Virus record (IMG/VR): IMGVR_UViG_3300031841_003468
Span: 89,712 to 153,711 of that record
Direction: 5' to 3' (one strand)
DNA: 64,000 nt
Source: a virus
Positions within the stretch are counted from its first letter, which is position 1. The number at the start of each line of letters is the position of its first letter. The notes under the pieces are model-generated. The model did not search any database. It was not told the origin of the DNA and saw only the letters and a list, made by a program, of their open reading frames with translations. A program made the position numbers and the translations under genes. Below, piece by piece: positions 1-64,000 of the stretch.

Positions 1-26
1 TTCTTGCTATCAAGAAAGGTTTACAG

Positions 27-524
27 ATGTCAAAAAATATCCCAAACTACACAGTAATAAAGGATACTAGAGAGAAAGACGGATGGTTTTTCAAACCTTA
101 TGATAAATGTCAAGGCATGGAAGTCATGGGGTTGAAAACTGGCGACTATACTCTCAAAGGATACGAAGACGTAATTTGTATTGAAAGAAAAGCAAGTGCT
201 GCGGAAATTGCCGCAAACTTAGGAAAGAAGAAACGACCATTTCAAGCAGAGATGGAACGTATGACTGAATTCCAACACTCTTTTCTTATACTAGAATTTT
301 CAATGGACGACTTATTAAAGTTCCCTGAAGGCTCTGGTATTCCAAAGTGGCAGCAGAAAAATGTGCGTGTCAGTGGAAAGTACTTACTAAAGTGTTTACT
401 AGAATTTCAACTATGGTATGATACTAAGGTGCTTTTCTGCGGAAGCAAATACAACGCCTTCTTGGTTACTAATAGTTTATTTAAACGTTTAAACGAGATG
501 TTGTATAATGATGAAGAACACTAG
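27..524 (+). CDS. ERCC4/XPF-family structure-specific nuclease
   Basis: Contains the ERCC4 signature: IKDTRE ... GDY ... IERK ... LILE. Confidence 0.85.
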   Translation: MSKNIPNYTVIKDTREKDGWFFKPYDKCQGMEVMGLKTGDYTLKGYEDVICIERKASAAEIAANLGKKKRPFQAEMERMTEFQHSFLILEFSMDDLLKFPEGSGIPKWQQKNVRVSGKYLLKCLLEFQLWYDTKVLFCGSKYNAFLVTNSLFKRLNEMLYNDEEH

Positions 525-1188
525 GCAACAGAAGCATAGTCTTATATCAGAAATTAATAATTATGATATATTAATAGATACCCGTGAGATTTTTCTACAC
601 GGTTCTCTAGACTTTTCTGAAGACACTGGTGTCGATCATATTATGGCAAATCAGTTTTTAAGAAACGTTAGGCTCTTAGAGTCTTTCAGTTGCAATACTA
701 TCATTGTGCACCAGCACAGTATAGGTGGAAACTGGGATGCAGGTATTATGATCTATGATATTATTAATCAAAGTCAATGTCCGTTCATTTTCATTTGTCA
801 TGGAATGGCCGCTAGCATGGGGAGCATTATTCCTCAGGCTGCTTACGATAAAGGCATGAGAATTTCAATGCCTAACTGTGATTGGCTTATCCACGACGGT
901 GTTGTGGGAACTGAAGGAACACTAAAACAATTCAGTTCTTACCATGAATATATTAAGAAGATAGAAGAAGTCACTATGAATATATATACTAGTGTTTGTA
1001 GTGAAACTGGATCAAGATTTGAAGGAAAGACTTCTAGACAGGTTAATTCTACTATTAGAAAACAACTTAGACAGAAGGAAGACTGGTGGCTTACTCCTAG
1101 AGAAGCTGTCGAATATGGATTCGCTGACGCAGTGTTGGGGGATGAAGGATACGAAAACATTAAAGAGATAAAATCACTACTAGAATGA
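508..1188 (+). CDS. clpP: ClpP-like (S14 family) serine protease
   Basis: ClpP-like motifs REIFLHG, HSIGG, GMAASMGSII (catalytic Ser), LIHDG (His) and DWWLTPREAVEYGFAD (Asp). Confidence 0.85.
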   Translation: MMKNTRQQKHSLISEINNYDILIDTREIFLHGSLDFSEDTGVDHIMANQFLRNVRLLESFSCNTIIVHQHSIGGNWDAGIMIYDIINQSQCPFIFICHGMAASMGSIIPQAAYDKGMRISMPNCDWLIHDGVVGTEGTLKQFSSYHEYIKKIEEVTMNIYTSVCSETGSRFEGKTSRQVNSTIRKQLRQKEDWWLTPREAVEYGFADAVLGDEGYENIKEIKSLLE

Positions 1189-3188
1189 GTAAAATAATAA
1201 AACCAAATATGGAACAGATTATTCAGGATGCTTGGCTTGGAATTGAAGTCGATCCTGAAACATTGTTTAACCCACTTAATTATATATATGATCAAGGTGG
1301 GATAGACGACTTTGCGGACAGACTAGCTTGGTTATTTATGCAGCCAGAGTATTTTTACTTTGCCTGTAAATACATTCTAGGAATTGAAATTACTCCCTTT
1401 CAGTCATTACTGCTAAAGGAAATGTGGAATAGGAAGTTCCCAATGCTCATCGGTTCTCGTGGTATGGGTAAGTCATTTATTCTATCTGTGTACCCTATCT
1501 TACGAGCTTTATTTATTCCGGGAAGAAAAGTAACTATTGTTGGTGCTGCTTTCCGTCAATCTAAAGTTTTGTTTGAATATATGGATACCATTTGGAGAAA
1601 TGCTCCAATCCTAAGAGACCTGTGCGATAGTTCAAGTGGGCCAAAGCGTGAAGTTGACCGTTGTGTTATGAAAATTAACGGTTCTGTTATCACTGCGTTG
1701 CCTCTTGGTGATGGTCAGAAGATTCGTGGTCAACGTGCGAACGATATCGTTGCCGACGAATTTGCAACCATTCCTAGAGATATTTTTGAAAACGTTGTTG
1801 CTGGTTTTGCCGCTGTTAGTGCCTCACCTATCGAAAATGTCAAATACTCTGCTGCGAAAAGAAAAGCTGAAGAGCTTGGAATTGAGCTAGAAAAGTCAGA
1901 AGTTAAGACACCTAAAGAATCCATTGCCAACCAGATCATTATCTCTGGTACGGCTTACTATGACTTCAATCATTTCGCTGACTACTGGAAGCGATATAAA
2001 AGAATTATTAATACAGAAGGCAAAAAGAAGAACCTTGAAGAAATGTTCGGAGGCCCTGTACCTAAAGACTTTAACTGGACTGATTATGCAATCATGAGAA
2101 TTCCTTTTGAAATGCTTCCTGACGGATTTATGGATAAGGCTCAGGTAGCAAGATCTAAGGCTACAATTCACTCTGGTATTTATCAAATGGAATATGGTGC
2201 CTGTTTTACTACAGACAGTCAAGGGTTCTTTAGAAGATCTCTCATTGAGTCTTGTGTTGCCAATAAGCATGATCCAGTTAAACTTCCTAGCGGAGATGTC
2301 TGGTTCAATGCTGTAGTTAAGGGTAATCCTAACAAGAAATATGTTTATGGTATTGACCCTGCATCTGAAGTTGATAACTTTTCTATTGTTGTTATAGAGC
2401 TAGAAGCTGACCACAGAAGAATTGTGTATTGCTGGACTACCAATAGACAACGCCATAAGGAGCAGATTAAAAAGGGTCTGACTAACGAAGATGACTTCTA
2501 CTCCTTCTGTGCAAGAAAAATTCGAGACCTAATGAAGATCTTCCCTTGCGAAGAAATCGCTCTCGATGCTCAGGGTGGTGGTATTGCTGTAATGGAAGCT
2601 TTGCACGATAAAGACAAGATTCGTGAAGGCGAAGTAGCAATTTGGCCAAAAATCGACGAAAAAAAATGGAAAGATACAGACGGGGAAGCTGGACTGCATA
2701 TTGTCGAATTATGCCAGTTTGCAAGGGGTGATTGGCTCGCTGAGTGTAATCACGGACTCCGAAAAGATATGGAAGATAAAATATTATTGTTCCCTTATTT
2801 CGATTCTGCCAGTTTAGGGCTTGCATTAGAGGACGATAAGAGATATAATAGAGTATACGATACTCTTGAAGATTGTGTGATGGAAATCGAAGAGTTGAAG
2901 GATGAGCTAGCGATGATTGTCGTTACTGTAAGTGATTCCGGTCGAGAACGATGGGATACACCTCAAGTAAAGGCTGCTGGCTCAAAGAAAGGTAGATTAA
3001 GAAAAGACCGCTACTCTTCTTTGATTATTGCAAACATGTCAGCTAGACAGCTCATGAGAGCACCAGAGAAAGTAGATTACGATACAATCGGCGGTTTTGC
3101 CGGAGGATTAAGGTCTGATCAGGATAATCAGGGCCCAATGTATCATGGCCCATCTTGGTTTACTGAAAAAATAAGTAAATTATATTAA
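1185..3188 (+). CDS. terL: Terminase large subunit
   Basis: Walker A GSRGMGKS, Walker B IVADEFA after IRGQRAN, coupling motif ISGTA, RNase H-like nuclease YGIDPA, late KDRYSS; lies immediately upstream of the portal. Confidence 0.93.
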   Translation: MSKIIKPNMEQIIQDAWLGIEVDPETLFNPLNYIYDQGGIDDFADRLAWLFMQPEYFYFACKYILGIEITPFQSLLLKEMWNRKFPMLIGSRGMGKSFILSVYPILRALFIPGRKVTIVGAAFRQSKVLFEYMDTIWRNAPILRDLCDSSSGPKREVDRCVMKINGSVITALPLGDGQKIRGQRANDIVADEFATIPRDIFENVVAGFAAVSASPIENVKYSAAKRKAEELGIELEKSEVKTPKESIANQIIISGTAYYDFNHFADYWKRYKRIINTEGKKKNLEEMFGGPVPKDFNWTDYAIMRIPFEMLPDGFMDKAQVARSKATIHSGIYQMEYGACFTTDSQGFFRRSLIESCVANKHDPVKLPSGDVWFNAVVKGNPNKKYVYGIDPASEVDNFSIVVIELEADHRRIVYCWTTNRQRHKEQIKKGLTNEDDFYSFCARKIRDLMKIFPCEEIALDAQGGGIAVMEALHDKDKIREGEVAIWPKIDEKKWKDTDGEAGLHIVELCQFARGDWLAECNHGLRKDMEDKILLFPYFDSASLGLALEDDKRYNRVYDTLEDCVMEIEELKDELAMIVVTVSDSGRERWDTPQVKAAGSKKGRLRKDRYSSLIIANMSARQLMRAPEKVDYDTIGGFAGGLRSDQDNQGPMYHGPSWFTEKISKLY

Positions 3189-3190
3189 TC

Positions 3191-3207
3191 TTGTGTATTT
3201 TATTTGG
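3191..3207 (+). promoter_or_regulatory. Putative phage late promoter (TTGTGTAW motif) for the portal gene
   Basis: TTGTGTAT at 3191 in the terL-portal gap; the same motif recurs in five other intergenic gaps. Confidence 0.6.
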
Positions 3208-3248
3208 TAATCATATTATCAATTAGATTGATCTGGAGAGTGGACAAA

Positions 3249-5345
3249 ATGACTAACGATGGCTTTATAACTTGGGGCGACGACAAAGACAGGTCGAGTG
3301 CCTTCCGCAAGGCAGCAGATAACATCGACCTATACGATGGTATCCAAAAAGCCTCTGCACACAGCAGAAACAACTATATGAACATTGAGCCGAATCGCTC
3401 TGTTCGTACTGGCTTTACCAAAAAAGACTACAATGGTTTCCGTCCCGGAGAAGCTGTTCCTAGTAAGCAAAAAGAAGCCATGAAGATGTGCATGGACGCT
3501 TATGATCGTGTCGGTATTATTCGCAATGTAATTGATTTGATGGGTGACTTCGCTACTCAGGGTATCACTATTACTCACCCAAACAAGACCATCGAGAAGT
3601 TCTACAAAAACTGGTTCAATAAAGTCAACGGAACAGAAAGATCTGAACGCTTCCTTAACTTGCTATATCGCTCTGGAAACGTTGTAGTAAGAAGAAGAAC
3701 AGCTAAAGTAAATAAAAAACAAGAAGTAGAACTAAAAAAGGCTGGTGCAGCAGACCTAGACATTGAAAAGTTTGAGTATGTAAAGAGAGAAATTCCTTGG
3801 CACTACGACTTTCTAAATCCTCTACATGTAGAAGTAAGAGACCAAGCTGGCAACTTCTACGGAGACAAGCAATACCTCTTAAGAGTCTCCAAGACCACAA
3901 AAAACCTTCTAAGCTCTAGTATGCACAACTATGAAACTTTACTAGACTCAATCCCAGAAGATCTAAAAAACAATATTAAAGATGGTATGGACTTCCTACC
4001 TCTAGAAAAAGGTAAGACTAAGTGCTTCCATTATAAAAAGGATGATTGGAAATCTTGGGCTAATCCTATGGTTTACTCCATCCTTGATGACATTCTTATG
4101 CTAGAAAAGATGAAGCTAGCTGACCTCGCAGCACTAGATGGTGCTATCTCTCAAGTAAGGCTTTGGAAAATTGGTGACCTAGAACACAAGATTCTTCCAA
4201 CCAAAGCAGCTATTAATAAGCTTCGTGACATCTTAGGCAGTAATGTTGGCGGTGGTACAATGGACTTAGTTTGGGGCCCTGAGCTTGACTTCAAGGAATC
4301 TGCAACTCAAGTATACAGATTCTTGGGCTCTGAAAAGTACCAACCAGTTCTTACTAGTATTTATGCTGGACTAGGCATTCCTCCTACTTTAACTGGTGCC
4401 TCTGGCGGCGGTGGATACAGCAATAACTTTGTATCTTTAAAGACTTTAGTAGAAAGACTAGAGTATGGTCGTGACATCTTAAAGAGATTCTGGCAAGAAG
4501 AAATTAAAATCATTCAAAAGGCTATGGGCTTTAGACTTCCAGCCATCATTCATTTTGACTCTATCGTATTGTCTGACGAAGCTACTGAAAAGAACCTTCT
4601 AATTCAATTAGCAGATAGAGACATTATCTCTCACGAAACTCTTCTAGAAAGATTTAACGAGAACCACATGATTGAAAAGACTCGCTCTCGCAGAGAAGAA
4701 AAGTACCGCCAAAATGACAGGTACGCTGCCCAGAAAGCTAGCCCATACCATCACCCACAGCATCACGACGATTTAGTTAAGATTGCTCTTACTCAAGATA
4801 GGCTGGCAGATAAGTACCTTACAGACATGGGTATCCCAACTAAAAAGGCTCCAAAGCCTGAAGCTCCTAAACAAGGTGCTCCTCAGGAAGAAAAGCAGGA
4901 ACCGACCGGAAGACCAGAAGATGGACGACCAAAGATGGCTAAAGACAGCCAAAAAAGAAAACAAAAACGAGTACTACCAAAGAGTGGCACGGCATCTGTA
5001 ACTACTACTTTATGGGCATTGAACGCTCAGAAAGAGATCTCAGATGTAATTATGCCAGCAGTACTTAATCACTATGGAAAGAAGGATACTAGAGGACTAA
5101 CTAAGGCTCAAGTACAAGAATGTGAAGACCTAAAGCTTGCCGTTCTCACTGCTACTAAGCCTAATTCCGAAATTACTCCTGAGGCTGTAAAGTCTGCTTT
5201 AGACTCCGGCTTGAGGCCATCATCCGACTTCCTATCTGTGGCATCTAACCTCAGTGAAGAGTTTGAAGCTCAAAATCTTCGTTCTCCAAACACTGAAGAG
5301 ATGAGATATATATACGCATCAGCTTACGCAAGTATCGCTGGGTAA
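3249..5345 (+). CDS. Portal protein with C-terminal extension
   Basis: Position between terL and the protease, size, and portal-like segments (IIRNVIDLMGDF, YAGLGIPPTL, ISHETLLE). Start moved to ATG 3249, which follows GGAGAG at 3235-3240. Confidence 0.85.
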   Translation: MTNDGFITWGDDKDRSSAFRKAADNIDLYDGIQKASAHSRNNYMNIEPNRSVRTGFTKKDYNGFRPGEAVPSKQKEAMKMCMDAYDRVGIIRNVIDLMGDFATQGITITHPNKTIEKFYKNWFNKVNGTERSERFLNLLYRSGNVVVRRRTAKVNKKQEVELKKAGAADLDIEKFEYVKREIPWHYDFLNPLHVEVRDQAGNFYGDKQYLLRVSKTTKNLLSSSMHNYETLLDSIPEDLKNNIKDGMDFLPLEKGKTKCFHYKKDDWKSWANPMVYSILDDILMLEKMKLADLAALDGAISQVRLWKIGDLEHKILPTKAAINKLRDILGSNVGGGTMDLVWGPELDFKESATQVYRFLGSEKYQPVLTSIYAGLGIPPTLTGASGGGGYSNNFVSLKTLVERLEYGRDILKRFWQEEIKIIQKAMGFRLPAIIHFDSIVLSDEATEKNLLIQLADRDIISHETLLERFNENHMIEKTRSRREEKYRQNDRYAAQKASPYHHPQHHDDLVKIALTQDRLADKYLTDMGIPTKKAPKPEAPKQGAPQEEKQEPTGRPEDGRPKMAKDSQKRKQKRVLPKSGTASVTTTLWALNAQKEISDVIMPAVLNHYGKKDTRGLTKAQVQECEDLKLAVLTATKPNSEITPEAVKSALDSGLRPSSDFLSVASNLSEEFEAQNLRSPNTEEMRYIYASAYASIAG

Positions 5346-5377
5346 TTTTAGGAAAAAAAAGTTTTTCTCAAAAATTA

Positions 5378-5394
5378 TTGTGTATTATTCTACA
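5378..5394 (+). promoter_or_regulatory. Putative late promoter (TTGTGTAW motif) for protease/capsid genes
   Basis: TTGTGTATTATTCTACAG in the intergenic gap. Confidence 0.7.
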
Positions 5395-5429
5395 GAGGTC
5401 ACTATAAAATCTATAGGTTATAAATTATT

Positions 5430-7013
5430 ATGAAAATTTATGCACAAGAAATCAAAGATGGGCTAGAACAGTCTATCACTGAAAACAGCACCTTGGCATA
5501 CGCATCACCAGCAGCTTGTACTGCTGAACCGAATTTAGAAGATGTAGCAGTCGCTACCGAACTTCTAAAGACTGAAGCGGAAAACAAGGAGCAAATAGAT
5601 TTATACTACTTAAGTGCTATCTTAGTTAGTACTGGGTGGAATAAGAACGACGACGTATTTGATCCAGCAGAAGTTTGGACTGCACGTAACACGCCTGAAG
5701 ACAAGCAGTTTAATTTTATGCATAATGAGGCTGATATTATTGGCCACATCACTGGTAACTACGCCGTTGACTTTGCGGGAAATAAAATTTCCGACGAGCT
5801 TCAGGAGTCACCTGAAGAGTTCAACATTGTAACATCAGCAGTTCTTTATACTAGCTGGAGTGATCCAGATCTTAGAGAACGTATGAATAAAATCATTGCT
5901 GAAATTGAAGATGGTGACAAATGGTTCGTTTCAATGGAATGTTTATTCTCAAACTTTGATTATGCCCTAACTAATATGGCATCAGGCGAAACTAAAATTG
6001 TAAATCGTAATGAGGCGAGTGCTTTTCTAACTAGACATTTGAGAGCCTATGGCGGCTCTGGATCATACGGTGATTACAAGGTTGGTCGTTTACTAAGAGA
6101 TATATCCTTCTCTGGCAAAGGTTTGGTAAGTAAACCGGCTAATCCAAGATCCGTAATTTTGAAGGAAAGCAATATGGCTTTCAGCGAAGCATCGGCTCAA
6201 ACAATAGAAGACATAAACCTTATAAAGGAGTCTAAAGACATGAATCTAGAAAATAAGATTGAAGAACTAGAAGCTGCTTTGGCTACTGCTAATGCAACTA
6301 TCGAAACTCTTCAAACTCAACTAGAAGAGACTGCTGCTCAAGAAGAACAAGCTCAGGCTGAAGCTCTTGAAACAGCAATGACTGAAAAGGACGAAACCAT
6401 CGCTGGTTTGTCTTCTCAGATCGAAGAAGCTACTGCAAAGGTTGCTGAACTTGAAGCAACTCTAGCAGAAATTACCGAAGCAAAAGAAATTGCAGAAGCT
6501 GCTCTAGCTCAAATCGAACTAGAAAAGATTACTGCTGCTCGTCTTGCTTCACTAGTTGAAGCTGGCCTAACTGAAGAAGCTGCTGAAGAAGCAGTTGCTA
6601 AGTTTGAGTCACTTGACGAAGAAACTTTTGCTGGAATGGTATCTTTACTAGACACTGTTTCCGTTAAAGAAGAAACTGAAGCTGAAGTTGCTCCAGTTGC
6701 TCTAGAAACTGAAGAAGAAGCTGCTGAAGAAGTTGCTGAAATCGAAGTTGAAGAAGTAGCTGAAGAAGCTCCTGCCGAAGAACCTGCTGAAGAAGAAGAA
6801 ATCATCGAAGAACCTGCTGCTGAACTAGAAGAAGAAGCAGACGATGCAGAAGCCGAAGCCTCTGAAGAAGTTTTGGAAGAAGCTGAAGAAGTTGCAGATG
6901 TAACACTAGCTGAAGCTGGCGAACTTGTAGATCCTGCAGAGGAACTACGCACTCAGGCATCTACTTGGATTGCCGAACACGTTTTAACTACTACTAAAAA
7001 TATTACTGAGTAA
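5430..7013 (+). CDS. Prohead maturation protease fused to an acidic scaffold domain
   Basis: N-terminal protease-like motifs NKNDDVF, FMHNE..IIGH, VSMEC, GLVSKPAN; C-terminal Glu/Ala-rich coiled coil; sits between portal and capsid genes. Confidence 0.8.
   Translation: MKIYAQEIKDGLEQSITENSTLAYASPAACTAEPNLEDVAVATELLKTEAENKEQIDLYYLSAILVSTGWNKNDDVFDPAEVWTARNTPEDKQFNFMHNEADIIGHITGNYAVDFAGNKISDELQESPEEFNIVTSAVLYTSWSDPDLRERMNKIIAEIEDGDKWFVSMECLFSNFDYALTNMASGETKIVNRNEASAFLTRHLRAYGGSGSYGDYKVGRLLRDISFSGKGLVSKPANPRSVILKESNMAFSEASAQTIEDINLIKESKDMNLENKIEELEAALATANATIETLQTQLEETAAQEEQAQAEALETAMTEKDETIAGLSSQIEEATAKVAELEATLAEITEAKEIAEAALAQIELEKITAARLASLVEAGLTEEAAEEAVAKFESLDEETFAGMVSLLDTVSVKEETEAEVAPVALETEEEAAEEVAEIEVEEVAEEAPAEEPAEEEEIIEEPAAELEEEADDAEAEASEEVLEEAEEVADVTLAEAGELVDPAEELRTQASTWIAEHVLTTTKNITE
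6240..7013 (+). CDS. Nested in-frame scaffolding protein (internal start)
   Basis: AAGGAG at 6225-6230 is followed by an in-frame ATG at 6240, exactly where the coiled coil begins (MNLENKIEELE); same arrangement as lambda C/Nu3. Confidence 0.65.
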   Translation: MNLENKIEELEAALATANATIETLQTQLEETAAQEEQAQAEALETAMTEKDETIAGLSSQIEEATAKVAELEATLAEITEAKEIAEAALAQIELEKITAARLASLVEAGLTEEAAEEAVAKFESLDEETFAGMVSLLDTVSVKEETEAEVAPVALETEEEAAEEVAEIEVEEVAEEAPAEEPAEEEEIIEEPAAELEEEADDAEAEASEEVLEEAEEVADVTLAEAGELVDPAEELRTQASTWIAEHVLTTTKNITE

Positions 7014-7040
7014 TTTAATAATACTAAGGAGTAAATTATA

Positions 7041-7508
7041 ATGGCTCTTAAAGCAGATCGTTATGAACTACAAACCGATATCAGCTTCTTCATGAATACT
7101 GCTGGTAATCGTGGTGGCGTTGTTAGCATGAGCACTGGTGGTACTGGTGCAGCTATGGATCAATCCGGTGCATTAGCTGTTTATGCAAGTGACCCATCTG
7201 GTAAGATGCCTCTAGGTATCCTACTTAACGATGTCGTAGACATCGACCTAACTCGTCAACACCTAAACGAGCACAAAGACGAAGTTATCAAGGGTGGAAA
7301 AATCACTATCTTGCGTAAAGGTTACGTTGTAACTAATATGATCAAGAGTGGTGTTGATCCAGTCGCTGGTGACCCAGTACACGTTGCTGCTAATGGTGAA
7401 CTAGATAAAGAAGACGCAATCGGCGGTTGTGAACCAATCGGTAACTTCCTATCAGCTAAAGATGCTGACGGTTACTGCAAGGTTGAAATCAACCTACCTC
7501 GTGCGTAA
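7041..7508 (+). CDS. Head decoration / capsid cement protein (DUF2190-like beta fold)
   Basis: 155 aa directly upstream of the capsid gene, strong AAGGAG RBS, motifs PLGILLNDV, ITILRKG, AGDPVHVAANGEL. Confidence 0.7.
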   Translation: MALKADRYELQTDISFFMNTAGNRGGVVSMSTGGTGAAMDQSGALAVYASDPSGKMPLGILLNDVVDIDLTRQHLNEHKDEVIKGGKITILRKGYVVTNMIKSGVDPVAGDPVHVAANGELDKEDAIGGCEPIGNFLSAKDADGYCKVEINLPRA

Positions 7509-7560
7509 GTTATAACTTAAACTCATAAACCTATCAAGAGATAGGATGGAGAAATATAAA

Positions 7561-8571
7561 ATGGCTAATTTAAGCAAACCTTCCCCAGAAATGCTAGAGT
7601 TGCTAAAGCAATCTGGTTCTTCTGACAAAGCTGTTGCTCTAGAAGCTCAGCGTGAAATCGCTAAAGCTCTAGAAGCTCCACTACGTAAGGGAGTTCTATT
7701 TGGTGACGTTGTAACTAATATCTTCCAAGCTATGCCTATGGAAGCTGGTGCAACTCCTGAATTCCCATTAGACCTACTAGCTCCGGGTTCAGAAACTGAA
7801 CACGTTGCTTACACTAATCCGGGTCACGGTCGTATTCCAGAACGTCACGTTGAAGGTGATTACATCACTGTCAACACCTACGGCATCACTAACAGCATCG
7901 ACTTCCTAAGTCGTTATGCCCGTGAAGCTCGTTGGGACGTTGTACGTCGTGCTCTACAGGTTCTAGAAGCTGGATTCGTTAAGAAGATTAACGATGATGG
8001 TTGGCACACTCTACTAGCTGCTGCTGTTGATCGTAACGTTCTTGTTTACGATGCCGATGCTGCTGCTGGTCAGCTAACTAAGCGTCTAGTATCTCTAATG
8101 AAATCAGTTATGCGTCGTAACTCCGGTGGTAACAGCGTTACTGCTCCGGGTCGTCTAACTGACCTATACATGAGCCCTGAAGCTATCGAAGACATCCGCA
8201 ACTGGGGTGTTGATCAGCTTGATGAAGTTTCACGTCGTGAAATCTACACTGCTGGCGATGGTGCTGCTCCTCTAACTCGTATCTTTGGTGTTAATCTACA
8301 CGACCTATTTGAACTAGGTGAAGGTCAGGAATACCAGACTTTCTTCACTAGCGATCTATCTGGTGCTCTAGAAAGCACTGGTTCTGACGTTGAACTAGTC
8401 ATCGGTCTAGACCTAAACAACAAAGACAGCTTTGTAATGCCTGTTAAGCAGGAAGTTGAAGTATTTGAAGATGACAGTCTTCACAGACAGCAACGTCAAG
8501 GCTACTACGGTTGGGCTGAAATGGGCTTTGGTGTCCTAGACAATCGTCGTGTTATCTGTGGTAGCTTCTAA
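7561..8571 (+). CDS. Major capsid protein (HK97 fold)
   Basis: Synteny, ~336 aa, motifs LYMSPEAIEDI, IFGVNL and GYYGWAEMGFGVLD, strongly biased codon use, followed by a terminator. Start placed at ATG 7561 after GGAG. Confidence 0.88.
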   Translation: MANLSKPSPEMLELLKQSGSSDKAVALEAQREIAKALEAPLRKGVLFGDVVTNIFQAMPMEAGATPEFPLDLLAPGSETEHVAYTNPGHGRIPERHVEGDYITVNTYGITNSIDFLSRYAREARWDVVRRALQVLEAGFVKKINDDGWHTLLAAAVDRNVLVYDADAAAGQLTKRLVSLMKSVMRRNSGGNSVTAPGRLTDLYMSPEAIEDIRNWGVDQLDEVSRREIYTAGDGAAPLTRIFGVNLHDLFELGEGQEYQTFFTSDLSGALESTGSDVELVIGLDLNNKDSFVMPVKQEVEVFEDDSLHRQQRQGYYGWAEMGFGVLDNRRVICGSF

Positions 8572-8608
8572 TTTCTGAAGCTAATACGTAATACGTAACA
8601 ATATAAAG

Positions 8609-8650
8609 AATAGCCGTTGGAGTAAAATCTGGCGGCTATTTTTTTATTTT
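8609..8650 (+). terminator. Rho-independent terminator after the capsid gene
   Basis: AATAGCCGTTGGA-GTAAAA-TCTGGCGGCTATT stem with G.U pairs, then a T run. Confidence 0.85.
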
Positions 8651-8665
8651 GTGTATAATATGATA
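8649..8665 (+). promoter_or_regulatory. Putative late promoter (TTGTGTAW motif) for the fibre block
   Basis: TTGTGTATAATATGATAG immediately after the terminator. Confidence 0.7.
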
Positions 8666-8741
8666 GAGGAATAGAAGAAACTCCTCTTAAAGTATACTTA
8701 AAAATAACTGATTAATCAACATATATAGGAGATATTTTACA

Positions 8742-9155
8742 ATGTCTGCAATGTCTAATTATTTGGAAGAAAAGCTAATCGACCACATCTTTCGTGGAAC
8801 TTCCTACACTGCTCCAACTACTGTTAAGGTAGGCTTGGTAAAGAAATTTGTTGCCGCTGACCTAGAAGCTGGCACTCTAACTGAAGAAATGTCTGGCAAT
8901 ACTTATGCTGCTCAAACTGTTGGGCCGGGTTCATCTGATTGGGATGCAATCGCTGGTGGTAATGGTGCTACAGCTAATACTGCTAGAATTGAATTCCCTC
9001 AAGCAACTGCTGATTGGGGTCACATTTCTGGTGTTTACATTTGTGATGAGTCTAACAATGTTCTTCTTTACGGTCAATTAACAACTACTCGTTTTGTTCG
9101 TGACGGAGACCAGTTTGTTTTTGCTGCTGGCGACTTAGACATCACATTCGCCTAA
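8742..9155 (+). CDS. Small virion structural protein (fibre-associated, beta-rich)
   Basis: MSAMSNYLEEKLIDH...FPQATADWG...GDQFVFAAGDLDITF resembles a widespread small phage structural protein type; strong RBS. Confidence 0.6.
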   Translation: MSAMSNYLEEKLIDHIFRGTSYTAPTTVKVGLVKKFVAADLEAGTLTEEMSGNTYAAQTVGPGSSDWDAIAGGNGATANTARIEFPQATADWGHISGVYICDESNNVLLYGQLTTTRFVRDGDQFVFAAGDLDITFA

Positions 9156-9174
9156 TGATTAGGAGGGTATCACT

Positions 9175-9489
9175 ATGGCTATTCATGGCGTAGATATACC
9201 AGATGAAATTTTGGATCAAGTTGTTAATGCATTGGCATACAACTATGGATACCAAGAAAATATTGACAATCCTAATTTTAATAATGAAGAGCCAATCTCA
9301 GAAGAGAATCCAGTACAGGTTCCAAACCCTGAGACTATTGGTATGTTTGCTAATAGGTGTGTGAGAAACTTTCTAATTGATAATGTTAAAACTGCACAGG
9401 TTAGACAAGCTACTGAAGCTGCAAAATTAGCAGCGGAACAAGCTCTAGAAAGCTTAGAATTAGGTATAACCGATCCTGACCCTACTTAG
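9175..9489 (+). CDS. Hypothetical protein
   Basis: ORF with AGGAGG RBS inside the operon. Confidence 0.7.
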   Translation: MAIHGVDIPDEILDQVVNALAYNYGYQENIDNPNFNNEEPISEENPVQVPNPETIGMFANRCVRNFLIDNVKTAQVRQATEAAKLAAEQALESLELGITDPDPT

Positions 9490-9506
9490 TATAGGAGCTT
9501 TACCTA

Positions 9507-12491
9507 ATGCTCGTCAAAGACAGAGTAAAGGAATCGGCCACAGGTACGTCCGGTAATCTGTCCCTTCAGGGGGCAGACACCGGCTATGTGGCTTTTTCTA
9601 CTATTGGAAATAATGAATATACATACTACTGCGTTATAAGTGCAGATAGAACTCAATGGGAAGTTGGCTACGGTCAACTTAACTCTGATTCTAGTGAGCT
9701 TATTAGACCAGCTACAGTTATATCTAACAGTGCAGGCAACACTTCAAGACTTACTCTTGGTAGTGGAACCCACACTGTTTTTTGCACGTCTCCCGCTAGC
9801 AAATCTGTCTACCTTGACAATTCTGGGGCAGCAAATGTAGCTGTTAGTGTATTTACTAATGATGCTGGCTATTTAACATCCTATACAGAAACAAATGATC
9901 TAAGCTCGGCAGTTACTTGGGCAAATGTTCCTGATGCCAACATTACAGAATCGTCGGTAACACAGCATCAAGCTGCTCTTTCTATAACAGAATCACAGAT
10001 CAGTGACTTTGGAACTTACCTTACTTCTGAGACTTCACATGCAGATGTCGTTGTGGATGGAGACTTTGGTTCAGAAGGCTTGATGAAGCGTGGCGGTAGT
10101 GCTGGAACATATACTATAGTAACTGATAACTCATCTAATTGGAACACTGCCTTTGGATGGGGTAATCATGCATCCGCTGGCTACTTAACTTCTATATCTG
10201 GAATAACAACATCTAGTTTTGATGCTGCAACATTAGTTACAGAAGCAGATGACATATCAGACAATGATAATGATACAACAATCCCGACTTCTGCAGCAGT
10301 AAAAGATTATGCTGATCATGCAGAAAGTATTCTTAAATGTGTAAATGCTAGCGGTGGAACCCTCAATGCTGGCGAAGCCGTTTATCTTTCTGGTCATACT
10401 GGAACACAGATACAGGTTGACAAAGCAGACAATACTGATGCGGCTAAGATGCCAGCCATAGGTATAGTTAAGACTTCTGCTAGTAATAATGCCGCAGTAG
10501 ATATTGTCACGCATGGTAAACTTATAGGGATTGATACTTCTACACCAGCCTACTCAGTAGGGGATGAATTATATATTAACGGCTCAGGTGCTTTAACAGA
10601 TGTTGTTCCTACCGGTGAGTCATCACTAATACAAAAAATGGCAAAAGTTGTAAGGGTTCATGCCAGTAGCGGTGAAATATATATTATGGGTGCAGGAAGA
10701 AGTAATGCTGTACCTAATCTAAATTCAGCTAAAATATTTCTAGGTAATGCTAGCAATAAGGCTGTCGCCACCAGTATCACCGGAGATGTTACTATTACTA
10801 ACGCTGGCGTTACTACCGTTGGCTCTGTTGGTGAGTCTATTGTAACAGCACACCAAGCTGCACTGTCTATAACTGAGTCACAAATAAGTGATTTAGGCTC
10901 TTACATCACTGCTAGTTCTATAGATACATTAACAAATAAGAGTGGTAATATTTCTCAGTGGACAAATGACTCAGGTTATTTAACTGCTGTTTCTGGATTA
11001 ACTGTAAGTAATTTTGATGCTGCAACAATAGTTTTAGAATCTGAAGGAATTGGGTCTAACGATAATGACACAACTATTCCTACCTCTGCTGCAGTTGTAG
11101 ACTATGTAGCCAATAATGCTGGTGGTGCTAGCGACCTAAATGACTTAGGGGACGTTTCTTATGGTGGAACAAATCTGAGTCATACCATATTGATTAATAA
11201 TAATCCCGGCTCTGCACCTAACCATGGAACTTTAGGGTCAGACAATACTAGAAATCTTGGGATTGGCTACTTTGCTTTATCTAGTATAACAGACGCTTCC
11301 TACAATATTGCTTTAGGTAGTCTTTCCGGATGGCAGTTGACTACAGGGGACAAAAATGTATTTATAGGGCAAGATGCTGGATCACAAATTACAGACGGGG
11401 ACAGTAATATATGCATTGGCTATCAAACTCAGTATTACGGCAATGACGGAGATTACAACATAGCTATTGGTATTCATGCCTTAAGGGGAAACAGTAATGG
11501 TACTAGCACAACAAACAACTATAATAATATAGGTATTGGACAGCAAGCTTTATACAAAATTGAAGATGGAGATTCAAATGTAGCAGTCGGATATAAGGCT
11601 GCAAATGAAGTTAAAAACGGACAACAAAATGTTGCCGTTGGATATCAGGCACAACTATATGACGAAACTTGCGACCATAATGTTGCTATTGGTAGAGACG
11701 CTTTAAAAGGAAGTGCTAGCTCTGATAATCAGCAATACAACACGGGCGTAGGAGCTACAGCCCTTTTTGCCATTACAACCGGAAGTTATAATACCGGTGC
11801 TGGAGCATATACTGGAGCAGATCTTACGACAGGTGATAAAAATGTATATCTAGGGTACTCTGCTGGAACTGGAGCAACCGCAACAGAAAGCAACATGCTA
11901 TACATTGGAAACGCTATTGTTTCTCTTGATGGAACAATTATCAAAGCAGATATGGCAGAAAAACATATTGCTTTCGGCATGGCCGACGACCATTTTAGTA
12001 ACACTACTGGCTCAGCTACTGTCCAGATATATCCTAAAGATGCAGCAGACAATGCTTTAGAAATTAAGATGACTGCAACTCCTTCCGCTGCTACTCGTGC
12101 ACTAGAAGTCAAGAACAGTTCTGGTACTAGCCAATACTCGGTCACTGCAGACGGTGCAGTAAAAAGCAAAATGCACACCGAAACTTATGGAGCTACTACA
12201 ACATTTGACTTAAACGAATCAAACTTTTTTACGGTTACATTAACTGGCGACAGTACTTTTGCACTTTCAAACTCTACTACAGGGCAAAGATTTGTAATTA
12301 GGGTTGTACAAGACGGCACTGGTAGTCATGGTGTAACTTGGTGGAGTGGATTAAAGTGGGCTAATGCAACCGCACCAACTTTAACAACTGCCGCAAACTC
12401 AATCGACACATTTGGCTTCATTTGCACGGATTCTTCGACTCCTGTTTATGAAGGTTATATCATAGGACAGAATGTAGCGACACCATCATAA
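9507..12491 (+). CDS. Mosaic fibre protein with an internal DUF2190-like domain and YadA-like repeats
   Basis: DRVKE N-terminus; duplicated segments HQAALSITESQISD and NDNDTTIPTSAAV; AGEAVY...ADN...PAIGIV domain; ~14-aa N-x-A-I-G-x-x-A repeats at ~11250-11910. Confidence 0.7.
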   Translation: MLVKDRVKESATGTSGNLSLQGADTGYVAFSTIGNNEYTYYCVISADRTQWEVGYGQLNSDSSELIRPATVISNSAGNTSRLTLGSGTHTVFCTSPASKSVYLDNSGAANVAVSVFTNDAGYLTSYTETNDLSSAVTWANVPDANITESSVTQHQAALSITESQISDFGTYLTSETSHADVVVDGDFGSEGLMKRGGSAGTYTIVTDNSSNWNTAFGWGNHASAGYLTSISGITTSSFDAATLVTEADDISDNDNDTTIPTSAAVKDYADHAESILKCVNASGGTLNAGEAVYLSGHTGTQIQVDKADNTDAAKMPAIGIVKTSASNNAAVDIVTHGKLIGIDTSTPAYSVGDELYINGSGALTDVVPTGESSLIQKMAKVVRVHASSGEIYIMGAGRSNAVPNLNSAKIFLGNASNKAVATSITGDVTITNAGVTTVGSVGESIVTAHQAALSITESQISDLGSYITASSIDTLTNKSGNISQWTNDSGYLTAVSGLTVSNFDAATIVLESEGIGSNDNDTTIPTSAAVVDYVANNAGGASDLNDLGDVSYGGTNLSHTILINNNPGSAPNHGTLGSDNTRNLGIGYFALSSITDASYNIALGSLSGWQLTTGDKNVFIGQDAGSQITDGDSNICIGYQTQYYGNDGDYNIAIGIHALRGNSNGTSTTNNYNNIGIGQQALYKIEDGDSNVAVGYKAANEVKNGQQNVAVGYQAQLYDETCDHNVAIGRDALKGSASSDNQQYNTGVGATALFAITTGSYNTGAGAYTGADLTTGDKNVYLGYSAGTGATATESNMLYIGNAIVSLDGTIIKADMAEKHIAFGMADDHFSNTTGSATVQIYPKDAADNALEIKMTATPSAATRALEVKNSSGTSQYSVTADGAVKSKMHTETYGATTTFDLNESNFFTVTLTGDSTFALSNSTTGQRFVIRVVQDGTGSHGVTWWSGLKWANATAPTLTTAANSIDTFGFICTDSSTPVYEGYIIGQNVATPS

Positions 12492-13321
12492 TGGAAATAT
12501 TAGTAAATATAAACCATAATACTGACATAGATCAGTACAGCGATGGAGATGTCATTAGATGTTTTCCTCCTGAAGAAATTTTAGTGACTAGAGCACAAAC
12601 AATTTGCAACGCTGCAAACTTTGGCTTTAATTCACATGGATTAAGAGAACTAGGAACACTATTAGAAAAATACCAACAGAAGACTAGTAAGTTTAAGTTT
12701 ATAAGACTGAACTCAAATAATGTTCTAAAAAGAAACTTGATTACTGGTGAAGAGATCGTCGTCTCTAATACTGCAAATGAAGAAGGTGAAAGAATTCATA
12801 CTGAAGCATTTCTAAAGAGAAGACTTGCTAGACCAAAGCATAAAATATTTGGTAATAGTCAGGGCCGAGAGATATGGTATTCTAATAGTATTTACTTGAT
12901 TGATAGGATGGATTTAGTTGATGCCATATGGAATGACATTGAAACAGAAACTGGTATCTTAAAAGCAGATAATACTAGAAAGCATTTCACTAGAACTGAA
13001 AAAAGAAACTTCTTAGTCTTAGACTGCACAGGATTTATTAATAATGAATACAAAGACATTTCTATGGGAACAGCCGTAGAAAGATCTAATAGTGTCATTA
13101 ATCCAATAGGTGATAGTGAAGACCAAGAATACGAAATTCTAGCAAAAAGAAGATGGAACATCCCATACTTTGATCTTGCTACTGAACTTGGTATTGACAT
13201 TGATAAAGTTAGAGATCCAAGTAAACTAGTTGACCCTAGACAGGATATTCCTAGAGAACAAAAAAACAAGCTTGACGATATTATGATTGATAAAGTCAAC
13301 ACTGGAGAAATTATTATATAA
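12491..13321 (+). CDS. Hypothetical protein
   Basis: Translationally coupled ORF (TAATG overlaps at both ends); no motif recognised. Confidence 0.7.
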   Translation: MEILVNINHNTDIDQYSDGDVIRCFPPEEILVTRAQTICNAANFGFNSHGLRELGTLLEKYQQKTSKFKFIRLNSNNVLKRNLITGEEIVVSNTANEEGERIHTEAFLKRRLARPKHKIFGNSQGREIWYSNSIYLIDRMDLVDAIWNDIETETGILKADNTRKHFTRTEKRNFLVLDCTGFINNEYKDISMGTAVERSNSVINPIGDSEDQEYEILAKRRWNIPYFDLATELGIDIDKVRDPSKLVDPRQDIPREQKNKLDDIMIDKVNTGEIII

Positions 13322-14691
13322 TGGCAACCATATACAAAAGCATAGGAGAAAGGGCAGATATTACCATAGTTGATGGTGATTCTAGCTTGCCTACTAGTTC
13401 AACGGGCTCAGGCACGTTTGCTAGCCCCTATTCAATGACCTACAGTTCCTCTCCGGGAAATGTTGGTATTGGTGATGTATTAGAGGTAATAGACGGAACC
13501 TCTTTTGCCACATATTATTACTACGTAAAGTCTGTTTCAGGAAACACTGTCGAAGTTGTTTGGGTTTATGAAGATTCAGGTATGGGCTATGGAACTTCAT
13601 CTCCAACTGATTTGTTTGATATGTCTTTTCAGCAGGCTGGACATGATTACAGTCGTGGGTACAGTTCTATGACTGCTTGGGAAACTGGACTAAGTAATTC
13701 AGACTGGTATAGCTCAGGCGATGATGTTGTTGGCTGGGTTCATGATGACAATGACTATTTTGAAGAAAATGTAATTTTTAATAACACTACTAGCTTCAAT
13801 AGCGTAAAGCTTACCGTGCCTGAATCAGATAGACATGATGGCACCGCAAACACTGGCGTTATTAACAAGCCAAACGCTGATCCCGGTGCAAATAATTCAA
13901 CGTCTATTTTTAATATAGATATGAGTAACTTTACTCTTGAGTGGATAGAAATTGACATGTCTGGATCAACAAGTACTAATATTTGTATTCAGACCGGTAC
14001 TAGCAACACTAATGCAGATACAGACATTACAATACAAAATATGATTATACACACTTGGGGTACTAATCAGACTACCGACCCTCAGCACGGAATACTTATG
14101 AGGGGTGCAAGCGGAGGGTACCACAAGATATACAATAACATATTTTATAACTTTGATGAATCGGATGATAGTAATGTATTTATTAACTGTAATCAATCCC
14201 GTGCTACTGTCTATGTTTATAATAACACTGGGTTTGATATTCAGACTGGATCTAGTGGCAAAGTAGCCTATGGTATTTTATTTAGCAGTGATAATCCTGC
14301 TGAAGTTAATATAGTAAATAATATAATGCTTGATGCCAACAATACAAATAGTGCTTCAAATCAATATGATTTTTATAGAGGAAGCTCAAATAGAAGTGGA
14401 ACTAGATCACATAATCTTTCCAGCGATTCTAGTGCTTCCACCTATGGCACTGATGCACAAACAGGACAAACTGCTTCCAATGTTTGTGTTTCAACTACTG
14501 GCTCGATAGATCTACATATACTTGATACGTCAGATGCAGTTGGTAATGGAACAGACTTAGGCACGGAAGCAAATATAGATATAAATGGTTTTGACAGAAA
14601 CGGTACTGATGTTGATTGGGATATTGGTGCTCATCAAGTAACAACAGGTGGCACTACTGCAGGAGCCGCATTTTTATTATTCGTAGATTAA
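13321..14691 (+). CDS. Right-handed beta-helix virion protein
   Basis: Stacked IYNNIFY / VYNNTG / IVNNIM repeats and C-terminal DINGFDR...WDIGAHQ motif typical of beta-helix proteins. Confidence 0.65.
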   Translation: MATIYKSIGERADITIVDGDSSLPTSSTGSGTFASPYSMTYSSSPGNVGIGDVLEVIDGTSFATYYYYVKSVSGNTVEVVWVYEDSGMGYGTSSPTDLFDMSFQQAGHDYSRGYSSMTAWETGLSNSDWYSSGDDVVGWVHDDNDYFEENVIFNNTTSFNSVKLTVPESDRHDGTANTGVINKPNADPGANNSTSIFNIDMSNFTLEWIEIDMSGSTSTNICIQTGTSNTNADTDITIQNMIIHTWGTNQTTDPQHGILMRGASGGYHKIYNNIFYNFDESDDSNVFINCNQSRATVYVYNNTGFDIQTGSSGKVAYGILFSSDNPAEVNIVNNIMLDANNTNSASNQYDFYRGSSNRSGTRSHNLSSDSSASTYGTDAQTGQTASNVCVSTTGSIDLHILDTSDAVGNGTDLGTEANIDINGFDRNGTDVDWDIGAHQVTTGGTTAGAAFLLFVD

Positions 14692-14701
14692 GGTTTTAGT
14701 A

Positions 14702-15337
14702 ATGGCAAATAAACAAATTAAAGATCTTAATGTAAGGTCTGATGTACATAAAACAGATAAGTTGATTGTTCAGTCTGCGGATGATACTGTAAGTAACATT
14801 TCTGTAGATGCTTTGGCTGATGAAACAAGATTCCAAATAATGGGATGGGGATATAGGTCTGATAATGGCTTAGATACAACCCCGCTAAGTGTAGATGGAG
14901 ACACATGGACTCAATTAACCAATGATGGTGCATCCTCATCCTCTGCTACTGGGTTTTTGGCAGATGGCATAACAAGAGTATTTGACACATCAACAGGACA
15001 AGTCAAACTAGATCAATTATCATTAGCATCTACTGTTTTATTTAGGGTTGGTCTTGAAATGACACCTTCTGTAAACAACACGCTTGTTTCCGTTAGGTTA
15101 AACTATAATGCTAGAGACGAAAATAATGACATATTATATTCATTCCAGCAAGACTCTCAAACTTCAGAGTTAGCAGAATCTGGAGCTGGTACGGTATACA
15201 ATAAAATTTTTATAATTCCAGTTTATGTCGGAGATGAAAATTCTCGCAGAGGAGAGGGATACTTTGAGGTTCATAGCTCTGCAGCTCTTTCTGTTAACGA
15301 CGTTAAGATATTAAGCATCATTTCAGGAGGTGCATAA
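14702..15337 (+). CDS. Short fibre protein with probable C-terminal beta-sandwich
   Basis: KQIKDL...DKLIVQ fibre-type N-terminus and a beta-rich C-terminal part. Confidence 0.45.
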   Translation: MANKQIKDLNVRSDVHKTDKLIVQSADDTVSNISVDALADETRFQIMGWGYRSDNGLDTTPLSVDGDTWTQLTNDGASSSSATGFLADGITRVFDTSTGQVKLDQLSLASTVLFRVGLEMTPSVNNTLVSVRLNYNARDENNDILYSFQQDSQTSELAESGAGTVYNKIFIIPVYVGDENSRRGEGYFEVHSSAALSVNDVKILSIISGGA

Positions 15338-18300
15338 TGGCCCAGTATTTACTCAAAAGATCAAAAAATGACCAGAGCATTGTTTTTCAAAGAGATGCTA
15401 AAAGAGTTGGCACACACCCTCTTGGTGTATTACTTGCCGTAGGTAATGGTGACGGAACTGTCTCTATCAAAAATGAAGGTAAGTCAATAGATGGCATAGA
15501 TTTTTTTGAGCTATCTAATATTCCTTTTGCAGAATACAGAGTAAGAGATTTACAGGCTGGGGGTACGTATGCTGCCCAAAGACAGGTTGGTTCAGATGAA
15601 GCAGAAACTGTATCCGAACTAAATGAACTACTTGGTAATAATATTAGTAATAATCCTGACGAAACATTAGCTAGGCTTAGTGGTGACTTGATTGTAGATG
15701 CTGCTCGTGGTAGTGATACTACTGGTAATGGTACTGTATCTAAACCTTATGCAACTATTGGAGCTGCATACGCTGCGTCAGCTAGCGGTCAGACTATCGC
15801 TATTTGTGCCGGAACATACACTGAAACTATTATTGCAGACGGATCAAAATCCATAAGGTTCATTGGTATGGACAGAGAGCTTGTTATCTGGCAAGCAGCT
15901 GCATCTTTCTCGGATACCAATGATTCATGTTTTGAAACTACTGGAACATCATCGACTAATGAATTTCACTTTACTGGAATATCCTTTAAAAAAGGTTGTT
16001 TTGCAGTCAAAATCATGTCTGCTTCTAAAGTGCTAATAAATAATTGTGTGTTTTACCATAATGGATGGAGTGGATCAAGACTATCTTTATCTGCGGCACA
16101 AACAGATACTTGGGCAAATGAGGGAACACTGGGTTATGACTCCTCTGCTTCAGACTTACAATCTTTCGCTGCCAGCTCTGAGGTTATGAGTACTGAGGGT
16201 GGTGCAATCTTCATTGAAAATTCAACTGAGGTTGAAATCACAGACAACGACATTCATCATTGCAGATCTGGAATTTATTTACTAGACTGTGGAGAAAATG
16301 GTTTTGGCAATATTTCAAGAAACCAAATACACACATGTATATTGAGTGCCATTCACTTAAATTCTTCTAGCCTAACTGCCACAGATGGATGTTCAAACTT
16401 TAATATTTATAATAATTCTGCATCACTTACTGGGGACAATGGTATTTTTGTATGCGGTGGAATTGATAACATTGTTGCCTTAAACGTAATTAAAAATAAT
16501 TGGAATGCTGGATGCATGGCAGCAGATGCTTCCAATACTCGTTTTAGAGACATGGACTTATCTGATAATAATAGGGCTGCAACTAATGCAATGGGAGAAA
16601 CTGGCCATGCAGAAGGATCTATTGTCATCAAGGGGTCTACACTAAGATCTGATGCAGATTTTATCTGTGAAATTTTAGACACTCAAATTTATAATACTGG
16701 GCTGGGCTCTAGTAGCGAAAAGGTTGGTATTTATATTGACGACGGTCTTGATGCAATTAACGACAGAAGTAGGGCATTAATCAACATTGACGATGTTGGC
16801 TTTAAGAGTCAGGACTATGCCATCAAAGCAGAGTGTGATTTAGATGAAATAAAATTGACGCTTGGCGACTTAAGATTCATAGACACTGTAGAAAAAAATA
16901 TAGTAGCAACTAATGGTAAATACTATGAGCTACCATTTTCAAATCACCACACTAATATTAATGTTATTGACTTTAAGCTAGATGACACTAATTCACAGAT
17001 TCAGGTTAGAGAAGGTCATAATGGTAATGTAATTAATACTTACCCAATTAACTCTTTACAGGCTGTAGCTTTTGGCACTAAGATTAGAGTCATACTTAAG
17101 GGGTCAGACAAAATTCAATTTGACGACATCCCTGTTTCCGGCTGTAGTATTGGTGGTGTAGCCGTTAACTCTGTCCTTGCTACTGCAGTAAACACACTAA
17201 ATGGTATATTTACCAACACATCTGGTTTTTCTACTACTGGAGTCACTGTTACTGGTGGTAGTGTAACTGGCAATGATCTTACTTTAAATATGTCTGATAG
17301 CAGTTCTATAACTATTGACGTTACATCTTTAGCAGTTGACACAGACAATGAAGTGTCCAGCGGTGCAGTTAGTGGGACTGATCTTGTTCTTACTATGAGT
17401 GATGCATCTACTGTTACTATTGATGTTGCAAACTTAGTTAATGGTGCGACTGTTAATCTTGCCAATCCAAACTGGTTCTACCTGAATGGCCCCGATGCCG
17501 GTGACGCTGTTCCAGATACTAGTAGTGCAGAACAATCCAAGGCACCATTTTACTTTGGTGAAGCTCTTTATCCGGGTGAAGAAATTGCTTGGACACCTAA
17601 TTATGATAGCGATACACGATTTGGGATATGGCAAGGTGGAACTTTATACGGTTGGAGTAACATAAATAATACTCATTACTCAAAAAGCATGTATTATGAT
17701 GAGAGTCACAATAACTTACCGAGCGGCAAATCTTATGGCTGGGACTGGACTGAATCCCAAGGTAATTCATTTGCTAACGGGGATAGTATAATTTTAAGAT
17801 ACGATACAGATAATTTTCTAAAATTATTTAAGGTTCACCGTTACACTGGACAGGAAGACCTACGAGCAGTAGGGTCTGTAGCAGAAGATGGAACTGCAAG
17901 AACCATTGTTTGTCATATGGCAGATGATAATGCTGACTTACAGCTATTTACACACAGAGCAACAACCCCTAAACCTTTTTATGTTCGCACTGGTATTATA
18001 AGTACTAGGGGCGATCAGCACTTAAATTCCACATTCCAGCTTAATGACTACCAACCTTTAGACTACGGGCCTTTATTGGAAAAGGGTCAAGAACTAGTCT
18101 GGCAACATAGTAGTTCACTCACGGCTAGTAATACTATGGCTGTTGGTGTTTATGGTACTGATCTTACTGAAGGAACTTCTAACGCCAGAAAAGCTCAGTA
18201 CTGGGTAAGATCTGTAGCTATTGAGTCAGGTAGAGTTAGAGCGGATGGCGGTGCTACTTATGATGGTACTGGTTTCGACATCAATACTCGCTATGCTAGT

Positions 18301-20205
18301 GGGTACACCGTAACCTCTAATACCATATTTGCTCTTAGATATGCGTCTGACAATAAGCTTAAGTTATATGATATTACTGACGAAGGTCAAATCCTTATCA
18401 CTGAGGCCAATGTTGCCGAAGATGGAAATCCAGTTCAAATTACATTTGCTGCTCACCATTCTGAAACAGTACCTTCAATAACAAAAAGAGAAGCTGAATG
18501 GGAAATTGTCCATGAAGATTCTACTGGGCATGAAGGTGATTGGTATGATGGCATTAAACCTAGAACAGTTATTAAAAGTAGATTAGAAATAAATCCGGGA
18601 GAAAAATTAAGTTTCACTTGGGCTCCTCATACTAATACTTCTAATTTTGGTCTAGATTGGCTTGGCAATGCAACCGGTCATACTGGCGGTATCAATACTA
18701 AAACCCTGTGGGAAGCTGGATTACTAAAAACTTCTAGTAGCACAGACAATGAGTTTAGGTCAATTAATAATTCACAGCCTGACTGGAATATGAATACTAA
18801 CAATCAGTATTATGATGATTCAAGCGGCACTATCCTTTGGAGCAAACCAAGGGCTACAATGAACTTGGAAATAAGATACTTTGCCAATTACTCAGTTCAA
18901 CTACTGGACGTAGATACTGGTGAAGTAATAGCCACAATCGCACAGTCTTTGACCGGAAGTCCATTTAGATTTTGCATAGGGTCTAATCATGGTTTAGCAG
19001 CTAGTGAAATACCTACCAATTTGACAAAGGCTTCTTTAAGCTCAAGTCCATCTCCTTCACTACTGACACATGCACCCGATATTTCAAATCAGACTTTAAA
19101 TGCTGTTGAAAATTCAACCATTAACTTTACACCATCATTAGACACTAGTTCTAACAAGGTTACAATGTGGGCTTTTGAAAATCTTCCTAGCTGGCTAGTT
19201 GCCGATGAATCTACAGGTCAGATTACTGGAACTGCACCGGCTTACGCTGGAACAGCAGGTAGCGGAGTAAATGATGAGTATTATGTAACTGTTAAAGTTG
19301 GTAATCCTTTTGGTATAGATACGTGTACCCTTACAGTCAGTATAGCAGAATTATTACTGAATACAACATATACTAAGTGTATAGATAACGATAATACAAA
19401 TGAGTGGCTACAGCAAGTCACCAATAGCCTATCACAAAACCCGTTGAGAAGAAATGCAAATGGTACTGGCTCTAGTGATGCTTGGACTGTTAGTATATTG
19501 CAAGAATTTACGGGCGACACTACTGGTGGCTATTTGTTTGCACAGGGTGATAGTGCAACTGGAGTAGGTGTAAGATTATTCACCAATGGCAATGGAAATC
19601 TATCTTTTAGATATGGTAACAGTACATATAAATTATGGCAAAGCTGGAATAATGGAACCCTATCTACAGGAAATGACGTTTTTCACCTTATTACTATAAC
19701 ATATGATGGGGGAACAACTGGATCTGACTCCGCATATCTAAGTGACTACTTTGGTAGATTTAATTTTTATCTAACCGACTTAGATACTAAACAGACTTCC
19801 CAGATAACACCTGATTCTCAGAATCATAATAATGATGGTGTTAATCAAGCAATTTACGGTCGCCTTACAGTCGGCGGTAACTATAATAATAACTACATTA
19901 TGGGAGGTAAAGTTGCCGCTATGTCAATAACTAATTCTGCATTGACTTTATCTGAAATTCAAGGTGATAGCACAACTGGTGAAAATGGTTTTGCACTTGA
20001 TCCGCTTGGATGGAAAACTGAGAATAGTATTACAGATCCTGATCAGCATAAAATCTGGTTAATGGGTGATGGTGTAGATGACAACGATAATGGAGACCTT
20101 TACATCAGAAATCAGGTTGATACAACTGATAATGGATCAATGCTACAGATGAAGAATATGACATCAGATAGAATTGTAAATCACACACCTACAGGACTTC
20201 AATAA
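15337..20205 (+). CDS. Large spike/adhesin: pectin-lyase-like beta-helix, Ig-like domain and lectin (ConA/LamG)-like C-terminus
   Basis: GSDTTGNGTVSKPYATIGAA...GTYTE helix cap, parallel beta-helix repeats, LPSWLVADESTGQITGTAP Ig-like motif, HLITITYDG LamG-like motif. Confidence 0.7.
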   Translation: MAQYLLKRSKNDQSIVFQRDAKRVGTHPLGVLLAVGNGDGTVSIKNEGKSIDGIDFFELSNIPFAEYRVRDLQAGGTYAAQRQVGSDEAETVSELNELLGNNISNNPDETLARLSGDLIVDAARGSDTTGNGTVSKPYATIGAAYAASASGQTIAICAGTYTETIIADGSKSIRFIGMDRELVIWQAAASFSDTNDSCFETTGTSSTNEFHFTGISFKKGCFAVKIMSASKVLINNCVFYHNGWSGSRLSLSAAQTDTWANEGTLGYDSSASDLQSFAASSEVMSTEGGAIFIENSTEVEITDNDIHHCRSGIYLLDCGENGFGNISRNQIHTCILSAIHLNSSSLTATDGCSNFNIYNNSASLTGDNGIFVCGGIDNIVALNVIKNNWNAGCMAADASNTRFRDMDLSDNNRAATNAMGETGHAEGSIVIKGSTLRSDADFICEILDTQIYNTGLGSSSEKVGIYIDDGLDAINDRSRALINIDDVGFKSQDYAIKAECDLDEIKLTLGDLRFIDTVEKNIVATNGKYYELPFSNHHTNINVIDFKLDDTNSQIQVREGHNGNVINTYPINSLQAVAFGTKIRVILKGSDKIQFDDIPVSGCSIGGVAVNSVLATAVNTLNGIFTNTSGFSTTGVTVTGGSVTGNDLTLNMSDSSSITIDVTSLAVDTDNEVSSGAVSGTDLVLTMSDASTVTIDVANLVNGATVNLANPNWFYLNGPDAGDAVPDTSSAEQSKAPFYFGEALYPGEEIAWTPNYDSDTRFGIWQGGTLYGWSNINNTHYSKSMYYDESHNNLPSGKSYGWDWTESQGNSFANGDSIILRYDTDNFLKLFKVHRYTGQEDLRAVGSVAEDGTARTIVCHMADDNADLQLFTHRATTPKPFYVRTGIISTRGDQHLNSTFQLNDYQPLDYGPLLEKGQELVWQHSSSLTASNTMAVGVYGTDLTEGTSNARKAQYWVRSVAIESGRVRADGGATYDGTGFDINTRYASGYTVTSNTIFALRYASDNKLKLYDITDEGQILITEANVAEDGNPVQITFAAHHSETVPSITKREAEWEIVHEDSTGHEGDWYDGIKPRTVIKSRLEINPGEKLSFTWAPHTNTSNFGLDWLGNATGHTGGINTKTLWEAGLLKTSSSTDNEFRSINNSQPDWNMNTNNQYYDDSSGTILWSKPRATMNLEIRYFANYSVQLLDVDTGEVIATIAQSLTGSPFRFCIGSNHGLAASEIPTNLTKASLSSSPSPSLLTHAPDISNQTLNAVENSTINFTPSLDTSSNKVTMWAFENLPSWLVADESTGQITGTAPAYAGTAGSGVNDEYYVTVKVGNPFGIDTCTLTVSIAELLLNTTYTKCIDNDNTNEWLQQVTNSLSQNPLRRNANGTGSSDAWTVSILQEFTGDTTGGYLFAQGDSATGVGVRLFTNGNGNLSFRYGNSTYKLWQSWNNGTLSTGNDVFHLITITYDGGTTGSDSAYLSDYFGRFNFYLTDLDTKQTSQITPDSQNHNNDGVNQAIYGRLTVGGNYNNNYIMGGKVAAMSITNSALTLSEIQGDSTTGENGFALDPLGWKTENSITDPDQHKIWLMGDGVDDNDNGDLYIRNQVDTTDNGSMLQMKNMTSDRIVNHTPTGLQ

Positions 20206-20227
20206 TTTTAACCCGGAGATTATCTAA

Positions 20228-22621
20228 ATGACATTTTCATTTGGAGCTTTTTCATCAGCACCCTATAGTGGGTTAGCTGTACAAGAGATATACGGTAGCT
20301 GTACTATATCAGCATCGGCATCTACTTCCTCCTCTGCTAAAACAGAGGTTTCGGGAGGATCTACAATCTCTGCCAGCGGTTCCGTTGTTTCTGTTAGTAA
20401 AATTGAAACTTCTGCACAGTCAGCAATTACTGTTAATGGTGCGATTGTAAGTGATGCGGTAACTACTCCACTTGGCGTATCACTGGCTTCCGGGATTAGT
20501 TTAACTTCTAGTGGCTCTGTTGTAGTATTAAATTCATCTTCTGTATCAGCCTCAACACTTGACTTGTCTAGTGACAGCAAAACAGAAATACCATCACGGG
20601 GGGCAACATCACTTTCGGCAAGCGTTGTTACTGAAGGCTTTACTAGAACATTAGGTTCTTCAATAGCTTCTTCTGTCTTATCTACGTCTATTCAGGGTAA
20701 AACAGAAATACCATCACAGGGGACAACATCACTTTCGGCAAGCGTTGTTACTGAAGGCTTTACTAGAACACTAGGTTCTTCAATAGCTTCTTCTGTCTTG
20801 TCTACGTCTATTCAGAGTAAAACAGAAATACCATCACAGGGGGCAACATCACTTTCGGCAAGTGTTGTTACTGAAGGTTTTACTAGAACATTAGGTTCTT
20901 CAATAGCTTCTTCTGTCTTATCTACATCTATTCAGGGTAAAACAGAAATACCTTCTTCTGCATCTGGTATAACTATCGGATCTGTTGTTTCTATTGGTAT
21001 ACCTTTAACACTAGCGTCTTCAATAACTCCTGCTGTTGGTCTTGTGTCTTCAGGTTCTGTTATTTCACTAAATTCATCTTCATTGTCTGCATCTAGTGGT
21101 TCATTTGTGCCTGAAGGAAAAACTACAATACCTTCAACATCCACAACATCTGCATCAGGAAGTATTAGTAGTGAATCATTTATTAGGCTTAACTCACTTT
21201 CCAGCCTATCTGGTTCTGGTAGTACAAGTGCTAACTCTGTAATTACATCATTTGGAAACTCGAATGTTAGTGCGTTAGCATCATCAACTCCTGATAGTGC
21301 AATACAGCTACTTCAAGAAAGTAGTATACAGGGTAGCGGAACAACATCGTTTGCTGGAAAAATAACTCCTCTTGGTAGTTCTGATATTAATGGTGGATTG
21401 AATGCTGTTCTTGGTACTGCAACTACACCCATTATTGTTATACCTACTCAGGGTACATCACTAGCAAGTGGCATAAATATTACCGCCAGTTTAATTAATG
21501 TATTTGGTGAAACCATAAAGGCTGGTGCCTTCCAGATTTCTTCAAATGGAACTATTGTTCTAAATCAAGAATCTTCAGTAAGCACATCTGGTTCTATTTT
21601 ATCTAACGGGATTGTTCAGCCATTAGGATCTTCCAGTACTAATCTATCTGCAAGCACTAATGCACACGCTAGATTAGAAACATTTGCAACTTCCGCACTA
21701 AACTCCTCAGGTATATCTGCATTTACTGGATTTATAACACCGCTTGGTTCATCCACACTAAATAATAGTGGTGTATTTACATCTGATAATCATATAGAAA
21801 TATCTTCGCTGTCAACTGTCCAATCTTTAGCCTCTACTTCTGCTAAGGGTGGGCTAATTATTCATCTTTCAGAAGAATATAGTGCTGCCTCATCATTTAC
21901 ATCTCAGGGTTTTTGTGTATTAAATAACAGCATAACTGGCGAATATATCTTATCAGATCAATTTGGAAACCCAATTACTGACCATCTAGGTAACTATATA
22001 GTTATGTCAGCCGATGGTGCAGTTTCAGATGCTCTTGTACAAAGCAGAATGATAGTTCAGCCTTTAGGTACTACAACTATGGGTGGAACATTAATTCAAA
22101 CTAGCGAAGCAAAGACTATTATTCCTAGTATTGCATCTGGCAGCGTAAATGCTAGCATCTCCTCTCAGTCATTCATTGAAATGGCTAATGACGCAACCTT
22201 GCCAACTTCACTATCTTTAGACATGCATACAATTATAGAAATGTTTGGTGAAGGATCTCAGAGTGCAAATGTAACAATAGTCCCACATGCAGCGACTGTA
22301 GTCAGAGGTTATTCTACTGCAGTTATTGAGGCTTTCTCAGCTTCAGTGGGCAAAATAACAATTCCTGTCACATCAACTCCTCAGGGTGTAGCACGATTCG
22401 TTAAGGCTAAGCTTTCTAGCCTGTACGAAAATCCTGATATTATAGATATAATTGTGTATATTAACTTAGAGGAAACTATGGATGTGAACATCAATAAGAT
22501 TGAGGACGGTATTACTGCAAATATTACTAAAACCAACAGTATTACCAAGAATATAACAAAACAATCCGGCTTCACAGCCACAATCGAACGTTCAAACTCA
22601 CTAACAGCAACAAGAGGTTAA
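20228..22621 (+). CDS. Ser/Thr-rich repetitive fibre-like protein
   Basis: Extremely S/T/G-rich with ~20-aa periodicity and an FGAFSSAPYS N-terminus. Confidence 0.6.
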   Translation: MTFSFGAFSSAPYSGLAVQEIYGSCTISASASTSSSAKTEVSGGSTISASGSVVSVSKIETSAQSAITVNGAIVSDAVTTPLGVSLASGISLTSSGSVVVLNSSSVSASTLDLSSDSKTEIPSRGATSLSASVVTEGFTRTLGSSIASSVLSTSIQGKTEIPSQGTTSLSASVVTEGFTRTLGSSIASSVLSTSIQSKTEIPSQGATSLSASVVTEGFTRTLGSSIASSVLSTSIQGKTEIPSSASGITIGSVVSIGIPLTLASSITPAVGLVSSGSVISLNSSSLSASSGSFVPEGKTTIPSTSTTSASGSISSESFIRLNSLSSLSGSGSTSANSVITSFGNSNVSALASSTPDSAIQLLQESSIQGSGTTSFAGKITPLGSSDINGGLNAVLGTATTPIIVIPTQGTSLASGINITASLINVFGETIKAGAFQISSNGTIVLNQESSVSTSGSILSNGIVQPLGSSSTNLSASTNAHARLETFATSALNSSGISAFTGFITPLGSSTLNNSGVFTSDNHIEISSLSTVQSLASTSAKGGLIIHLSEEYSAASSFTSQGFCVLNNSITGEYILSDQFGNPITDHLGNYIVMSADGAVSDALVQSRMIVQPLGTTTMGGTLIQTSEAKTIIPSIASGSVNASISSQSFIEMANDATLPTSLSLDMHTIIEMFGEGSQSANVTIVPHAATVVRGYSTAVIEAFSASVGKITIPVTSTPQGVARFVKAKLSSLYENPDIIDIIVYINLEETMDVNINKIEDGITANITKTNSITKNITKQSGFTATIERSNSLTATRG
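20579..20952 (+). repeat. 120-bp in-frame tandem repeat, 3 copies plus a partial fourth
   Basis: AACAGAAATACCATCAC...TCTATTCAG recurs at 20581, 20701, 20821 and partially at 20941 with only a few substitutions; encodes a 40-aa unit (KTEIPS..ATSLSASVVTEGFTRTLGSSIASSVLSTSIQ). Confidence 0.95.
22452..22468 (+). promoter_or_regulatory. Putative intragenic late promoter for the neck genes
   Basis: TTGTGTATATTAACTTAG matches the intergenic motif, including the YA at the same offset. Confidence 0.5.
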
Positions 22622-22623
22622 TA

Positions 22624-22932
22624 ATGGCCATAAACGAAATTCATGTAAATGATATCGGTACAGTCTTCAAATTGACTGTAAAAGACGGCACTAGTGTTGT
22701 CGATCTTTCTTCCAATACGGGCTTAACCGTTATTTTCAAGAAGCCTAGCAATGCAAAACTAGAGCAGACTGCAGTGCTTACTAATACTGGAACTGATGGC
22801 CTTATCGAATATACGATAGCTGAAGGCGACCTAGATGAATCTGGTACTTGGCAGATACAGGCTAAGGTTCAGATTAGTGATGGAACCTTTTATTCTGATA
22901 TCCACACTTTCAAAGTACATAGAAACCTATAA
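22624..22932 (+). CDS. BppU N-terminal-like Ig-fold adaptor protein
   Basis: Pattern DIGT.F.LTV...FKKP...DGLIEY...GDLDESGTWQIQAKV typical of this domain type. Confidence 0.65.
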   Translation: MAINEIHVNDIGTVFKLTVKDGTSVVDLSSNTGLTVIFKKPSNAKLEQTAVLTNTGTDGLIEYTIAEGDLDESGTWQIQAKVQISDGTFYSDIHTFKVHRNL

Positions 22933-22943
22933 GGAGAACTTTA

Positions 22944-23456
22944 ATGGCTTGGCAAAATGAAATGACATTGATCGTTCGTCACCTAGTTAACGATCTAGAT
23001 AGCTCTAGTTATACATTCCAAGATGACAGAATCCAAGAAGCAATCCTTGTTTCTGCTCAGCTAATGGTTAATGAACTAGACTTTGAAAAAGAATACACTA
23101 TTGAGGTTGATGGTGCAAGTCTAAGCCCAGATCCAACTGAGGGTACTAAAGACGATCCATTTATCTCTCTTGTAGCTCTTAAATGTGCCTGCATCCTAAC
23201 TGGCAGTGAGCTCAAAACTAAATCACTAAGTGCCATGTCTATCAAAGACGGCCCATCAGCCATTGATACTCGTGGTATTGTTCAAGGTCTTAATATTATT
23301 TATACAGACCTATGTAGCAAATATGAAACAGCTAAGCTACAATACTTAGCAACTAGAACTGTCAATGGAACAGCTATTCTTTCTCCATACAGTTCACCAA
23401 ATTACAGTTATCCAAGAAGTACTGGTGGAACTCACCGTTCTGGAGATTTTATTTAA
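22944..23456 (+). CDS. Putative head-tail adaptor
   Basis: Helical VRHLVND...FQDDRI N-terminus and S-I-K-D-G hairpin; first gene of the neck cluster. Confidence 0.6.
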   Translation: MAWQNEMTLIVRHLVNDLDSSSYTFQDDRIQEAILVSAQLMVNELDFEKEYTIEVDGASLSPDPTEGTKDDPFISLVALKCACILTGSELKTKSLSAMSIKDGPSAIDTRGIVQGLNIIYTDLCSKYETAKLQYLATRTVNGTAILSPYSSPNYSYPRSTGGTHRSGDFI

Positions 23457-23481
23457 TTTTTAATCCTTAAGGAGATTTATT

Positions 23482-23694
23482 ATGGCAGACGTAGCAATCA
23501 AAGCAAAAACTGCAGCCACTCAACCTAATGGTGGTCGTGCCGTTGTTTCAGTTCCTAAGGCAGGTATTGCCAATGGCCAAAACGTACTAGCTTCACCAAT
23601 CGGTGCACTAGATGACACTGTGGCTAACATGGATACTAAGCTAGACAACAGATTTGATGATGTTAGATATTACTCAGGCGATCTAATTACTTAA
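23482..23694 (+). CDS. Small hypothetical (probably virion) protein
   Basis: Strong TAAGGAG RBS and operonic position. Confidence 0.65.
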   Translation: MADVAIKAKTAATQPNGGRAVVSVPKAGIANGQNVLASPIGALDDTVANMDTKLDNRFDDVRYYSGDLIT

Positions 23695-23712
23695 TTTTAG
23701 AGGTGTAGTCAA

Positions 23713-24228
23713 ATGGCTATAGATATCCCAGCAGATGTATTTAACATCTATAATGAAGCAGTACAGCTATTTATCAGAAAGGCTAAATTAATCTACCCGG
23801 CTAAAAGGGAAGAATGTCCTAACTGCTACGTAGCTAACAATCACTATGGTGGAAGATCTACCTCCAAGTATAAAACTGGAGGGCCAGATCCATTTTCCGC
23901 TGGAATGACCTGTCCTGTATGTCACGGTCGTGGATATAAAGAAGTAGAAGCATCAGAAGAAATTGATGTTAGAATTTATTGGGATAGAAGAAGCTGGACT
24001 GATGTAGGTATTGATAATCTTGACTTACCTAATGGTGCTATCCAGACTATTGGATATATGAGCGATTTAGGCAAGATAGAAAAAGCAAAATACCTAGTTC
24101 CTCAAAACTATGGTAATATTTCAAATCATCATGAAATGAAATTCCAAAGAGTAGGGACATCATATCCACAAGGATTTAAGCAGAACCCAACAAAATATGT
24201 TGTAACATTTTGGGAGATGGTTAAATAG
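23713..24228 (+). CDS. Putative head closure/stopper protein with an inserted Zn finger
   Basis: CPNC...CPVCHGRG motif within a beta-rich ORF in the neck cluster. Confidence 0.55.
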   Translation: MAIDIPADVFNIYNEAVQLFIRKAKLIYPAKREECPNCYVANNHYGGRSTSKYKTGGPDPFSAGMTCPVCHGRGYKEVEASEEIDVRIYWDRRSWTDVGIDNLDLPNGAIQTIGYMSDLGKIEKAKYLVPQNYGNISNHHEMKFQRVGTSYPQGFKQNPTKYVVTFWEMVK

Positions 24229-24229
24229 G

Positions 24230-24862
24230 ATGGTCAAAAAAGGACTTACAATAGTAGAGACTAATGCTCAAATTGCATTAAAGATGAACAAGGAAATAGC
24301 AGCCTATCTAAATAGAATGGCTAAGGCTAAGTATGGCTACATTGAAGGCAAACTTAAGCCTGTTGTTGCAAGTGCAATAGCGAGCTCTCCTGAAATATCA
24401 TCACTACAAAGCGGTAAATTGAAGATGGACTTTGGATTAAATCATGACCCTACACAAGGAATTATTACCGCTATCACTGAAACAGTAGAAGTTAAACTTG
24501 GTACTGGCATAAGCCCTAGATCTCTAAAGGGAACATTAATCACCATTAACGTACAGCCAACAAGCTTAAGCAATTTATTAAATCAATCTTTTGCATTTCA
24601 GCAAACCGAAGAAGGATATTTGCTTCCTTGGTTTAGATGGTTAACTACAGCGGGTGATACTCCTGTAGTTATGGATTATGATGTTTCTTATGGAAATTAT
24701 AGGCAAAGTAGGGCAGGTGGAGCTATAATGAAGAAGGGTGGTGCATTTCGTGTAGACCCAACATATTCTGGTACAAGAGAAGAAAACTTTATCTCCAGAG
24801 CACTATCTAGTAATGCTCTACTTAGAGAAATAGATAATATACTTACAAAGGCATTTAAATAA
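24230..24862 (+). CDS. Putative neck / tail completion protein
   Basis: Synteny; LPWFRWL..G and GTREENFISRA C-terminal pattern reminiscent of HK97 gp10-like proteins. Confidence 0.5.
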   Translation: MVKKGLTIVETNAQIALKMNKEIAAYLNRMAKAKYGYIEGKLKPVVASAIASSPEISSLQSGKLKMDFGLNHDPTQGIITAITETVEVKLGTGISPRSLKGTLITINVQPTSLSNLLNQSFAFQQTEEGYLLPWFRWLTTAGDTPVVMDYDVSYGNYRQSRAGGAIMKKGGAFRVDPTYSGTREENFISRALSSNALLREIDNILTKAFK

Positions 24863-25821
24863 TGGCATATAACAATCAACTAAAAGGGATCGTTAATACA
24901 TCAGATGTTAATCTGACTACAATCCTCATGGAAAACATGATTGGTTTTTTAGATCATGGTTTAATTAACGCTGGTTCTTTCTTTAATGTAGAGCGTGGAG
25001 ACATGGGTCTTTATAACGCATCGGAAGCCAAGCTAAGAATGGTGCAAGACCCTAGATATACAGACGGTCAGGTTTGGGAATCATATAGATCTAACTGGGT
25101 ATGGGAAACTGGATTAGACTCTTCAGATGATCCAATTTCTATTTCTGGCGTATGGGTTAATGGTAGTTATTATGAAAATGGCAATGTGAGCAAACCTTTC
25201 CATATTGATTATCCTAATGGTCACGTAGTATTTGATACTCCACTTGCTTCAACAGACCTAGTGGAAGTCAACCATAGTAATAAATGGGTTAAAGTTATGC
25301 CTCAGAGAGGTATGCCTTGGTTTAGAGAAATACAAACTGGTTCTTTTAGAAATGATAATCCTCACTTCCTTCAGTCTGGATCAGGCGAATGGGCACAATT
25401 AGCAGAGACTAGAGTTCAGCTTCCTGCTATTGGGGTAGAGGTTGTCCCGAATAGATCGTTTAGACCATATCAGATTGGTGGTACTCAGTGGGCTATGACC
25501 GATGTTATTTTCCACATTGTTGCTGAAGAAGAGTGGGTAGCCGCCAATTTAACAGACATTATATCCTATCAAAACGATAGAACAATCGTATTATTCGACA
25601 GTAATCAGGTAGCTGCTTCCGGGTCGTATCCTCTTGATGTAAACGGCTCAAAAACTACTAATGCCAATACAGAAGCACAATATCCTCAGTATGTAGATAC
25701 TTATCCATACCAGAAGTGTTTTATTACTAACACTAGAGGACAGGGGATTACACAGATAGCCCCAGAGCTGTATATAGGCACTGTTCGTTGCACAACTGAA
25801 GTAGAAATGACAAATATTTAG
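24862..25821 (+). CDS. Putative tail terminator protein with an inserted domain
   Basis: Directly upstream of the tail tube gene; QLPAIGVE...YQIGG motif. Confidence 0.5.
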   Translation: MAYNNQLKGIVNTSDVNLTTILMENMIGFLDHGLINAGSFFNVERGDMGLYNASEAKLRMVQDPRYTDGQVWESYRSNWVWETGLDSSDDPISISGVWVNGSYYENGNVSKPFHIDYPNGHVVFDTPLASTDLVEVNHSNKWVKVMPQRGMPWFREIQTGSFRNDNPHFLQSGSGEWAQLAETRVQLPAIGVEVVPNRSFRPYQIGGTQWAMTDVIFHIVAEEEWVAANLTDIISYQNDRTIVLFDSNQVAASGSYPLDVNGSKTTNANTEAQYPQYVDTYPYQKCFITNTRGQGITQIAPELYIGTVRCTTEVEMTNI

Positions 25822-25836
25822 TCAAAAAAACTCATA

Positions 25837-25853
25837 TTGTGTATTTTATTGTA
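25837..25853 (+). promoter_or_regulatory. Putative late promoter (TTGTGTAW motif) for the tail tube gene
   Basis: TTGTGTATTTTATTGTA in the gap, followed by a short ACTTTT-GCCA-AAAAGT hairpin in the predicted leader. Confidence 0.7.
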
Positions 25854-25931
25854 TACCACTTTTGCCAAAAAGTACGAAGGATAGTTTTTTAATACGTATT
25901 ACTATAACTAAACTTTTGGAGAATTTTTGTT

Positions 25932-26942
25932 ATGGCCAATAAAAGAATTTTTTATGCTTGCCAAGCCGTAGCTATCACAACCCAAGACGGTTCCGTTGGA
26001 GCTGGGAATGTGATGAAAGGTGTCCAGAGTGTTGGTATTAATACCAATATTTCTCTAGACCAAGTTTTCGAGCTAGGTCAAGCAGCCATTTATGAAAATA
26101 TAGAAGAAGTTGCCGAAGTTGAAGTAACCATTGAAAAGGTTCTTGACGGGCACAAACTTCTATATAACGCTGCTGCTCCATCTGGTGGCACTGATATCGT
26201 TGCTGCTTCTGCGGAAGAATGTGACGTTTATCTAGCTATTTATGCTGATAGTGCCAACGCAATCGCTTCAACTAATAAAGTAAACGTCGTAGCCTGCCCT
26301 AAAATGGTAGTAGGTTCTGTTTCTTATAGTTGGACTGTTGACGGAACAGCAACTGAATCTGTTACCCTAGTCGGTAACGATAAGGTCTGGAATACCCAAG
26401 CTAGTGATCTAATGAGTGCCGATGCAGACACTAAGTATGCAGACGGTCTTGCCACTGGTATTGATGGAACTCACAGCCCTCTACACGCAGCCGCTGGCTC
26501 TGGTGTTGTTCGTAGAAGCAACGTTTATAGTCACGGTGATGGTGGTGCCGATTGGCCTGCCGCTGTTTTGACTAACGGTACTGCTGGTAGTCGTCGTGTT
26601 CAATCTATCAGCATGAGTGCTGACTTTGGACGTGAGAACATTCTAGAACTTGGCTCTTTCGGGCCTTATTGCAAGTACGCTAGTTTCCCATTTGAAGTTT
26701 CAGCCGAATTTGAAGTTGTTTCTTCTGGTGGTGACTTAGTTAACGTTTCTGGTACTGGTAAAAACCTAGGTACTGGTGAGACTATCACCGTTACTGACCA
26801 AGCTGGAACTGTTGTCTCAGGTGACAACTTCAAGCTAACTGGAGTTTCATACTCTGGTGGAGATACTGGTGGCGGTAACGCTAGTGTTACTTTTAGCTAC
26901 TCTACTTTCAATAGCTTCACAGCTACTAACCCATCTGCCTAA
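25932..26942 (+). CDS. Major tail tube protein (two tandem tube-like repeats)
   Basis: Internal duplication GVQSVGINTNISLDQVFELG / RVQSISMSADFGRENILELG, high-expression codon bias, position upstream of chaperones and tape measure. Confidence 0.75.
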   Translation: MANKRIFYACQAVAITTQDGSVGAGNVMKGVQSVGINTNISLDQVFELGQAAIYENIEEVAEVEVTIEKVLDGHKLLYNAAAPSGGTDIVAASAEECDVYLAIYADSANAIASTNKVNVVACPKMVVGSVSYSWTVDGTATESVTLVGNDKVWNTQASDLMSADADTKYADGLATGIDGTHSPLHAAAGSGVVRRSNVYSHGDGGADWPAAVLTNGTAGSRRVQSISMSADFGRENILELGSFGPYCKYASFPFEVSAEFEVVSSGGDLVNVSGTGKNLGTGETITVTDQAGTVVSGDNFKLTGVSYSGGDTGGGNASVTFSYSTFNSFTATNPSA

Positions 26943-27079
26943 TAGCGGATAAGTAGAATAGCAATAAAGACTTTTTATAGCGATAGCTAGATTTACAGAT
27001 AAATATATAGGATAGAATTTGTCTAGCAAGTAATATTAAGTCATGATTAGGGATAATAGGAAGGAACTTTTTTTTAGCT

Positions 27080-28129
27080 ATGGAACAAGAGCAAAAAGAA
27101 GCTATAACTTACAGGATAATTTCTGGCGAATTTAGATTTCGTTACGGTGACATGCGTCTCAAGGTGATTGAGCCAGACAGTTCATTGATGTATGAAGCCA
27201 GCGAAATATATAAAGAAGCATTTGAAGATGCTTATCTACAGGGTCTCTATACCGAGCAAGAAAGACTTGATCTTCTGCTAAAGAACAATCTATGGTCTCC
27301 TCTTGACGATAAACATGCAGAATCTCTCTCTAAAGAAATTGATGATCTTAAGGTAGAATGTTTTAAGAACTTTTGGAACAAAAGAGAGCTTAGAGGATTT
27401 AAAAACTCTCTTAGAAGAAAAGAAAAAGAGTGGCAGGAAGCCCTTATGAAAAAACATCAGTTTTCCGATGTTAGTATTTCTGGCTACGCATCTGCCGCCA
27501 AATGGACTTATATAATTAGTAATTCAACATATCATATGAATGATGAAAAGTGTTTGTTTGAAAACGTAACACTTCCAAAAGTAGTTCAAACATATCAGTC
27601 CAATAAAATAAAAGACTCCGAAATAAGAGAGTGTGCAAGATCTACTCCTTGGAGCGGAATGTGGGGTGCGGCTAACCGAGAAGGCTCTTTGTTCGGAAAA
27701 CCCACAGCTACCCTAACAAGAGAGCAGCTACTTATATGTCAGTATTCTAGAATGTATGATGGAATATATGAAAACCCGGATGCTCCTGATGATAAAATAA
27801 TTGAAGACGATGACGCATTAGACGGATGGATGATATCCGAAAGAAAGAAACGAAAAGAAGAAAAAGCCAAAAGCGAAGCAGAGCAAATGATTGGAAATAG
27901 TAAAATTTCCGGTGCCGGAGAAGTCTTTGTAATGGCAGACTCAATAGAAGAAAGAGAAAAGATTATGTCTCTTAATTCAGCTGAGTCTAAAAATATCATT
28001 GCCGAAAGGAATGCAAGATTAGAACAGGAAGGATCTCTGGTTGATGCCCAACTTCCAGATGTCCAGCGGGATTTGCTGGTTCAGCAAAACGAAGCATTTA
28101 TATCAAATATGGGCGGTAACAAAACTTAA
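27080..28129 (+). CDS. Putative tail assembly chaperone (long paralogue)
   Basis: Between tube and tape measure genes; N-terminal ~115 aa align without gaps to 28505..29377. Confidence 0.55.
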   Translation: MEQEQKEAITYRIISGEFRFRYGDMRLKVIEPDSSLMYEASEIYKEAFEDAYLQGLYTEQERLDLLLKNNLWSPLDDKHAESLSKEIDDLKVECFKNFWNKRELRGFKNSLRRKEKEWQEALMKKHQFSDVSISGYASAAKWTYIISNSTYHMNDEKCLFENVTLPKVVQTYQSNKIKDSEIRECARSTPWSGMWGAANREGSLFGKPTATLTREQLLICQYSRMYDGIYENPDAPDDKIIEDDDALDGWMISERKKRKEEKAKSEAEQMIGNSKISGAGEVFVMADSIEEREKIMSLNSAESKNIIAERNARLEQEGSLVDAQLPDVQRDLLVQQNEAFISNMGGNKT

Positions 28130-28145
28130 TTTTAAGGAAAATTAG

Positions 28146-28502
28146 ATGGACAATTTTAATGATCTATTAAAGCAGTCTCTCGACTACAAGCAGAAGAGAG
28201 ATAGCAGGTATAAGGAGGTCTCTAAAGATCGCCTTTGTAAGATCGCTAAAAAGAAAGTTCAAACAACTATGATTGGCTCTCTTTCTAGCATCGAAAAACA
28301 TTTAGGATTTTTATGGGGTCACGGCGAAGCCGTTGAGGACTTAACCCCAGAACAGGCTGCAGTCAGGGCACTATTTGAAGAAGCACGAGCAGAAATTCTT
28401 GATCGTGGTAATACTCAAATCAGAAATCTAGAAACTGAGCTTGTTAACTACGATATAACTTGGAATAAACAAACTACTAATCTAAGAATGAAGGACAACT
28501 AA
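28146..28502 (+). CDS. Hypothetical helical protein in the tail assembly cluster
   Basis: Operonic ORF with RBS; no motif recognised. Confidence 0.65.
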   Translation: MDNFNDLLKQSLDYKQKRDSRYKEVSKDRLCKIAKKKVQTTMIGSLSSIEKHLGFLWGHGEAVEDLTPEQAAVRALFEEARAEILDRGNTQIRNLETELVNYDITWNKQTTNLRMKDN

Positions 28503-28504
28503 AA

Positions 28505-29377
28505 ATGGAACGTATTATAAAAAGTGTAAGCCTAGAAGGAAATGAAGTATCTGTCAAGGTTATCTCCCCCAATGCTAAAGCAGTTAGAGATGGACAGGCA
28601 GCATACAATAAAGTATTTAGAGAGTCTCTAGAAAACGGTTCTTTATTGCGTCAAAAGCTTGGCGAATACATGGAAGAGCAGGGACTATGGGACGAAGCCA
28701 AAGAACTGAAATACGCTGAAATTATGCAAGCTATTGCTCAAGATGAAGAGACACTACAGTCTGGTGGTATTCCTTTGTCCGAAGCTAAAGAAATTGCATT
28801 TGGACTTAAAGCAAAAAGAGCACAGTTCACCGAACTTATTTCTGAAAGAAATCAGCTAGACGCTATGACCGCAGAAGGAACAGCAGACAATGCTCGTTTT
28901 AACTCTTTGGTTGTTTCTTGTGTGCTAAATCTTTCTGGTGGTCAAATTTGGAATAGTATTGAAGATTATGACTTAGAAGCAAATGAGCCTTGGGCTGTCG
29001 AAGCTGCAAGTGCTTTAGCTAACATGATTTATGGTATTGATGAAAATTATGACCAGACTAGAGTTGAGCATAAATTTTTAGTTGAATATAAATTCACCGA
29101 CGAAAAAGGTAGACGCATTAATGAAGAAGGCCATCTTGTAGACAATGAGGGTCGTCTAATTAATGAAGAAAACCATTATATTAAATATGATGATGAAGGT
29201 AATGAAATTAGAATTACCAAAGACGGTGAAGAAATGGACGAAAATGGAAATGTAGTCACAAAATTTTCTCCATTTTTAGATGATTCTGGAAAACCAGTTA
29301 CTCCTCCTTCTGAAGAAGAAAAGGAAGAGCCAAAAAAACCTGCCAGAAGAACACGAAAATCTACGGCAAAAAGCTAA
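28505..29377 (+). CDS. Putative tail assembly chaperone (paralogue with D-x-x-G repeats)
   Basis: Paralogous N-terminus to 27080; C-terminal DEKGRRI/NEEGHLV/DNEGRLI repeats. Confidence 0.55.
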   Translation: MERIIKSVSLEGNEVSVKVISPNAKAVRDGQAAYNKVFRESLENGSLLRQKLGEYMEEQGLWDEAKELKYAEIMQAIAQDEETLQSGGIPLSEAKEIAFGLKAKRAQFTELISERNQLDAMTAEGTADNARFNSLVVSCVLNLSGGQIWNSIEDYDLEANEPWAVEAASALANMIYGIDENYDQTRVEHKFLVEYKFTDEKGRRINEEGHLVDNEGRLINEENHYIKYDDEGNEIRITKDGEEMDENGNVVTKFSPFLDDSGKPVTPPSEEEKEEPKKPARRTRKSTAKS

Positions 29378-29380
29378 TTT

Positions 29381-29397
29381 TTGTGTAATTATAGGTA
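29381..29397 (+). promoter_or_regulatory. Putative late promoter (TTGTGTAW motif) for the tape measure operon
   Basis: TTGTGTAATTATAGGTAG directly after the preceding stop codon. Confidence 0.65.
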
Positions 29398-29423
29398 GGG
29401 TAAGCTCTACAAACGGTTAGTGC

Positions 29424-29485
29424 AAGGTATGCGGATAGTGTTTAAGATAACAATGTATTACTCACTATTCGTATACCTTTTTTTT
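29424..29485 (+). terminator. Terminator/attenuator-like hairpin in the tape measure leader
   Basis: 17-bp stem AAGGTATGCGGATAGTG / CACTATTCGTATACCTT (two G.U pairs), 22-nt loop, then a T run. Confidence 0.65.
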
Positions 29486-29507
29486 GAAAAAATGGACTTA
29501 GGAAAGT

Positions 29508-32500
29508 ATGTCGTTTAACCTAACCGCACACCTACAGGTTCAGGCTCCTAATCTTAGACCTGTCATTACTCAAATGCGTCAGCAGCTAGCTAATGCAGGT
29601 AATGTACAAATTAATCCAGTTTCTCCTCAAACTGCAGCCAACGTCGCTCAGGTTGGTAAGCAAGCACAAGCCGCAGGAAAGCACCTAAAAAATGCTGCTC
29701 ATGCAGGCAGGGGCTTTGCCGGATCTTTAATGGAAAGTGTCAAGCGTGCTGCTGGTCTTAGTATTGCACTGGGTACAATTATTGCGTTGCAAAGAGCCAT
29801 TACAGACGGTTTTGCTGCAGCATTTAAGTTTGAAAGAGAACTAGCTAGATTACAACAGGTTACTGGCAAAACAAAGGCTCAGTTAGGTGGGTTAACCGAG
29901 GAAGTTCGTAGGCTAGCAAAAACCTTTGGTACATCTTCTGAAGAGTTACTAACGGTATCTAGAACATTAGCACAAGCAGGCTTCTCCGCTGAAACAACTA
30001 AAAGATTGCTAGACACATTAGCAAAGACTGATGTTGCAGCTACATTTGATAGCATTGAAGACTCTGCCGAAGGTATGATCGCATTACTAAATCAGTTTGG
30101 TAGAGATATTGTTGGTGCTGCACAAAAAGCAGATTTTGCAAGAAGTGTATTTGAAAAGATTAATGTTGTATCTAAAAGTTTTGCTGTTGAATCTGCCGAC
30201 TTAATTACAGTTATTAGACGTGCTGGTTCTGTATTCAAAGAAGCTGGTGGTAGTGTTGACGAACTATTAGCAGCCTTTACTTCTGTTCGTTCTGCTACCC
30301 GTGAATCTGCAGAAAGTATTGCAGTTGGTTTTAGAACCATTTTTACTCGTATCCAAAGAGTTGAAACTATTGATCAGCTTAGATCTCTTGGTATTGCCCT
30401 GCAGGATGCTGAAGGTAAGTTTATTGGGCCACTTCAGGCTGTTGAGAAACTTGCTCGTGCATTAGATACTCTTGACCCTAGAGACGCTAGATTTTCAGCT
30501 ATTGTTGAAGAGCTTGGTGGTTTCCGTCAGGTTTCTAAGGTTATTCCATTAATTAAAAACTATGCTGTTACACAAGAAGCATTAAACCTTCAGAAAAAAG
30601 CTGATGCTAGTTTGACTAAAGATGCAGCTTATGCGACTGCAACATATGCACAAAGAATGCAACAGTTAAAAGAGACCTTTCTAGATCTCATAAACAATAT
30701 GGTGGGAAGCAAGGGCTTTAAAGATATAGCAGATGACGTTTTAACGCTAGCTAAATCATTAGCATCAGTCATTGAAAGAATGGGTAAATTCTTGCCAATG
30801 CTTGCAGCATTAGGTACTGTTGGTGGTTTTAAATTATTAGGGGGTATGATTAAGGGCGGTAGAGGTTATGCCACTGGCGGTAAAGTACATGCTTTCAATA
30901 GTGGCGGTTTTGTGCCGGGCACTGGAAACACAGATAGTGTCAATGCTGTTTTGACTCCGGGCGAATATGTTCTTAGAAAAAGTGCTGTTAAAAACTTACA
31001 GGCCAACGGTGTTGACCTTAATTCTATGAATAGATACTCTGGTGGTGGTAGAGTAGGCTATGCTGTATTAGGTAAAAAAAATAAGGCAACATCATCTTCA
31101 TATAGTTTGGGAAATCAGCTTCCAACTGAAAGCGGAGCAAGAAAAAACATAGCCTCAGCCGCAGCTAAGAAAAAGGTTTCTGAGGCACAAGCAAATAAAG
31201 CTTGGCAAAGAGCTGTCCCTAAAACCATGAAAAACTTTAGTATTACCTTTGCTGGCCCCAAGGGTAGTCCTACTATGTCGGAAGATTTTACCGAAGCGGT
31301 AGAAAGTTCTTATCTTAATGCTATTAGTGCAGCGTCAAAGTCAGTTGGTGAACCATTTGGCTTAAAGGGCACAGATATTACAAAAGGCAATAGAGCAAGA
31401 GTACTAAAAGGTCTTAACGATGCTACTATTGGTAACTTGTTTGAACAGACTTTAACAAATCTTAGTGGTAATAGATATGATAAGAACCCTAATCCTCGTG
31501 CAGCTTATGACCTACCAAAAGGTCTTGGAAATGCAGGTAAATTATTCCCAGAGCTAAAAGCATTTACACCTGTTGAAGCTAAAGCTACAATGCAGGCTGC
31601 AGGTAAAAAGAATGACAGAATTAAAAAATGGGCCAACTATCTTGGTGAAAAAGTCTCTGCAAGAAAGATCGAAAGAGAAATTGACAGAGGAGCCAAGAAG
31701 AAATCGCAACAGGGCACACAGGTCGCAGCAGGTCGTAGTAAATTTACTACACATCAGGCTGGCACCTTTAAGATGCCGAAGATTACAACATCCTCAAGGG
31801 GCGGTCTGATCAGCAGGTTCTCTAGAGGTGGTCAAAACACAGATAGTGTACCCGCTAAAGTAATGCCGGGTGAGTTTATCATCAATAAGAAGTCTGCTTC
31901 TGCGATTGGCATGGCCAACCTAGAAAAGATGAACCAGTCTGGAAAACCTTTACACTTTGCTAAGGGTGGTGCGGTTCCGGGTGCTCAGATTAAGAGATAT
32001 TCCGGCGGTGGCGGCGTTGCAGGTAATTTCGGCACGTTAGCTCTTTTGGGGCTTCCTATAGCTATGTCGAGCATGACAAAAGCACTAGAAAAAGCAACTG
32101 AGGAAACCAAGGCATTTGTCAATGAGTTTATGGCATGGATTCCTATAATCGGTCTTGCTGCCTATATAACAAACAATCTTGTTGCCTCATTCACCGCACT
32201 AGATGCTGCTGCTAAAAAACGTGCCGCTGAGGAAGCTGGCGGCGGGATGATCGCCGGAGGTGCCATTGGAGGGGCTATTACGGGTGCTGTAACAGGTGGC
32301 TTTATTGCTGCTGCACACGAAGCTGCTCGTGCTGCCGAAAGATTTACCAAACTTAATAATGCTGCTGATGCGGCCTCTAAAGGTGTTAAGGCATTTACTG
32401 AAGCACTAAGAACTGGTTCAGAAAGAGCACCAAATAGAGAAAGATATATAAATCAGGTTCAAAGAGCCGCAGCAGCCAGAGCTAAAACAACAAGACAAGA

Positions 32501-35500
32501 GTATGTTGATGATAGAAGTTTTGGGGATATGGCATACCAAGTCGGTGGGGCCATTGTTGGTGCTATTGGTGGTGGTATTCAGGGTGCGGCAATGACTTCA
32601 GGTACTGGTGTTGGTGCTATTGGTGGTGCCACTGTTGGTGCTGGACTTGGTGCATATGGTGGATACACCGCTGCGAGTGCTGACATCCAAGAAGACAGAG
32701 CAAGTTATATTGATAGCATTGCTGGAGTAGATGGGCTAAGGTCTGATCTAGATTCAGCCGAAGCAGTTATAGCTAACAATATACGTCTTGCTGCTGCGGC
32801 AGAAGCATTCGGTGCAGCATTGTTTGACACAACAAAAGCACTTCAAAAATATGATGAAGTCCAAGAAAATAGAACAAGACAAGAAAAAGAGCTTGGCGGC
32901 ACAGGGTTCACTAATGAACAAAAACTAAGTCAAGCCCAGTCAGACTTTGATAGCCTACAGCAAGCAAGACAAGGTAATAAAGCTGAAGTTGCTAGAGCAC
33001 AACAAAGACTAGAACAAACACGTCTAGAAATGTATAGGCAAGCTGACTTACTAGATGAAGATGGAAATCTCGCTGCTAATGCTAGTGATAAAGATCTAGA
33101 TGAAGGAGCACAGGCTCAATTAAAAGAGCAGCAACAACTTCTGGATGACCTAAATTCCAACTACGATGCTTTAGATAAAAAACTTGCTGAAGCTAATATG
33201 AGAACACTTGAGTTTACTCAAGGGTTAGTGACAGAAGGTGTTAAGGCTGGTAAAGGCTTTAAAGAAATCTTCGATAGTAGCGACTATGAAGATGCACTAA
33301 AGAGATATGCACAACAGCTAAGAGACAGAGGCTTTGAAGAATCAGAAGTTCAGGCTTCCCTGCAAAGAGTAAGAAAAGGCCACCAAGAACAATACAAAGA
33401 GTCTGTTAAGCTAAGAAATGAATCACTAAAACGCATAGCTATAGAGAAAAAATTTAGAGCCACAGTAGATAGTTCTATTAGAGCACTAACTGGAATAGCT
33501 CAGGTTAATGTTATATTCAAAGAAATGGCCAACGCTGCAAAAGGTCTAGTTGGAGCACTTTCTGGAACTGGGTCGCTAATATCTGGAGGTGGTTTCTCAA
33601 AGGTATTATTAGATCAGTTTGGCAAATCTATTCAGACTGCTAATGTAGGCCAAATGTTACAAAACCTTCTCGGAAGAAGCTTCGGAGAAGGCGGTGCTTA
33701 CTACATGGCTGGTGAGTTTAATAAGATCAATACTGCGATGGCTAGATTGCCTCAGGCACTAGAAAGACTTAAGGTTGCAGCTAAAGGTATTACTGCAGAA
33801 GAATTTAAGGGCATGAAACCTCAAGAGATTGTTGATAAAATCTTGGGTGAAAGCGGTCTTACATCGGGTTCTATTGGTAAAGTATTATTTGATAGAATTA
33901 GAGAAACTATTAGTCAGGCTTATGTTGCTGGTGCCGATAGTCCAGACTTCTCAGCAGTACAAAATATGATTAAAGAGCTTGGTGAAAATGCCAAGAAGTT
34001 TATTAGTGAAGTTGTTAATCTTCAGCAGGGCTACACTCAAGCTCACGGTGCTGTTGTTCAAGCTATTTATAAGGCTGGCGATGCAGTCCGCAACGCAACA
34101 GCTCAGGTTTTCTCTAATATAATTAAGAATAGAGATAGATTAGATGCTGCAAGAGGAACTGATCGTGGTCTTGGCAATAGAGTAAGAGAAAGAAGCCAAG
34201 CCTTTGCAGGAACTTATGGTACTACTAACATTAATTCTATCGTTGCTCGTGGTGCTGCGGCTAGACGTGGTTTAGCAAGCAATTATGCTCAGGGTGTTGG
34301 TGCAGGTGCAACCTTTGACTTTGATACAATTAGAAAGCTAAATACAGAAAACGCTGCATATCAAGCTGAAATAAGAAAAACAAAACAAGCACTTAAAGAT
34401 TACAGCTCAGTATTAGATCAAAATGCAAACGATATTGTAAAATCTGTAGAAAAAGAAAAGGCTGCTAGAGCATCAATTCAATCTGCAATTAAAGACTTTA
34501 CTTTTGCAGACAATGAAGGTAGAAAACAAATCGCTCAGTCTTACACTGCATTAAATCAAGCATTAAGTGCTGGTAGCATTGAGGCTATTCCAGATTCAAT
34601 GCGTGGTGCAGTTGGTTCGTTATTAGATCAGTTCAAAGATGTACAGATCGCTGGCGGCTTAACTGGAGATCAAATTTCCAAAGGCTTCCAAGTTCAAACC
34701 CTAGATAGACTAATTAAGTCTCAGGGTGGAGCAGGTGTAACACACGATCAGATTAAACAGATCTACGAATCTACTACTAAAGAAGATCAGCTAATTAAGG
34801 GTCTTGAAAACCTCGCTAAAGAACAGCAGCGAGTTGACATGCTGAACCTAGAGTTTGAAAGACAGAATATTGATATTCTAAAGCAGACTCTAACTCAGCT
34901 AAATACTCAGTTCTTAGGAAGCTTAAATGCTATATTTAATAACTACTTTGGTGACAACGCTGGTGTAGCTGGCGGTGGCCCACAGTTTAACAATGCTGGT
35001 GGCAAGATCTTCTCCAGTATATTCCAGTCTCGTGGCAGTGACACTGTTCCTGCTATGTTGACTCCGGGCGAGTTTGTTATGAATACAAGGGCTGTAAAGA
35101 ACATCGGCCTTGGTACACTACAAGCCATGAATAATGGTACTCAGTACTTTAATGAAGGTGGTGCTGTTCAGGTTGCTGACGGTAAAGGTTCTGCACTTAG
35201 CATGGCACGTTACATTGGTAACAATCCTAAGTTAATGCGTAGGTTTGGATATAAAGGTAAAGATGACCTGAAGACTCTAAAGGAATCTAATAATGTTCTT
35301 GACATTCTACGTGCTGCAGATGATCCTATAAATGGCCCAATCGGAACATTATACAGATCATTAAACATCATGAAAAAGTTTAGTGACGCTGGACTATTTA
35401 AGACACTAAACGGTCGTGCTGTACAGTTTGACACAACATCTCCTAAATCATTATATAACAACTTCCTTAAGGAATGGGGAACAGTTGGTGGAAACTATAA

Positions 35501-36098
35501 TGCAATCGGCATTATTGGAAGCATATTACCACAGGCTTTATTAGCATTTGATGCTGTCTCTGGTGCTGTACAAGACTTTATGGCTGGTGGGCCGGGTGGC
35601 TATAATATGCGTCATGGCGATGAAAAATACATGAAAAAACTTAAGGCTCAATACAGAAATCGTGGTGGTATGATTAATCGTGCTGACACAGTTCCTGCGA
35701 TGCTGTCTAAGGGCGAATTTGTAATGAGCAAAAGTGCTGTTAACAAGCATGGTGGAAACTTCTTAAATGCCTTAAACAATGGCAAGGTTTCTGGCTTTTA
35801 TGACGGTGGAAACGTTGGTAGTGTTGCAAGAAGTGGCACTGGTGGATATAATAGTGGTGGAGGACTAGATGCATCTGGCTTAGCTAGAGAATTTGATAAT
35901 TTAGGCCAAAAACTACAGGGTGTAGCGGATGCACTTGATGGACTAACTATTAAGCACACTGTGACAATGGATGGTTCAATGACTATTGGTGGATTTGACA
36001 GCAAGACTATTGCCAAGGCAGTAAAGAATGAAGTTGAAGACCTAGTAGTTAAAGAAGTAAAAGAACGAATGGGCAAACGAGGCTTTAGGGCTGGGTAA
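29508..36098 (+). CDS. Tail tape measure protein with embedded repeat-bounded domains
   Basis: TP901-type tape measure core (FERELARLQQVTG...LAQAG...), hydrophobic and glycine-zipper segments, long coiled coil, four DxVPAxLxxGEFV-type cassettes. Confidence 0.92.
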   Translation: MSFNLTAHLQVQAPNLRPVITQMRQQLANAGNVQINPVSPQTAANVAQVGKQAQAAGKHLKNAAHAGRGFAGSLMESVKRAAGLSIALGTIIALQRAITDGFAAAFKFERELARLQQVTGKTKAQLGGLTEEVRRLAKTFGTSSEELLTVSRTLAQAGFSAETTKRLLDTLAKTDVAATFDSIEDSAEGMIALLNQFGRDIVGAAQKADFARSVFEKINVVSKSFAVESADLITVIRRAGSVFKEAGGSVDELLAAFTSVRSATRESAESIAVGFRTIFTRIQRVETIDQLRSLGIALQDAEGKFIGPLQAVEKLARALDTLDPRDARFSAIVEELGGFRQVSKVIPLIKNYAVTQEALNLQKKADASLTKDAAYATATYAQRMQQLKETFLDLINNMVGSKGFKDIADDVLTLAKSLASVIERMGKFLPMLAALGTVGGFKLLGGMIKGGRGYATGGKVHAFNSGGFVPGTGNTDSVNAVLTPGEYVLRKSAVKNLQANGVDLNSMNRYSGGGRVGYAVLGKKNKATSSSYSLGNQLPTESGARKNIASAAAKKKVSEAQANKAWQRAVPKTMKNFSITFAGPKGSPTMSEDFTEAVESSYLNAISAASKSVGEPFGLKGTDITKGNRARVLKGLNDATIGNLFEQTLTNLSGNRYDKNPNPRAAYDLPKGLGNAGKLFPELKAFTPVEAKATMQAAGKKNDRIKKWANYLGEKVSARKIEREIDRGAKKKSQQGTQVAAGRSKFTTHQAGTFKMPKITTSSRGGLISRFSRGGQNTDSVPAKVMPGEFIINKKSASAIGMANLEKMNQSGKPLHFAKGGAVPGAQIKRYSGGGGVAGNFGTLALLGLPIAMSSMTKALEKATEETKAFVNEFMAWIPIIGLAAYITNNLVASFTALDAAAKKRAAEEAGGGMIAGGAIGGAITGAVTGGFIAAAHEAARAAERFTKLNNAADAASKGVKAFTEALRTGSERAPNRERYINQVQRAAAARAKTTRQEYVDDRSFGDMAYQVGGAIVGAIGGGIQGAAMTSGTGVGAIGGATVGAGLGAYGGYTAASADIQEDRASYIDSIAGVDGLRSDLDSAEAVIANNIRLAAAAEAFGAALFDTTKALQKYDEVQENRTRQEKELGGTGFTNEQKLSQAQSDFDSLQQARQGNKAEVARAQQRLEQTRLEMYRQADLLDEDGNLAANASDKDLDEGAQAQLKEQQQLLDDLNSNYDALDKKLAEANMRTLEFTQGLVTEGVKAGKGFKEIFDSSDYEDALKRYAQQLRDRGFEESEVQASLQRVRKGHQEQYKESVKLRNESLKRIAIEKKFRATVDSSIRALTGIAQVNVIFKEMANAAKGLVGALSGTGSLISGGGFSKVLLDQFGKSIQTANVGQMLQNLLGRSFGEGGAYYMAGEFNKINTAMARLPQALERLKVAAKGITAEEFKGMKPQEIVDKILGESGLTSGSIGKVLFDRIRETISQAYVAGADSPDFSAVQNMIKELGENAKKFISEVVNLQQGYTQAHGAVVQAIYKAGDAVRNATAQVFSNIIKNRDRLDAARGTDRGLGNRVRERSQAFAGTYGTTNINSIVARGAAARRGLASNYAQGVGAGATFDFDTIRKLNTENAAYQAEIRKTKQALKDYSSVLDQNANDIVKSVEKEKAARASIQSAIKDFTFADNEGRKQIAQSYTALNQALSAGSIEAIPDSMRGAVGSLLDQFKDVQIAGGLTGDQISKGFQVQTLDRLIKSQGGAGVTHDQIKQIYESTTKEDQLIKGLENLAKEQQRVDMLNLEFERQNIDILKQTLTQLNTQFLGSLNAIFNNYFGDNAGVAGGGPQFNNAGGKIFSSIFQSRGSDTVPAMLTPGEFVMNTRAVKNIGLGTLQAMNNGTQYFNEGGAVQVADGKGSALSMARYIGNNPKLMRRFGYKGKDDLKTLKESNNVLDILRAADDPINGPIGTLYRSLNIMKKFSDAGLFKTLNGRAVQFDTTSPKSLYNNFLKEWGTVGGNYNAIGIIGSILPQALLAFDAVSGAVQDFMAGGPGGYNMRHGDEKYMKKLKAQYRNRGGMINRADTVPAMLSKGEFVMSKSAVNKHGGNFLNALNNGKVSGFYDGGNVGSVARSGTGGYNSGGGLDASGLAREFDNLGQKLQGVADALDGLTIKHTVTMDGSMTIGGFDSKTIAKAVKNEVEDLVVKEVKERMGKRGFRAG

Positions 36099-36129
36099 GA
36101 GAGTAAAAGAGTTTTTGGACTAAGGAAAT

Positions 36130-39100
36130 ATGGCAAACTCAAACGAAAATTTAACTTTGACAATCGGTGACTTAATCACTGATTCTAACCTTAATCTTGG
36201 CTTAAAAGCACAAGACGTTGGTATTTCGCATTTTACGAACTTCAACAAAATGCTTTCTGGTAAGCACGAGAATAAGCTTAGTGACTATCTGCATATTGTA
36301 GATAAAGCCCCAAATACTTATGCAGGTAATCCTGTACTTAATAACGACAATCTTCCTATGTCCTCAGTGGCAGTTGATGACCTGCTATTTATTGGTTCTC
36401 CTCACGCCTCCTCTATTGAATCATTTTCACAGACTAAAACAACCAATCTTTTCATCCCGTCTGTAGCTGCAGAAGTAACATATAATACTGATGGCGGCTC
36501 TGGTGCTGGCGGTGAAACCGTTACTGAAACTACTTACTGCTTTAACGGTGGGTTTTTAATTAATGATGTGCCAAACCCAACCCAGACTCAAAACACTTCA
36601 AATTCTAGAATTGGTGAAACTACCCTGTATTCACTGACTGGCATTAATGAATCTTATTACACTAGTCAGGCTACCAATGCTATTAGCCAAGAAGAGTTTG
36701 AAGAAAGTTTAGATCTCAATCATTCTTTTATTAAGGTTGGACTAAATGCTTCTACTACTGGTTTAGAATATAATTTATCTTTTGGTGGTTTTGTAGACTT
36801 TGCAGACTGGTGGACATATGTACCTAACTTTGATAATACAAAATGGTACATGATAAGAGTTCCAGAACTAGATCAAAATGGTTTTGCCTTAAATAAAACT
36901 AGGTATACAATAGGTCTAGGTATTAGTTTACATAATACTATTGAGGCTACAGTTGCTCACCCAACTACCGGACAACAGGTTCCAGTTTATTTTTGGAAGC
37001 CCGGCACAACTCTTGGTGCTCTCGCAACAGATCACTTTAGTCCAAATACTCATATTGCACTTGGTGTTCCGGGAGTCTTTGTAGATCCAACATCAACTAC
37101 TGCACAAGAGTTCAGCTCTACTTTACCTGTAGGAGCACAAACTTATACACAGGGCCATTCAAACGCATTTATGTCAACAGACTTTGATGCCACCATTGAA
37201 TTCTATAAATACAACCCTGTTTATGGTCACGGGAAAGTACATATTTTTAAGCGTAAAAATGGCGTAACATCCCCAAGAGCAGTTGCAACACAAGGCAATA
37301 AACTATTCAGCTCAAATCATAATCTATCTGATGGAGATATTATTAGAGTAGAGCAGGCTCTTTCTGCAGACGCAGACTCATTACAGCCCAGAGCATTCCT
37401 TAAGGATGAATATGAAGTAAAGGTAGATAATTCAGAAAGCTTTTGGCTTTACGACAAAGATACTTCTGAAATCGTAGACTTAAACATTAGAGAAGGTGAC
37501 ACTGTTATCTGGACTTGCACACAGGGTGCAAATGGTAGCTGGGAAGGTGCATACAAACATATTTATGAAATAAGCTCTCCTATGGGTAAAAACGGACATG
37601 GTTTTACTTGGGAAGATGCTAGCAGAACAGACAATAGCGGTTCCACTAATGACAAGCTCGTGTATGCCATTGAGCCTAACTCAACAAATCTACCTCCAAA
37701 AGATAAGACTATAAGTAAGTCCAATTCCTATTCTGATGACTTTGTTGGATATAGTAGTCAAAATGACCTTGAGTGGCTAAAGCACAGAAACTATCCTAAT
37801 GTTGGATGTACTAGTCTAGCATTCGCATCTTTTGTCAATGGGCCAACCAGCTTCCTTCCATACAAGGCTGACGTAGCCGCAGGTAACAGGTTTGGCTTTG
37901 CTATTGATGCAATCAGAATACCAAGAGAAGAGTTTGTTGGACTAGATAGTTTAATCACTACCAATGACTATGAAGGCGTACACAAGTATAGCACTAGCTA
38001 TCCCGGAGATAGAACAGGACAAAAAGGTCAGTTTTATGCCTTGACTGTTACAGAACCGGGAATGCATAAGCACTATGCTTATAATGAAAATCTAGCTGAT
38101 CTATCTATGGGCTCTAAGTCTGAAGATGGAAAACTAAAGTTAGTACCAGATGTTCAACCAAACGGTAAGCTTTATACCTTTATGGTTAGAGTAAAGGAAG
38201 ATGGCTCTGTAGAAATTAGCTACGGTGGAAGAAAAGAGGTTCCAACTCCCTATGCTCCTAGCTCATACAAAAATACCGCCGAAGGAAGTGATAGCTTTAT
38301 TCATGGTGTGGTTAATAATCTCTGGACTGGTCAACCTTCAGAGCTAGAAATAATCAAAACAAATCACAATGGAAGATTTAATCTTGGCCCTATTAACGGA
38401 GTATCTTCTTTAAATACATTAGTTCATGATCCTTACCATGATTCTTCTGGTACAGAAGTACAAATGAGTCTTGACTCACAAGAGTTTCCGTTTACTGGTG
38501 ACATTGACTTAACTGTCGAAGAAAATGAAGGAGATGCCTTCCCCGCCAAGACAGACCATAGTAGTGTTCTTTTAGATATTGATAGTTGGTACAGTGCCTC
38601 TGATCCTAATAGCTCAAATCAACTAGATCAAGAATTCCAAAACCAGCCAAATAACTGGTTTGAAAAATACTATGACATTAAATCCAACCTTATGTATCTA
38701 GACAACAGAATTACTAGAAGACATGTGGGATGTATCTCTATAGATGACTTAGTAAAACAGCAGGAAAGAATTGACAATAATGATAAGTCATATCTTGTTC
38801 CTAATATATGGAAAAAGTTTAGCGACGCTATTGATGACTACACTCCAGAATATTATAGTGGAAACCCAAACCTAGTTCAAGACTTTGATAGTAATCAGTT
38901 TGGTGGAGTTACATATAATGGTAAGTTCTGGAAAGACTTCAAAAGAGTTGTTAAAACTTGTGATATGTACTGGTTTGAGGCTTCACAAACACAGCTTCTA
39001 GATATTAACAACTATCATGCCACATCAGACTATATAACAAATAAAAGACCTTTAGATAGCCAGTTCTTATTTACAGAAAACGCTTTTACTTCTGTAAAGA

Positions 39101-42100
39101 CAAGGTTCTTGCTGGACGGGCAGATTCCAAAAATACTCATTCTAACGAATAATAATGTAACTAAGAACTCTCACTATGAAGATCTTGGCTTTAGGAATAC
39201 TGTCGGTGACTTTGTCGGCCCTGAAAGAATGAAGAGATGGTCAGACGAAGAAATGGGTCAGTCATTATGCTCACTGTACTCGGCCTACATAGAGTGGCCT
39301 ATTGATTCTGTAGGACAGGCTAATGTTGTGCCTACGCTAGAGCTAAATAGCATTGTTTATAAAGAAGACAAACAAAGTGCTACCAACGGCTCGATAAACT
39401 ATGACTATAGGTTTAATGCAGAATGTAGATTTTACACTCCTGCTAAATATCATCATCCGGCACCAAAAGATGTGTCTCATACAACAGGTTACAACGGTAA
39501 TGCACAAAATAACTTAGATAAGTATGTCACATACCTATTTGGTTCCTCATTTGAGTTTGGTAAGTCCGGCAAAGGTGGAGACATCTTTGTTTCAGAACAT
39601 AACTTTTCTATTGATGGCGACAATACAAAGCTTGATGAATTTGAATTATTTGTTGGTAACTCAGGACATCCCGGAGACACTGAAGCTCATGACTTCTTAG
39701 GGTTCACTAACTCAGGTCTATTGGGATGGGGAATGGTTCATAGACTAAGAGCTTCCTCTAGAGCAGGCTGGGAATTCTATCGTGACCACGAAAACAGTCT
39801 CTTATATTTAACTGCCGCAGCCGTTAAGAATTTTGTATACACAAACTTGGATGAGCACAATAATCAGCAAGCGGGATCAATTATTGGTAACTTTGTTTCT
39901 GATTTGGGTTCAAGCGTAGGTAACGCAGAAAGCAACTGGCTAATAAGCAACAACAATTTCTCAAGAAGAGGTTTTGGCTCATACTTGTCTTACGATCCAG
40001 ATTGTGATGTTCTTCTTGTTGGTGCAGAGGCAGATCCATTTAATGAGCAAAACGTATTAATTGATACAGATCCTAATGAGTTCTTAAAGACAAATAACTG
40101 TGCTCCTACTATCTTCTTGTATGAAAGAGGTAAAAATAGCAAGTCTTCAGAGGTTGTTGATGCATTTAACTTAACACAAAAACTTACTATGACAATGAAA
40201 ACACCAGTGTCCAGTAAGAGAAGACCTTTTGGCAACAGATCATTGGATGGCAATGTTGGTGCTGACTATACAACAGCATACACTAATCCTAAATCCTCTA
40301 GCGACACTATTTTCCAAGATAGATATCCAGAAATGCCTTACTCCATCGACATGAAAGATGGGATTATCACTGCTAGTTTTGGAACAGCATCAGCACTATG
40401 GAATAAGAATGGTAATCAAGAAACTAAGTTTTCTTCAATAACAAACCAACAGCTTATTAAAAGTGCCGAGTACACAGAAATTGTAGACTTTACTACAATA
40501 GATGCTACTACCAATAATAAAACTGTAGAATGGAAGCACTCTGATCAATTTACTACATCAGACTTCATTAATGGCCTACACCAAAACGCCAGCTACTCAG
40601 GTGTGAGCCTTAGCGATGCCAAGTCTGTTGCTTTGGTTAAACACTTTTCTATACCTTCTAGCAATGTTGAGGATGGATATGTAAATCTAGAATCACTAAG
40701 ATTAGCACTAACAAGTAATGACTTTGTTAATGGAAGCTCTATAGACTTTAATATTACATTTTTGTATCAACATGCAAGTTACAATCCTCAAGGAACTTCG
40801 CTACCTTTGGACGACACTTACTATCTTGGTACAGCCAGCTTTAACACTTCAAATGGTATATTTTCAAATACTACAAATACCATACAATTAGAAGATTACT
40901 TTGACCTGAAATCTTTAATGGTTTCCTCTGAGTTCTTAGATAGATCCTCTGATGTTTCTGCTGGCAGACGTACATCCGTACCAAACTCACTTGGTACACT
41001 TTTAATGGCCATCTCTGTTGTGACACCTCAGAGTGACAAGCACAATACATACAAGACTTCTGATATAGGTTCTTTACCTATTTCTTTTGAGGTTTCAGAT
41101 GCAAAGATGTTTGTTACTCTTTCAACTAAGCCTTTCGGTGAATACATTGGTGTTGACTGGTATAACTTTGACAGAACAGATAACTACTATGAGCCAGAAT
41201 TTGCAGCGATTAGCTTCACTAACCTATCGGGCTACTATAGTCTTTCTGCATATGCTGATGTCAATCCTTCGTTAAGAGGAACATATAGCAAAGCATACAG
41301 TATCACAACTGACAGTGCTTTGTTTAGCCCTCATAAGCCAGAGTACCTACCTCTTGCAACCTCAGGTTCTGAAACAGCAAATGGTGGATTAACACTTAAG
41401 CATCATGGTGCCCAAAGCTACGACGATAGCAATGATGACACCAAGATGAGTCTATTTACATTCTCACTAGAGCAACAAGCTAATGATATGAGTTTGGTTG
41501 TCGGCCCTCCAACTAGTGATCAAGGAATGACCTTGCTCTATGCTAATATATATGGCGTAGATCAAGGAGATATGGTTCTTCATAGACCTATCATGAAGGG
41601 TACAGACTTCAACGCAAATGCTCCGCTAATCATTAAAGCTCCTGACTTTAATAATGACATGAGTCTAGTGACTAAAGCTCCTGAAGCAGCGAATGCAAAT
41701 GCTCCACTTGTAACTAGTGGCCCTATATCAGAAAACGGAGAAATGATCCTAACTGGCTCTATTGGTCACTTCTCATACGATGGATTCTTAGGTTTGATTC
41801 TATCTGGAATGGAAGACTTCAATAGTAATATGACTTTGCATGTTGGTGTAGAGTCTGATAATCAGGGTATGAGCCTAGTTCAGTCTTCACCTGAGCCTAA
41901 CAATAATAACATGTCTCTAATCACTCAGGCATCGTTCACAGCGGCCATGCCTTTATTGCTTGAAAGAATTGGCTCTTTTGCATCAACAACTAAGTTGGCC
42001 ATCTTTGACACCAATGAAGCTGAAGCCTTAACTCTTGCTATGAATGCTCTAAACCAAACTGAGTTTGAAACTTCAGATCCATTCACTTTGCATGTAGAGT

Positions 42101-45100
42101 ACAATCCTGCCCTAGCAAATAGTATTGATGATTCGGCTAAAGCTTCTAGAATTATAGGCTTACCTCAAGGTATATTTGACATATCTGATGACGCTGAAGC
42201 ACCTAGACCTTCTGGTAAAAATTCGATAGGTCATAAAAATGCCTTTATTTCCAGTAGAAGTTTTGGTAAAGCTGCTCATAATGCAAGACCTATGGGTGCC
42301 AAAACATTTAATTTTGGTGGCTTTGGAGATGGAATAAATAGCAATCTTCATGGTCAAATCATAAATGGACTAGAGTCCCAACAGGGGCCAAAACATAGTT
42401 CTACCCCTATTGGCCATAATTACGCAATGGGTTTTGCTAGTGAGGGCTTTAGAAGAAGGACTGACATTAGACCAGCCTTTAAGCAAACTTTAGATTCCGC
42501 TGACTTTATTTTTGATCTTGGAAATAAGTTGTTTGTTGGTGGTGGTAGTATATCTAAAATAACAAGAAACATGAATACAAATAGCAACTCTACCACATCA
42601 CTTCATTACGCTAATGGTGCAGACTGGGATCAAAGAACTCCAATCAAAATTGAAGTATTTGATAAAACTGCAAATAAGCAGGTAGAAAAATTATTTGATC
42701 TTGACTTTACTACTGCAATAAATGACATTATTAATGATAATAGCGGATTTGTTTTAGGTGAATCTGGGTTCCGTCACATATTGCGTGAGTCGCTTCATTC
42801 TATGGGTGCATATCAGGAAGCTGGTTCATTCTTCAGTATTACTCCTATGAGTACCGGTATTTTTGACTCAAAGCAGTTGGTAGTTGAAATTAAAGATATC
42901 GCATTGGCAGAAAGAATTGACCATGTAACCAAATTAAATCCATTCAATTCAGAAGTAGAATCTGGTTTGTTCAAGGATTACTATGTCTATAATGATGGTT
43001 CCTTTAGATATCAAGCAGACTGGGAAATCAAAGATACTTATGGTGTTGACAGCAATTACTTTACTGCAGATGGCGACCATACAGCACAAGAGTCTGCAGC
43101 ATGGAAAGATTATCTAGAAGACAACCTCCATTCAGCCTCTCAATTATGTGCAATAAGCGTTGACTTTGTAATGACTAGAATGTCAGAAGACGAACAGGCG
43201 AGATCCTGTAATGCAATATTTGTATTTGACATTGGCTCTGTTCTGCTATATAATGAAAAGCATGAAAAATACAACTGGTCTGGAAGTAAAAAACAGATTT
43301 CCTCAAACGATCTAATGTACTTCTTGTCTCCTAATACTTCTGTGCAAATGAGCCACATTGACCGGGAAACTAAAGGCTGGGGATTGTCTAGTCTAGCTTG
43401 GCATAGAAATGATCTTGGTACAGATTTTGACGGTACAGATTTTGATGGCGGTATAGAGTTTACCCTAATTTCAGATTATCATCTAAATAAAAATAATGAT
43501 TTCTTCTTGCCTTCAGATCAACAGATACAGATTATTTATAGTAATGTTTGGTTCCCCGCTAAGTATGGTGAATATAAGCATCCTAGTCAGTGGCAGTTTA
43601 GCAACAGTACGGTTTTGACTAACCCTGATGGTTCTACGCTATCTGTTTTAAGCACACCTAAAAAGAGATATAATGGAACTTGGAAATATTCTCCAATGTC
43701 TGCACCTCTTAATAACAAGCATAATGCTCAAACTGCAGGTTATGACTTAGACGATTTCTTTAGCACTACACATGACTGGCCAAAGCATGTTGATTCCTAT
43801 GCTTTGCGTCGTCCTGTAAACCATAGTTTAGACTGTGTTGACAAGAATAGAACTGGCCCTAGTGGTGACTCTAGAAAAATTGACATACCAACACCTTTCG
43901 TTATAGAGCCTTGGAATGAATACGAATGGGATGTGTTCTCCTCTGAATATAGTGGATGGGGAAGCACTACTAGCCCAAGCTCTGCAAGCGACAGAAACAT
44001 TATTCAGCCTAGCAATGAGGCAGGTTTCTTTGGTGCTTTATCCAAGAGCAATAATGAATATAAAAGCCCATACCATAACCATGTGCAGAAAATATTAATT
44101 GAAGGCGATTTAATGTTTGTGGCTGTTCCTACTGCTCAGGCAACCATAGAATATTATAGTCACTGGGATGATATTCCTACGTGGAAGCCTGAAAGATACT
44201 TGTACCCTATGTGTCATGGAAAAGTTATGGTGTATAAGTTCGATAGAACAGACACCAGATTTGACAAAAAGGGCTTCTGGAAGCTAGTAGAAACTGTTTA
44301 TGCAAAGGGTAAAACTAGGTCAGAAATGCTGGCTTTAAGTGAGGCAGACTTTAAGGATAATTATCCGTTTGCTGGCAGTGATAACAACTACAATATTGGT
44401 GCCAATGCTGCCCTTTACCATGATTTCTTTGGTTTTGATATTGATTATAAAAATGGAAAGTTGATTGTTGGAGCTCCCGGAGAGGCTGCTGGTAGTGATA
44501 GAGTTAAGTACTTCATAGGCAGCCAAGGTGGGGCAGGGTTTGACACAAATGCAGTTATACCAAATGCTGGTGCTGTCTATGAGTTTGATATTAATCAAAC
44601 AACTGGTGCAGCAACTCTATTAAGAGAAACTAAGGGGTCAGATTTCTTTAGCGATTTCCCAGCTCTTGGTTCGCTTGATTCAAGTTTGACTGAAGAAACT
44701 AGAAAATGGTGGGGTCTTGAATTTGGTAGAGAGGTTAAACTAACTAGTGATAGCTCTTACTGTATGTCTGGTTACTGGGAAGAAAATAGCAAATACATCA
44801 ACGCTGCTACTTCAACAGGTGGAATAGACGTAACCCTTAACTCATTGCATGATATTGGTAGAAATATTACTGAAACTATCAACAATGATAATATCAACGA
44901 AGCTAAAAATTACTATGATGATGTTAACTGGGGGCTAAAGAATGATAGTACATTCTACAATGGTTATGGAACAAATTCTATTAACCTAATGAACCTATTT
45001 AGCGGCATTTCTGTAGTAAACTTTGATGGCAAAGATGAAATATTGGCTACTTCTAGTCTCTCACTATTCACTAGAAACTTCCAAGCTGCATACCCTATCG

Positions 45101-46530
45101 AAGTTCATAAAATAGCTAAGATGGGTGAAACTGTAGTAGATCAGTTTACATTGTACCTGCAGGCACCAGACACCAATAATGAAGAACTAAACTTAGCTAT
45201 GCCTCAAACAGCAGGATTGTTTAATCAACAGCTTGATCTAAGACAGGCTGGTCATATTGCAAGTAATGGTTCTATGAGCCTTTACCTACATCAGCCAACA
45301 CCAGTAAATCAGGGTATGGTTCTTAATATAAACCTACCAGTAGAAGATGGGTACTTCCCTCTGTTTATAGATGTTCAGGGTGACGATGTTGTAGCAAATG
45401 CAACACTTGTTACTGCTGGCCCAAGACTACAAAACTCTGGCGGTTGGAATCCTGCTGGAAAGTTTGAAATTAGTTCAGGTACAGGAACTTCTTACAATAT
45501 ATCTCAAACATATTACGATGAAAACTATGGTATCGTAATGCAAAGAGGTAGAAAATACAATGTAATCGCAGACAACATTGGTGGTTCTTTGGATCAGGTT
45601 ACTTTCTATTCTGATTCAGACTTCACAAGTGTCTGGGATAAGATGGTTGATAACAGTAGTATTTCTCGTGGAGACACTGCAGTATTTACTCTACCATTAA
45701 CAACTGAAGATTTAGATAAACAACTAGGCACAGAAGAATACACTAATCCTTACACTGGAGCAGTTGAAACTGCACATGTATTCTACTTCAAGAATACTAT
45801 TCTAGACAAGAATGGAAAAGGTTACATCGTAGCACCATTCAATGACTTTGGTATGACACTACTTGTTGACTGTGATAGCCTAGTCGATAATGAAAATATT
45901 AAACTATCTCTACCGTTTGTAGCAGAAATTGGACAGGGCACAGAAACTATGGTCAGCTCTTTCCCTATGCTAATTAAACAAGACGATAGAGTTCCAACGG
46001 CAGATAATGGTTCTACTGCATTAGTAACAGTAGCATCACCTGCAGGTATTCCAGCAGCCTTCAAATCTATGAATTTGGTTGCAGGAAATGGTGTGACTGG
46101 ACTGGAAGAAAGTAACTTCCCAATGTACTTGAAAACCATTGAAAAAGGTAATTCAAGTGCTAACATCCCAATCATTGTGTATAATCCTATTGAGACGGGT
46201 GTTGCATTTGCACCGGCACCATTAATAGTTGGAGCACCAACAACAGGACTACAAGAACAGAAATTTTCCACAATTCCACTTGCAATTCATAACGAAAACT
46301 CCTATAATAATAATATACCACTATTACTTTATAGAGAGGGTATCTCTGGAGGACAAGAAAACACTGGAGATGCAACCCTATTGATTCACAACGAGTCTAT
46401 TTCAGGGAACATGTCACTTGTATTTGGATCTGGAGATGCGACAAGTTCAGGAAATATGACCACAATAATTGAAGGCTTTACTTGGCCTTCTGGAATTACA
46501 CCACTAATGACAAGAGGTTATAACGTATAA
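36130..46530 (+). CDS. Giant (3466 aa) tail-associated protein with FG-GAP-like propeller blades and short-period shaft repeats
   Basis: Blade motifs NRFGFAIDA, RGFGSYLS..VLLVGA, DFFGFDIDYKNGKLIVGAPG, HGKVHIF, AGAVYEF; ~13-aa N-x-x-[ML]-x-L repeats at ~41340-42110 and ~45130-46527. Confidence 0.6.
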   Translation: MANSNENLTLTIGDLITDSNLNLGLKAQDVGISHFTNFNKMLSGKHENKLSDYLHIVDKAPNTYAGNPVLNNDNLPMSSVAVDDLLFIGSPHASSIESFSQTKTTNLFIPSVAAEVTYNTDGGSGAGGETVTETTYCFNGGFLINDVPNPTQTQNTSNSRIGETTLYSLTGINESYYTSQATNAISQEEFEESLDLNHSFIKVGLNASTTGLEYNLSFGGFVDFADWWTYVPNFDNTKWYMIRVPELDQNGFALNKTRYTIGLGISLHNTIEATVAHPTTGQQVPVYFWKPGTTLGALATDHFSPNTHIALGVPGVFVDPTSTTAQEFSSTLPVGAQTYTQGHSNAFMSTDFDATIEFYKYNPVYGHGKVHIFKRKNGVTSPRAVATQGNKLFSSNHNLSDGDIIRVEQALSADADSLQPRAFLKDEYEVKVDNSESFWLYDKDTSEIVDLNIREGDTVIWTCTQGANGSWEGAYKHIYEISSPMGKNGHGFTWEDASRTDNSGSTNDKLVYAIEPNSTNLPPKDKTISKSNSYSDDFVGYSSQNDLEWLKHRNYPNVGCTSLAFASFVNGPTSFLPYKADVAAGNRFGFAIDAIRIPREEFVGLDSLITTNDYEGVHKYSTSYPGDRTGQKGQFYALTVTEPGMHKHYAYNENLADLSMGSKSEDGKLKLVPDVQPNGKLYTFMVRVKEDGSVEISYGGRKEVPTPYAPSSYKNTAEGSDSFIHGVVNNLWTGQPSELEIIKTNHNGRFNLGPINGVSSLNTLVHDPYHDSSGTEVQMSLDSQEFPFTGDIDLTVEENEGDAFPAKTDHSSVLLDIDSWYSASDPNSSNQLDQEFQNQPNNWFEKYYDIKSNLMYLDNRITRRHVGCISIDDLVKQQERIDNNDKSYLVPNIWKKFSDAIDDYTPEYYSGNPNLVQDFDSNQFGGVTYNGKFWKDFKRVVKTCDMYWFEASQTQLLDINNYHATSDYITNKRPLDSQFLFTENAFTSVKTRFLLDGQIPKILILTNNNVTKNSHYEDLGFRNTVGDFVGPERMKRWSDEEMGQSLCSLYSAYIEWPIDSVGQANVVPTLELNSIVYKEDKQSATNGSINYDYRFNAECRFYTPAKYHHPAPKDVSHTTGYNGNAQNNLDKYVTYLFGSSFEFGKSGKGGDIFVSEHNFSIDGDNTKLDEFELFVGNSGHPGDTEAHDFLGFTNSGLLGWGMVHRLRASSRAGWEFYRDHENSLLYLTAAAVKNFVYTNLDEHNNQQAGSIIGNFVSDLGSSVGNAESNWLISNNNFSRRGFGSYLSYDPDCDVLLVGAEADPFNEQNVLIDTDPNEFLKTNNCAPTIFLYERGKNSKSSEVVDAFNLTQKLTMTMKTPVSSKRRPFGNRSLDGNVGADYTTAYTNPKSSSDTIFQDRYPEMPYSIDMKDGIITASFGTASALWNKNGNQETKFSSITNQQLIKSAEYTEIVDFTTIDATTNNKTVEWKHSDQFTTSDFINGLHQNASYSGVSLSDAKSVALVKHFSIPSSNVEDGYVNLESLRLALTSNDFVNGSSIDFNITFLYQHASYNPQGTSLPLDDTYYLGTASFNTSNGIFSNTTNTIQLEDYFDLKSLMVSSEFLDRSSDVSAGRRTSVPNSLGTLLMAISVVTPQSDKHNTYKTSDIGSLPISFEVSDAKMFVTLSTKPFGEYIGVDWYNFDRTDNYYEPEFAAISFTNLSGYYSLSAYADVNPSLRGTYSKAYSITTDSALFSPHKPEYLPLATSGSETANGGLTLKHHGAQSYDDSNDDTKMSLFTFSLEQQANDMSLVVGPPTSDQGMTLLYANIYGVDQGDMVLHRPIMKGTDFNANAPLIIKAPDFNNDMSLVTKAPEAANANAPLVTSGPISENGEMILTGSIGHFSYDGFLGLILSGMEDFNSNMTLHVGVESDNQGMSLVQSSPEPNNNNMSLITQASFTAAMPLLLERIGSFASTTKLAIFDTNEAEALTLAMNALNQTEFETSDPFTLHVEYNPALANSIDDSAKASRIIGLPQGIFDISDDAEAPRPSGKNSIGHKNAFISSRSFGKAAHNARPMGAKTFNFGGFGDGINSNLHGQIINGLESQQGPKHSSTPIGHNYAMGFASEGFRRRTDIRPAFKQTLDSADFIFDLGNKLFVGGGSISKITRNMNTNSNSTTSLHYANGADWDQRTPIKIEVFDKTANKQVEKLFDLDFTTAINDIINDNSGFVLGESGFRHILRESLHSMGAYQEAGSFFSITPMSTGIFDSKQLVVEIKDIALAERIDHVTKLNPFNSEVESGLFKDYYVYNDGSFRYQADWEIKDTYGVDSNYFTADGDHTAQESAAWKDYLEDNLHSASQLCAISVDFVMTRMSEDEQARSCNAIFVFDIGSVLLYNEKHEKYNWSGSKKQISSNDLMYFLSPNTSVQMSHIDRETKGWGLSSLAWHRNDLGTDFDGTDFDGGIEFTLISDYHLNKNNDFFLPSDQQIQIIYSNVWFPAKYGEYKHPSQWQFSNSTVLTNPDGSTLSVLSTPKKRYNGTWKYSPMSAPLNNKHNAQTAGYDLDDFFSTTHDWPKHVDSYALRRPVNHSLDCVDKNRTGPSGDSRKIDIPTPFVIEPWNEYEWDVFSSEYSGWGSTTSPSSASDRNIIQPSNEAGFFGALSKSNNEYKSPYHNHVQKILIEGDLMFVAVPTAQATIEYYSHWDDIPTWKPERYLYPMCHGKVMVYKFDRTDTRFDKKGFWKLVETVYAKGKTRSEMLALSEADFKDNYPFAGSDNNYNIGANAALYHDFFGFDIDYKNGKLIVGAPGEAAGSDRVKYFIGSQGGAGFDTNAVIPNAGAVYEFDINQTTGAATLLRETKGSDFFSDFPALGSLDSSLTEETRKWWGLEFGREVKLTSDSSYCMSGYWEENSKYINAATSTGGIDVTLNSLHDIGRNITETINNDNINEAKNYYDDVNWGLKNDSTFYNGYGTNSINLMNLFSGISVVNFDGKDEILATSSLSLFTRNFQAAYPIEVHKIAKMGETVVDQFTLYLQAPDTNNEELNLAMPQTAGLFNQQLDLRQAGHIASNGSMSLYLHQPTPVNQGMVLNINLPVEDGYFPLFIDVQGDDVVANATLVTAGPRLQNSGGWNPAGKFEISSGTGTSYNISQTYYDENYGIVMQRGRKYNVIADNIGGSLDQVTFYSDSDFTSVWDKMVDNSSISRGDTAVFTLPLTTEDLDKQLGTEEYTNPYTGAVETAHVFYFKNTILDKNGKGYIVAPFNDFGMTLLVDCDSLVDNENIKLSLPFVAEIGQGTETMVSSFPMLIKQDDRVPTADNGSTALVTVASPAGIPAAFKSMNLVAGNGVTGLEESNFPMYLKTIEKGNSSANIPIIVYNPIETGVAFAPAPLIVGAPTTGLQEQKFSTIPLAIHNENSYNNNIPLLLYREGISGGQENTGDATLLIHNESISGNMSLVFGSGDATSSGNMTTIIEGFTWPSGITPLMTRGYNV

Positions 46531-46531
46531 A

Positions 46532-47977
46532 ATGGCAGTTATTTGGAAAGGAACATCACTAGCAGGAAATGGGACAGAGCCATATCCTAATATTGATATT
46601 ACCGCAACAGCACTTAGAGGCGGCGATGGTGCTTATATCGCCACTGACTATTCTATTAGAGTTACAGGGCAAATGGTCGCCACTGGAAGTTTAGTTGTTG
46701 CAGGTGAAAGGCAGAATAGTCTATTTGGTAAAATAAACGCAATGGCTGCTGCTGTCGATGGTGAAGATGTCGGCAAGCTAGATATTCAGCCATACGGTGG
46801 TGGTGCCAGCAACATGACTTTCCCAGACGCTAAACTAACAAGCGTCAACTTCTCAGAAGCACCAGAAAATTCAGCACAGGTTCAATTCCAAGATTACAGT
46901 CTAGAGTTTACGGCTAGAAAATGGAATGAAGGTGGAACTACCCCTACTTATAAAATCTCTGAAGGTAGTGTGTCTTGGTCTTATAGCGTTAGTGGTGACG
47001 TTACAACCCCAACATTGGTCATTTCCCCTGTGCTCAACAAAGGCACAACTGTAACCATAACAGCCCAAGCAACTGGATATGCTACTGCTACATCGGGTGG
47101 TGTGATTGATCAAGAAGCAGCCCGAAATGCACAGTTATGGTGCAAGCACATGATGGACAACCTTCAAAGCACTTCTAATGGAAAGAGTGCGGTTGGTGCA
47201 TTAGCTCTTGCAAATCTTGCACAAGGTAAGTCTGGAGCAGCTGCAACTTTCGATAGTACTACATATACTGGTGTAAACAAAGCTTTTTCTGAGAATATGG
47301 ATATCCCTAACGGAACATATAGCTTAGAACAGACCATTACTTTAGTAAAAGACACCTTTAATTTAGATTACTCCGTAGAAGGTTCTATCTCTGACCAAAA
47401 TGAACAAAATACAATTACGGTTCAGGGTACATGCACACCATACGACACGTCTAATCCTAATACAAACACTAAGACCATTGAGAATAAACTAGATGATTAT
47501 GATACTTGGTCTATAGCTGCCGCATCATTAGCCTCTCACATATATAGCAAATTAGGTGGAGAAGGAACTTTAAAGAGCGACCCTACTAACTCAAGCCTTG
47601 GATACTCTCCTAAAACTGGAGAGATTACTTTTAATTTTACTTTTGATGATGGTGAAGTATTAGTAGCCGATTCTATCTCAAGTTCAGTCCAGATCAATGA
47701 TGTAAATAAAGACCAGTCAGCAATGATTGTAGCAGTTATACCTGTTATAGCTAGACCTGATGGCCCAATCCTCCAAGATATAGGGACTCCAATTCAACGT
47801 ACAAGAAGCCTTACTATCACTGCTACCATGAAAAAAGCAAATAGAACTTCTGCTCCTGATGTGTCTAATTTAATTACTACATATACACCTCCGGGAACTG
47901 CTTTGATTACTGGAAAAAGCGAACAGTGGAACCCTACTTCTGGATCATTTACTCTTGATGTGGAGTGGACTTACTAA
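46532..47977 (+). CDS. Putative distal tail / hub protein
   Basis: Beta-rich T/S-rich ORF with tube-like repeats downstream of the tape measure. Confidence 0.45.
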   Translation: MAVIWKGTSLAGNGTEPYPNIDITATALRGGDGAYIATDYSIRVTGQMVATGSLVVAGERQNSLFGKINAMAAAVDGEDVGKLDIQPYGGGASNMTFPDAKLTSVNFSEAPENSAQVQFQDYSLEFTARKWNEGGTTPTYKISEGSVSWSYSVSGDVTTPTLVISPVLNKGTTVTITAQATGYATATSGGVIDQEAARNAQLWCKHMMDNLQSTSNGKSAVGALALANLAQGKSGAAATFDSTTYTGVNKAFSENMDIPNGTYSLEQTITLVKDTFNLDYSVEGSISDQNEQNTITVQGTCTPYDTSNPNTNTKTIENKLDDYDTWSIAAASLASHIYSKLGGEGTLKSDPTNSSLGYSPKTGEITFNFTFDDGEVLVADSISSSVQINDVNKDQSAMIVAVIPVIARPDGPILQDIGTPIQRTRSLTITATMKKANRTSAPDVSNLITTYTPPGTALITGKSEQWNPTSGSFTLDVEWTY

Positions 47978-50900
47978 TGGCTTTTGAACCTAGAAATGAC
48001 AACAGTCTTTGGGCTCCTTTAGAAAACACAGAACAGCAATCTCCTGAAATAGGTGATTTGTCTGGGAATGTACAAAGTCTTTTTTCCGGCCCGTTTACAT
48101 TTTCTGGTGCCTATGTAACTAACATGAGCATCAATCTTGGCTGGGGTGGAGATACAAGTTCTTGCCAAATGACTCTAGTAGAAGACCCTGATAATGGTAA
48201 AGTTTTTGATAAGCCTGCGGTTGGTACATGTATGGGTATCAATATTGGCGAAGCAGAATTTATCGGCATATTCCAAAGATGGACTAAAAACCAAAGCACT
48301 AGTGGTACTACATATGATGTTGTTTTGGAGTCTCCATCTAAGATTATGACTGGAGTTAGTGTAATTCTAGACGGGTTTCAGGGTACTGGGTACACTGGTG
48401 TAAACATAGCACAGCCTTACAATGAACCTGTCTTCACAACTCAAATGTCTAATGTTTGGAATCCATTTGCTGTTAGGGAAAATTACCAGTATGGAGGAAT
48501 ATTTGGTGGTGCAAATACTAACTCCGCTGGTTTCCCTGTTCTTGATCTTGTTAATCTACTAGAAGAGATTTCAAAAGGACAACATAGTTTTGGTGGCCCA
48601 ATTTTATTTGGTGAAAGTAGCTTTAGTTTAGATTTAACTGAGTTACGTCCATTTGCCGCTATAATCCCTCATTATCGTGTCTCTGGTACAGTAATGACAC
48701 TTCATGATATCATCAATGATATATCTCAAGCTTCAGTATCTAACTTTATGTATAGTATTACTGGTCACATTGATCCTTCTACTAATATTGTAGAACTACC
48801 ATCTATTTCTGTCAAAATGACGGATACCAGCATCCAGCCTGACCTGAATACTATTAGAGGCATTGTCGAGACAGAAAAGACTTCTGGTAAACTTATATCT
48901 GCAGATAACGGTGAAGAGCTATCTGACCATGTAACACAAAAAATGGTTATAGGTGCTCCTGCAAGTAGATGGTGGCAAACTAGCAACGTTGTTCCTGTTT
49001 GGGGGAGAACTTCAGCAGGTCAATGGATTGGTGGTGACGGCTTTGGTATGTTTGACGGAGCATCTATTATTGAAAGCGATGGAAGTATACGAGAAACAGA
49101 CATACTAGAAATCAGATGTGCTGCATCAGGTAGAGAAGCTTGGAATATGTACCATGCCATTACAAAGGCTTGGACTGGAAAATCAGCAGTAGAAGCATAC
49201 AGTGGTATGAATACTGATGTTCTTCAGAGGTTACTTGATGGTCTAGCTAACTCTAATGATGTTGAACAAACAGACTTAACTGAGGCAGAAAGATATCGAA
49301 AAGCTGGCGTAAATAATATAAAAGCCCTGCACGATAAATTATTTGACGCTGCCAAGAATGTAGCAGATAACTTTTGGGGAAAACAATACTTGGTATATCT
49401 CCCTGCAGAGCCGGGTGGGGTTAGCAATAACTTAAAGTTTGTCGCTGAAGATATTGACTTTGTATCGTCTTGGGAAATTGCAGACTCAGCTTGGCTTGAT
49501 AACGCCAACCAGTATGTTAATGACATATCTTTCTTTGACTCTAGTGGTAGACTTAGAGCTGGTGTTGTATACCCGTTTTCAAATGAAGTAGACTACAGTA
49601 GTATTGGTACTGGTTACACATCCGCTTTTGGTGGCATTTTCACTAAAGAAGTACAGGTAGAAAATGAAATCTTCTGGGGCGACCTTCCCGGATTTAATTC
49701 TGCGGTTGCACTAACTCACTTTACAGCACCTGCTGTATTTAAGTATGACAAATGGAGTCAGATGGACGGATTAGCTGCCTTAATAGAGCTAATTACAGGT
49801 AGGGAGTTTGACGCTGCAGCTAATAATGGTAACATGTTTGGCTTAGATAATAACCAATTCTACTTAGCTCCAATGGCTGTTAAACCATCTTCCGTAGGTA
49901 TTCCTCAAGAAAGTAAAAGATATTCTTGGGGCCCTTGGTATGCATTTAATGATACCACAGGAAAGACTAGTGTTGAAGTAGACACAGATCTAGCACCTGA
50001 AAACTTTGGGACTTACTCTCTGCTAAATGAAGCAGGTTTCTCATCTGTTATTACTGCTACTGCAAATAATGCTACTGTAGAAGCAGGGTCAATTACACTT
50101 GCAGAACTACCTAGATTAAGCTTAGCCGATAGATTTGAAGATGCTGGGCCTTACTTAACTAGCATGAATATTAGTGTTGGAGAAGGTGGAGTCAATACTC
50201 AGTATTCATTTAATACTTACACTGTAGAGTTCGGCAAAATAGCAAAATATAATCGTGATAGAATTTCTAGAATTCGCAAAAACACAATCGAGCAACTACA
50301 AAAGCAACGTGAATTAATTCGTAAGCCAGCACTACCTAAGTATGAACCACATAGGCTTCCATCTAGAACTAAAGCTAACTCAGACCTTAAGTTTGCTGGC
50401 TTTGGAGCTATGGCTGGATTTTTTGGTAACATGCACTTAAATGCACATAAGCCAAGACCTCACGTTATTGGTCAACCCGCAGCTAATGCCGCAGTAAATT
50501 CATCCAAAAACTACGATCAAGCCCATGGTCAAAGTATGGAGCAGTTTATAACTCCAATTACTATTCACAAAGAACTGCCAGATGATGATGCCGCAGCAGC
50601 ACTTCAAAATGCAAGACAAGATGAACCACCTATGTTCCTTGCTCCTACTGACGAAGCTGGTCATAATGACGGGTTATTCCTTGAAGGTCATGCTAGTCCA
50701 ACTAGTGAAGAGCTAAACAAATACTTTGCCTTTGGTGGCGAGACAGACTTCTGTTTAGTTTATCGTGACGATGCAGCTTCTGTTACAGACATCAACCAAA
50801 GAAAAGGTAATCCTCCACAGTCTGAGGTTAGACCTATGGCTCAGGTTGGCCCACTTACTCTTTCTGGATGGGGATATGACATAGCAGATCAGCCAGTTCC

Positions 50901-51297
50901 CGGAAAAAGACAGGGCGATAAAGATAATAATAATAAACTACAGTTTGACCCAGAAAACCCTGCTCTTGACAGAACTAGCTGGAAGACAGGCCCAGTTCAC
51001 TTAATGTGGGATGATGAAAGACGTGTTTGGGCTGGTGGACTACAAATTGTAGAAGGTATTCTAGATGAAGATCTTGAAGCACCTGATAATCCCGGAAACC
51101 CTACTGAAGCCACAATGAAACTTAGAAGAGGTCTAAAGAATCAGTGGGGTGACCTAGACGAAACAATTACATTGGTAAATAGAGATCCGTCATTGTCTGT
51201 AAGTCTTGACGATGCTGAGTTCGATCTTCTTTGCATTGCTATAAGAATTAACTACGAGTGGCGACCGCTATGGGTTAGTTGTACAGCTAGAGGTTAA
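47977..51297 (+). CDS. Putative baseplate hub / tail tip protein
   Basis: Hub-like N-terminus (FSGAYVTNMSINLGWG..SSCQMTLVED) and LTSMNISVGEGGVNTQYSF end-of-hub motif; start set at ATG 47977 (TAATG coupling, GGAG upstream). Confidence 0.55.
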   Translation: MAFEPRNDNSLWAPLENTEQQSPEIGDLSGNVQSLFSGPFTFSGAYVTNMSINLGWGGDTSSCQMTLVEDPDNGKVFDKPAVGTCMGINIGEAEFIGIFQRWTKNQSTSGTTYDVVLESPSKIMTGVSVILDGFQGTGYTGVNIAQPYNEPVFTTQMSNVWNPFAVRENYQYGGIFGGANTNSAGFPVLDLVNLLEEISKGQHSFGGPILFGESSFSLDLTELRPFAAIIPHYRVSGTVMTLHDIINDISQASVSNFMYSITGHIDPSTNIVELPSISVKMTDTSIQPDLNTIRGIVETEKTSGKLISADNGEELSDHVTQKMVIGAPASRWWQTSNVVPVWGRTSAGQWIGGDGFGMFDGASIIESDGSIRETDILEIRCAASGREAWNMYHAITKAWTGKSAVEAYSGMNTDVLQRLLDGLANSNDVEQTDLTEAERYRKAGVNNIKALHDKLFDAAKNVADNFWGKQYLVYLPAEPGGVSNNLKFVAEDIDFVSSWEIADSAWLDNANQYVNDISFFDSSGRLRAGVVYPFSNEVDYSSIGTGYTSAFGGIFTKEVQVENEIFWGDLPGFNSAVALTHFTAPAVFKYDKWSQMDGLAALIELITGREFDAAANNGNMFGLDNNQFYLAPMAVKPSSVGIPQESKRYSWGPWYAFNDTTGKTSVEVDTDLAPENFGTYSLLNEAGFSSVITATANNATVEAGSITLAELPRLSLADRFEDAGPYLTSMNISVGEGGVNTQYSFNTYTVEFGKIAKYNRDRISRIRKNTIEQLQKQRELIRKPALPKYEPHRLPSRTKANSDLKFAGFGAMAGFFGNMHLNAHKPRPHVIGQPAANAAVNSSKNYDQAHGQSMEQFITPITIHKELPDDDAAAALQNARQDEPPMFLAPTDEAGHNDGLFLEGHASPTSEELNKYFAFGGETDFCLVYRDDAASVTDINQRKGNPPQSEVRPMAQVGPLTLSGWGYDIADQPVPGKRQGDKDNNNKLQFDPENPALDRTSWKTGPVHLMWDDERRVWAGGLQIVEGILDEDLEAPDNPGNPTEATMKLRRGLKNQWGDLDETITLVNRDPSLSVSLDDAEFDLLCIAIRINYEWRPLWVSCTARG

Positions 51298-51308
51298 GGG
51301 GAAATATA

Positions 51309-54300
51309 ATGGGAAGACCGGGATGTTCAGGATGCTGTGAACACGAAGATCAGGGCTGTGAATTCACGCCCACTATAAAGTTCTGGCACAAGAATAGAGA
51401 CGACGATTTAGTTCAAGGCTACACCCCTGAAGAGTATAAGGGTGAGTTTGGAGATCAGGCTGTCGATAGACGTATGCTAGAGGTTGGCGATATTGTCAAA
51501 TGGCAGGAGCAGCCAAACGCACTTGTTGTAGATAACGAATGGGAAATAATGGATACCAATCTTCCCAATGAAAATAGCTATGACTTAAGAAATGTTCAAG
51601 ACCGTACCATCCGCAAAGTTAATATTGGTAGATGGTTTCTTCTTATGCTTCGTCCATTAAACCCAGATAGACCGGATACTAGATTTGAGCTTCCAGATTT
51701 TAAGGGCATCTCTGTAGAGTTTGAAAAACCACACAAGAAACTTCCACCAGAAATGTGGCATGATGGAACAATGAATAACTTTTACGGCGATGTCGAGCCT
51801 GAAGGTTATTATGTAAGTTTCATTGGTGACAATCAAGTTTGGCAGATTATAGATAATCGTGGCAGAAATGATTTGGGCCTTGTCGAGTTTGAGATACAAC
51901 TTGAGGGTGGAAATAGAAAAGAGATTGTAACAGAAAACGATATTGATTTTGCCTCCGAAGACTATGAAAAGTGGTATTGGAATATTAATACGGATGAAAA
52001 TGGTGATTTAATTGACCCAGTTCCTCATCCTAATGCACCAGCTCATCCCGAGGGCCTTAGAGTGCAGGATAGAGTTTCTGGTGTAAGAACAGGTTGTGCT
52101 GGCCCATTTTTTAACTTCGGTGATGAAAAGGGAGATGACACTAGTCATACAGAAAAAGCAGTCCCTAACGATATTCCTTTAAGTCACTTGGCAAAGCTAC
52201 CAGACCCTAAAGCACTACAAAACAGCAATGAAATTTTTGTTGCTGGTGGATGGTTAATGAGGGCTAGTTACTGGGGCGACTATGGTTTGGCGGGTTGGTC
52301 TGAGGGAAGTGATCGAACTGAAGTTTTCGACTTTATGCTACATGAGCCTGCCCCAACTATTGGGAATGGCGATAGTCGTGAAGAGGTATTAGCCGACATC
52401 CTTCGTGAAGATACCCAAAGCTACCCAAACCCTGTATATACTAGCTATCTTTACGATGGCGAATTTTCGGGTCTCAATTTTGACGCTCCAACTTCCCCGG
52501 TTTGGAATTCTTTTAATTACAATGCCCATCCTATACCTAATGAGGATTTTCTTTGGTATAGAAATGAACATTACGGTACTCAGTTTGTGGTAGAAGATAC
52601 ATATTACTCTAAGGTTGTAAATCAAGCTGTTTATTTCCCGCTTGATGAAAACAATAAAAGAATAGATAGTCGTATTAAGTGGCTGGAAGTAGTTCAAAAA
52701 GGGAATCCTTTTTTAAGTTTAGACTTAATGCCTTATAACTATTCTACGTATACGAATAATGGAAATATAAATAAACTGTTTGATAAGTTGAGAGATTTTG
52801 AAAATCTATTCACTCATGACATTGGTTATATTGCACCATACGGTTCTTATTGTATAAACAAAGATATAGTATACATGGATTATCACTCATATTATTCTGA
52901 CTGGACTCATGATTTTTATGCAACAAACAACGGTATTTATAGTAAGGACGCAACCGACTGGAAAGCCTATAAAGTGAAGGGCTCCTTAAATCCAGTAAGT
53001 TATACAGGAAAGAAAAACCTGCATGTAAAATCTGGAAAACTATACCTTGATGGAAATTCATATACTATAGATATACCTGATTTTAATGGAACTATAGAAG
53101 ATTGGGACTACCAAGATCAAATAAAAAGTATTTGTTATTTTTGGCCCTCAAGAGCAGCTAGTAAATATACCTTTGCTCCCGGATCTCCTTTTCCAGATCC
53201 TAAAGATGACAACTATAAATATTATAATCTTTATCAGGCAAATCCCGGCTATTTTGAAGGTAAATTTGCTTTAGGTGCAGAGGGTGCTGATCTTGATAGT
53301 GATTCATTAGGTATGAAACCAACTGTCGCAGGAACTGTATTTGCCGATGGATACATGATGAATCCTAGACAGCTAAATGACTATAGGGGTGCAGAAGATG
53401 ATGACCCGATTACAGCCTCGGATTGGCAGGATACTAAAAGAAGAGATATATATCTAGATCACAAAGAAGAAATTGCATTAAGCCCATATGAACTTGTTAG
53501 AAATGCAAAACCTCGTGACCATGATGTTTCTCATGGATCAATAAAGCTAAGAGAGTATTTTGACGATGCAGAAAAGACATCTGAATTTAAAAAACAGTTT
53601 TGGTGCCAATGGTCTTCGCATTCAGAAACAGATAACAGACAAATTATTAAGGTTAGTACTGTCGATACACATGAAAAGGGTGAGGCCATTCATGGAGAAC
53701 TATGGTCTTGGACTTACTTCATTAAGGTATTCAATGCTCTTGATTCAGCGACAGGCTATAGTGCCAGCTCACAAAAAAGGAAAGAATTTAAAAAATGGTA
53801 TTTGTCTGGAGGTGGTAGAGGAGAGCAGATTACAGGAATTAATATAGGTGGAGATAAATACTGGGAAAATGTTACCGGCGAAGGCGGCAATGTAAAACCA
53901 GATAACTACGCACCAAAGGATGAATTAGAAGTAGGAGATTTCTTCTTTTCTAAGTTTGATTTTAAGCAAGACGATGAACACGACATAGAAGAATGGCTTG
54001 TTCCATTAAATCACCCGAAAGATTATAGGCAAGGACTAATTGACTTTGGTTTAAATGCTGTAGAACAGTACTTGTGGAAAATAACCGAAATAGTAGAGGG
54101 TGTTGGATATAGGGCTACGCCCGTAATTGGCGGTGGAAACCCCAAAGTATTTGCTCGCAGCCAAATGATTATAAGTGTGAATCAAGACAATAGATCACTG
54201 GCTTGTCTGTCTGCTATAAAAGAACTAGATAACGTCGGCTCAATAGATATTAATAAAATTACTATTGATGGAAAAATAGCTTGGGAAGTTAAGGGGGATC

Positions 54301-54683
54301 ATTTACAAATTCACTGGCCTCATCTAAAAATTAAAAACATTAGATTGATTGAAAAATTGGCTAAGCAGTCGGCTAAGATTGAGGATGCTAACTTTGAACC
54401 TTATGGGGATTTACTCAGCATGCGTGACCCTCACGATAGCTACTTGGACTTTTCATCAGGCGGTAGAATTAATAATGATCCTGAACAGTTGGCAAATATC
54501 CAAGCAAGAATAGCTCATCCTTTTGAGCAGCACTATTCATATACGAGTGGCAAGGACACTCCTATTAGTGCCTTTGCATTTCTAGTAAAAGGTACTGCTT
54601 TATTAAAGTCTCCTTTTTACGCAATATCAGGAAATGTAAAAATTATATATGACCTAGATACAATAGAAGAAGTAAGGGAATAA
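51309..54683 (+). CDS. Large hypothetical tail-tip-region protein with Cys-rich N-terminus
   Basis: 1124-aa ORF starting MGRPGCSGCC; aromatic/acidic-rich; no family recognised. Confidence 0.6.
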   Translation: MGRPGCSGCCEHEDQGCEFTPTIKFWHKNRDDDLVQGYTPEEYKGEFGDQAVDRRMLEVGDIVKWQEQPNALVVDNEWEIMDTNLPNENSYDLRNVQDRTIRKVNIGRWFLLMLRPLNPDRPDTRFELPDFKGISVEFEKPHKKLPPEMWHDGTMNNFYGDVEPEGYYVSFIGDNQVWQIIDNRGRNDLGLVEFEIQLEGGNRKEIVTENDIDFASEDYEKWYWNINTDENGDLIDPVPHPNAPAHPEGLRVQDRVSGVRTGCAGPFFNFGDEKGDDTSHTEKAVPNDIPLSHLAKLPDPKALQNSNEIFVAGGWLMRASYWGDYGLAGWSEGSDRTEVFDFMLHEPAPTIGNGDSREEVLADILREDTQSYPNPVYTSYLYDGEFSGLNFDAPTSPVWNSFNYNAHPIPNEDFLWYRNEHYGTQFVVEDTYYSKVVNQAVYFPLDENNKRIDSRIKWLEVVQKGNPFLSLDLMPYNYSTYTNNGNINKLFDKLRDFENLFTHDIGYIAPYGSYCINKDIVYMDYHSYYSDWTHDFYATNNGIYSKDATDWKAYKVKGSLNPVSYTGKKNLHVKSGKLYLDGNSYTIDIPDFNGTIEDWDYQDQIKSICYFWPSRAASKYTFAPGSPFPDPKDDNYKYYNLYQANPGYFEGKFALGAEGADLDSDSLGMKPTVAGTVFADGYMMNPRQLNDYRGAEDDDPITASDWQDTKRRDIYLDHKEEIALSPYELVRNAKPRDHDVSHGSIKLREYFDDAEKTSEFKKQFWCQWSSHSETDNRQIIKVSTVDTHEKGEAIHGELWSWTYFIKVFNALDSATGYSASSQKRKEFKKWYLSGGGRGEQITGINIGGDKYWENVTGEGGNVKPDNYAPKDELEVGDFFFSKFDFKQDDEHDIEEWLVPLNHPKDYRQGLIDFGLNAVEQYLWKITEIVEGVGYRATPVIGGGNPKVFARSQMIISVNQDNRSLACLSAIKELDNVGSIDINKITIDGKIAWEVKGDHLQIHWPHLKIKNIRLIEKLAKQSAKIEDANFEPYGDLLSMRDPHDSYLDFSSGGRINNDPEQLANIQARIAHPFEQHYSYTSGKDTPISAFAFLVKGTALLKSPFYAISGNVKIIYDLDTIEEVRE

Positions 54684-54685
54684 TA

Positions 54686-57600
54686 ATGGCTAAAGAAATA
54701 ATTAAAACAATTAAAGTCACTAAGGAACAAAATTTTTCCTCGGATTGGCTAGATGACAATTATTTGGTTGGGGTAGTGCATCAGGAATGTGCGGTATGCT
54801 CTCAGCATGTTGATGGCTTTGAACCTTTATACAACGCTCATTCACCATTGTCACCAACCCATAACTCCAACCTTCTTTCGAGGTATAATCAAAGAGTTGT
54901 TGGATGGGATTATTTTTATCAGGCAACAAATTATTTTACTGTTGTAGGTGGTCAGTTTGGACAATATAAATCACTTCAGGGCCCATATCAATGGCACTAT
55001 AAAGAAAAGATGTCAACACCACCGGACTTCATAGGCGATCCACCCAATGTTTTTGAGATGGATTGTATTGTTGATATCGACACCACCGTAGCTCAAGGTG
55101 AGTGGCCCACAACGGATGGCAAAACTTTTGCATCCCCGCATCCAACTGGTAACAGTCAAGATTTGTCTCAAGTGTATGGAATATATGTCAGAACTGAACA
55201 ATTAGACACTTACTGGTTCGCTACAGATTTTCCTATTAAAAAGTTTAACATTGAACACGCCTATTCTGTGCGTGGAAAAAGCCGAATAGTAGATGAAAAT
55301 ACAGCTCGGGGACAACATAGAAGTGTATATCTTGGGGCCAACTATTATCCAACAGCTATTTATATGGGCGAGGTTTTTGATGTTCACGATATGTTGGTTA
55401 GTATCAATGCTGAAACATTGTTCGACGAAGAGGTTATGCAGGCCAGTATTTCCCAGTATCCACACAGATATAATGCTGTACATGAGCTCAATGAAGATAA
55501 AAGCTTTACTTTTGACAAAGATGACAAACAAGACCTAACTGACATAAGTCGTGGTGCTTGGGCACATCAGTACTATGCTACTAGAAAAGGATTTTTCAAA
55601 ATACAGAAAAATGGTAGACATGTTTATCCGCTTGTTGTTGGAGTTGAATCTGTTAATAGAATAAACAGGGTTGCAAAAAAATTGGAGTGGAAGGAATGGA
55701 TGAGATGGATGGCTGCACACGAACGAGTAACTGAAGAAATCCAGCTAGATCCTCCTCATGGTGAAGGACAGCTTCTACCCCCGGACGTTGACAATGAAGA
55801 TAAAATAGACTGCTACGACCTTTATTATTCTGCAAGTGGGTCACAAGATTGTAGGATTAAAAGCTTAAGGCATTATCCGAATGGCATGACAGAGGGTGAA
55901 ATTGCAGAAAATGTTAGGCTTACAACTTTTGACACTTTTTTAAATTGGGTACTCGAAGGTATCAACAAGAATATTGAACTAGGAAGGGATACACAGGAGT
56001 CAATAACCAGTTACAATGAAGCAGTTGCAAAACTCGATGAAGAACGTGGTACTTTTTTTAATCCTGCGACTTGCCCAAATGAACTTTACATTTTAAGTAA
56101 CGGAGTTTTAAGCCCCGGTATATCTAACCATATTTTTGCTAGGAATAGTCCTCTTGATTTGGATACAATGTCGTGGTTCTTAAGAGAATACTACGGCGAA
56201 GAAAAATGGAATCAATTTTCGTACATTTGGCGTAACTTACATGCCTTAGTGCCAGATTCGTACTCTTTTTCTAATTTCGAGAAAAAGGTGGGTATTCCAG
56301 AAATAATTGATAGTGGTAGTGAAATCGTACTTGATCCTGACGGAAACCCTGTAAATCGTGAAACCCCAGTTTCATCATCTGGTTTATATAGACTATTTTC
56401 TTTTAGTGCAGCATGTGCGGTTTGCCCATGTAGCGGTTTGCCGATACCTCTGTTTTTCAATGGCATAAGGGATGTGGTGAATACAGTTGGGATGGATCTA
56501 GAAAGAAACAGAAGGAGCGATGTTGGACTATCACCGGAAAATGCACACGACTGCAACCCGAGAAAAGATATGTCTGCTCATGAGCTTAATAGCATTGCAC
56601 AATCTGTTGAAAAAGACGATGTATTTAGGTCATTAACCCCGAAGATGTCTGAGTTATTTGTCATGCCAAAGAATTATAATCTCAATGACATACAGTTCAT
56701 AGAGGGTAATAGTTCTGGTCAAATGGGAGATAATAACGGGTGGGCTGGGCCTTCATTAAATGGAGTGGTTACAGATAACAATGGAAACCCTATGCGGATT
56801 ATTTGGCCGTGTGCACCTAGTCCCAGAACTCACAGCGGCGAACAAACAGTGTCTTCCGCACGACAAACTAATAATATATATAATAATGATTACTCAGCCA
56901 GAATAGATAAGTTCAGAAGAGAGTTTAATCCTTTTACAGGTAAGCTTGAAGATCGTGCTGAAAATATAGTTTTACAGGGCGAAAAAATAGTTCTTGGGTT
57001 AGGGGGTGTATTTCCACATAATTCAGACATTAGAACAGATAGCAATAATTTTTCAGAGTCATGTGAAGGGGTTGTTCAGGTTAACTTTTATGGAGGAAGT
57101 CCTGTAACACAAAGCTGGAAGGTAAACACCACTATTCTTGGCATCAGTCCTTACGGCAAACCAGCCGGATGGATGTTAGATGGCAATGATAACATTACGT
57201 TTGATACAATACCTAGAGAAAACGATGATCCGGCATATGACCAATTCTCATTAACTGCTAATTCATGGGACATGGGTAAAGATGTTGCTATAAATCTTGA
57301 TGTATTCCATAGTATTGAAGCATTCAATCATTATCCTAGAATACTTGATATCAATAATATTAACCCGTTTAGGATATCTTCGGAGGATCTTAATGAAGCA
57401 TTTGCTGCATATCTTTCTCAAAAATACAAATATCGTTTTATAGATGAAAGACTGATTTTTACTGGCAAAGCCTATCTTTACAATAATAATCAAAGTACAC
57501 ATAAATCTTACGAGAAAATAGAGCAAGGAAAGGATTTCCATCAAATACCGTGTCTAGTATCTGGATATACGCCCAATAATACTTATCTTCCTTATTCTTA

Positions 57601-58378
57601 CGGTGAATTTATACACTATAGAAATTTAATTAATCCTAATCTTTACTTTTCAGTGGAAAACAAGGTAGATCAGACTTGGTTTGAAAAAGGAGATCCAGAT
57701 GGATTCGGCAACATTGCTATTACTCAAAAATATTCATATTTTGGGCACACTTGCCGTTACGAATGGTATTCGTTATTGCCAGACGCTGGTATATATAAGG
57801 GCCCATTTGGAGACCTAGATCAGGTATTTTATTCGTGGCCAAAAATAGCCATGTCTAACAGTACAGACGATAGCTATAATATTTTTCTTCCTGTAGATAG
57901 ACCTTGGCAGGTTACATTTAATCATAGCAATTTTGATGGAAGGGTTTTACCATCGACAGGATTTCATGACGATAGTGTCACTACCTCACATGTAAATTTA
58001 GTAGGCCGTGTGCAGTTGCCTTATTACAACCATAATGTATACGGTGTTTTACCACAAATAATAAAAGATCAAGACTTTTGCAATGGCTCAAATCATGCAT
58101 CTGTAACTGCCGATATATTTGAGTCATATTCAAGACAGGGAGACATAATAGAGTATGATTCGCATAATCCACGAACAGTAATTATACAAAATGCAGATAC
58201 AAATTTATTGTCTAAGAGTCCATTAGAAATAGGTAGAAGGGTTAGTGGTAGTTCTGATGACAGTAACGAAATAGGTAGCGATGACTGGACATGGTATCCT
58301 ACTCAAAAAGGTTTTGGTGGCATTATTGCCCCAATGAGTCGCCATGGAGGAGTCCTTGTTGAAAACCCCTTCATGTAA
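54686..58378 (+). CDS. Large hypothetical tail-tip-region protein
   Basis: 1230-aa ORF with ECAVC and ACAVCPC motifs; no family recognised. Confidence 0.6.
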   Translation: MAKEIIKTIKVTKEQNFSSDWLDDNYLVGVVHQECAVCSQHVDGFEPLYNAHSPLSPTHNSNLLSRYNQRVVGWDYFYQATNYFTVVGGQFGQYKSLQGPYQWHYKEKMSTPPDFIGDPPNVFEMDCIVDIDTTVAQGEWPTTDGKTFASPHPTGNSQDLSQVYGIYVRTEQLDTYWFATDFPIKKFNIEHAYSVRGKSRIVDENTARGQHRSVYLGANYYPTAIYMGEVFDVHDMLVSINAETLFDEEVMQASISQYPHRYNAVHELNEDKSFTFDKDDKQDLTDISRGAWAHQYYATRKGFFKIQKNGRHVYPLVVGVESVNRINRVAKKLEWKEWMRWMAAHERVTEEIQLDPPHGEGQLLPPDVDNEDKIDCYDLYYSASGSQDCRIKSLRHYPNGMTEGEIAENVRLTTFDTFLNWVLEGINKNIELGRDTQESITSYNEAVAKLDEERGTFFNPATCPNELYILSNGVLSPGISNHIFARNSPLDLDTMSWFLREYYGEEKWNQFSYIWRNLHALVPDSYSFSNFEKKVGIPEIIDSGSEIVLDPDGNPVNRETPVSSSGLYRLFSFSAACAVCPCSGLPIPLFFNGIRDVVNTVGMDLERNRRSDVGLSPENAHDCNPRKDMSAHELNSIAQSVEKDDVFRSLTPKMSELFVMPKNYNLNDIQFIEGNSSGQMGDNNGWAGPSLNGVVTDNNGNPMRIIWPCAPSPRTHSGEQTVSSARQTNNIYNNDYSARIDKFRREFNPFTGKLEDRAENIVLQGEKIVLGLGGVFPHNSDIRTDSNNFSESCEGVVQVNFYGGSPVTQSWKVNTTILGISPYGKPAGWMLDGNDNITFDTIPRENDDPAYDQFSLTANSWDMGKDVAINLDVFHSIEAFNHYPRILDINNINPFRISSEDLNEAFAAYLSQKYKYRFIDERLIFTGKAYLYNNNQSTHKSYEKIEQGKDFHQIPCLVSGYTPNNTYLPYSYGEFIHYRNLINPNLYFSVENKVDQTWFEKGDPDGFGNIAITQKYSYFGHTCRYEWYSLLPDAGIYKGPFGDLDQVFYSWPKIAMSNSTDDSYNIFLPVDRPWQVTFNHSNFDGRVLPSTGFHDDSVTTSHVNLVGRVQLPYYNHNVYGVLPQIIKDQDFCNGSNHASVTADIFESYSRQGDIIEYDSHNPRTVIIQNADTNLLSKSPLEIGRRVSGSSDDSNEIGSDDWTWYPTQKGFGGIIAPMSRHGGVLVENPFM

Positions 58379-58420
58379 ATTTGACTGGGCAGATTTAGCT
58401 AATAACAATGGGAGAAAAAT

Positions 58421-58876
58421 ATGAAAATAATTTGTGAATGTGGACATATACAGGTTGCAGTGGCCGACAAGCGACCCTACGATCAATGTGGTAAGTGTGG
58501 TCTTTTAATTAGCAAATCAAATATATTTCTAGATGACTCTGAAATCCAGAATAATACTATTTCTAAATCCGAGCCCAAAAGAGCTAATATATTTACTAAG
58601 GCTAAAAACTTCGCTAAGGCTGTGGTAAAACATACATATAATGGCTTTGGTGAGACCACCCCTGAGGTGCAGCAGACTAGGCTATCCATTTGTAATTCCT
58701 GTCCCCTGCTAATTACTAACCTTCCAATGCCGGAATGTGGTAGCTGTGGTTGCCCTGTTGAACAAAAGGTAAAATGGCCTTTAGAACAGTGTCCAGAGGG
58801 TAAATGGGGTGCAGAATCTACAAATAAAGCAAAACGCAGTACTGGCTGTAGCTCTTGTCAAAAAGGCAAAAAATAA
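58421..58876 (+). CDS. Cys-rich metal-binding protein (DUF6171-like)
   Basis: CECG...CGKC N-terminal ribbon, RLSICNSCP...CGSCGC...CPEGKW motif, terminal GCSSC. Confidence 0.65.
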   Translation: MKIICECGHIQVAVADKRPYDQCGKCGLLISKSNIFLDDSEIQNNTISKSEPKRANIFTKAKNFAKAVVKHTYNGFGETTPEVQQTRLSICNSCPLLITNLPMPECGSCGCPVEQKVKWPLEQCPEGKWGAESTNKAKRSTGCSSCQKGKK

Positions 58877-58893
58877 GCTACACATTGCCAATA

Positions 58894-58910
58894 TTGTGTA
58901 TTTTATATTA
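58894..58910 (+). promoter_or_regulatory. Putative late promoter (TTGTGTAW motif)
   Basis: TTGTGTATTTTATATTA in the gap before 58961. Confidence 0.7.
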
Positions 58911-58960
58911 CGTATACGTATCGACTTTTTAAACATGTTTAATTTTAGGAGTTTTCTAAA

Positions 58961-59911
58961 ATGGCTGAAATCGTATTTTCAACAAAAGACGATGACAATA
59001 TTGCTGGTTCCGGCTTAGGCTTTTATGGAACTACTTTTGGTTCATCTGTCCAAATTGGTGAATACCAAGACACAACTTTCATTGTGAACGATGACGGTAG
59101 CCAGAATAAGGCTGCTGCAGCAAATATTAAATTCTTGAACTTTGAATCTGGCAATGTAGAATCTGGTAACCAAGACGGTTACTTAGGTCGTATCAACTCT
59201 AGTGAAGCTACACTAAAGATTGACTTCCTACATGGTACTCCAGTCAACGTTCAGAACGTTCAATTAAGAATTTATGACAGAGTTAGTATCAATAATCCAG
59301 CTTCTGGTGTTCTAACTAAAGTAGCAGAACTTGTTAACTTTGACAATGACGGTCAGGGTTCAAATGCTTCTACTGGTTGGACTACTTGGAGCGGTGCTCC
59401 CGGCGACGAAGTTGCTGGCGTATCTGGTTCAGGTGACCTTTTCTGGTGGGGTGCTCCTTGGCCTGCAGCTCAGTGTAATCTAAGCTGGCACGGTGGAAGT
59501 AGCAACTATGCTTACAAAAACTCATCTGGTGTTAAGTTTTACAACTTCACTGATGCTGAAGTAGGTAATGGTGACGCTCGCCTAACTGGTCTTACTGGTG
59601 CTCAGGAAACTGTTGGTGGTACTGGTATTATCGTACCTCTACTAAACAGTCCGGGTTCTGGTGGTAAGAACCTTCACATGCAGTACGCACTGTCTGCTGG
59701 TGGCGAACTAAAGCCTAAGTACATGCAGTACTACAAGCACACTGATACTCCGGGTGGATCTCCAAACATTGGTGCAAACCAAATTGAGAACACTTACGGT
59801 GGTACTGGTGTTGATACTCGTCACACTTGGCACGTTGCACTAAGTGCATCACCAATTAGTATCGGTTCTAAGACTGATTACGGTCTATATGTATCACTAG
59901 AATACCTATAA
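58961..59911 (+). CDS. Probable abundant virion structural protein of unknown family
   Basis: Own late-promoter motif, AGGAG RBS, capsid-like codon bias, Gly-rich beta composition, downstream terminator. Confidence 0.55.
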   Translation: MAEIVFSTKDDDNIAGSGLGFYGTTFGSSVQIGEYQDTTFIVNDDGSQNKAAAANIKFLNFESGNVESGNQDGYLGRINSSEATLKIDFLHGTPVNVQNVQLRIYDRVSINNPASGVLTKVAELVNFDNDGQGSNASTGWTTWSGAPGDEVAGVSGSGDLFWWGAPWPAAQCNLSWHGGSSNYAYKNSSGVKFYNFTDAEVGNGDARLTGLTGAQETVGGTGIIVPLLNSPGSGGKNLHMQYALSAGGELKPKYMQYYKHTDTPGGSPNIGANQIENTYGGTGVDTRHTWHVALSASPISIGSKTDYGLYVSLEYL

Positions 59912-59928
59912 TGGTAACGAGTGAGACA

Positions 59929-59957
59929 TTGACTGTTTTACTATAAAAAGATATAAG
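59929..59957 (+). promoter_or_regulatory. Putative sigma70-type promoter for the DUF1501 gene
   Basis: TTGACT-17 nt-TATAAG. Confidence 0.6.
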
Positions 59958-59994
59958 GGGTTTGTGGGTTTTAATACCTATGAGCCCCTTTTTT
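59955..59994 (+). terminator. Rho-independent terminator ending the late structural region
   Basis: 15-bp stem AAGGGGTTTGTGGGT / ACCTATGAGCCCCTT with four G.U pairs, then a T run. Confidence 0.8.
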
Positions 59995-60012
59995 ATTACA
60001 TGGAGACAAGGG

Positions 60013-61263
60013 ATGATTAACTTAAATATTGATAGAAGAAACTTTATGCAGATTGGTGGTATATCAGCTTCTCTTTCTGCTATTGGATTGTCGGACTTGC
60101 ATGCACAAGATACTTGTCTAACCCCTGACGATAAGTCAGTAATCTGGGTTTGGTTAGGTGGTGGAGCAACACAGGTAGAAACTTTTGACCCTAAACCAAA
60201 TGCTACCTCTGATGTGCGTGCTGTTAACGGATGGACTAAAACCTCTGGAGACTATTTGATTGGTGCTGACTGGGCTAATTTAGCTACTGTCGGCGATAAA
60301 ATGACTGTTGTTAGATCTTTCTCTCATGGCAACTCTAGCCACCGAACTGCAACACACTGGGTAATGACAGGTCATAATAGTACTGATAACACACCTCAGT
60401 CGCCTGCTCAGGAACCCTCTTATGGTTCTATTATATCTAATATGTATGGCTCAAACCACCCGTTTAGTGGAATGCCCTCTTATGTTAGAGTTAATAACAT
60501 TACTTTTGATGAAGCAGCTTGGTTAGGCTCCGTATATAAGCCGTATGAAGCCACAGGAGAAGGCGTAAAGAACTTACAGTTAAAGATCAAGGAAGATATG
60601 TTCAATCGTAGAGCAGACCTCCTGAAGGGACTGGACACCCTTAAAAGGGGAATAGACACGGGTGCTGATGACTGGGCTGACTTGAGAAAGCAGTCATATA
60701 ACATGATACTTGGTAATATAGCTAAGGCATTTGACATTAAGAATGAAAAGCCGGAGACTATTGAGAAATATGGAACTGGTGTTGGTGAACAGCTCTTACT
60801 TGCTAGAAGACTAGCCGAAGCGGGTACAAAGTTTGTTACTATTCATTACGGCGGTTGGGATATGCACAGTAATATATCTACTGCCCTTAAGAGTCGTGTG
60901 CCTCCTATTGACAAGGGATTGACAGCACTTATTAATGACTTGCACGACCGAGGAAAAAACAAGGACATTTTGGTTGTTGTGACGGGTGAATTCGGCAGGA
61001 CTTATAAAATTAATGCCAATTCTGGACGTGACCACTGGCCTAAGCTATCACCACTAATGATGGCGGGTGGAAATTTTGATATGGGATATGCTCTGGGAGA
61101 ATCAACCTCAAAGGCTGAGGAACCTAAGACAGATCCATTTGGGCCAAACAATGTTACAGCCACGTTGTTTAAGCATTTTGGAATAGACCAACACACTCAA
61201 AGAGTTGATATGAACGGTCGCCCAAGGTATTTCGTAGAGGTAGGCACACGGTCTATTATATAA
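60013..61263 (+). CDS. DUF1501-family protein with twin-arginine (Tat) signal peptide
   Basis: DRRNFMQIG Tat motif; WLGGGATQVETFDPKP, LLLARRLAEAG, GGWDMH, GEFGRT and GRDHWP are DUF1501 hallmarks. Start moved to ATG 60013 (GGAG at 60002) because the listed TTG start lies inside the terminator. Confidence 0.88.
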   Translation: MINLNIDRRNFMQIGGISASLSAIGLSDLHAQDTCLTPDDKSVIWVWLGGGATQVETFDPKPNATSDVRAVNGWTKTSGDYLIGADWANLATVGDKMTVVRSFSHGNSSHRTATHWVMTGHNSTDNTPQSPAQEPSYGSIISNMYGSNHPFSGMPSYVRVNNITFDEAAWLGSVYKPYEATGEGVKNLQLKIKEDMFNRRADLLKGLDTLKRGIDTGADDWADLRKQSYNMILGNIAKAFDIKNEKPETIEKYGTGVGEQLLLARRLAEAGTKFVTIHYGGWDMHSNISTALKSRVPPIDKGLTALINDLHDRGKNKDILVVVTGEFGRTYKINANSGRDHWPKLSPLMMAGGNFDMGYALGESTSKAEEPKTDPFGPNNVTATLFKHFGIDQHTQRVDMNGRPRYFVEVGTRSII

Positions 61264-61269
61264 CTCCAT

Positions 61270-61304
61270 AAAAAAACCCCCGACTTTCGTCAGGGGCTTT
61301 CTTT
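61270..61304. terminator. Bidirectional terminator between convergent genes
   Basis: A-run, CCCCCGAC-TTTC-GTCAGGGG hairpin, T-rich tail. Confidence 0.8.
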
Positions 61305-61309
61305 AAGGC

Positions 61310-61645
61310 TTACTCTACGGACTTGGTTTTATTGTTCCACTTTGTCCAGCCACGATCAGGTAGCCATTCTCCACTCGCAGATTTGCGTTTGGGGAATAGG
61401 CCGCCACCCTTACGGTTAAGACCGTATGCTAGCTTAGCTCCACAATCCAAGCACTTGAGTTCATAGTACTGATTTCCATCATTCTCACGAACAATAAATC
61501 TCAGTTCAGTGCTGTCACACTTCCCGCAAGAACCTTCGTCGAATACTTCTTGGAAGGTAGCGAGCTGTGCAAACAATTCTCTAGGAGAATCTGCTTCAAA
61601 CTCACATGAGAGGTTGCCACTACGGTTACGGTAAGTAACTTTCAT
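61310..61645 (-). CDS. Small Zn-ribbon protein
   Basis: CGKC...CLDC motif; translationally coupled to the upstream annealing-protein gene. Confidence 0.65.
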   Translation of the reverse strand: MKVTYRNRSGNLSCEFEADSPRELFAQLATFQEVFDEGSCGKCDSTELRFIVRENDGNQYYELKCLDCGAKLAYGLNRKGGGLFPKRKSASGEWLPDRGWTKWNNKTKSVE

Positions 61646-62415
61646 TAGTCTCTCCAGTTCGGATTATAACCTTTGATTTCAGATGGGATATCTTGTGACC
61701 CATTCTGGTATTTATTGAGAATAGCCAGCATCTTACTTGCTACACTCTTAGTAACCTGCTCAATACGGTCGTAAGTACCTTCACCACTATTGATGAATGA
61801 AATTACATTGATATCGAGCTGCTTACTCTTATTGTTGATGAAGTTAATCTGCTGCACGCTTAATGATTCATCCTCATTCCATTCTCCGTCTGTAGGGGTG
61901 TTAGCTTTAACACTCTGCTGGACGATAGAAACAATGTCCTTTTTGCGTGTAAGTTCTTCAGCCGCTAGTGCTCGAATCTTCAAAGCTTTGCGTAATGCTC
62001 GGCCTTCAGCCCGTGTACTCGCTGTTGCTACAGGGTGAGCACAAAACAGGTCGTCAGTATTTCCGTGCCACACATCGGCTACTTCTGAATAACTTCTCAA
62101 CTGTCCACTATTGTTCCAGTTAAAGACAACCTTAAATACTACGGTTGCTCTACCCGGCCCATTAGGATCATTAGCAGGAAATACCTGAGTAGGGCCAGTC
62201 TCGACAATATCACCAAGCAATAGCTCAGCTACTCGTCGTAGTCCACCACAGGTAGGATTCCCGTCAAATGTTTCGTAATCATGGAAGTGACTCATAACAT
62301 ACTCGTTCCAGCCTTCTCCACCATAGGTAGGGATATTAGGATCGACTTCAGTTACAATCACATCTTGGTCGGTAACTTGTTCAAATTCAAACATTTCTGT
62401 ATTCTCTTCACTCAT
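61645..62415 (-). CDS. Rad52/Sak-like single-strand annealing protein
   Basis: ATASTRAEGRALRKALKI helix preceded by a beta-hairpin region, with a C-terminal QQINFI...ASKML helical domain. Confidence 0.6.
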   Translation of the reverse strand: MSEENTEMFEFEQVTDQDVIVTEVDPNIPTYGGEGWNEYVMSHFHDYETFDGNPTCGGLRRVAELLLGDIVETGPTQVFPANDPNGPGRATVVFKVVFNWNNSGQLRSYSEVADVWHGNTDDLFCAHPVATASTRAEGRALRKALKIRALAAEELTRKKDIVSIVQQSVKANTPTDGEWNEDESLSVQQINFINNKSKQLDINVISFINSGEGTYDRIEQVTKSVASKMLAILNKYQNGSQDIPSEIKGYNPNWRD

Positions 62416-62417
62416 TC

Positions 62418-63185
62418 TTATAACTCCACTTCGATAAGTTTCTGATCAGTAGGAAGAGAACCGCTCTCGACCTTATCAATTTGCTCTGTCACTACTTCAA
62501 GTAATCTATTTAATACAGCCAGAGTTGAATTCTTAGCCATATACTTTACTCGAATGACTGTGTATCCTTTGCTAATTAATGCACCATTCTTCGCAGCATC
62601 GTTCTTAACATAGTTTCTAAGGTGTTCTTCCCCAAAAACAGGCTCAAAATGCTGTGGGCCATCAACTTCAATCGCAATTAATTTGTCATGAATAACTAGG
62701 TCACATTCAAATGCTCCACCAACAATAGATGAATCATGCATGGTAATATTATAACCAAGACCAGTTAAGTGTTCATACAAAAATCTTTCTGCTTTAGATC
62801 CTCGCTTTCCAGCTTCGGATAAAGCAGCACCGGCAAGCCGTTGCAATTCCAGAATCTCTTCGGGACTTTTAGCTGCCCAATGATCCTGTGCGATCTGTCT
62901 ACGGCGTTCACGCTCAGACTCTGACATATCTTGCCATGCTTTTACATTCGACTGAGAGATCTTGCTTCTTGTTTCATAGCTTCTTTTAGTACCCTTAGTT
63001 GGGTGCTTAATACGTCCTGTTTCTAATGCTTTCTTTTGAGCACTAGATTTGTCACGTAACTCGACACCTTCTGACACTAGGATTCTTCTGATTTTATTTG
63101 GGTACGTATTGAAGTGCTTAGAGATAGAAAGAGTAGACTCTCCGTTCTCATACATTTCCAGTACCGTACTGATATTAATGTCCAT
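62418..63185 (-). CDS. Free-standing putative homing endonuclease (HTH + NUMOD3-like + DUF559/Vsr-like nuclease)
   Basis: N-terminal HTH, RSYETRSKIS repeat-like motif, C-terminal SKAE...CDL...IAIEVDGPQH...D..KN...GYTVIRV; ATG at 63185 with AGGA upstream. Confidence 0.75.
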   Translation of the reverse strand: MDINISTVLEMYENGESTLSISKHFNTYPNKIRRILVSEGVELRDKSSAQKKALETGRIKHPTKGTKRSYETRSKISQSNVKAWQDMSESERERRRQIAQDHWAAKSPEEILELQRLAGAALSEAGKRGSKAERFLYEHLTGLGYNITMHDSSIVGGAFECDLVIHDKLIAIEVDGPQHFEPVFGEEHLRNYVKNDAAKNGALISKGYTVIRVKYMAKNSTLAVLNRLLEVVTEQIDKVESGSLPTDQKLIEVEL

Positions 63186-63196
63186 GCTTTCTGTTC

Positions 63197-63664
63197 CTAA
63201 CAAATAGATTCTTGTAGTAGAGGCAATAGTTGATCCAGATTCCAGTCCTCTACGATACCGGCTACTGGCTTATTACAATAATTTTCGATGATTGCCTGAT
63301 GGCTCTTTGATCTTGCTATAAGTGACAGATGAGGATCTCTCATAATGTTCATTGCATAATCAAAGCTAACGATAGTTTTCAACCATTCAATGTCGAATAT
63401 ATAATAAAAAGGTATGACTGCAGAGTTGTTCTTAAGTAACGTGTCTGCCAGTTCCAATGTAGTGGCGATACCGATACCTTTGAATGTATTTAACTCAGAC
63501 AGATTCATGGTTGCAAAGCAAGGCTCGCTGGCAGGATTCGCCAAACGTTGCCAATATGCTGTTACTTGATGCTCGTTGCCTGCGGCTAACTCGTTAAAGG
63601 ACTTAACCATGCCATAAGCACATTGATTGAGTCCTAACTCAGTAACTAAACCTCCGATTTGCAT
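63197..63664 (-). CDS. Glycosyltransferase N-terminal-like (WsaF-type) single-domain protein
   Basis: IATTLELA...FYYIFDIEW resembles the AT-x-x-x-TA / Y-x-I-x-D-x-E motifs of GT-B N-terminal domains; no C-terminal nucleotide-binding domain. Confidence 0.4.
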   Translation of the reverse strand: MQIGGLVTELGLNQCAYGMVKSFNELAAGNEHQVTAYWQRLANPASEPCFATMNLSELNTFKGIGIATTLELADTLLKNNSAVIPFYYIFDIEWLKTIVSFDYAMNIMRDPHLSLIARSKSHQAIIENYCNKPVAGIVEDWNLDQLLPLLQESIC

Positions 63665-64000
63665 AAACTCACTCCGTTCGATAAATAGTAATAGAAAACT
63701 CTTCTAGGTCATTATATACTTAGGTTGGACATAATGCACACGCCCAAATCATTAAAGTTAGACATTTTCTTAGATTTTATTTCGTGTGGCTGTTTATAGG
63801 GATTATATGAGTAGCAGAAAGAATGTTTATCCCTGTCAATCTATATTTCTTACATAATTTTTATAAATAGGGGTGTGGATACACGTCTCTTTATATCAAC
63901 GTATGTTAGCGTGTACCACAGACCCCTTAGAATTGAAATTTACAGTGTCTTGTAAGTACGTGGATTACAAGCATATGGTACAAAAGTTGGTGTAGTGAAC

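What the first reader, a model, noticed from the sequence alone, without database searches (positions are those of the whole stretch)
30867..35870. Tape measure protein built as a repeat-delimited polyprotein carrying cargo domains
Seen: four copies of a ~50-60-aa cassette 'GG...D[ST]V[PN]A.[LV]..GE[FY][VI]....A...G...L..[ML]N...[FY]xxGG' at ~30867-31050, ~31791-32012, ~34986-35162 and ~35652-35810. There are about 12 xxxGG turns, most [FY]xxGG (YATGG, FNSGG, YSGGG, SSRGG, FSRGG, FAKGG, YSGGG, NNAGG, FNEGG, RNRGG, FYDGG, YNSGG). The cassettes come in two pairs, each bracketing a non-coiled-coil insert: cargo 1 (~245 aa, basic, 31051-31790) and cargo 2 (~160 aa, 35163-35650). Established: tape measures are ejected into the cell, are often proteolytically processed, and commonly carry one such cassette near the C-terminus. 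Inference: the cassettes are processing or recombination boundaries, turning the tape measure into a modular effector-injection system with swappable cargo.
Basis: partly seen in the sequence, partly recalled or inferred. Interest (0 to 1): 0.85.

Follow-up and report, generated by a model that had tools for sequence, protein, structure and literature searches.

The report
Giant tape measure punctuated by hook cassettes
The tail tape measure protein of a 154-kb marine phage carries four copies of a small conserved module that phage lambda and most relatives carry once; the copies mark the junctions between a conserved embedded domain, the long ruler segment and a hypervariable insert, but nothing yet shows that the protein is cut there or delivers effectors.

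Summary
ORF 29508-36098 encodes a 2196-aa tape measure protein (TMP) with four copies of a 50-70-aa cassette at the stated coordinates. They score 55-76 bits against a profile built only from relatives; the best of 500 shuffles scored 6.

The cassette is a known but unnamed TMP module. It matches lambda gpH 730-786, the predicted "hook" of Pseudomonas phage JBD30 gp46 (1022-1066), and two sites in mycobacteriophage Douge/Chaser TMP, where the copies bracket an NlpC/P60 hit.

- "Cargo 1" is not swappable cargo. It is a basic domain defining 206 clusters, nearly all giant TMPs, where two cassettes almost always bracket it. Five residues are near-invariant (G, E, D, K, K). No fold or family match was found.
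- "Cargo 2" is an orphan at a truly hypervariable site: 0 to about 1700 aa across relatives, and 46 inserts fall into 36 unrelated BLAST groups.
- Cassettes are the only islands of DNA conservation beyond the N-terminal block. One recent recombination junction (99.6% identity, then unalignable) ends at a cassette.
- Cleavage at cassettes and effector function remain untested.

Verdict: a new variant of a known kind, of moderate interest.

The parts
29508..36098 (+). Tape measure protein gene, 2196 aa
   Evidence: ORF list and translation. PF10145 PhageMin_Tail E 1.3e-25. TIGR01760 tape_meas_TP901 E 8.5e-25. PHROG 28 and 4211, both tail length tape measure.
29901..30518 (+). TP901-type TMP core (aa 132-337) inside the conserved N-terminal block (aa 1-453)
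   Evidence: Pfam match at aa 132-337. The N-terminal block is 45-77% identical among relatives.
30867..31052 (+). Cassette 1 (aa 454-515)
   Evidence: Positional orthologues in different phages are 59.7% identical, more than paralogues within one protein.
31053..31811 (+). 'Cargo 1': conserved basic domain of unknown fold (aa 516-768; conserved core aa 517-737)
   Evidence: A profile search found 206 clusters at E<=1e-3, nearly all giant TMPs with the domain at about aa 550-950. Two cassettes almost always bracket it. AlphaFold2 core pLDDT is 85-97. No fold or family match. pI 10.2.
31431..31583 (+). Near-invariant residues G642, E646, D668 and K692 (E690-x-K692); K707 follows at 31626-31628
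   Evidence: These positions are >=90% conserved in 42 sequences and E, D and K are invariant in 15 full TMPs. The motif pattern is seen in every relative.
31791..32012 (+). Cassette 2 (aa 762-835)
32013..32687 (+). Gly/Ala-rich hydrophobic segments (aa 836-1060), glycine-zipper-like
   Evidence: Hydropathy peaks at aa 835-853, 869-898 and 915-933. Composition is G 15.6%, A 23.1%. One relative hits the Gly-zipper Pfam family.
32688..34985 (+). Central ruler segment (aa 1061-1826)
   Evidence: Acidic (pI 5.8) with no domain hits. Cassette 2 to cassette 3 spacing is mostly about 950-1300 aa across 96 relatives.
34986..35162 (+). Cassette 3 (aa 1827-1885)
   Evidence: It carries the F-x-P/S-x-G-[ST]-D-T-V-P-A-M-L signature shared by relatives' third cassettes.
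35163..35651 (+). 'Cargo 2': lineage-specific insert (aa 1886-2048)
   Evidence: The only matches are the protein itself and a 97%-identical TARA Oceans fragment. The AlphaFold2 model is all-helical but low confidence, mean pLDDT 44.7. The equivalent interval in relatives is 0 to about 1700 aa and unrelated.
35502..35558 (+). Most hydrophobic 19-residue window of the whole protein (aa 1999-2017)
   Evidence: Kyte-Doolittle mean 1.76.
35652..35810 (+). Cassette 4 (aa 2049-2101); by position the counterpart of the single cassette of lambda gpH and JBD30 gp46
   Evidence: It lies 95 aa from the C-terminus, as in relatives (85-135 aa), lambda and JBD30.
35811..36095 (+). Conserved C-terminal tail (aa 2102-2196) with predicted terminal helices
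   Evidence: BLAST similarity to relatives' C-termini. Helices at model residues 296-316 and 339-365. By analogy with solved TMP C-terminal coiled coils in lambda, T5 and JBD30 (PMC10721106, PMC10038345, PMC11445458).

Best explanation
This is the tape measure protein of a 154-kb marine long-tailed phage. It belongs to a large, mostly metagenomic family of giant TMPs built from modules that a conserved 50-70-aa mini-domain joins together.

The mini-domain is bounded by [FY]xxGG and is predicted to form a beta-hairpin plus two short helices. It is the same module that sits once, about 90-140 residues before the C-terminus, in lambda gpH, KS9 and JBD30 gp46, where it was described as a predicted 'hook'.

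The family plan is:
1. TP901-type N-terminal core
2. cassette 1
3. a conserved basic domain
4. cassette 2
5. glycine-zipper segments plus about 1000-1300 aa of ruler
6. cassette 3
7. zero to three units of (variable insert + cassette)
8. a tail of about 100 aa that plugs the tail tip

Shown:
- The architecture, its conservation and the hypervariability of the C-terminal interval.
- Cassettes are the only DNA-conserved islands beyond the N-terminal block.
- One recent recombination junction ends exactly at a cassette.

Inferred:
- At the protein level each cassette is a docking or joint element. It lets a non-ruler segment leave and re-enter the TMP bundle, or anchors the TMP to the tube or hub lumen.
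- At the DNA level, its strong conservation makes it a preferred crossover and duplication point. That would explain why modules between cassettes are exchanged or inserted.

Whether the protein is also cut at cassettes is unknown.
For: TMP identity:
-.

Cassette identity:
- A 29-sequence cassette profile hits Douge gp16 twice (E 2.9e-13) and lambda gpH 730-786 (E 3.8e-5).
- It hits JBD30 gp46 at 1015-1068, KS9 and Vibrio R30Z.
- My models give the same secondary structure for all four cassettes.

Conserved architecture:
- 206 clusters carry the cargo-1 domain.
- Cassette counts in relatives of 1500 aa or more are 2 (30), 3 (34), 4 (25), 5 (8) and 6 (2), and two cassettes almost always bracket the domain.
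- Cassette 2-3 spacing is mostly about 950-1300 aa, and the tail after the last cassette is mostly 85-135 aa.

Variable site:
- The cassette 3-4 interval is 163 aa here, against 766, 800, 2 (tandem cassettes) or absent in the closest relatives, with no similarity between them.
- 46 inserts fall into 36 BLAST groups, 30 of them singletons. Ruler segments hit 9-18 other proteins.

DNA level:
- L008 and L010 are 99.56% identical over 5890 nt, ending at aa 964, the end of cassette 2.
- In at least 8 further pairs the N-terminal homology block ends at cassette 1.
- Beyond that point the only DNA matches are cassettes, including cross-position matches of 82-85% over 50-68 nt.
- C-terminal cassettes are more alike within a protein (51-57%) than between proteins (45-49%). 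This fits local duplication or gene conversion.

Bracketing of a globular domain elsewhere:
- In the Chaser TMP, cassettes at 964-1027 and 1412-1461 flank an NlpC/P60 hit at 1296-1332.
Against: - The protein-level role as hook or joint rests on predicted structure of moderate to low confidence (cassette pLDDT about 50-75) and on a speculation in one paper. In lambda, Douge and JBD30 the cassette lies in unresolved density.
- For pairs only 65-70% identical, a homology block that ends at cassette 1 could simply mark a change in selective constraint rather than a crossover. Only one junction (L008/L010) is unambiguous.
- Cassettes 1 and 2 are old positional orthologues, so shuffling there is not frequent.
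- No insert has a recognisable function, so what the modules contribute is unknown.
Confidence: 0.6

Rival explanations
1. Polyprotein and effector delivery. The TMP is cut at or beside each cassette during tail maturation or ejection. This would free cargo 1 and cargo 2 as separate proteins that enter the cell ahead of the DNA.
For: - TMP processing is established in lambda and T5. Lambda gpH is cut at about residue 690-720, in a glycine-rich region just upstream of its cassette at 730-786, by an unknown protease at an unmapped site (PMC12617516).
- T5 pb2 is cut after R1127, which separates an enzymatic C-terminal piece (PMC10038345).
- JBD30 authors predict cleavage at R1066, the last residue of the cassette core (PMC11445458).
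- Internal loss of a TMP segment has been reported (PMC1796659).
- The cassette 3-4 interval is hypervariable.
- In Chaser and Douge the cassettes flank a cell-wall hydrolase-like domain.
Against: - No cleavage data exist for any multi-cassette TMP.
- T5 pb2 is cleaved but lacks the cassette: it does not appear in either PDB profile search.
- Cargo 1 is a fixed family domain, not exchangeable cargo.
- No insert matches any enzyme, toxin or effector family.
- The cassette shows no match to any protease family.
- Cutting at cassettes 1 and 2 would detach the N-terminal core from the ruler.
Confidence: 0.2
2. The cassettes act after ejection as envelope-binding modules, for example binding the cell wall. 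They would hold ejected TMP segments and any embedded hydrolase in the periplasm or wall.
For: - The arrangement in Chaser and Douge (cassette, NlpC/P60, cassette) recalls bacterial hydrolases that combine wall-binding repeats with NlpC/P60 (my knowledge).
- The G-[DE]-x-[VL]...G...L...N spacing loosely resembles LysM (from memory; a lead only).
Against: - None of 29 cassettes hits LysM or any other Pfam family, even at E<=10.
- The PDB profile search returns only TMPs above noise.
- The cassette is equally conserved in phages of Gram-negative bacteria, mycobacteria and marine hosts, whose envelopes differ.
Confidence: 0.1
3. The cassettes are ordinary internal duplications of the C-terminal TMP motif with no role of their own. 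The inserts are simply extra ruler that sets tail length.
For: - TMP genes are known to grow by duplication.
- Cargo 2 models as helices.
- Many large inserts are about 1000 aa, close to the ruler length.
Against: - Cassette cores are among the most conserved parts of the protein across a family below 50% identity.
- Cassettes 1 and 2 have kept their positions across more than 85 clusters.
- Inserts show no similarity to the ruler of the same protein.
- The cargo-1 model is a compact alpha/beta domain, not a coiled coil.
Confidence: 0.1

Closest known systems
Lambda gpH C-terminal region (residues about 730-786, within the gpHC fragment)
   Same: It has the same cassette (profile E 3.8e-5), bounded by FATGG and YATGG. 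It lies about 70-120 aa before the C-terminus, as cassette 4 does here. It is followed by the helix that plugs the tip (gpH 818-842, PMC10721106).
   Different: Lambda has one copy, no embedded domains and an 853-aa protein. gpH is known to be cleaved nearby (PMC12617516); nothing is known here. Pfam's Tape_meas_lam_C is a different, upstream segment (KS9 1114-1187 against cassette 1233-1298).
Pseudomonas phage JBD30 gp46 'hook' (residues 1022-1066)
   Same: It is the same module with the same predicted fold, a short beta-hairpin plus two helices (PMC11445458).
   Different: It is a single copy. Its proposed role, holding the TMP in the baseplate after the C-terminal domain leaves, cannot by itself explain copies 1400-1700 residues from the tip.
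Mycobacteriophage Douge/Chaser TMP gp16 (PDB 8zdo)
   Same: It has two cassettes (964-1027 and 1412-1461) that bracket a non-ruler segment with an NlpC/P60 hit. This is the same bracket-a-domain layout as cassettes 1-2 here.
   Different: The bracketed domain differs (a hydrolase against an unknown basic domain). There is no third or fourth cassette near the C-terminus. The two Chaser cassettes are near-identical to each other, whereas here they have diverged. Only residues 1658-1699 are resolved in the structure (PMC13033339).
Embedded functional motifs in mycobacteriophage TMPs (Rpf-like, mt3; TM4 gp17)
   Same: It establishes that TMPs carry non-ruler domains which act during infection (PMC1796659).
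   Different: Those motifs resemble host wall hydrolases. The inserts here match nothing known, and flanking cassettes were not described in that work.
T5 pb2
   Same: It is a TMP processed into a ruler part and a C-terminal piece with separate function. Hydrophobic segments form the channel (PMC10038345).
   Different: No cassette is detectable in either PDB profile search.

Membership tests
Phage tail tape measure protein, TP901 / PhageMin_Tail type | Match to the family core model above the curated threshold | tested here: met
   PF10145 scores 90.9 bits against a cutoff of 33.2. TIGR01760 scores 87.5 bits against a cutoff of 28.8.
Phage tail tape measure protein, TP901 / PhageMin_Tail type | Very long, largely helical protein with a C-terminal helix, encoded in the tail module | tested here: met
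   2196 aa. Terminal helices are predicted. It is the largest-but-one ORF in a same-strand structural block. All homologues are TMP-like.
Phage tail tape measure protein, TP901 / PhageMin_Tail type | Preceded by a tail assembly chaperone pair | tested here: inconclusive
   The upstream ORFs 27080-28129, 28146-28502 and 28505-29377 have no PHROG match.
Lambda-gpH / JBD30-type TMP cassette ('hook') | Profile-level sequence match to the gpH and gp46 segments | tested here: met
   Lambda gpH E 3.8e-5 and Douge E 2.9e-13. JBD30 at 1015-1068, i-E 7.6e-5.
Lambda-gpH / JBD30-type TMP cassette ('hook') | Predicted beta-hairpin followed by two short helices | tested here: met
   DSSP of the models gives E25-29, E34-36, H38-46, H51-54 and E328-332, E337-339, H341-347, H349-358, and E23-26, E29-31, H34-40, H42-49. 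pLDDT is only about 50-75.
Lambda-gpH / JBD30-type TMP cassette ('hook') | Single copy about 90-140 residues from the C-terminus | tested here: not met
   There are four copies. Only cassette 4 has that position.
PD-(D/E)xK nuclease fold (cargo 1) | Ordered E ... D ... (D/E)xK residues, conserved across homologues | tested here: met
   E646, D668, E690-x-K692 and K707 are >=90% conserved in 42 sequences and invariant in 15 full proteins.
PD-(D/E)xK nuclease fold (cargo 1) | Structural match to the restriction-endonuclease-like alpha/beta core | tested here: inconclusive
   The model core has pLDDT 85-97. Foldseek against PDB gave no hit at E<=1e-3. VIA-align against 48,161 chains gave a best Z of 4.4 with no nuclease among the top rows. 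BFVD gave nothing.
PD-(D/E)xK nuclease fold (cargo 1) | Profile match to any nuclease family | tested here: inconclusive
   No nuclease family appears among the Pfam hits of 42 members at E<=10. No PDB sequence hit.
Proteolytically processed polyprotein | Defined cleavage sites and separate mature products | not testable with these tools
   This needs virion proteomics. Only literature precedent for single-cassette or cassette-less TMPs exists (PMC12617516, PMC10038345, PMC11445458).
LysM or S24/S26-type module (cassette) | Profile match to PF01476 or PF00717 | tested here: not met
   None of 29 cassettes matches either family at E<=10. No such chain appears in the PDB profile search.

The most novel reading that the evidence does not exclude
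The cassette is an autonomous dock-and-cut element. Each copy in turn engages the opened tail tip as the TMP is extruded C-terminus first, and is cleaved there. The tail would then release a programmed series of payloads into the envelope and cytoplasm before the DNA: first the hypervariable C-terminal inserts, then the channel-forming ruler, and last a basic DNA-end-binding or nuclease-like domain. The same element would explain the unmapped cleavage of lambda gpH.
Probability: 0.12. Interest if true: 0.85.

Novelty: new variant of a known kind. Interest (0 to 1): 0.55.

Why it matters
TMPs are the first phage proteins to enter the cell, and bacterial defences now appear to sense them. Yet most of each TMP is unresolved in every tail structure.

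This work adds four things:
- One small module, conserved from lambda to mycobacteriophages to marine phages, punctuates giant TMPs and brackets their non-ruler domains. That gives a concrete sequence handle on how extra domains are accommodated and exchanged.
- It points to where the still-unmapped cleavage of lambda gpH might be looked for.
- It defines a large family (206 clusters at 50% identity) that shares an unknown basic domain with an invariant E/D/K/K signature.
- It identifies a hypervariable insertion site near the tip-proximal end, a plausible place for host-specific functions or for escape from defence.

Tried and rejected
Family and feature searches with no result:
- Pfam, PHROGs and NCBIfam on each cassette and insert gave nothing beyond the TMP core.
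- ESM Atlas on both cargos gave no usable hit.
- Word-indexed homologue searches for cargo 2 found only the protein itself and a TARA fragment.
- The Pfam survey of 15 large relatives found only PhageMin_Tail and one Gly-zipper.

Structure:
- The cargo-2 model is low confidence (pLDDT 44.7), so I ran no fold search on it.
- The cargo-1 model was searched against PDB by Foldseek, against 48,161 chains by VIA-align, and against BFVD. No match stood out.

Ideas considered and dropped:
- C-terminal inserts as duplicated copies of the ruler. Rejected: no self-similarity.
- The cassette as an S24/S26-like self-cleaving hairpin or a LysM-like module, both resemblances from memory. No profile support.
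- The cassette as Pfam Tape_meas_lam_C. Rejected: that model covers a separate upstream region.

Not possible or uninformative:
- Literature searches for TMP plus nuclease domain, or TMP plus polyprotein, found nothing relevant.
- Pfam on single-cassette mycobacteriophage TMPs that RefSeq annotates as 'endolysin' found no hydrolase domain at E<=0.01. The bracket-a-hydrolase example therefore rests on Chaser/Douge alone.

Full report
**What is there**

The window lies in an IMG/VR virus record of 153,711 bp, estimated 99% complete. ORF 29508-36098 (+) encodes a 2196-aa protein. It matches PhageMin_Tail (PF10145, 1.3e-25), tape_meas_TP901 (TIGR01760, 8.5e-25) and TMP PHROGs. In isolated phages only the N-terminal 450 residues find relatives, at 22-29% identity, and nearly all of those hits are annotated as TMPs. 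A 225-aa TARA Oceans fragment is 97% identical to aa 1849-2073, so the phage is marine.

- They share an invariant skeleton.
- Against a profile made only from relatives' cassettes they score 55-76 bits. The best score in 500 shuffles was 6.2 bits.
- [FY]xxGG occurs 12 times against 1.7 expected, mostly at cassette borders.
- The cassette occurs nowhere else in the genome.

**What the cassette is**

No Pfam family covers it. A 29-sequence profile hits only TMPs among PDB sequences:
- mycobacteriophage Douge gp16, twice (E 2.9e-13)
- lambda gpH 730-786 (E 3.8e-5)

One Douge cassette used as a tblastn query finds 769 phage records (865 places). All listed hits lie under TMP genes, in phages of Mycobacterium, Gordonia, Pseudomonas, Burkholderia, Vibrio and others.

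In KS9, Vibrio R30Z, Cline and JBD30 the single copy lies about 75-140 residues from the C-terminus. In KS9 it lies downstream of, and is distinct from, Pfam Tape_meas_lam_C.

JBD30 gp46 residues 1022-1066, read from GenBank, are the cassette core. [quoted passage not shown] The authors speculate that it holds the TMP in the baseplate, and they predict a cleavage at R1066.

My AlphaFold2 models give the same hairpin-plus-two-helices pattern for all four cassettes, at moderate to low confidence. In the lambda, Douge and JBD30 tail structures only the last 25-42 residues of the TMP are resolved, so the cassette has never been seen (PMC10721106, PMC13033339, PMC11445458).

**Family architecture**

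IMG/VR and ENA/JGI relatives carry the same layout. A profile of the cargo-1 core, searched against 1.84 billion representatives, found 206 clusters at E<=1e-3. Nearly all are proteins of 2000-5500 aa with the domain at about aa 550-950.

Scanning the best 150 gave these results:
- Two cassettes almost always bracket the domain.
- Proteins of 1500 aa or more have 2 (30), 3 (34), 4 (25), 5 (8) or 6 (2) cassettes.
- Cassette 2 to cassette 3 spacing is mostly about 950-1300 aa.
- The tail after the last cassette is mostly 85-135 aa.

So cassette 4 plus the tail is the canonical lambda-like C-terminal module. Cassettes 1-2 plus the domain are a fixed family feature.

**Cargo 1**

- It is strongly basic, pI 10.2.
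- G642, E646, D668, K692 and K707 are near-invariant across 42 sequences and 15 full proteins. The pattern E-x(~20)-[FYW]D-x(~20)-[DE]xK recurs in every relative, and twice in L003.
- The 42-sequence AlphaFold2 model has mean pLDDT 71, core 85-97 and pTM 0.60. It finds no match in PDB by Foldseek, a best Z of 4.4 against 48,161 chains, and nothing in BFVD.
- No nuclease family appears in Pfam or PDB sequence searches.

Conserved charged residues imply a functional site. The nuclease reading remains a lead only.

**Cargo 2 and the variable site**

Cargo 2 has no homologue except the TARA fragment. Its model is all-helical but unreliable, at pLDDT 44.7. It contains the most hydrophobic 19-mer of the protein, aa 1999-2017.

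In the closest relatives the same interval is 766 aa, 800 aa, 2 aa (tandem cassettes in L003) or absent. There is no BLAST similarity between any of them.

Across the family, 46 such inserts fall into 36 BLAST groups, 30 of them singletons. Ruler segments hit 9-18 other members. The inserts are not copies of the ruler. None of 15 large members has a Pfam domain there.

**Cassettes as junctions**

- L008 and L010 are 99.56% identical over 5890 nt, from upstream genes to TMP aa 964. That point is the end of cassette 2. Beyond it they are unalignable at the DNA level.
- In L001/L002 and L003/L004 the homology block ends at aa 506-516, the end of cassette 1. Amino-acid identity falls from 65-95% to 5-27%. 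At least six further pairs behave the same way.
- Beyond that point the only DNA matches are cassettes, including matches between different positions (82-85% over 50-68 nt).

For the more distant pairs a change of constraint could explain the boundary. The L008/L010 junction cannot be explained that way.

Cassettes 1 and 2 are more alike across phages (60% and 54%) than to paralogues in the same protein (42-49%). C-terminal cassettes are more alike within a protein (51-57%) than between proteins (45-49%). This fits local duplication or gene conversion.

**A bracketing example from isolated phages**

In the Chaser TMP, whose first cassette is identical to the Douge cassette I used as query, cassettes at 964-1027 and 1412-1461 flank an NlpC/P60 match at 1296-1332 (26.7 bits, cutoff 23).

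**Processing**

- Lambda gpH is cut in a glycine-rich region at about residue 690-720. Site and protease are unknown, and gpHC stays in the virion (PMC12617516). That is just upstream of the cassette.
- T5 pb2 is cut after R1127, which frees an enzymatic piece (PMC10038345), but pb2 has no detectable cassette.
- Nothing is known for multi-cassette TMPs, and I could not test it.

**Verdict**

The 'swappable cargo' idea fits only the C-terminal interval.

Noticed in passing
L003:9994-10362: In this relative, cassettes 3 and 4 sit in tandem with only 2 residues between them (aa 2344-2393 and 2396-2448). It is an 'empty' version of the variable site.
   Followed up: partly
L011:1106-6205 (Mycobacterium phage Chaser gp16): Two near-identical cassettes flank about 380 aa that contain an NlpC/P60 match at 1296-1332. 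Some other cassette-bearing mycobacteriophage TMPs are annotated 'endolysin' in RefSeq (ShedlockHolmes, Antsirabe, Gengar), but Pfam found no hydrolase in the two I scanned.
   Followed up: partly
L008:1-5890 versus L010:1-5887: Two metagenomic phages share 99.6% DNA identity across four upstream genes and the first 964 codons of the TMP, then diverge completely. One TMP is 2630 aa with 2 cassettes, the other 3717 aa with 4.
   Followed up: yes
window 36130-46530: The 3466-aa ORF directly after the TMP has no PHROG match. Neither do the next two large ORFs (46532-47977 and 47965-51297). The tail-tip genes of this phage are unrecognisable by profile.
   Followed up: no
window 25932-29377: Of the four ORFs upstream of the TMP, three have no PHROG match and the first (25932-26942) only a weak one to a virion structural protein family (E 1.4e-4). 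The tail tube and chaperone genes could not be assigned.
   Followed up: no
window 32013-32687: Directly after cassette 2 comes a Gly/Ala-rich run of hydrophobic, glycine-zipper-like segments (aa 835-1060). This is conserved in position across relatives and is probably the channel-forming part.
   Followed up: partly
window 35052-35726 (aa 1849-2073): A TARA Oceans station-124 fragment (0.1-0.22 um fraction, 225 aa) is 97% identical, so near-identical phages occur in the open ocean.
   Followed up: partly
L003:4534-5889: This relative carries the E...D...(D/E)xK module twice between cassettes 1 and 2 (E651 and E862 copies).
   Followed up: no
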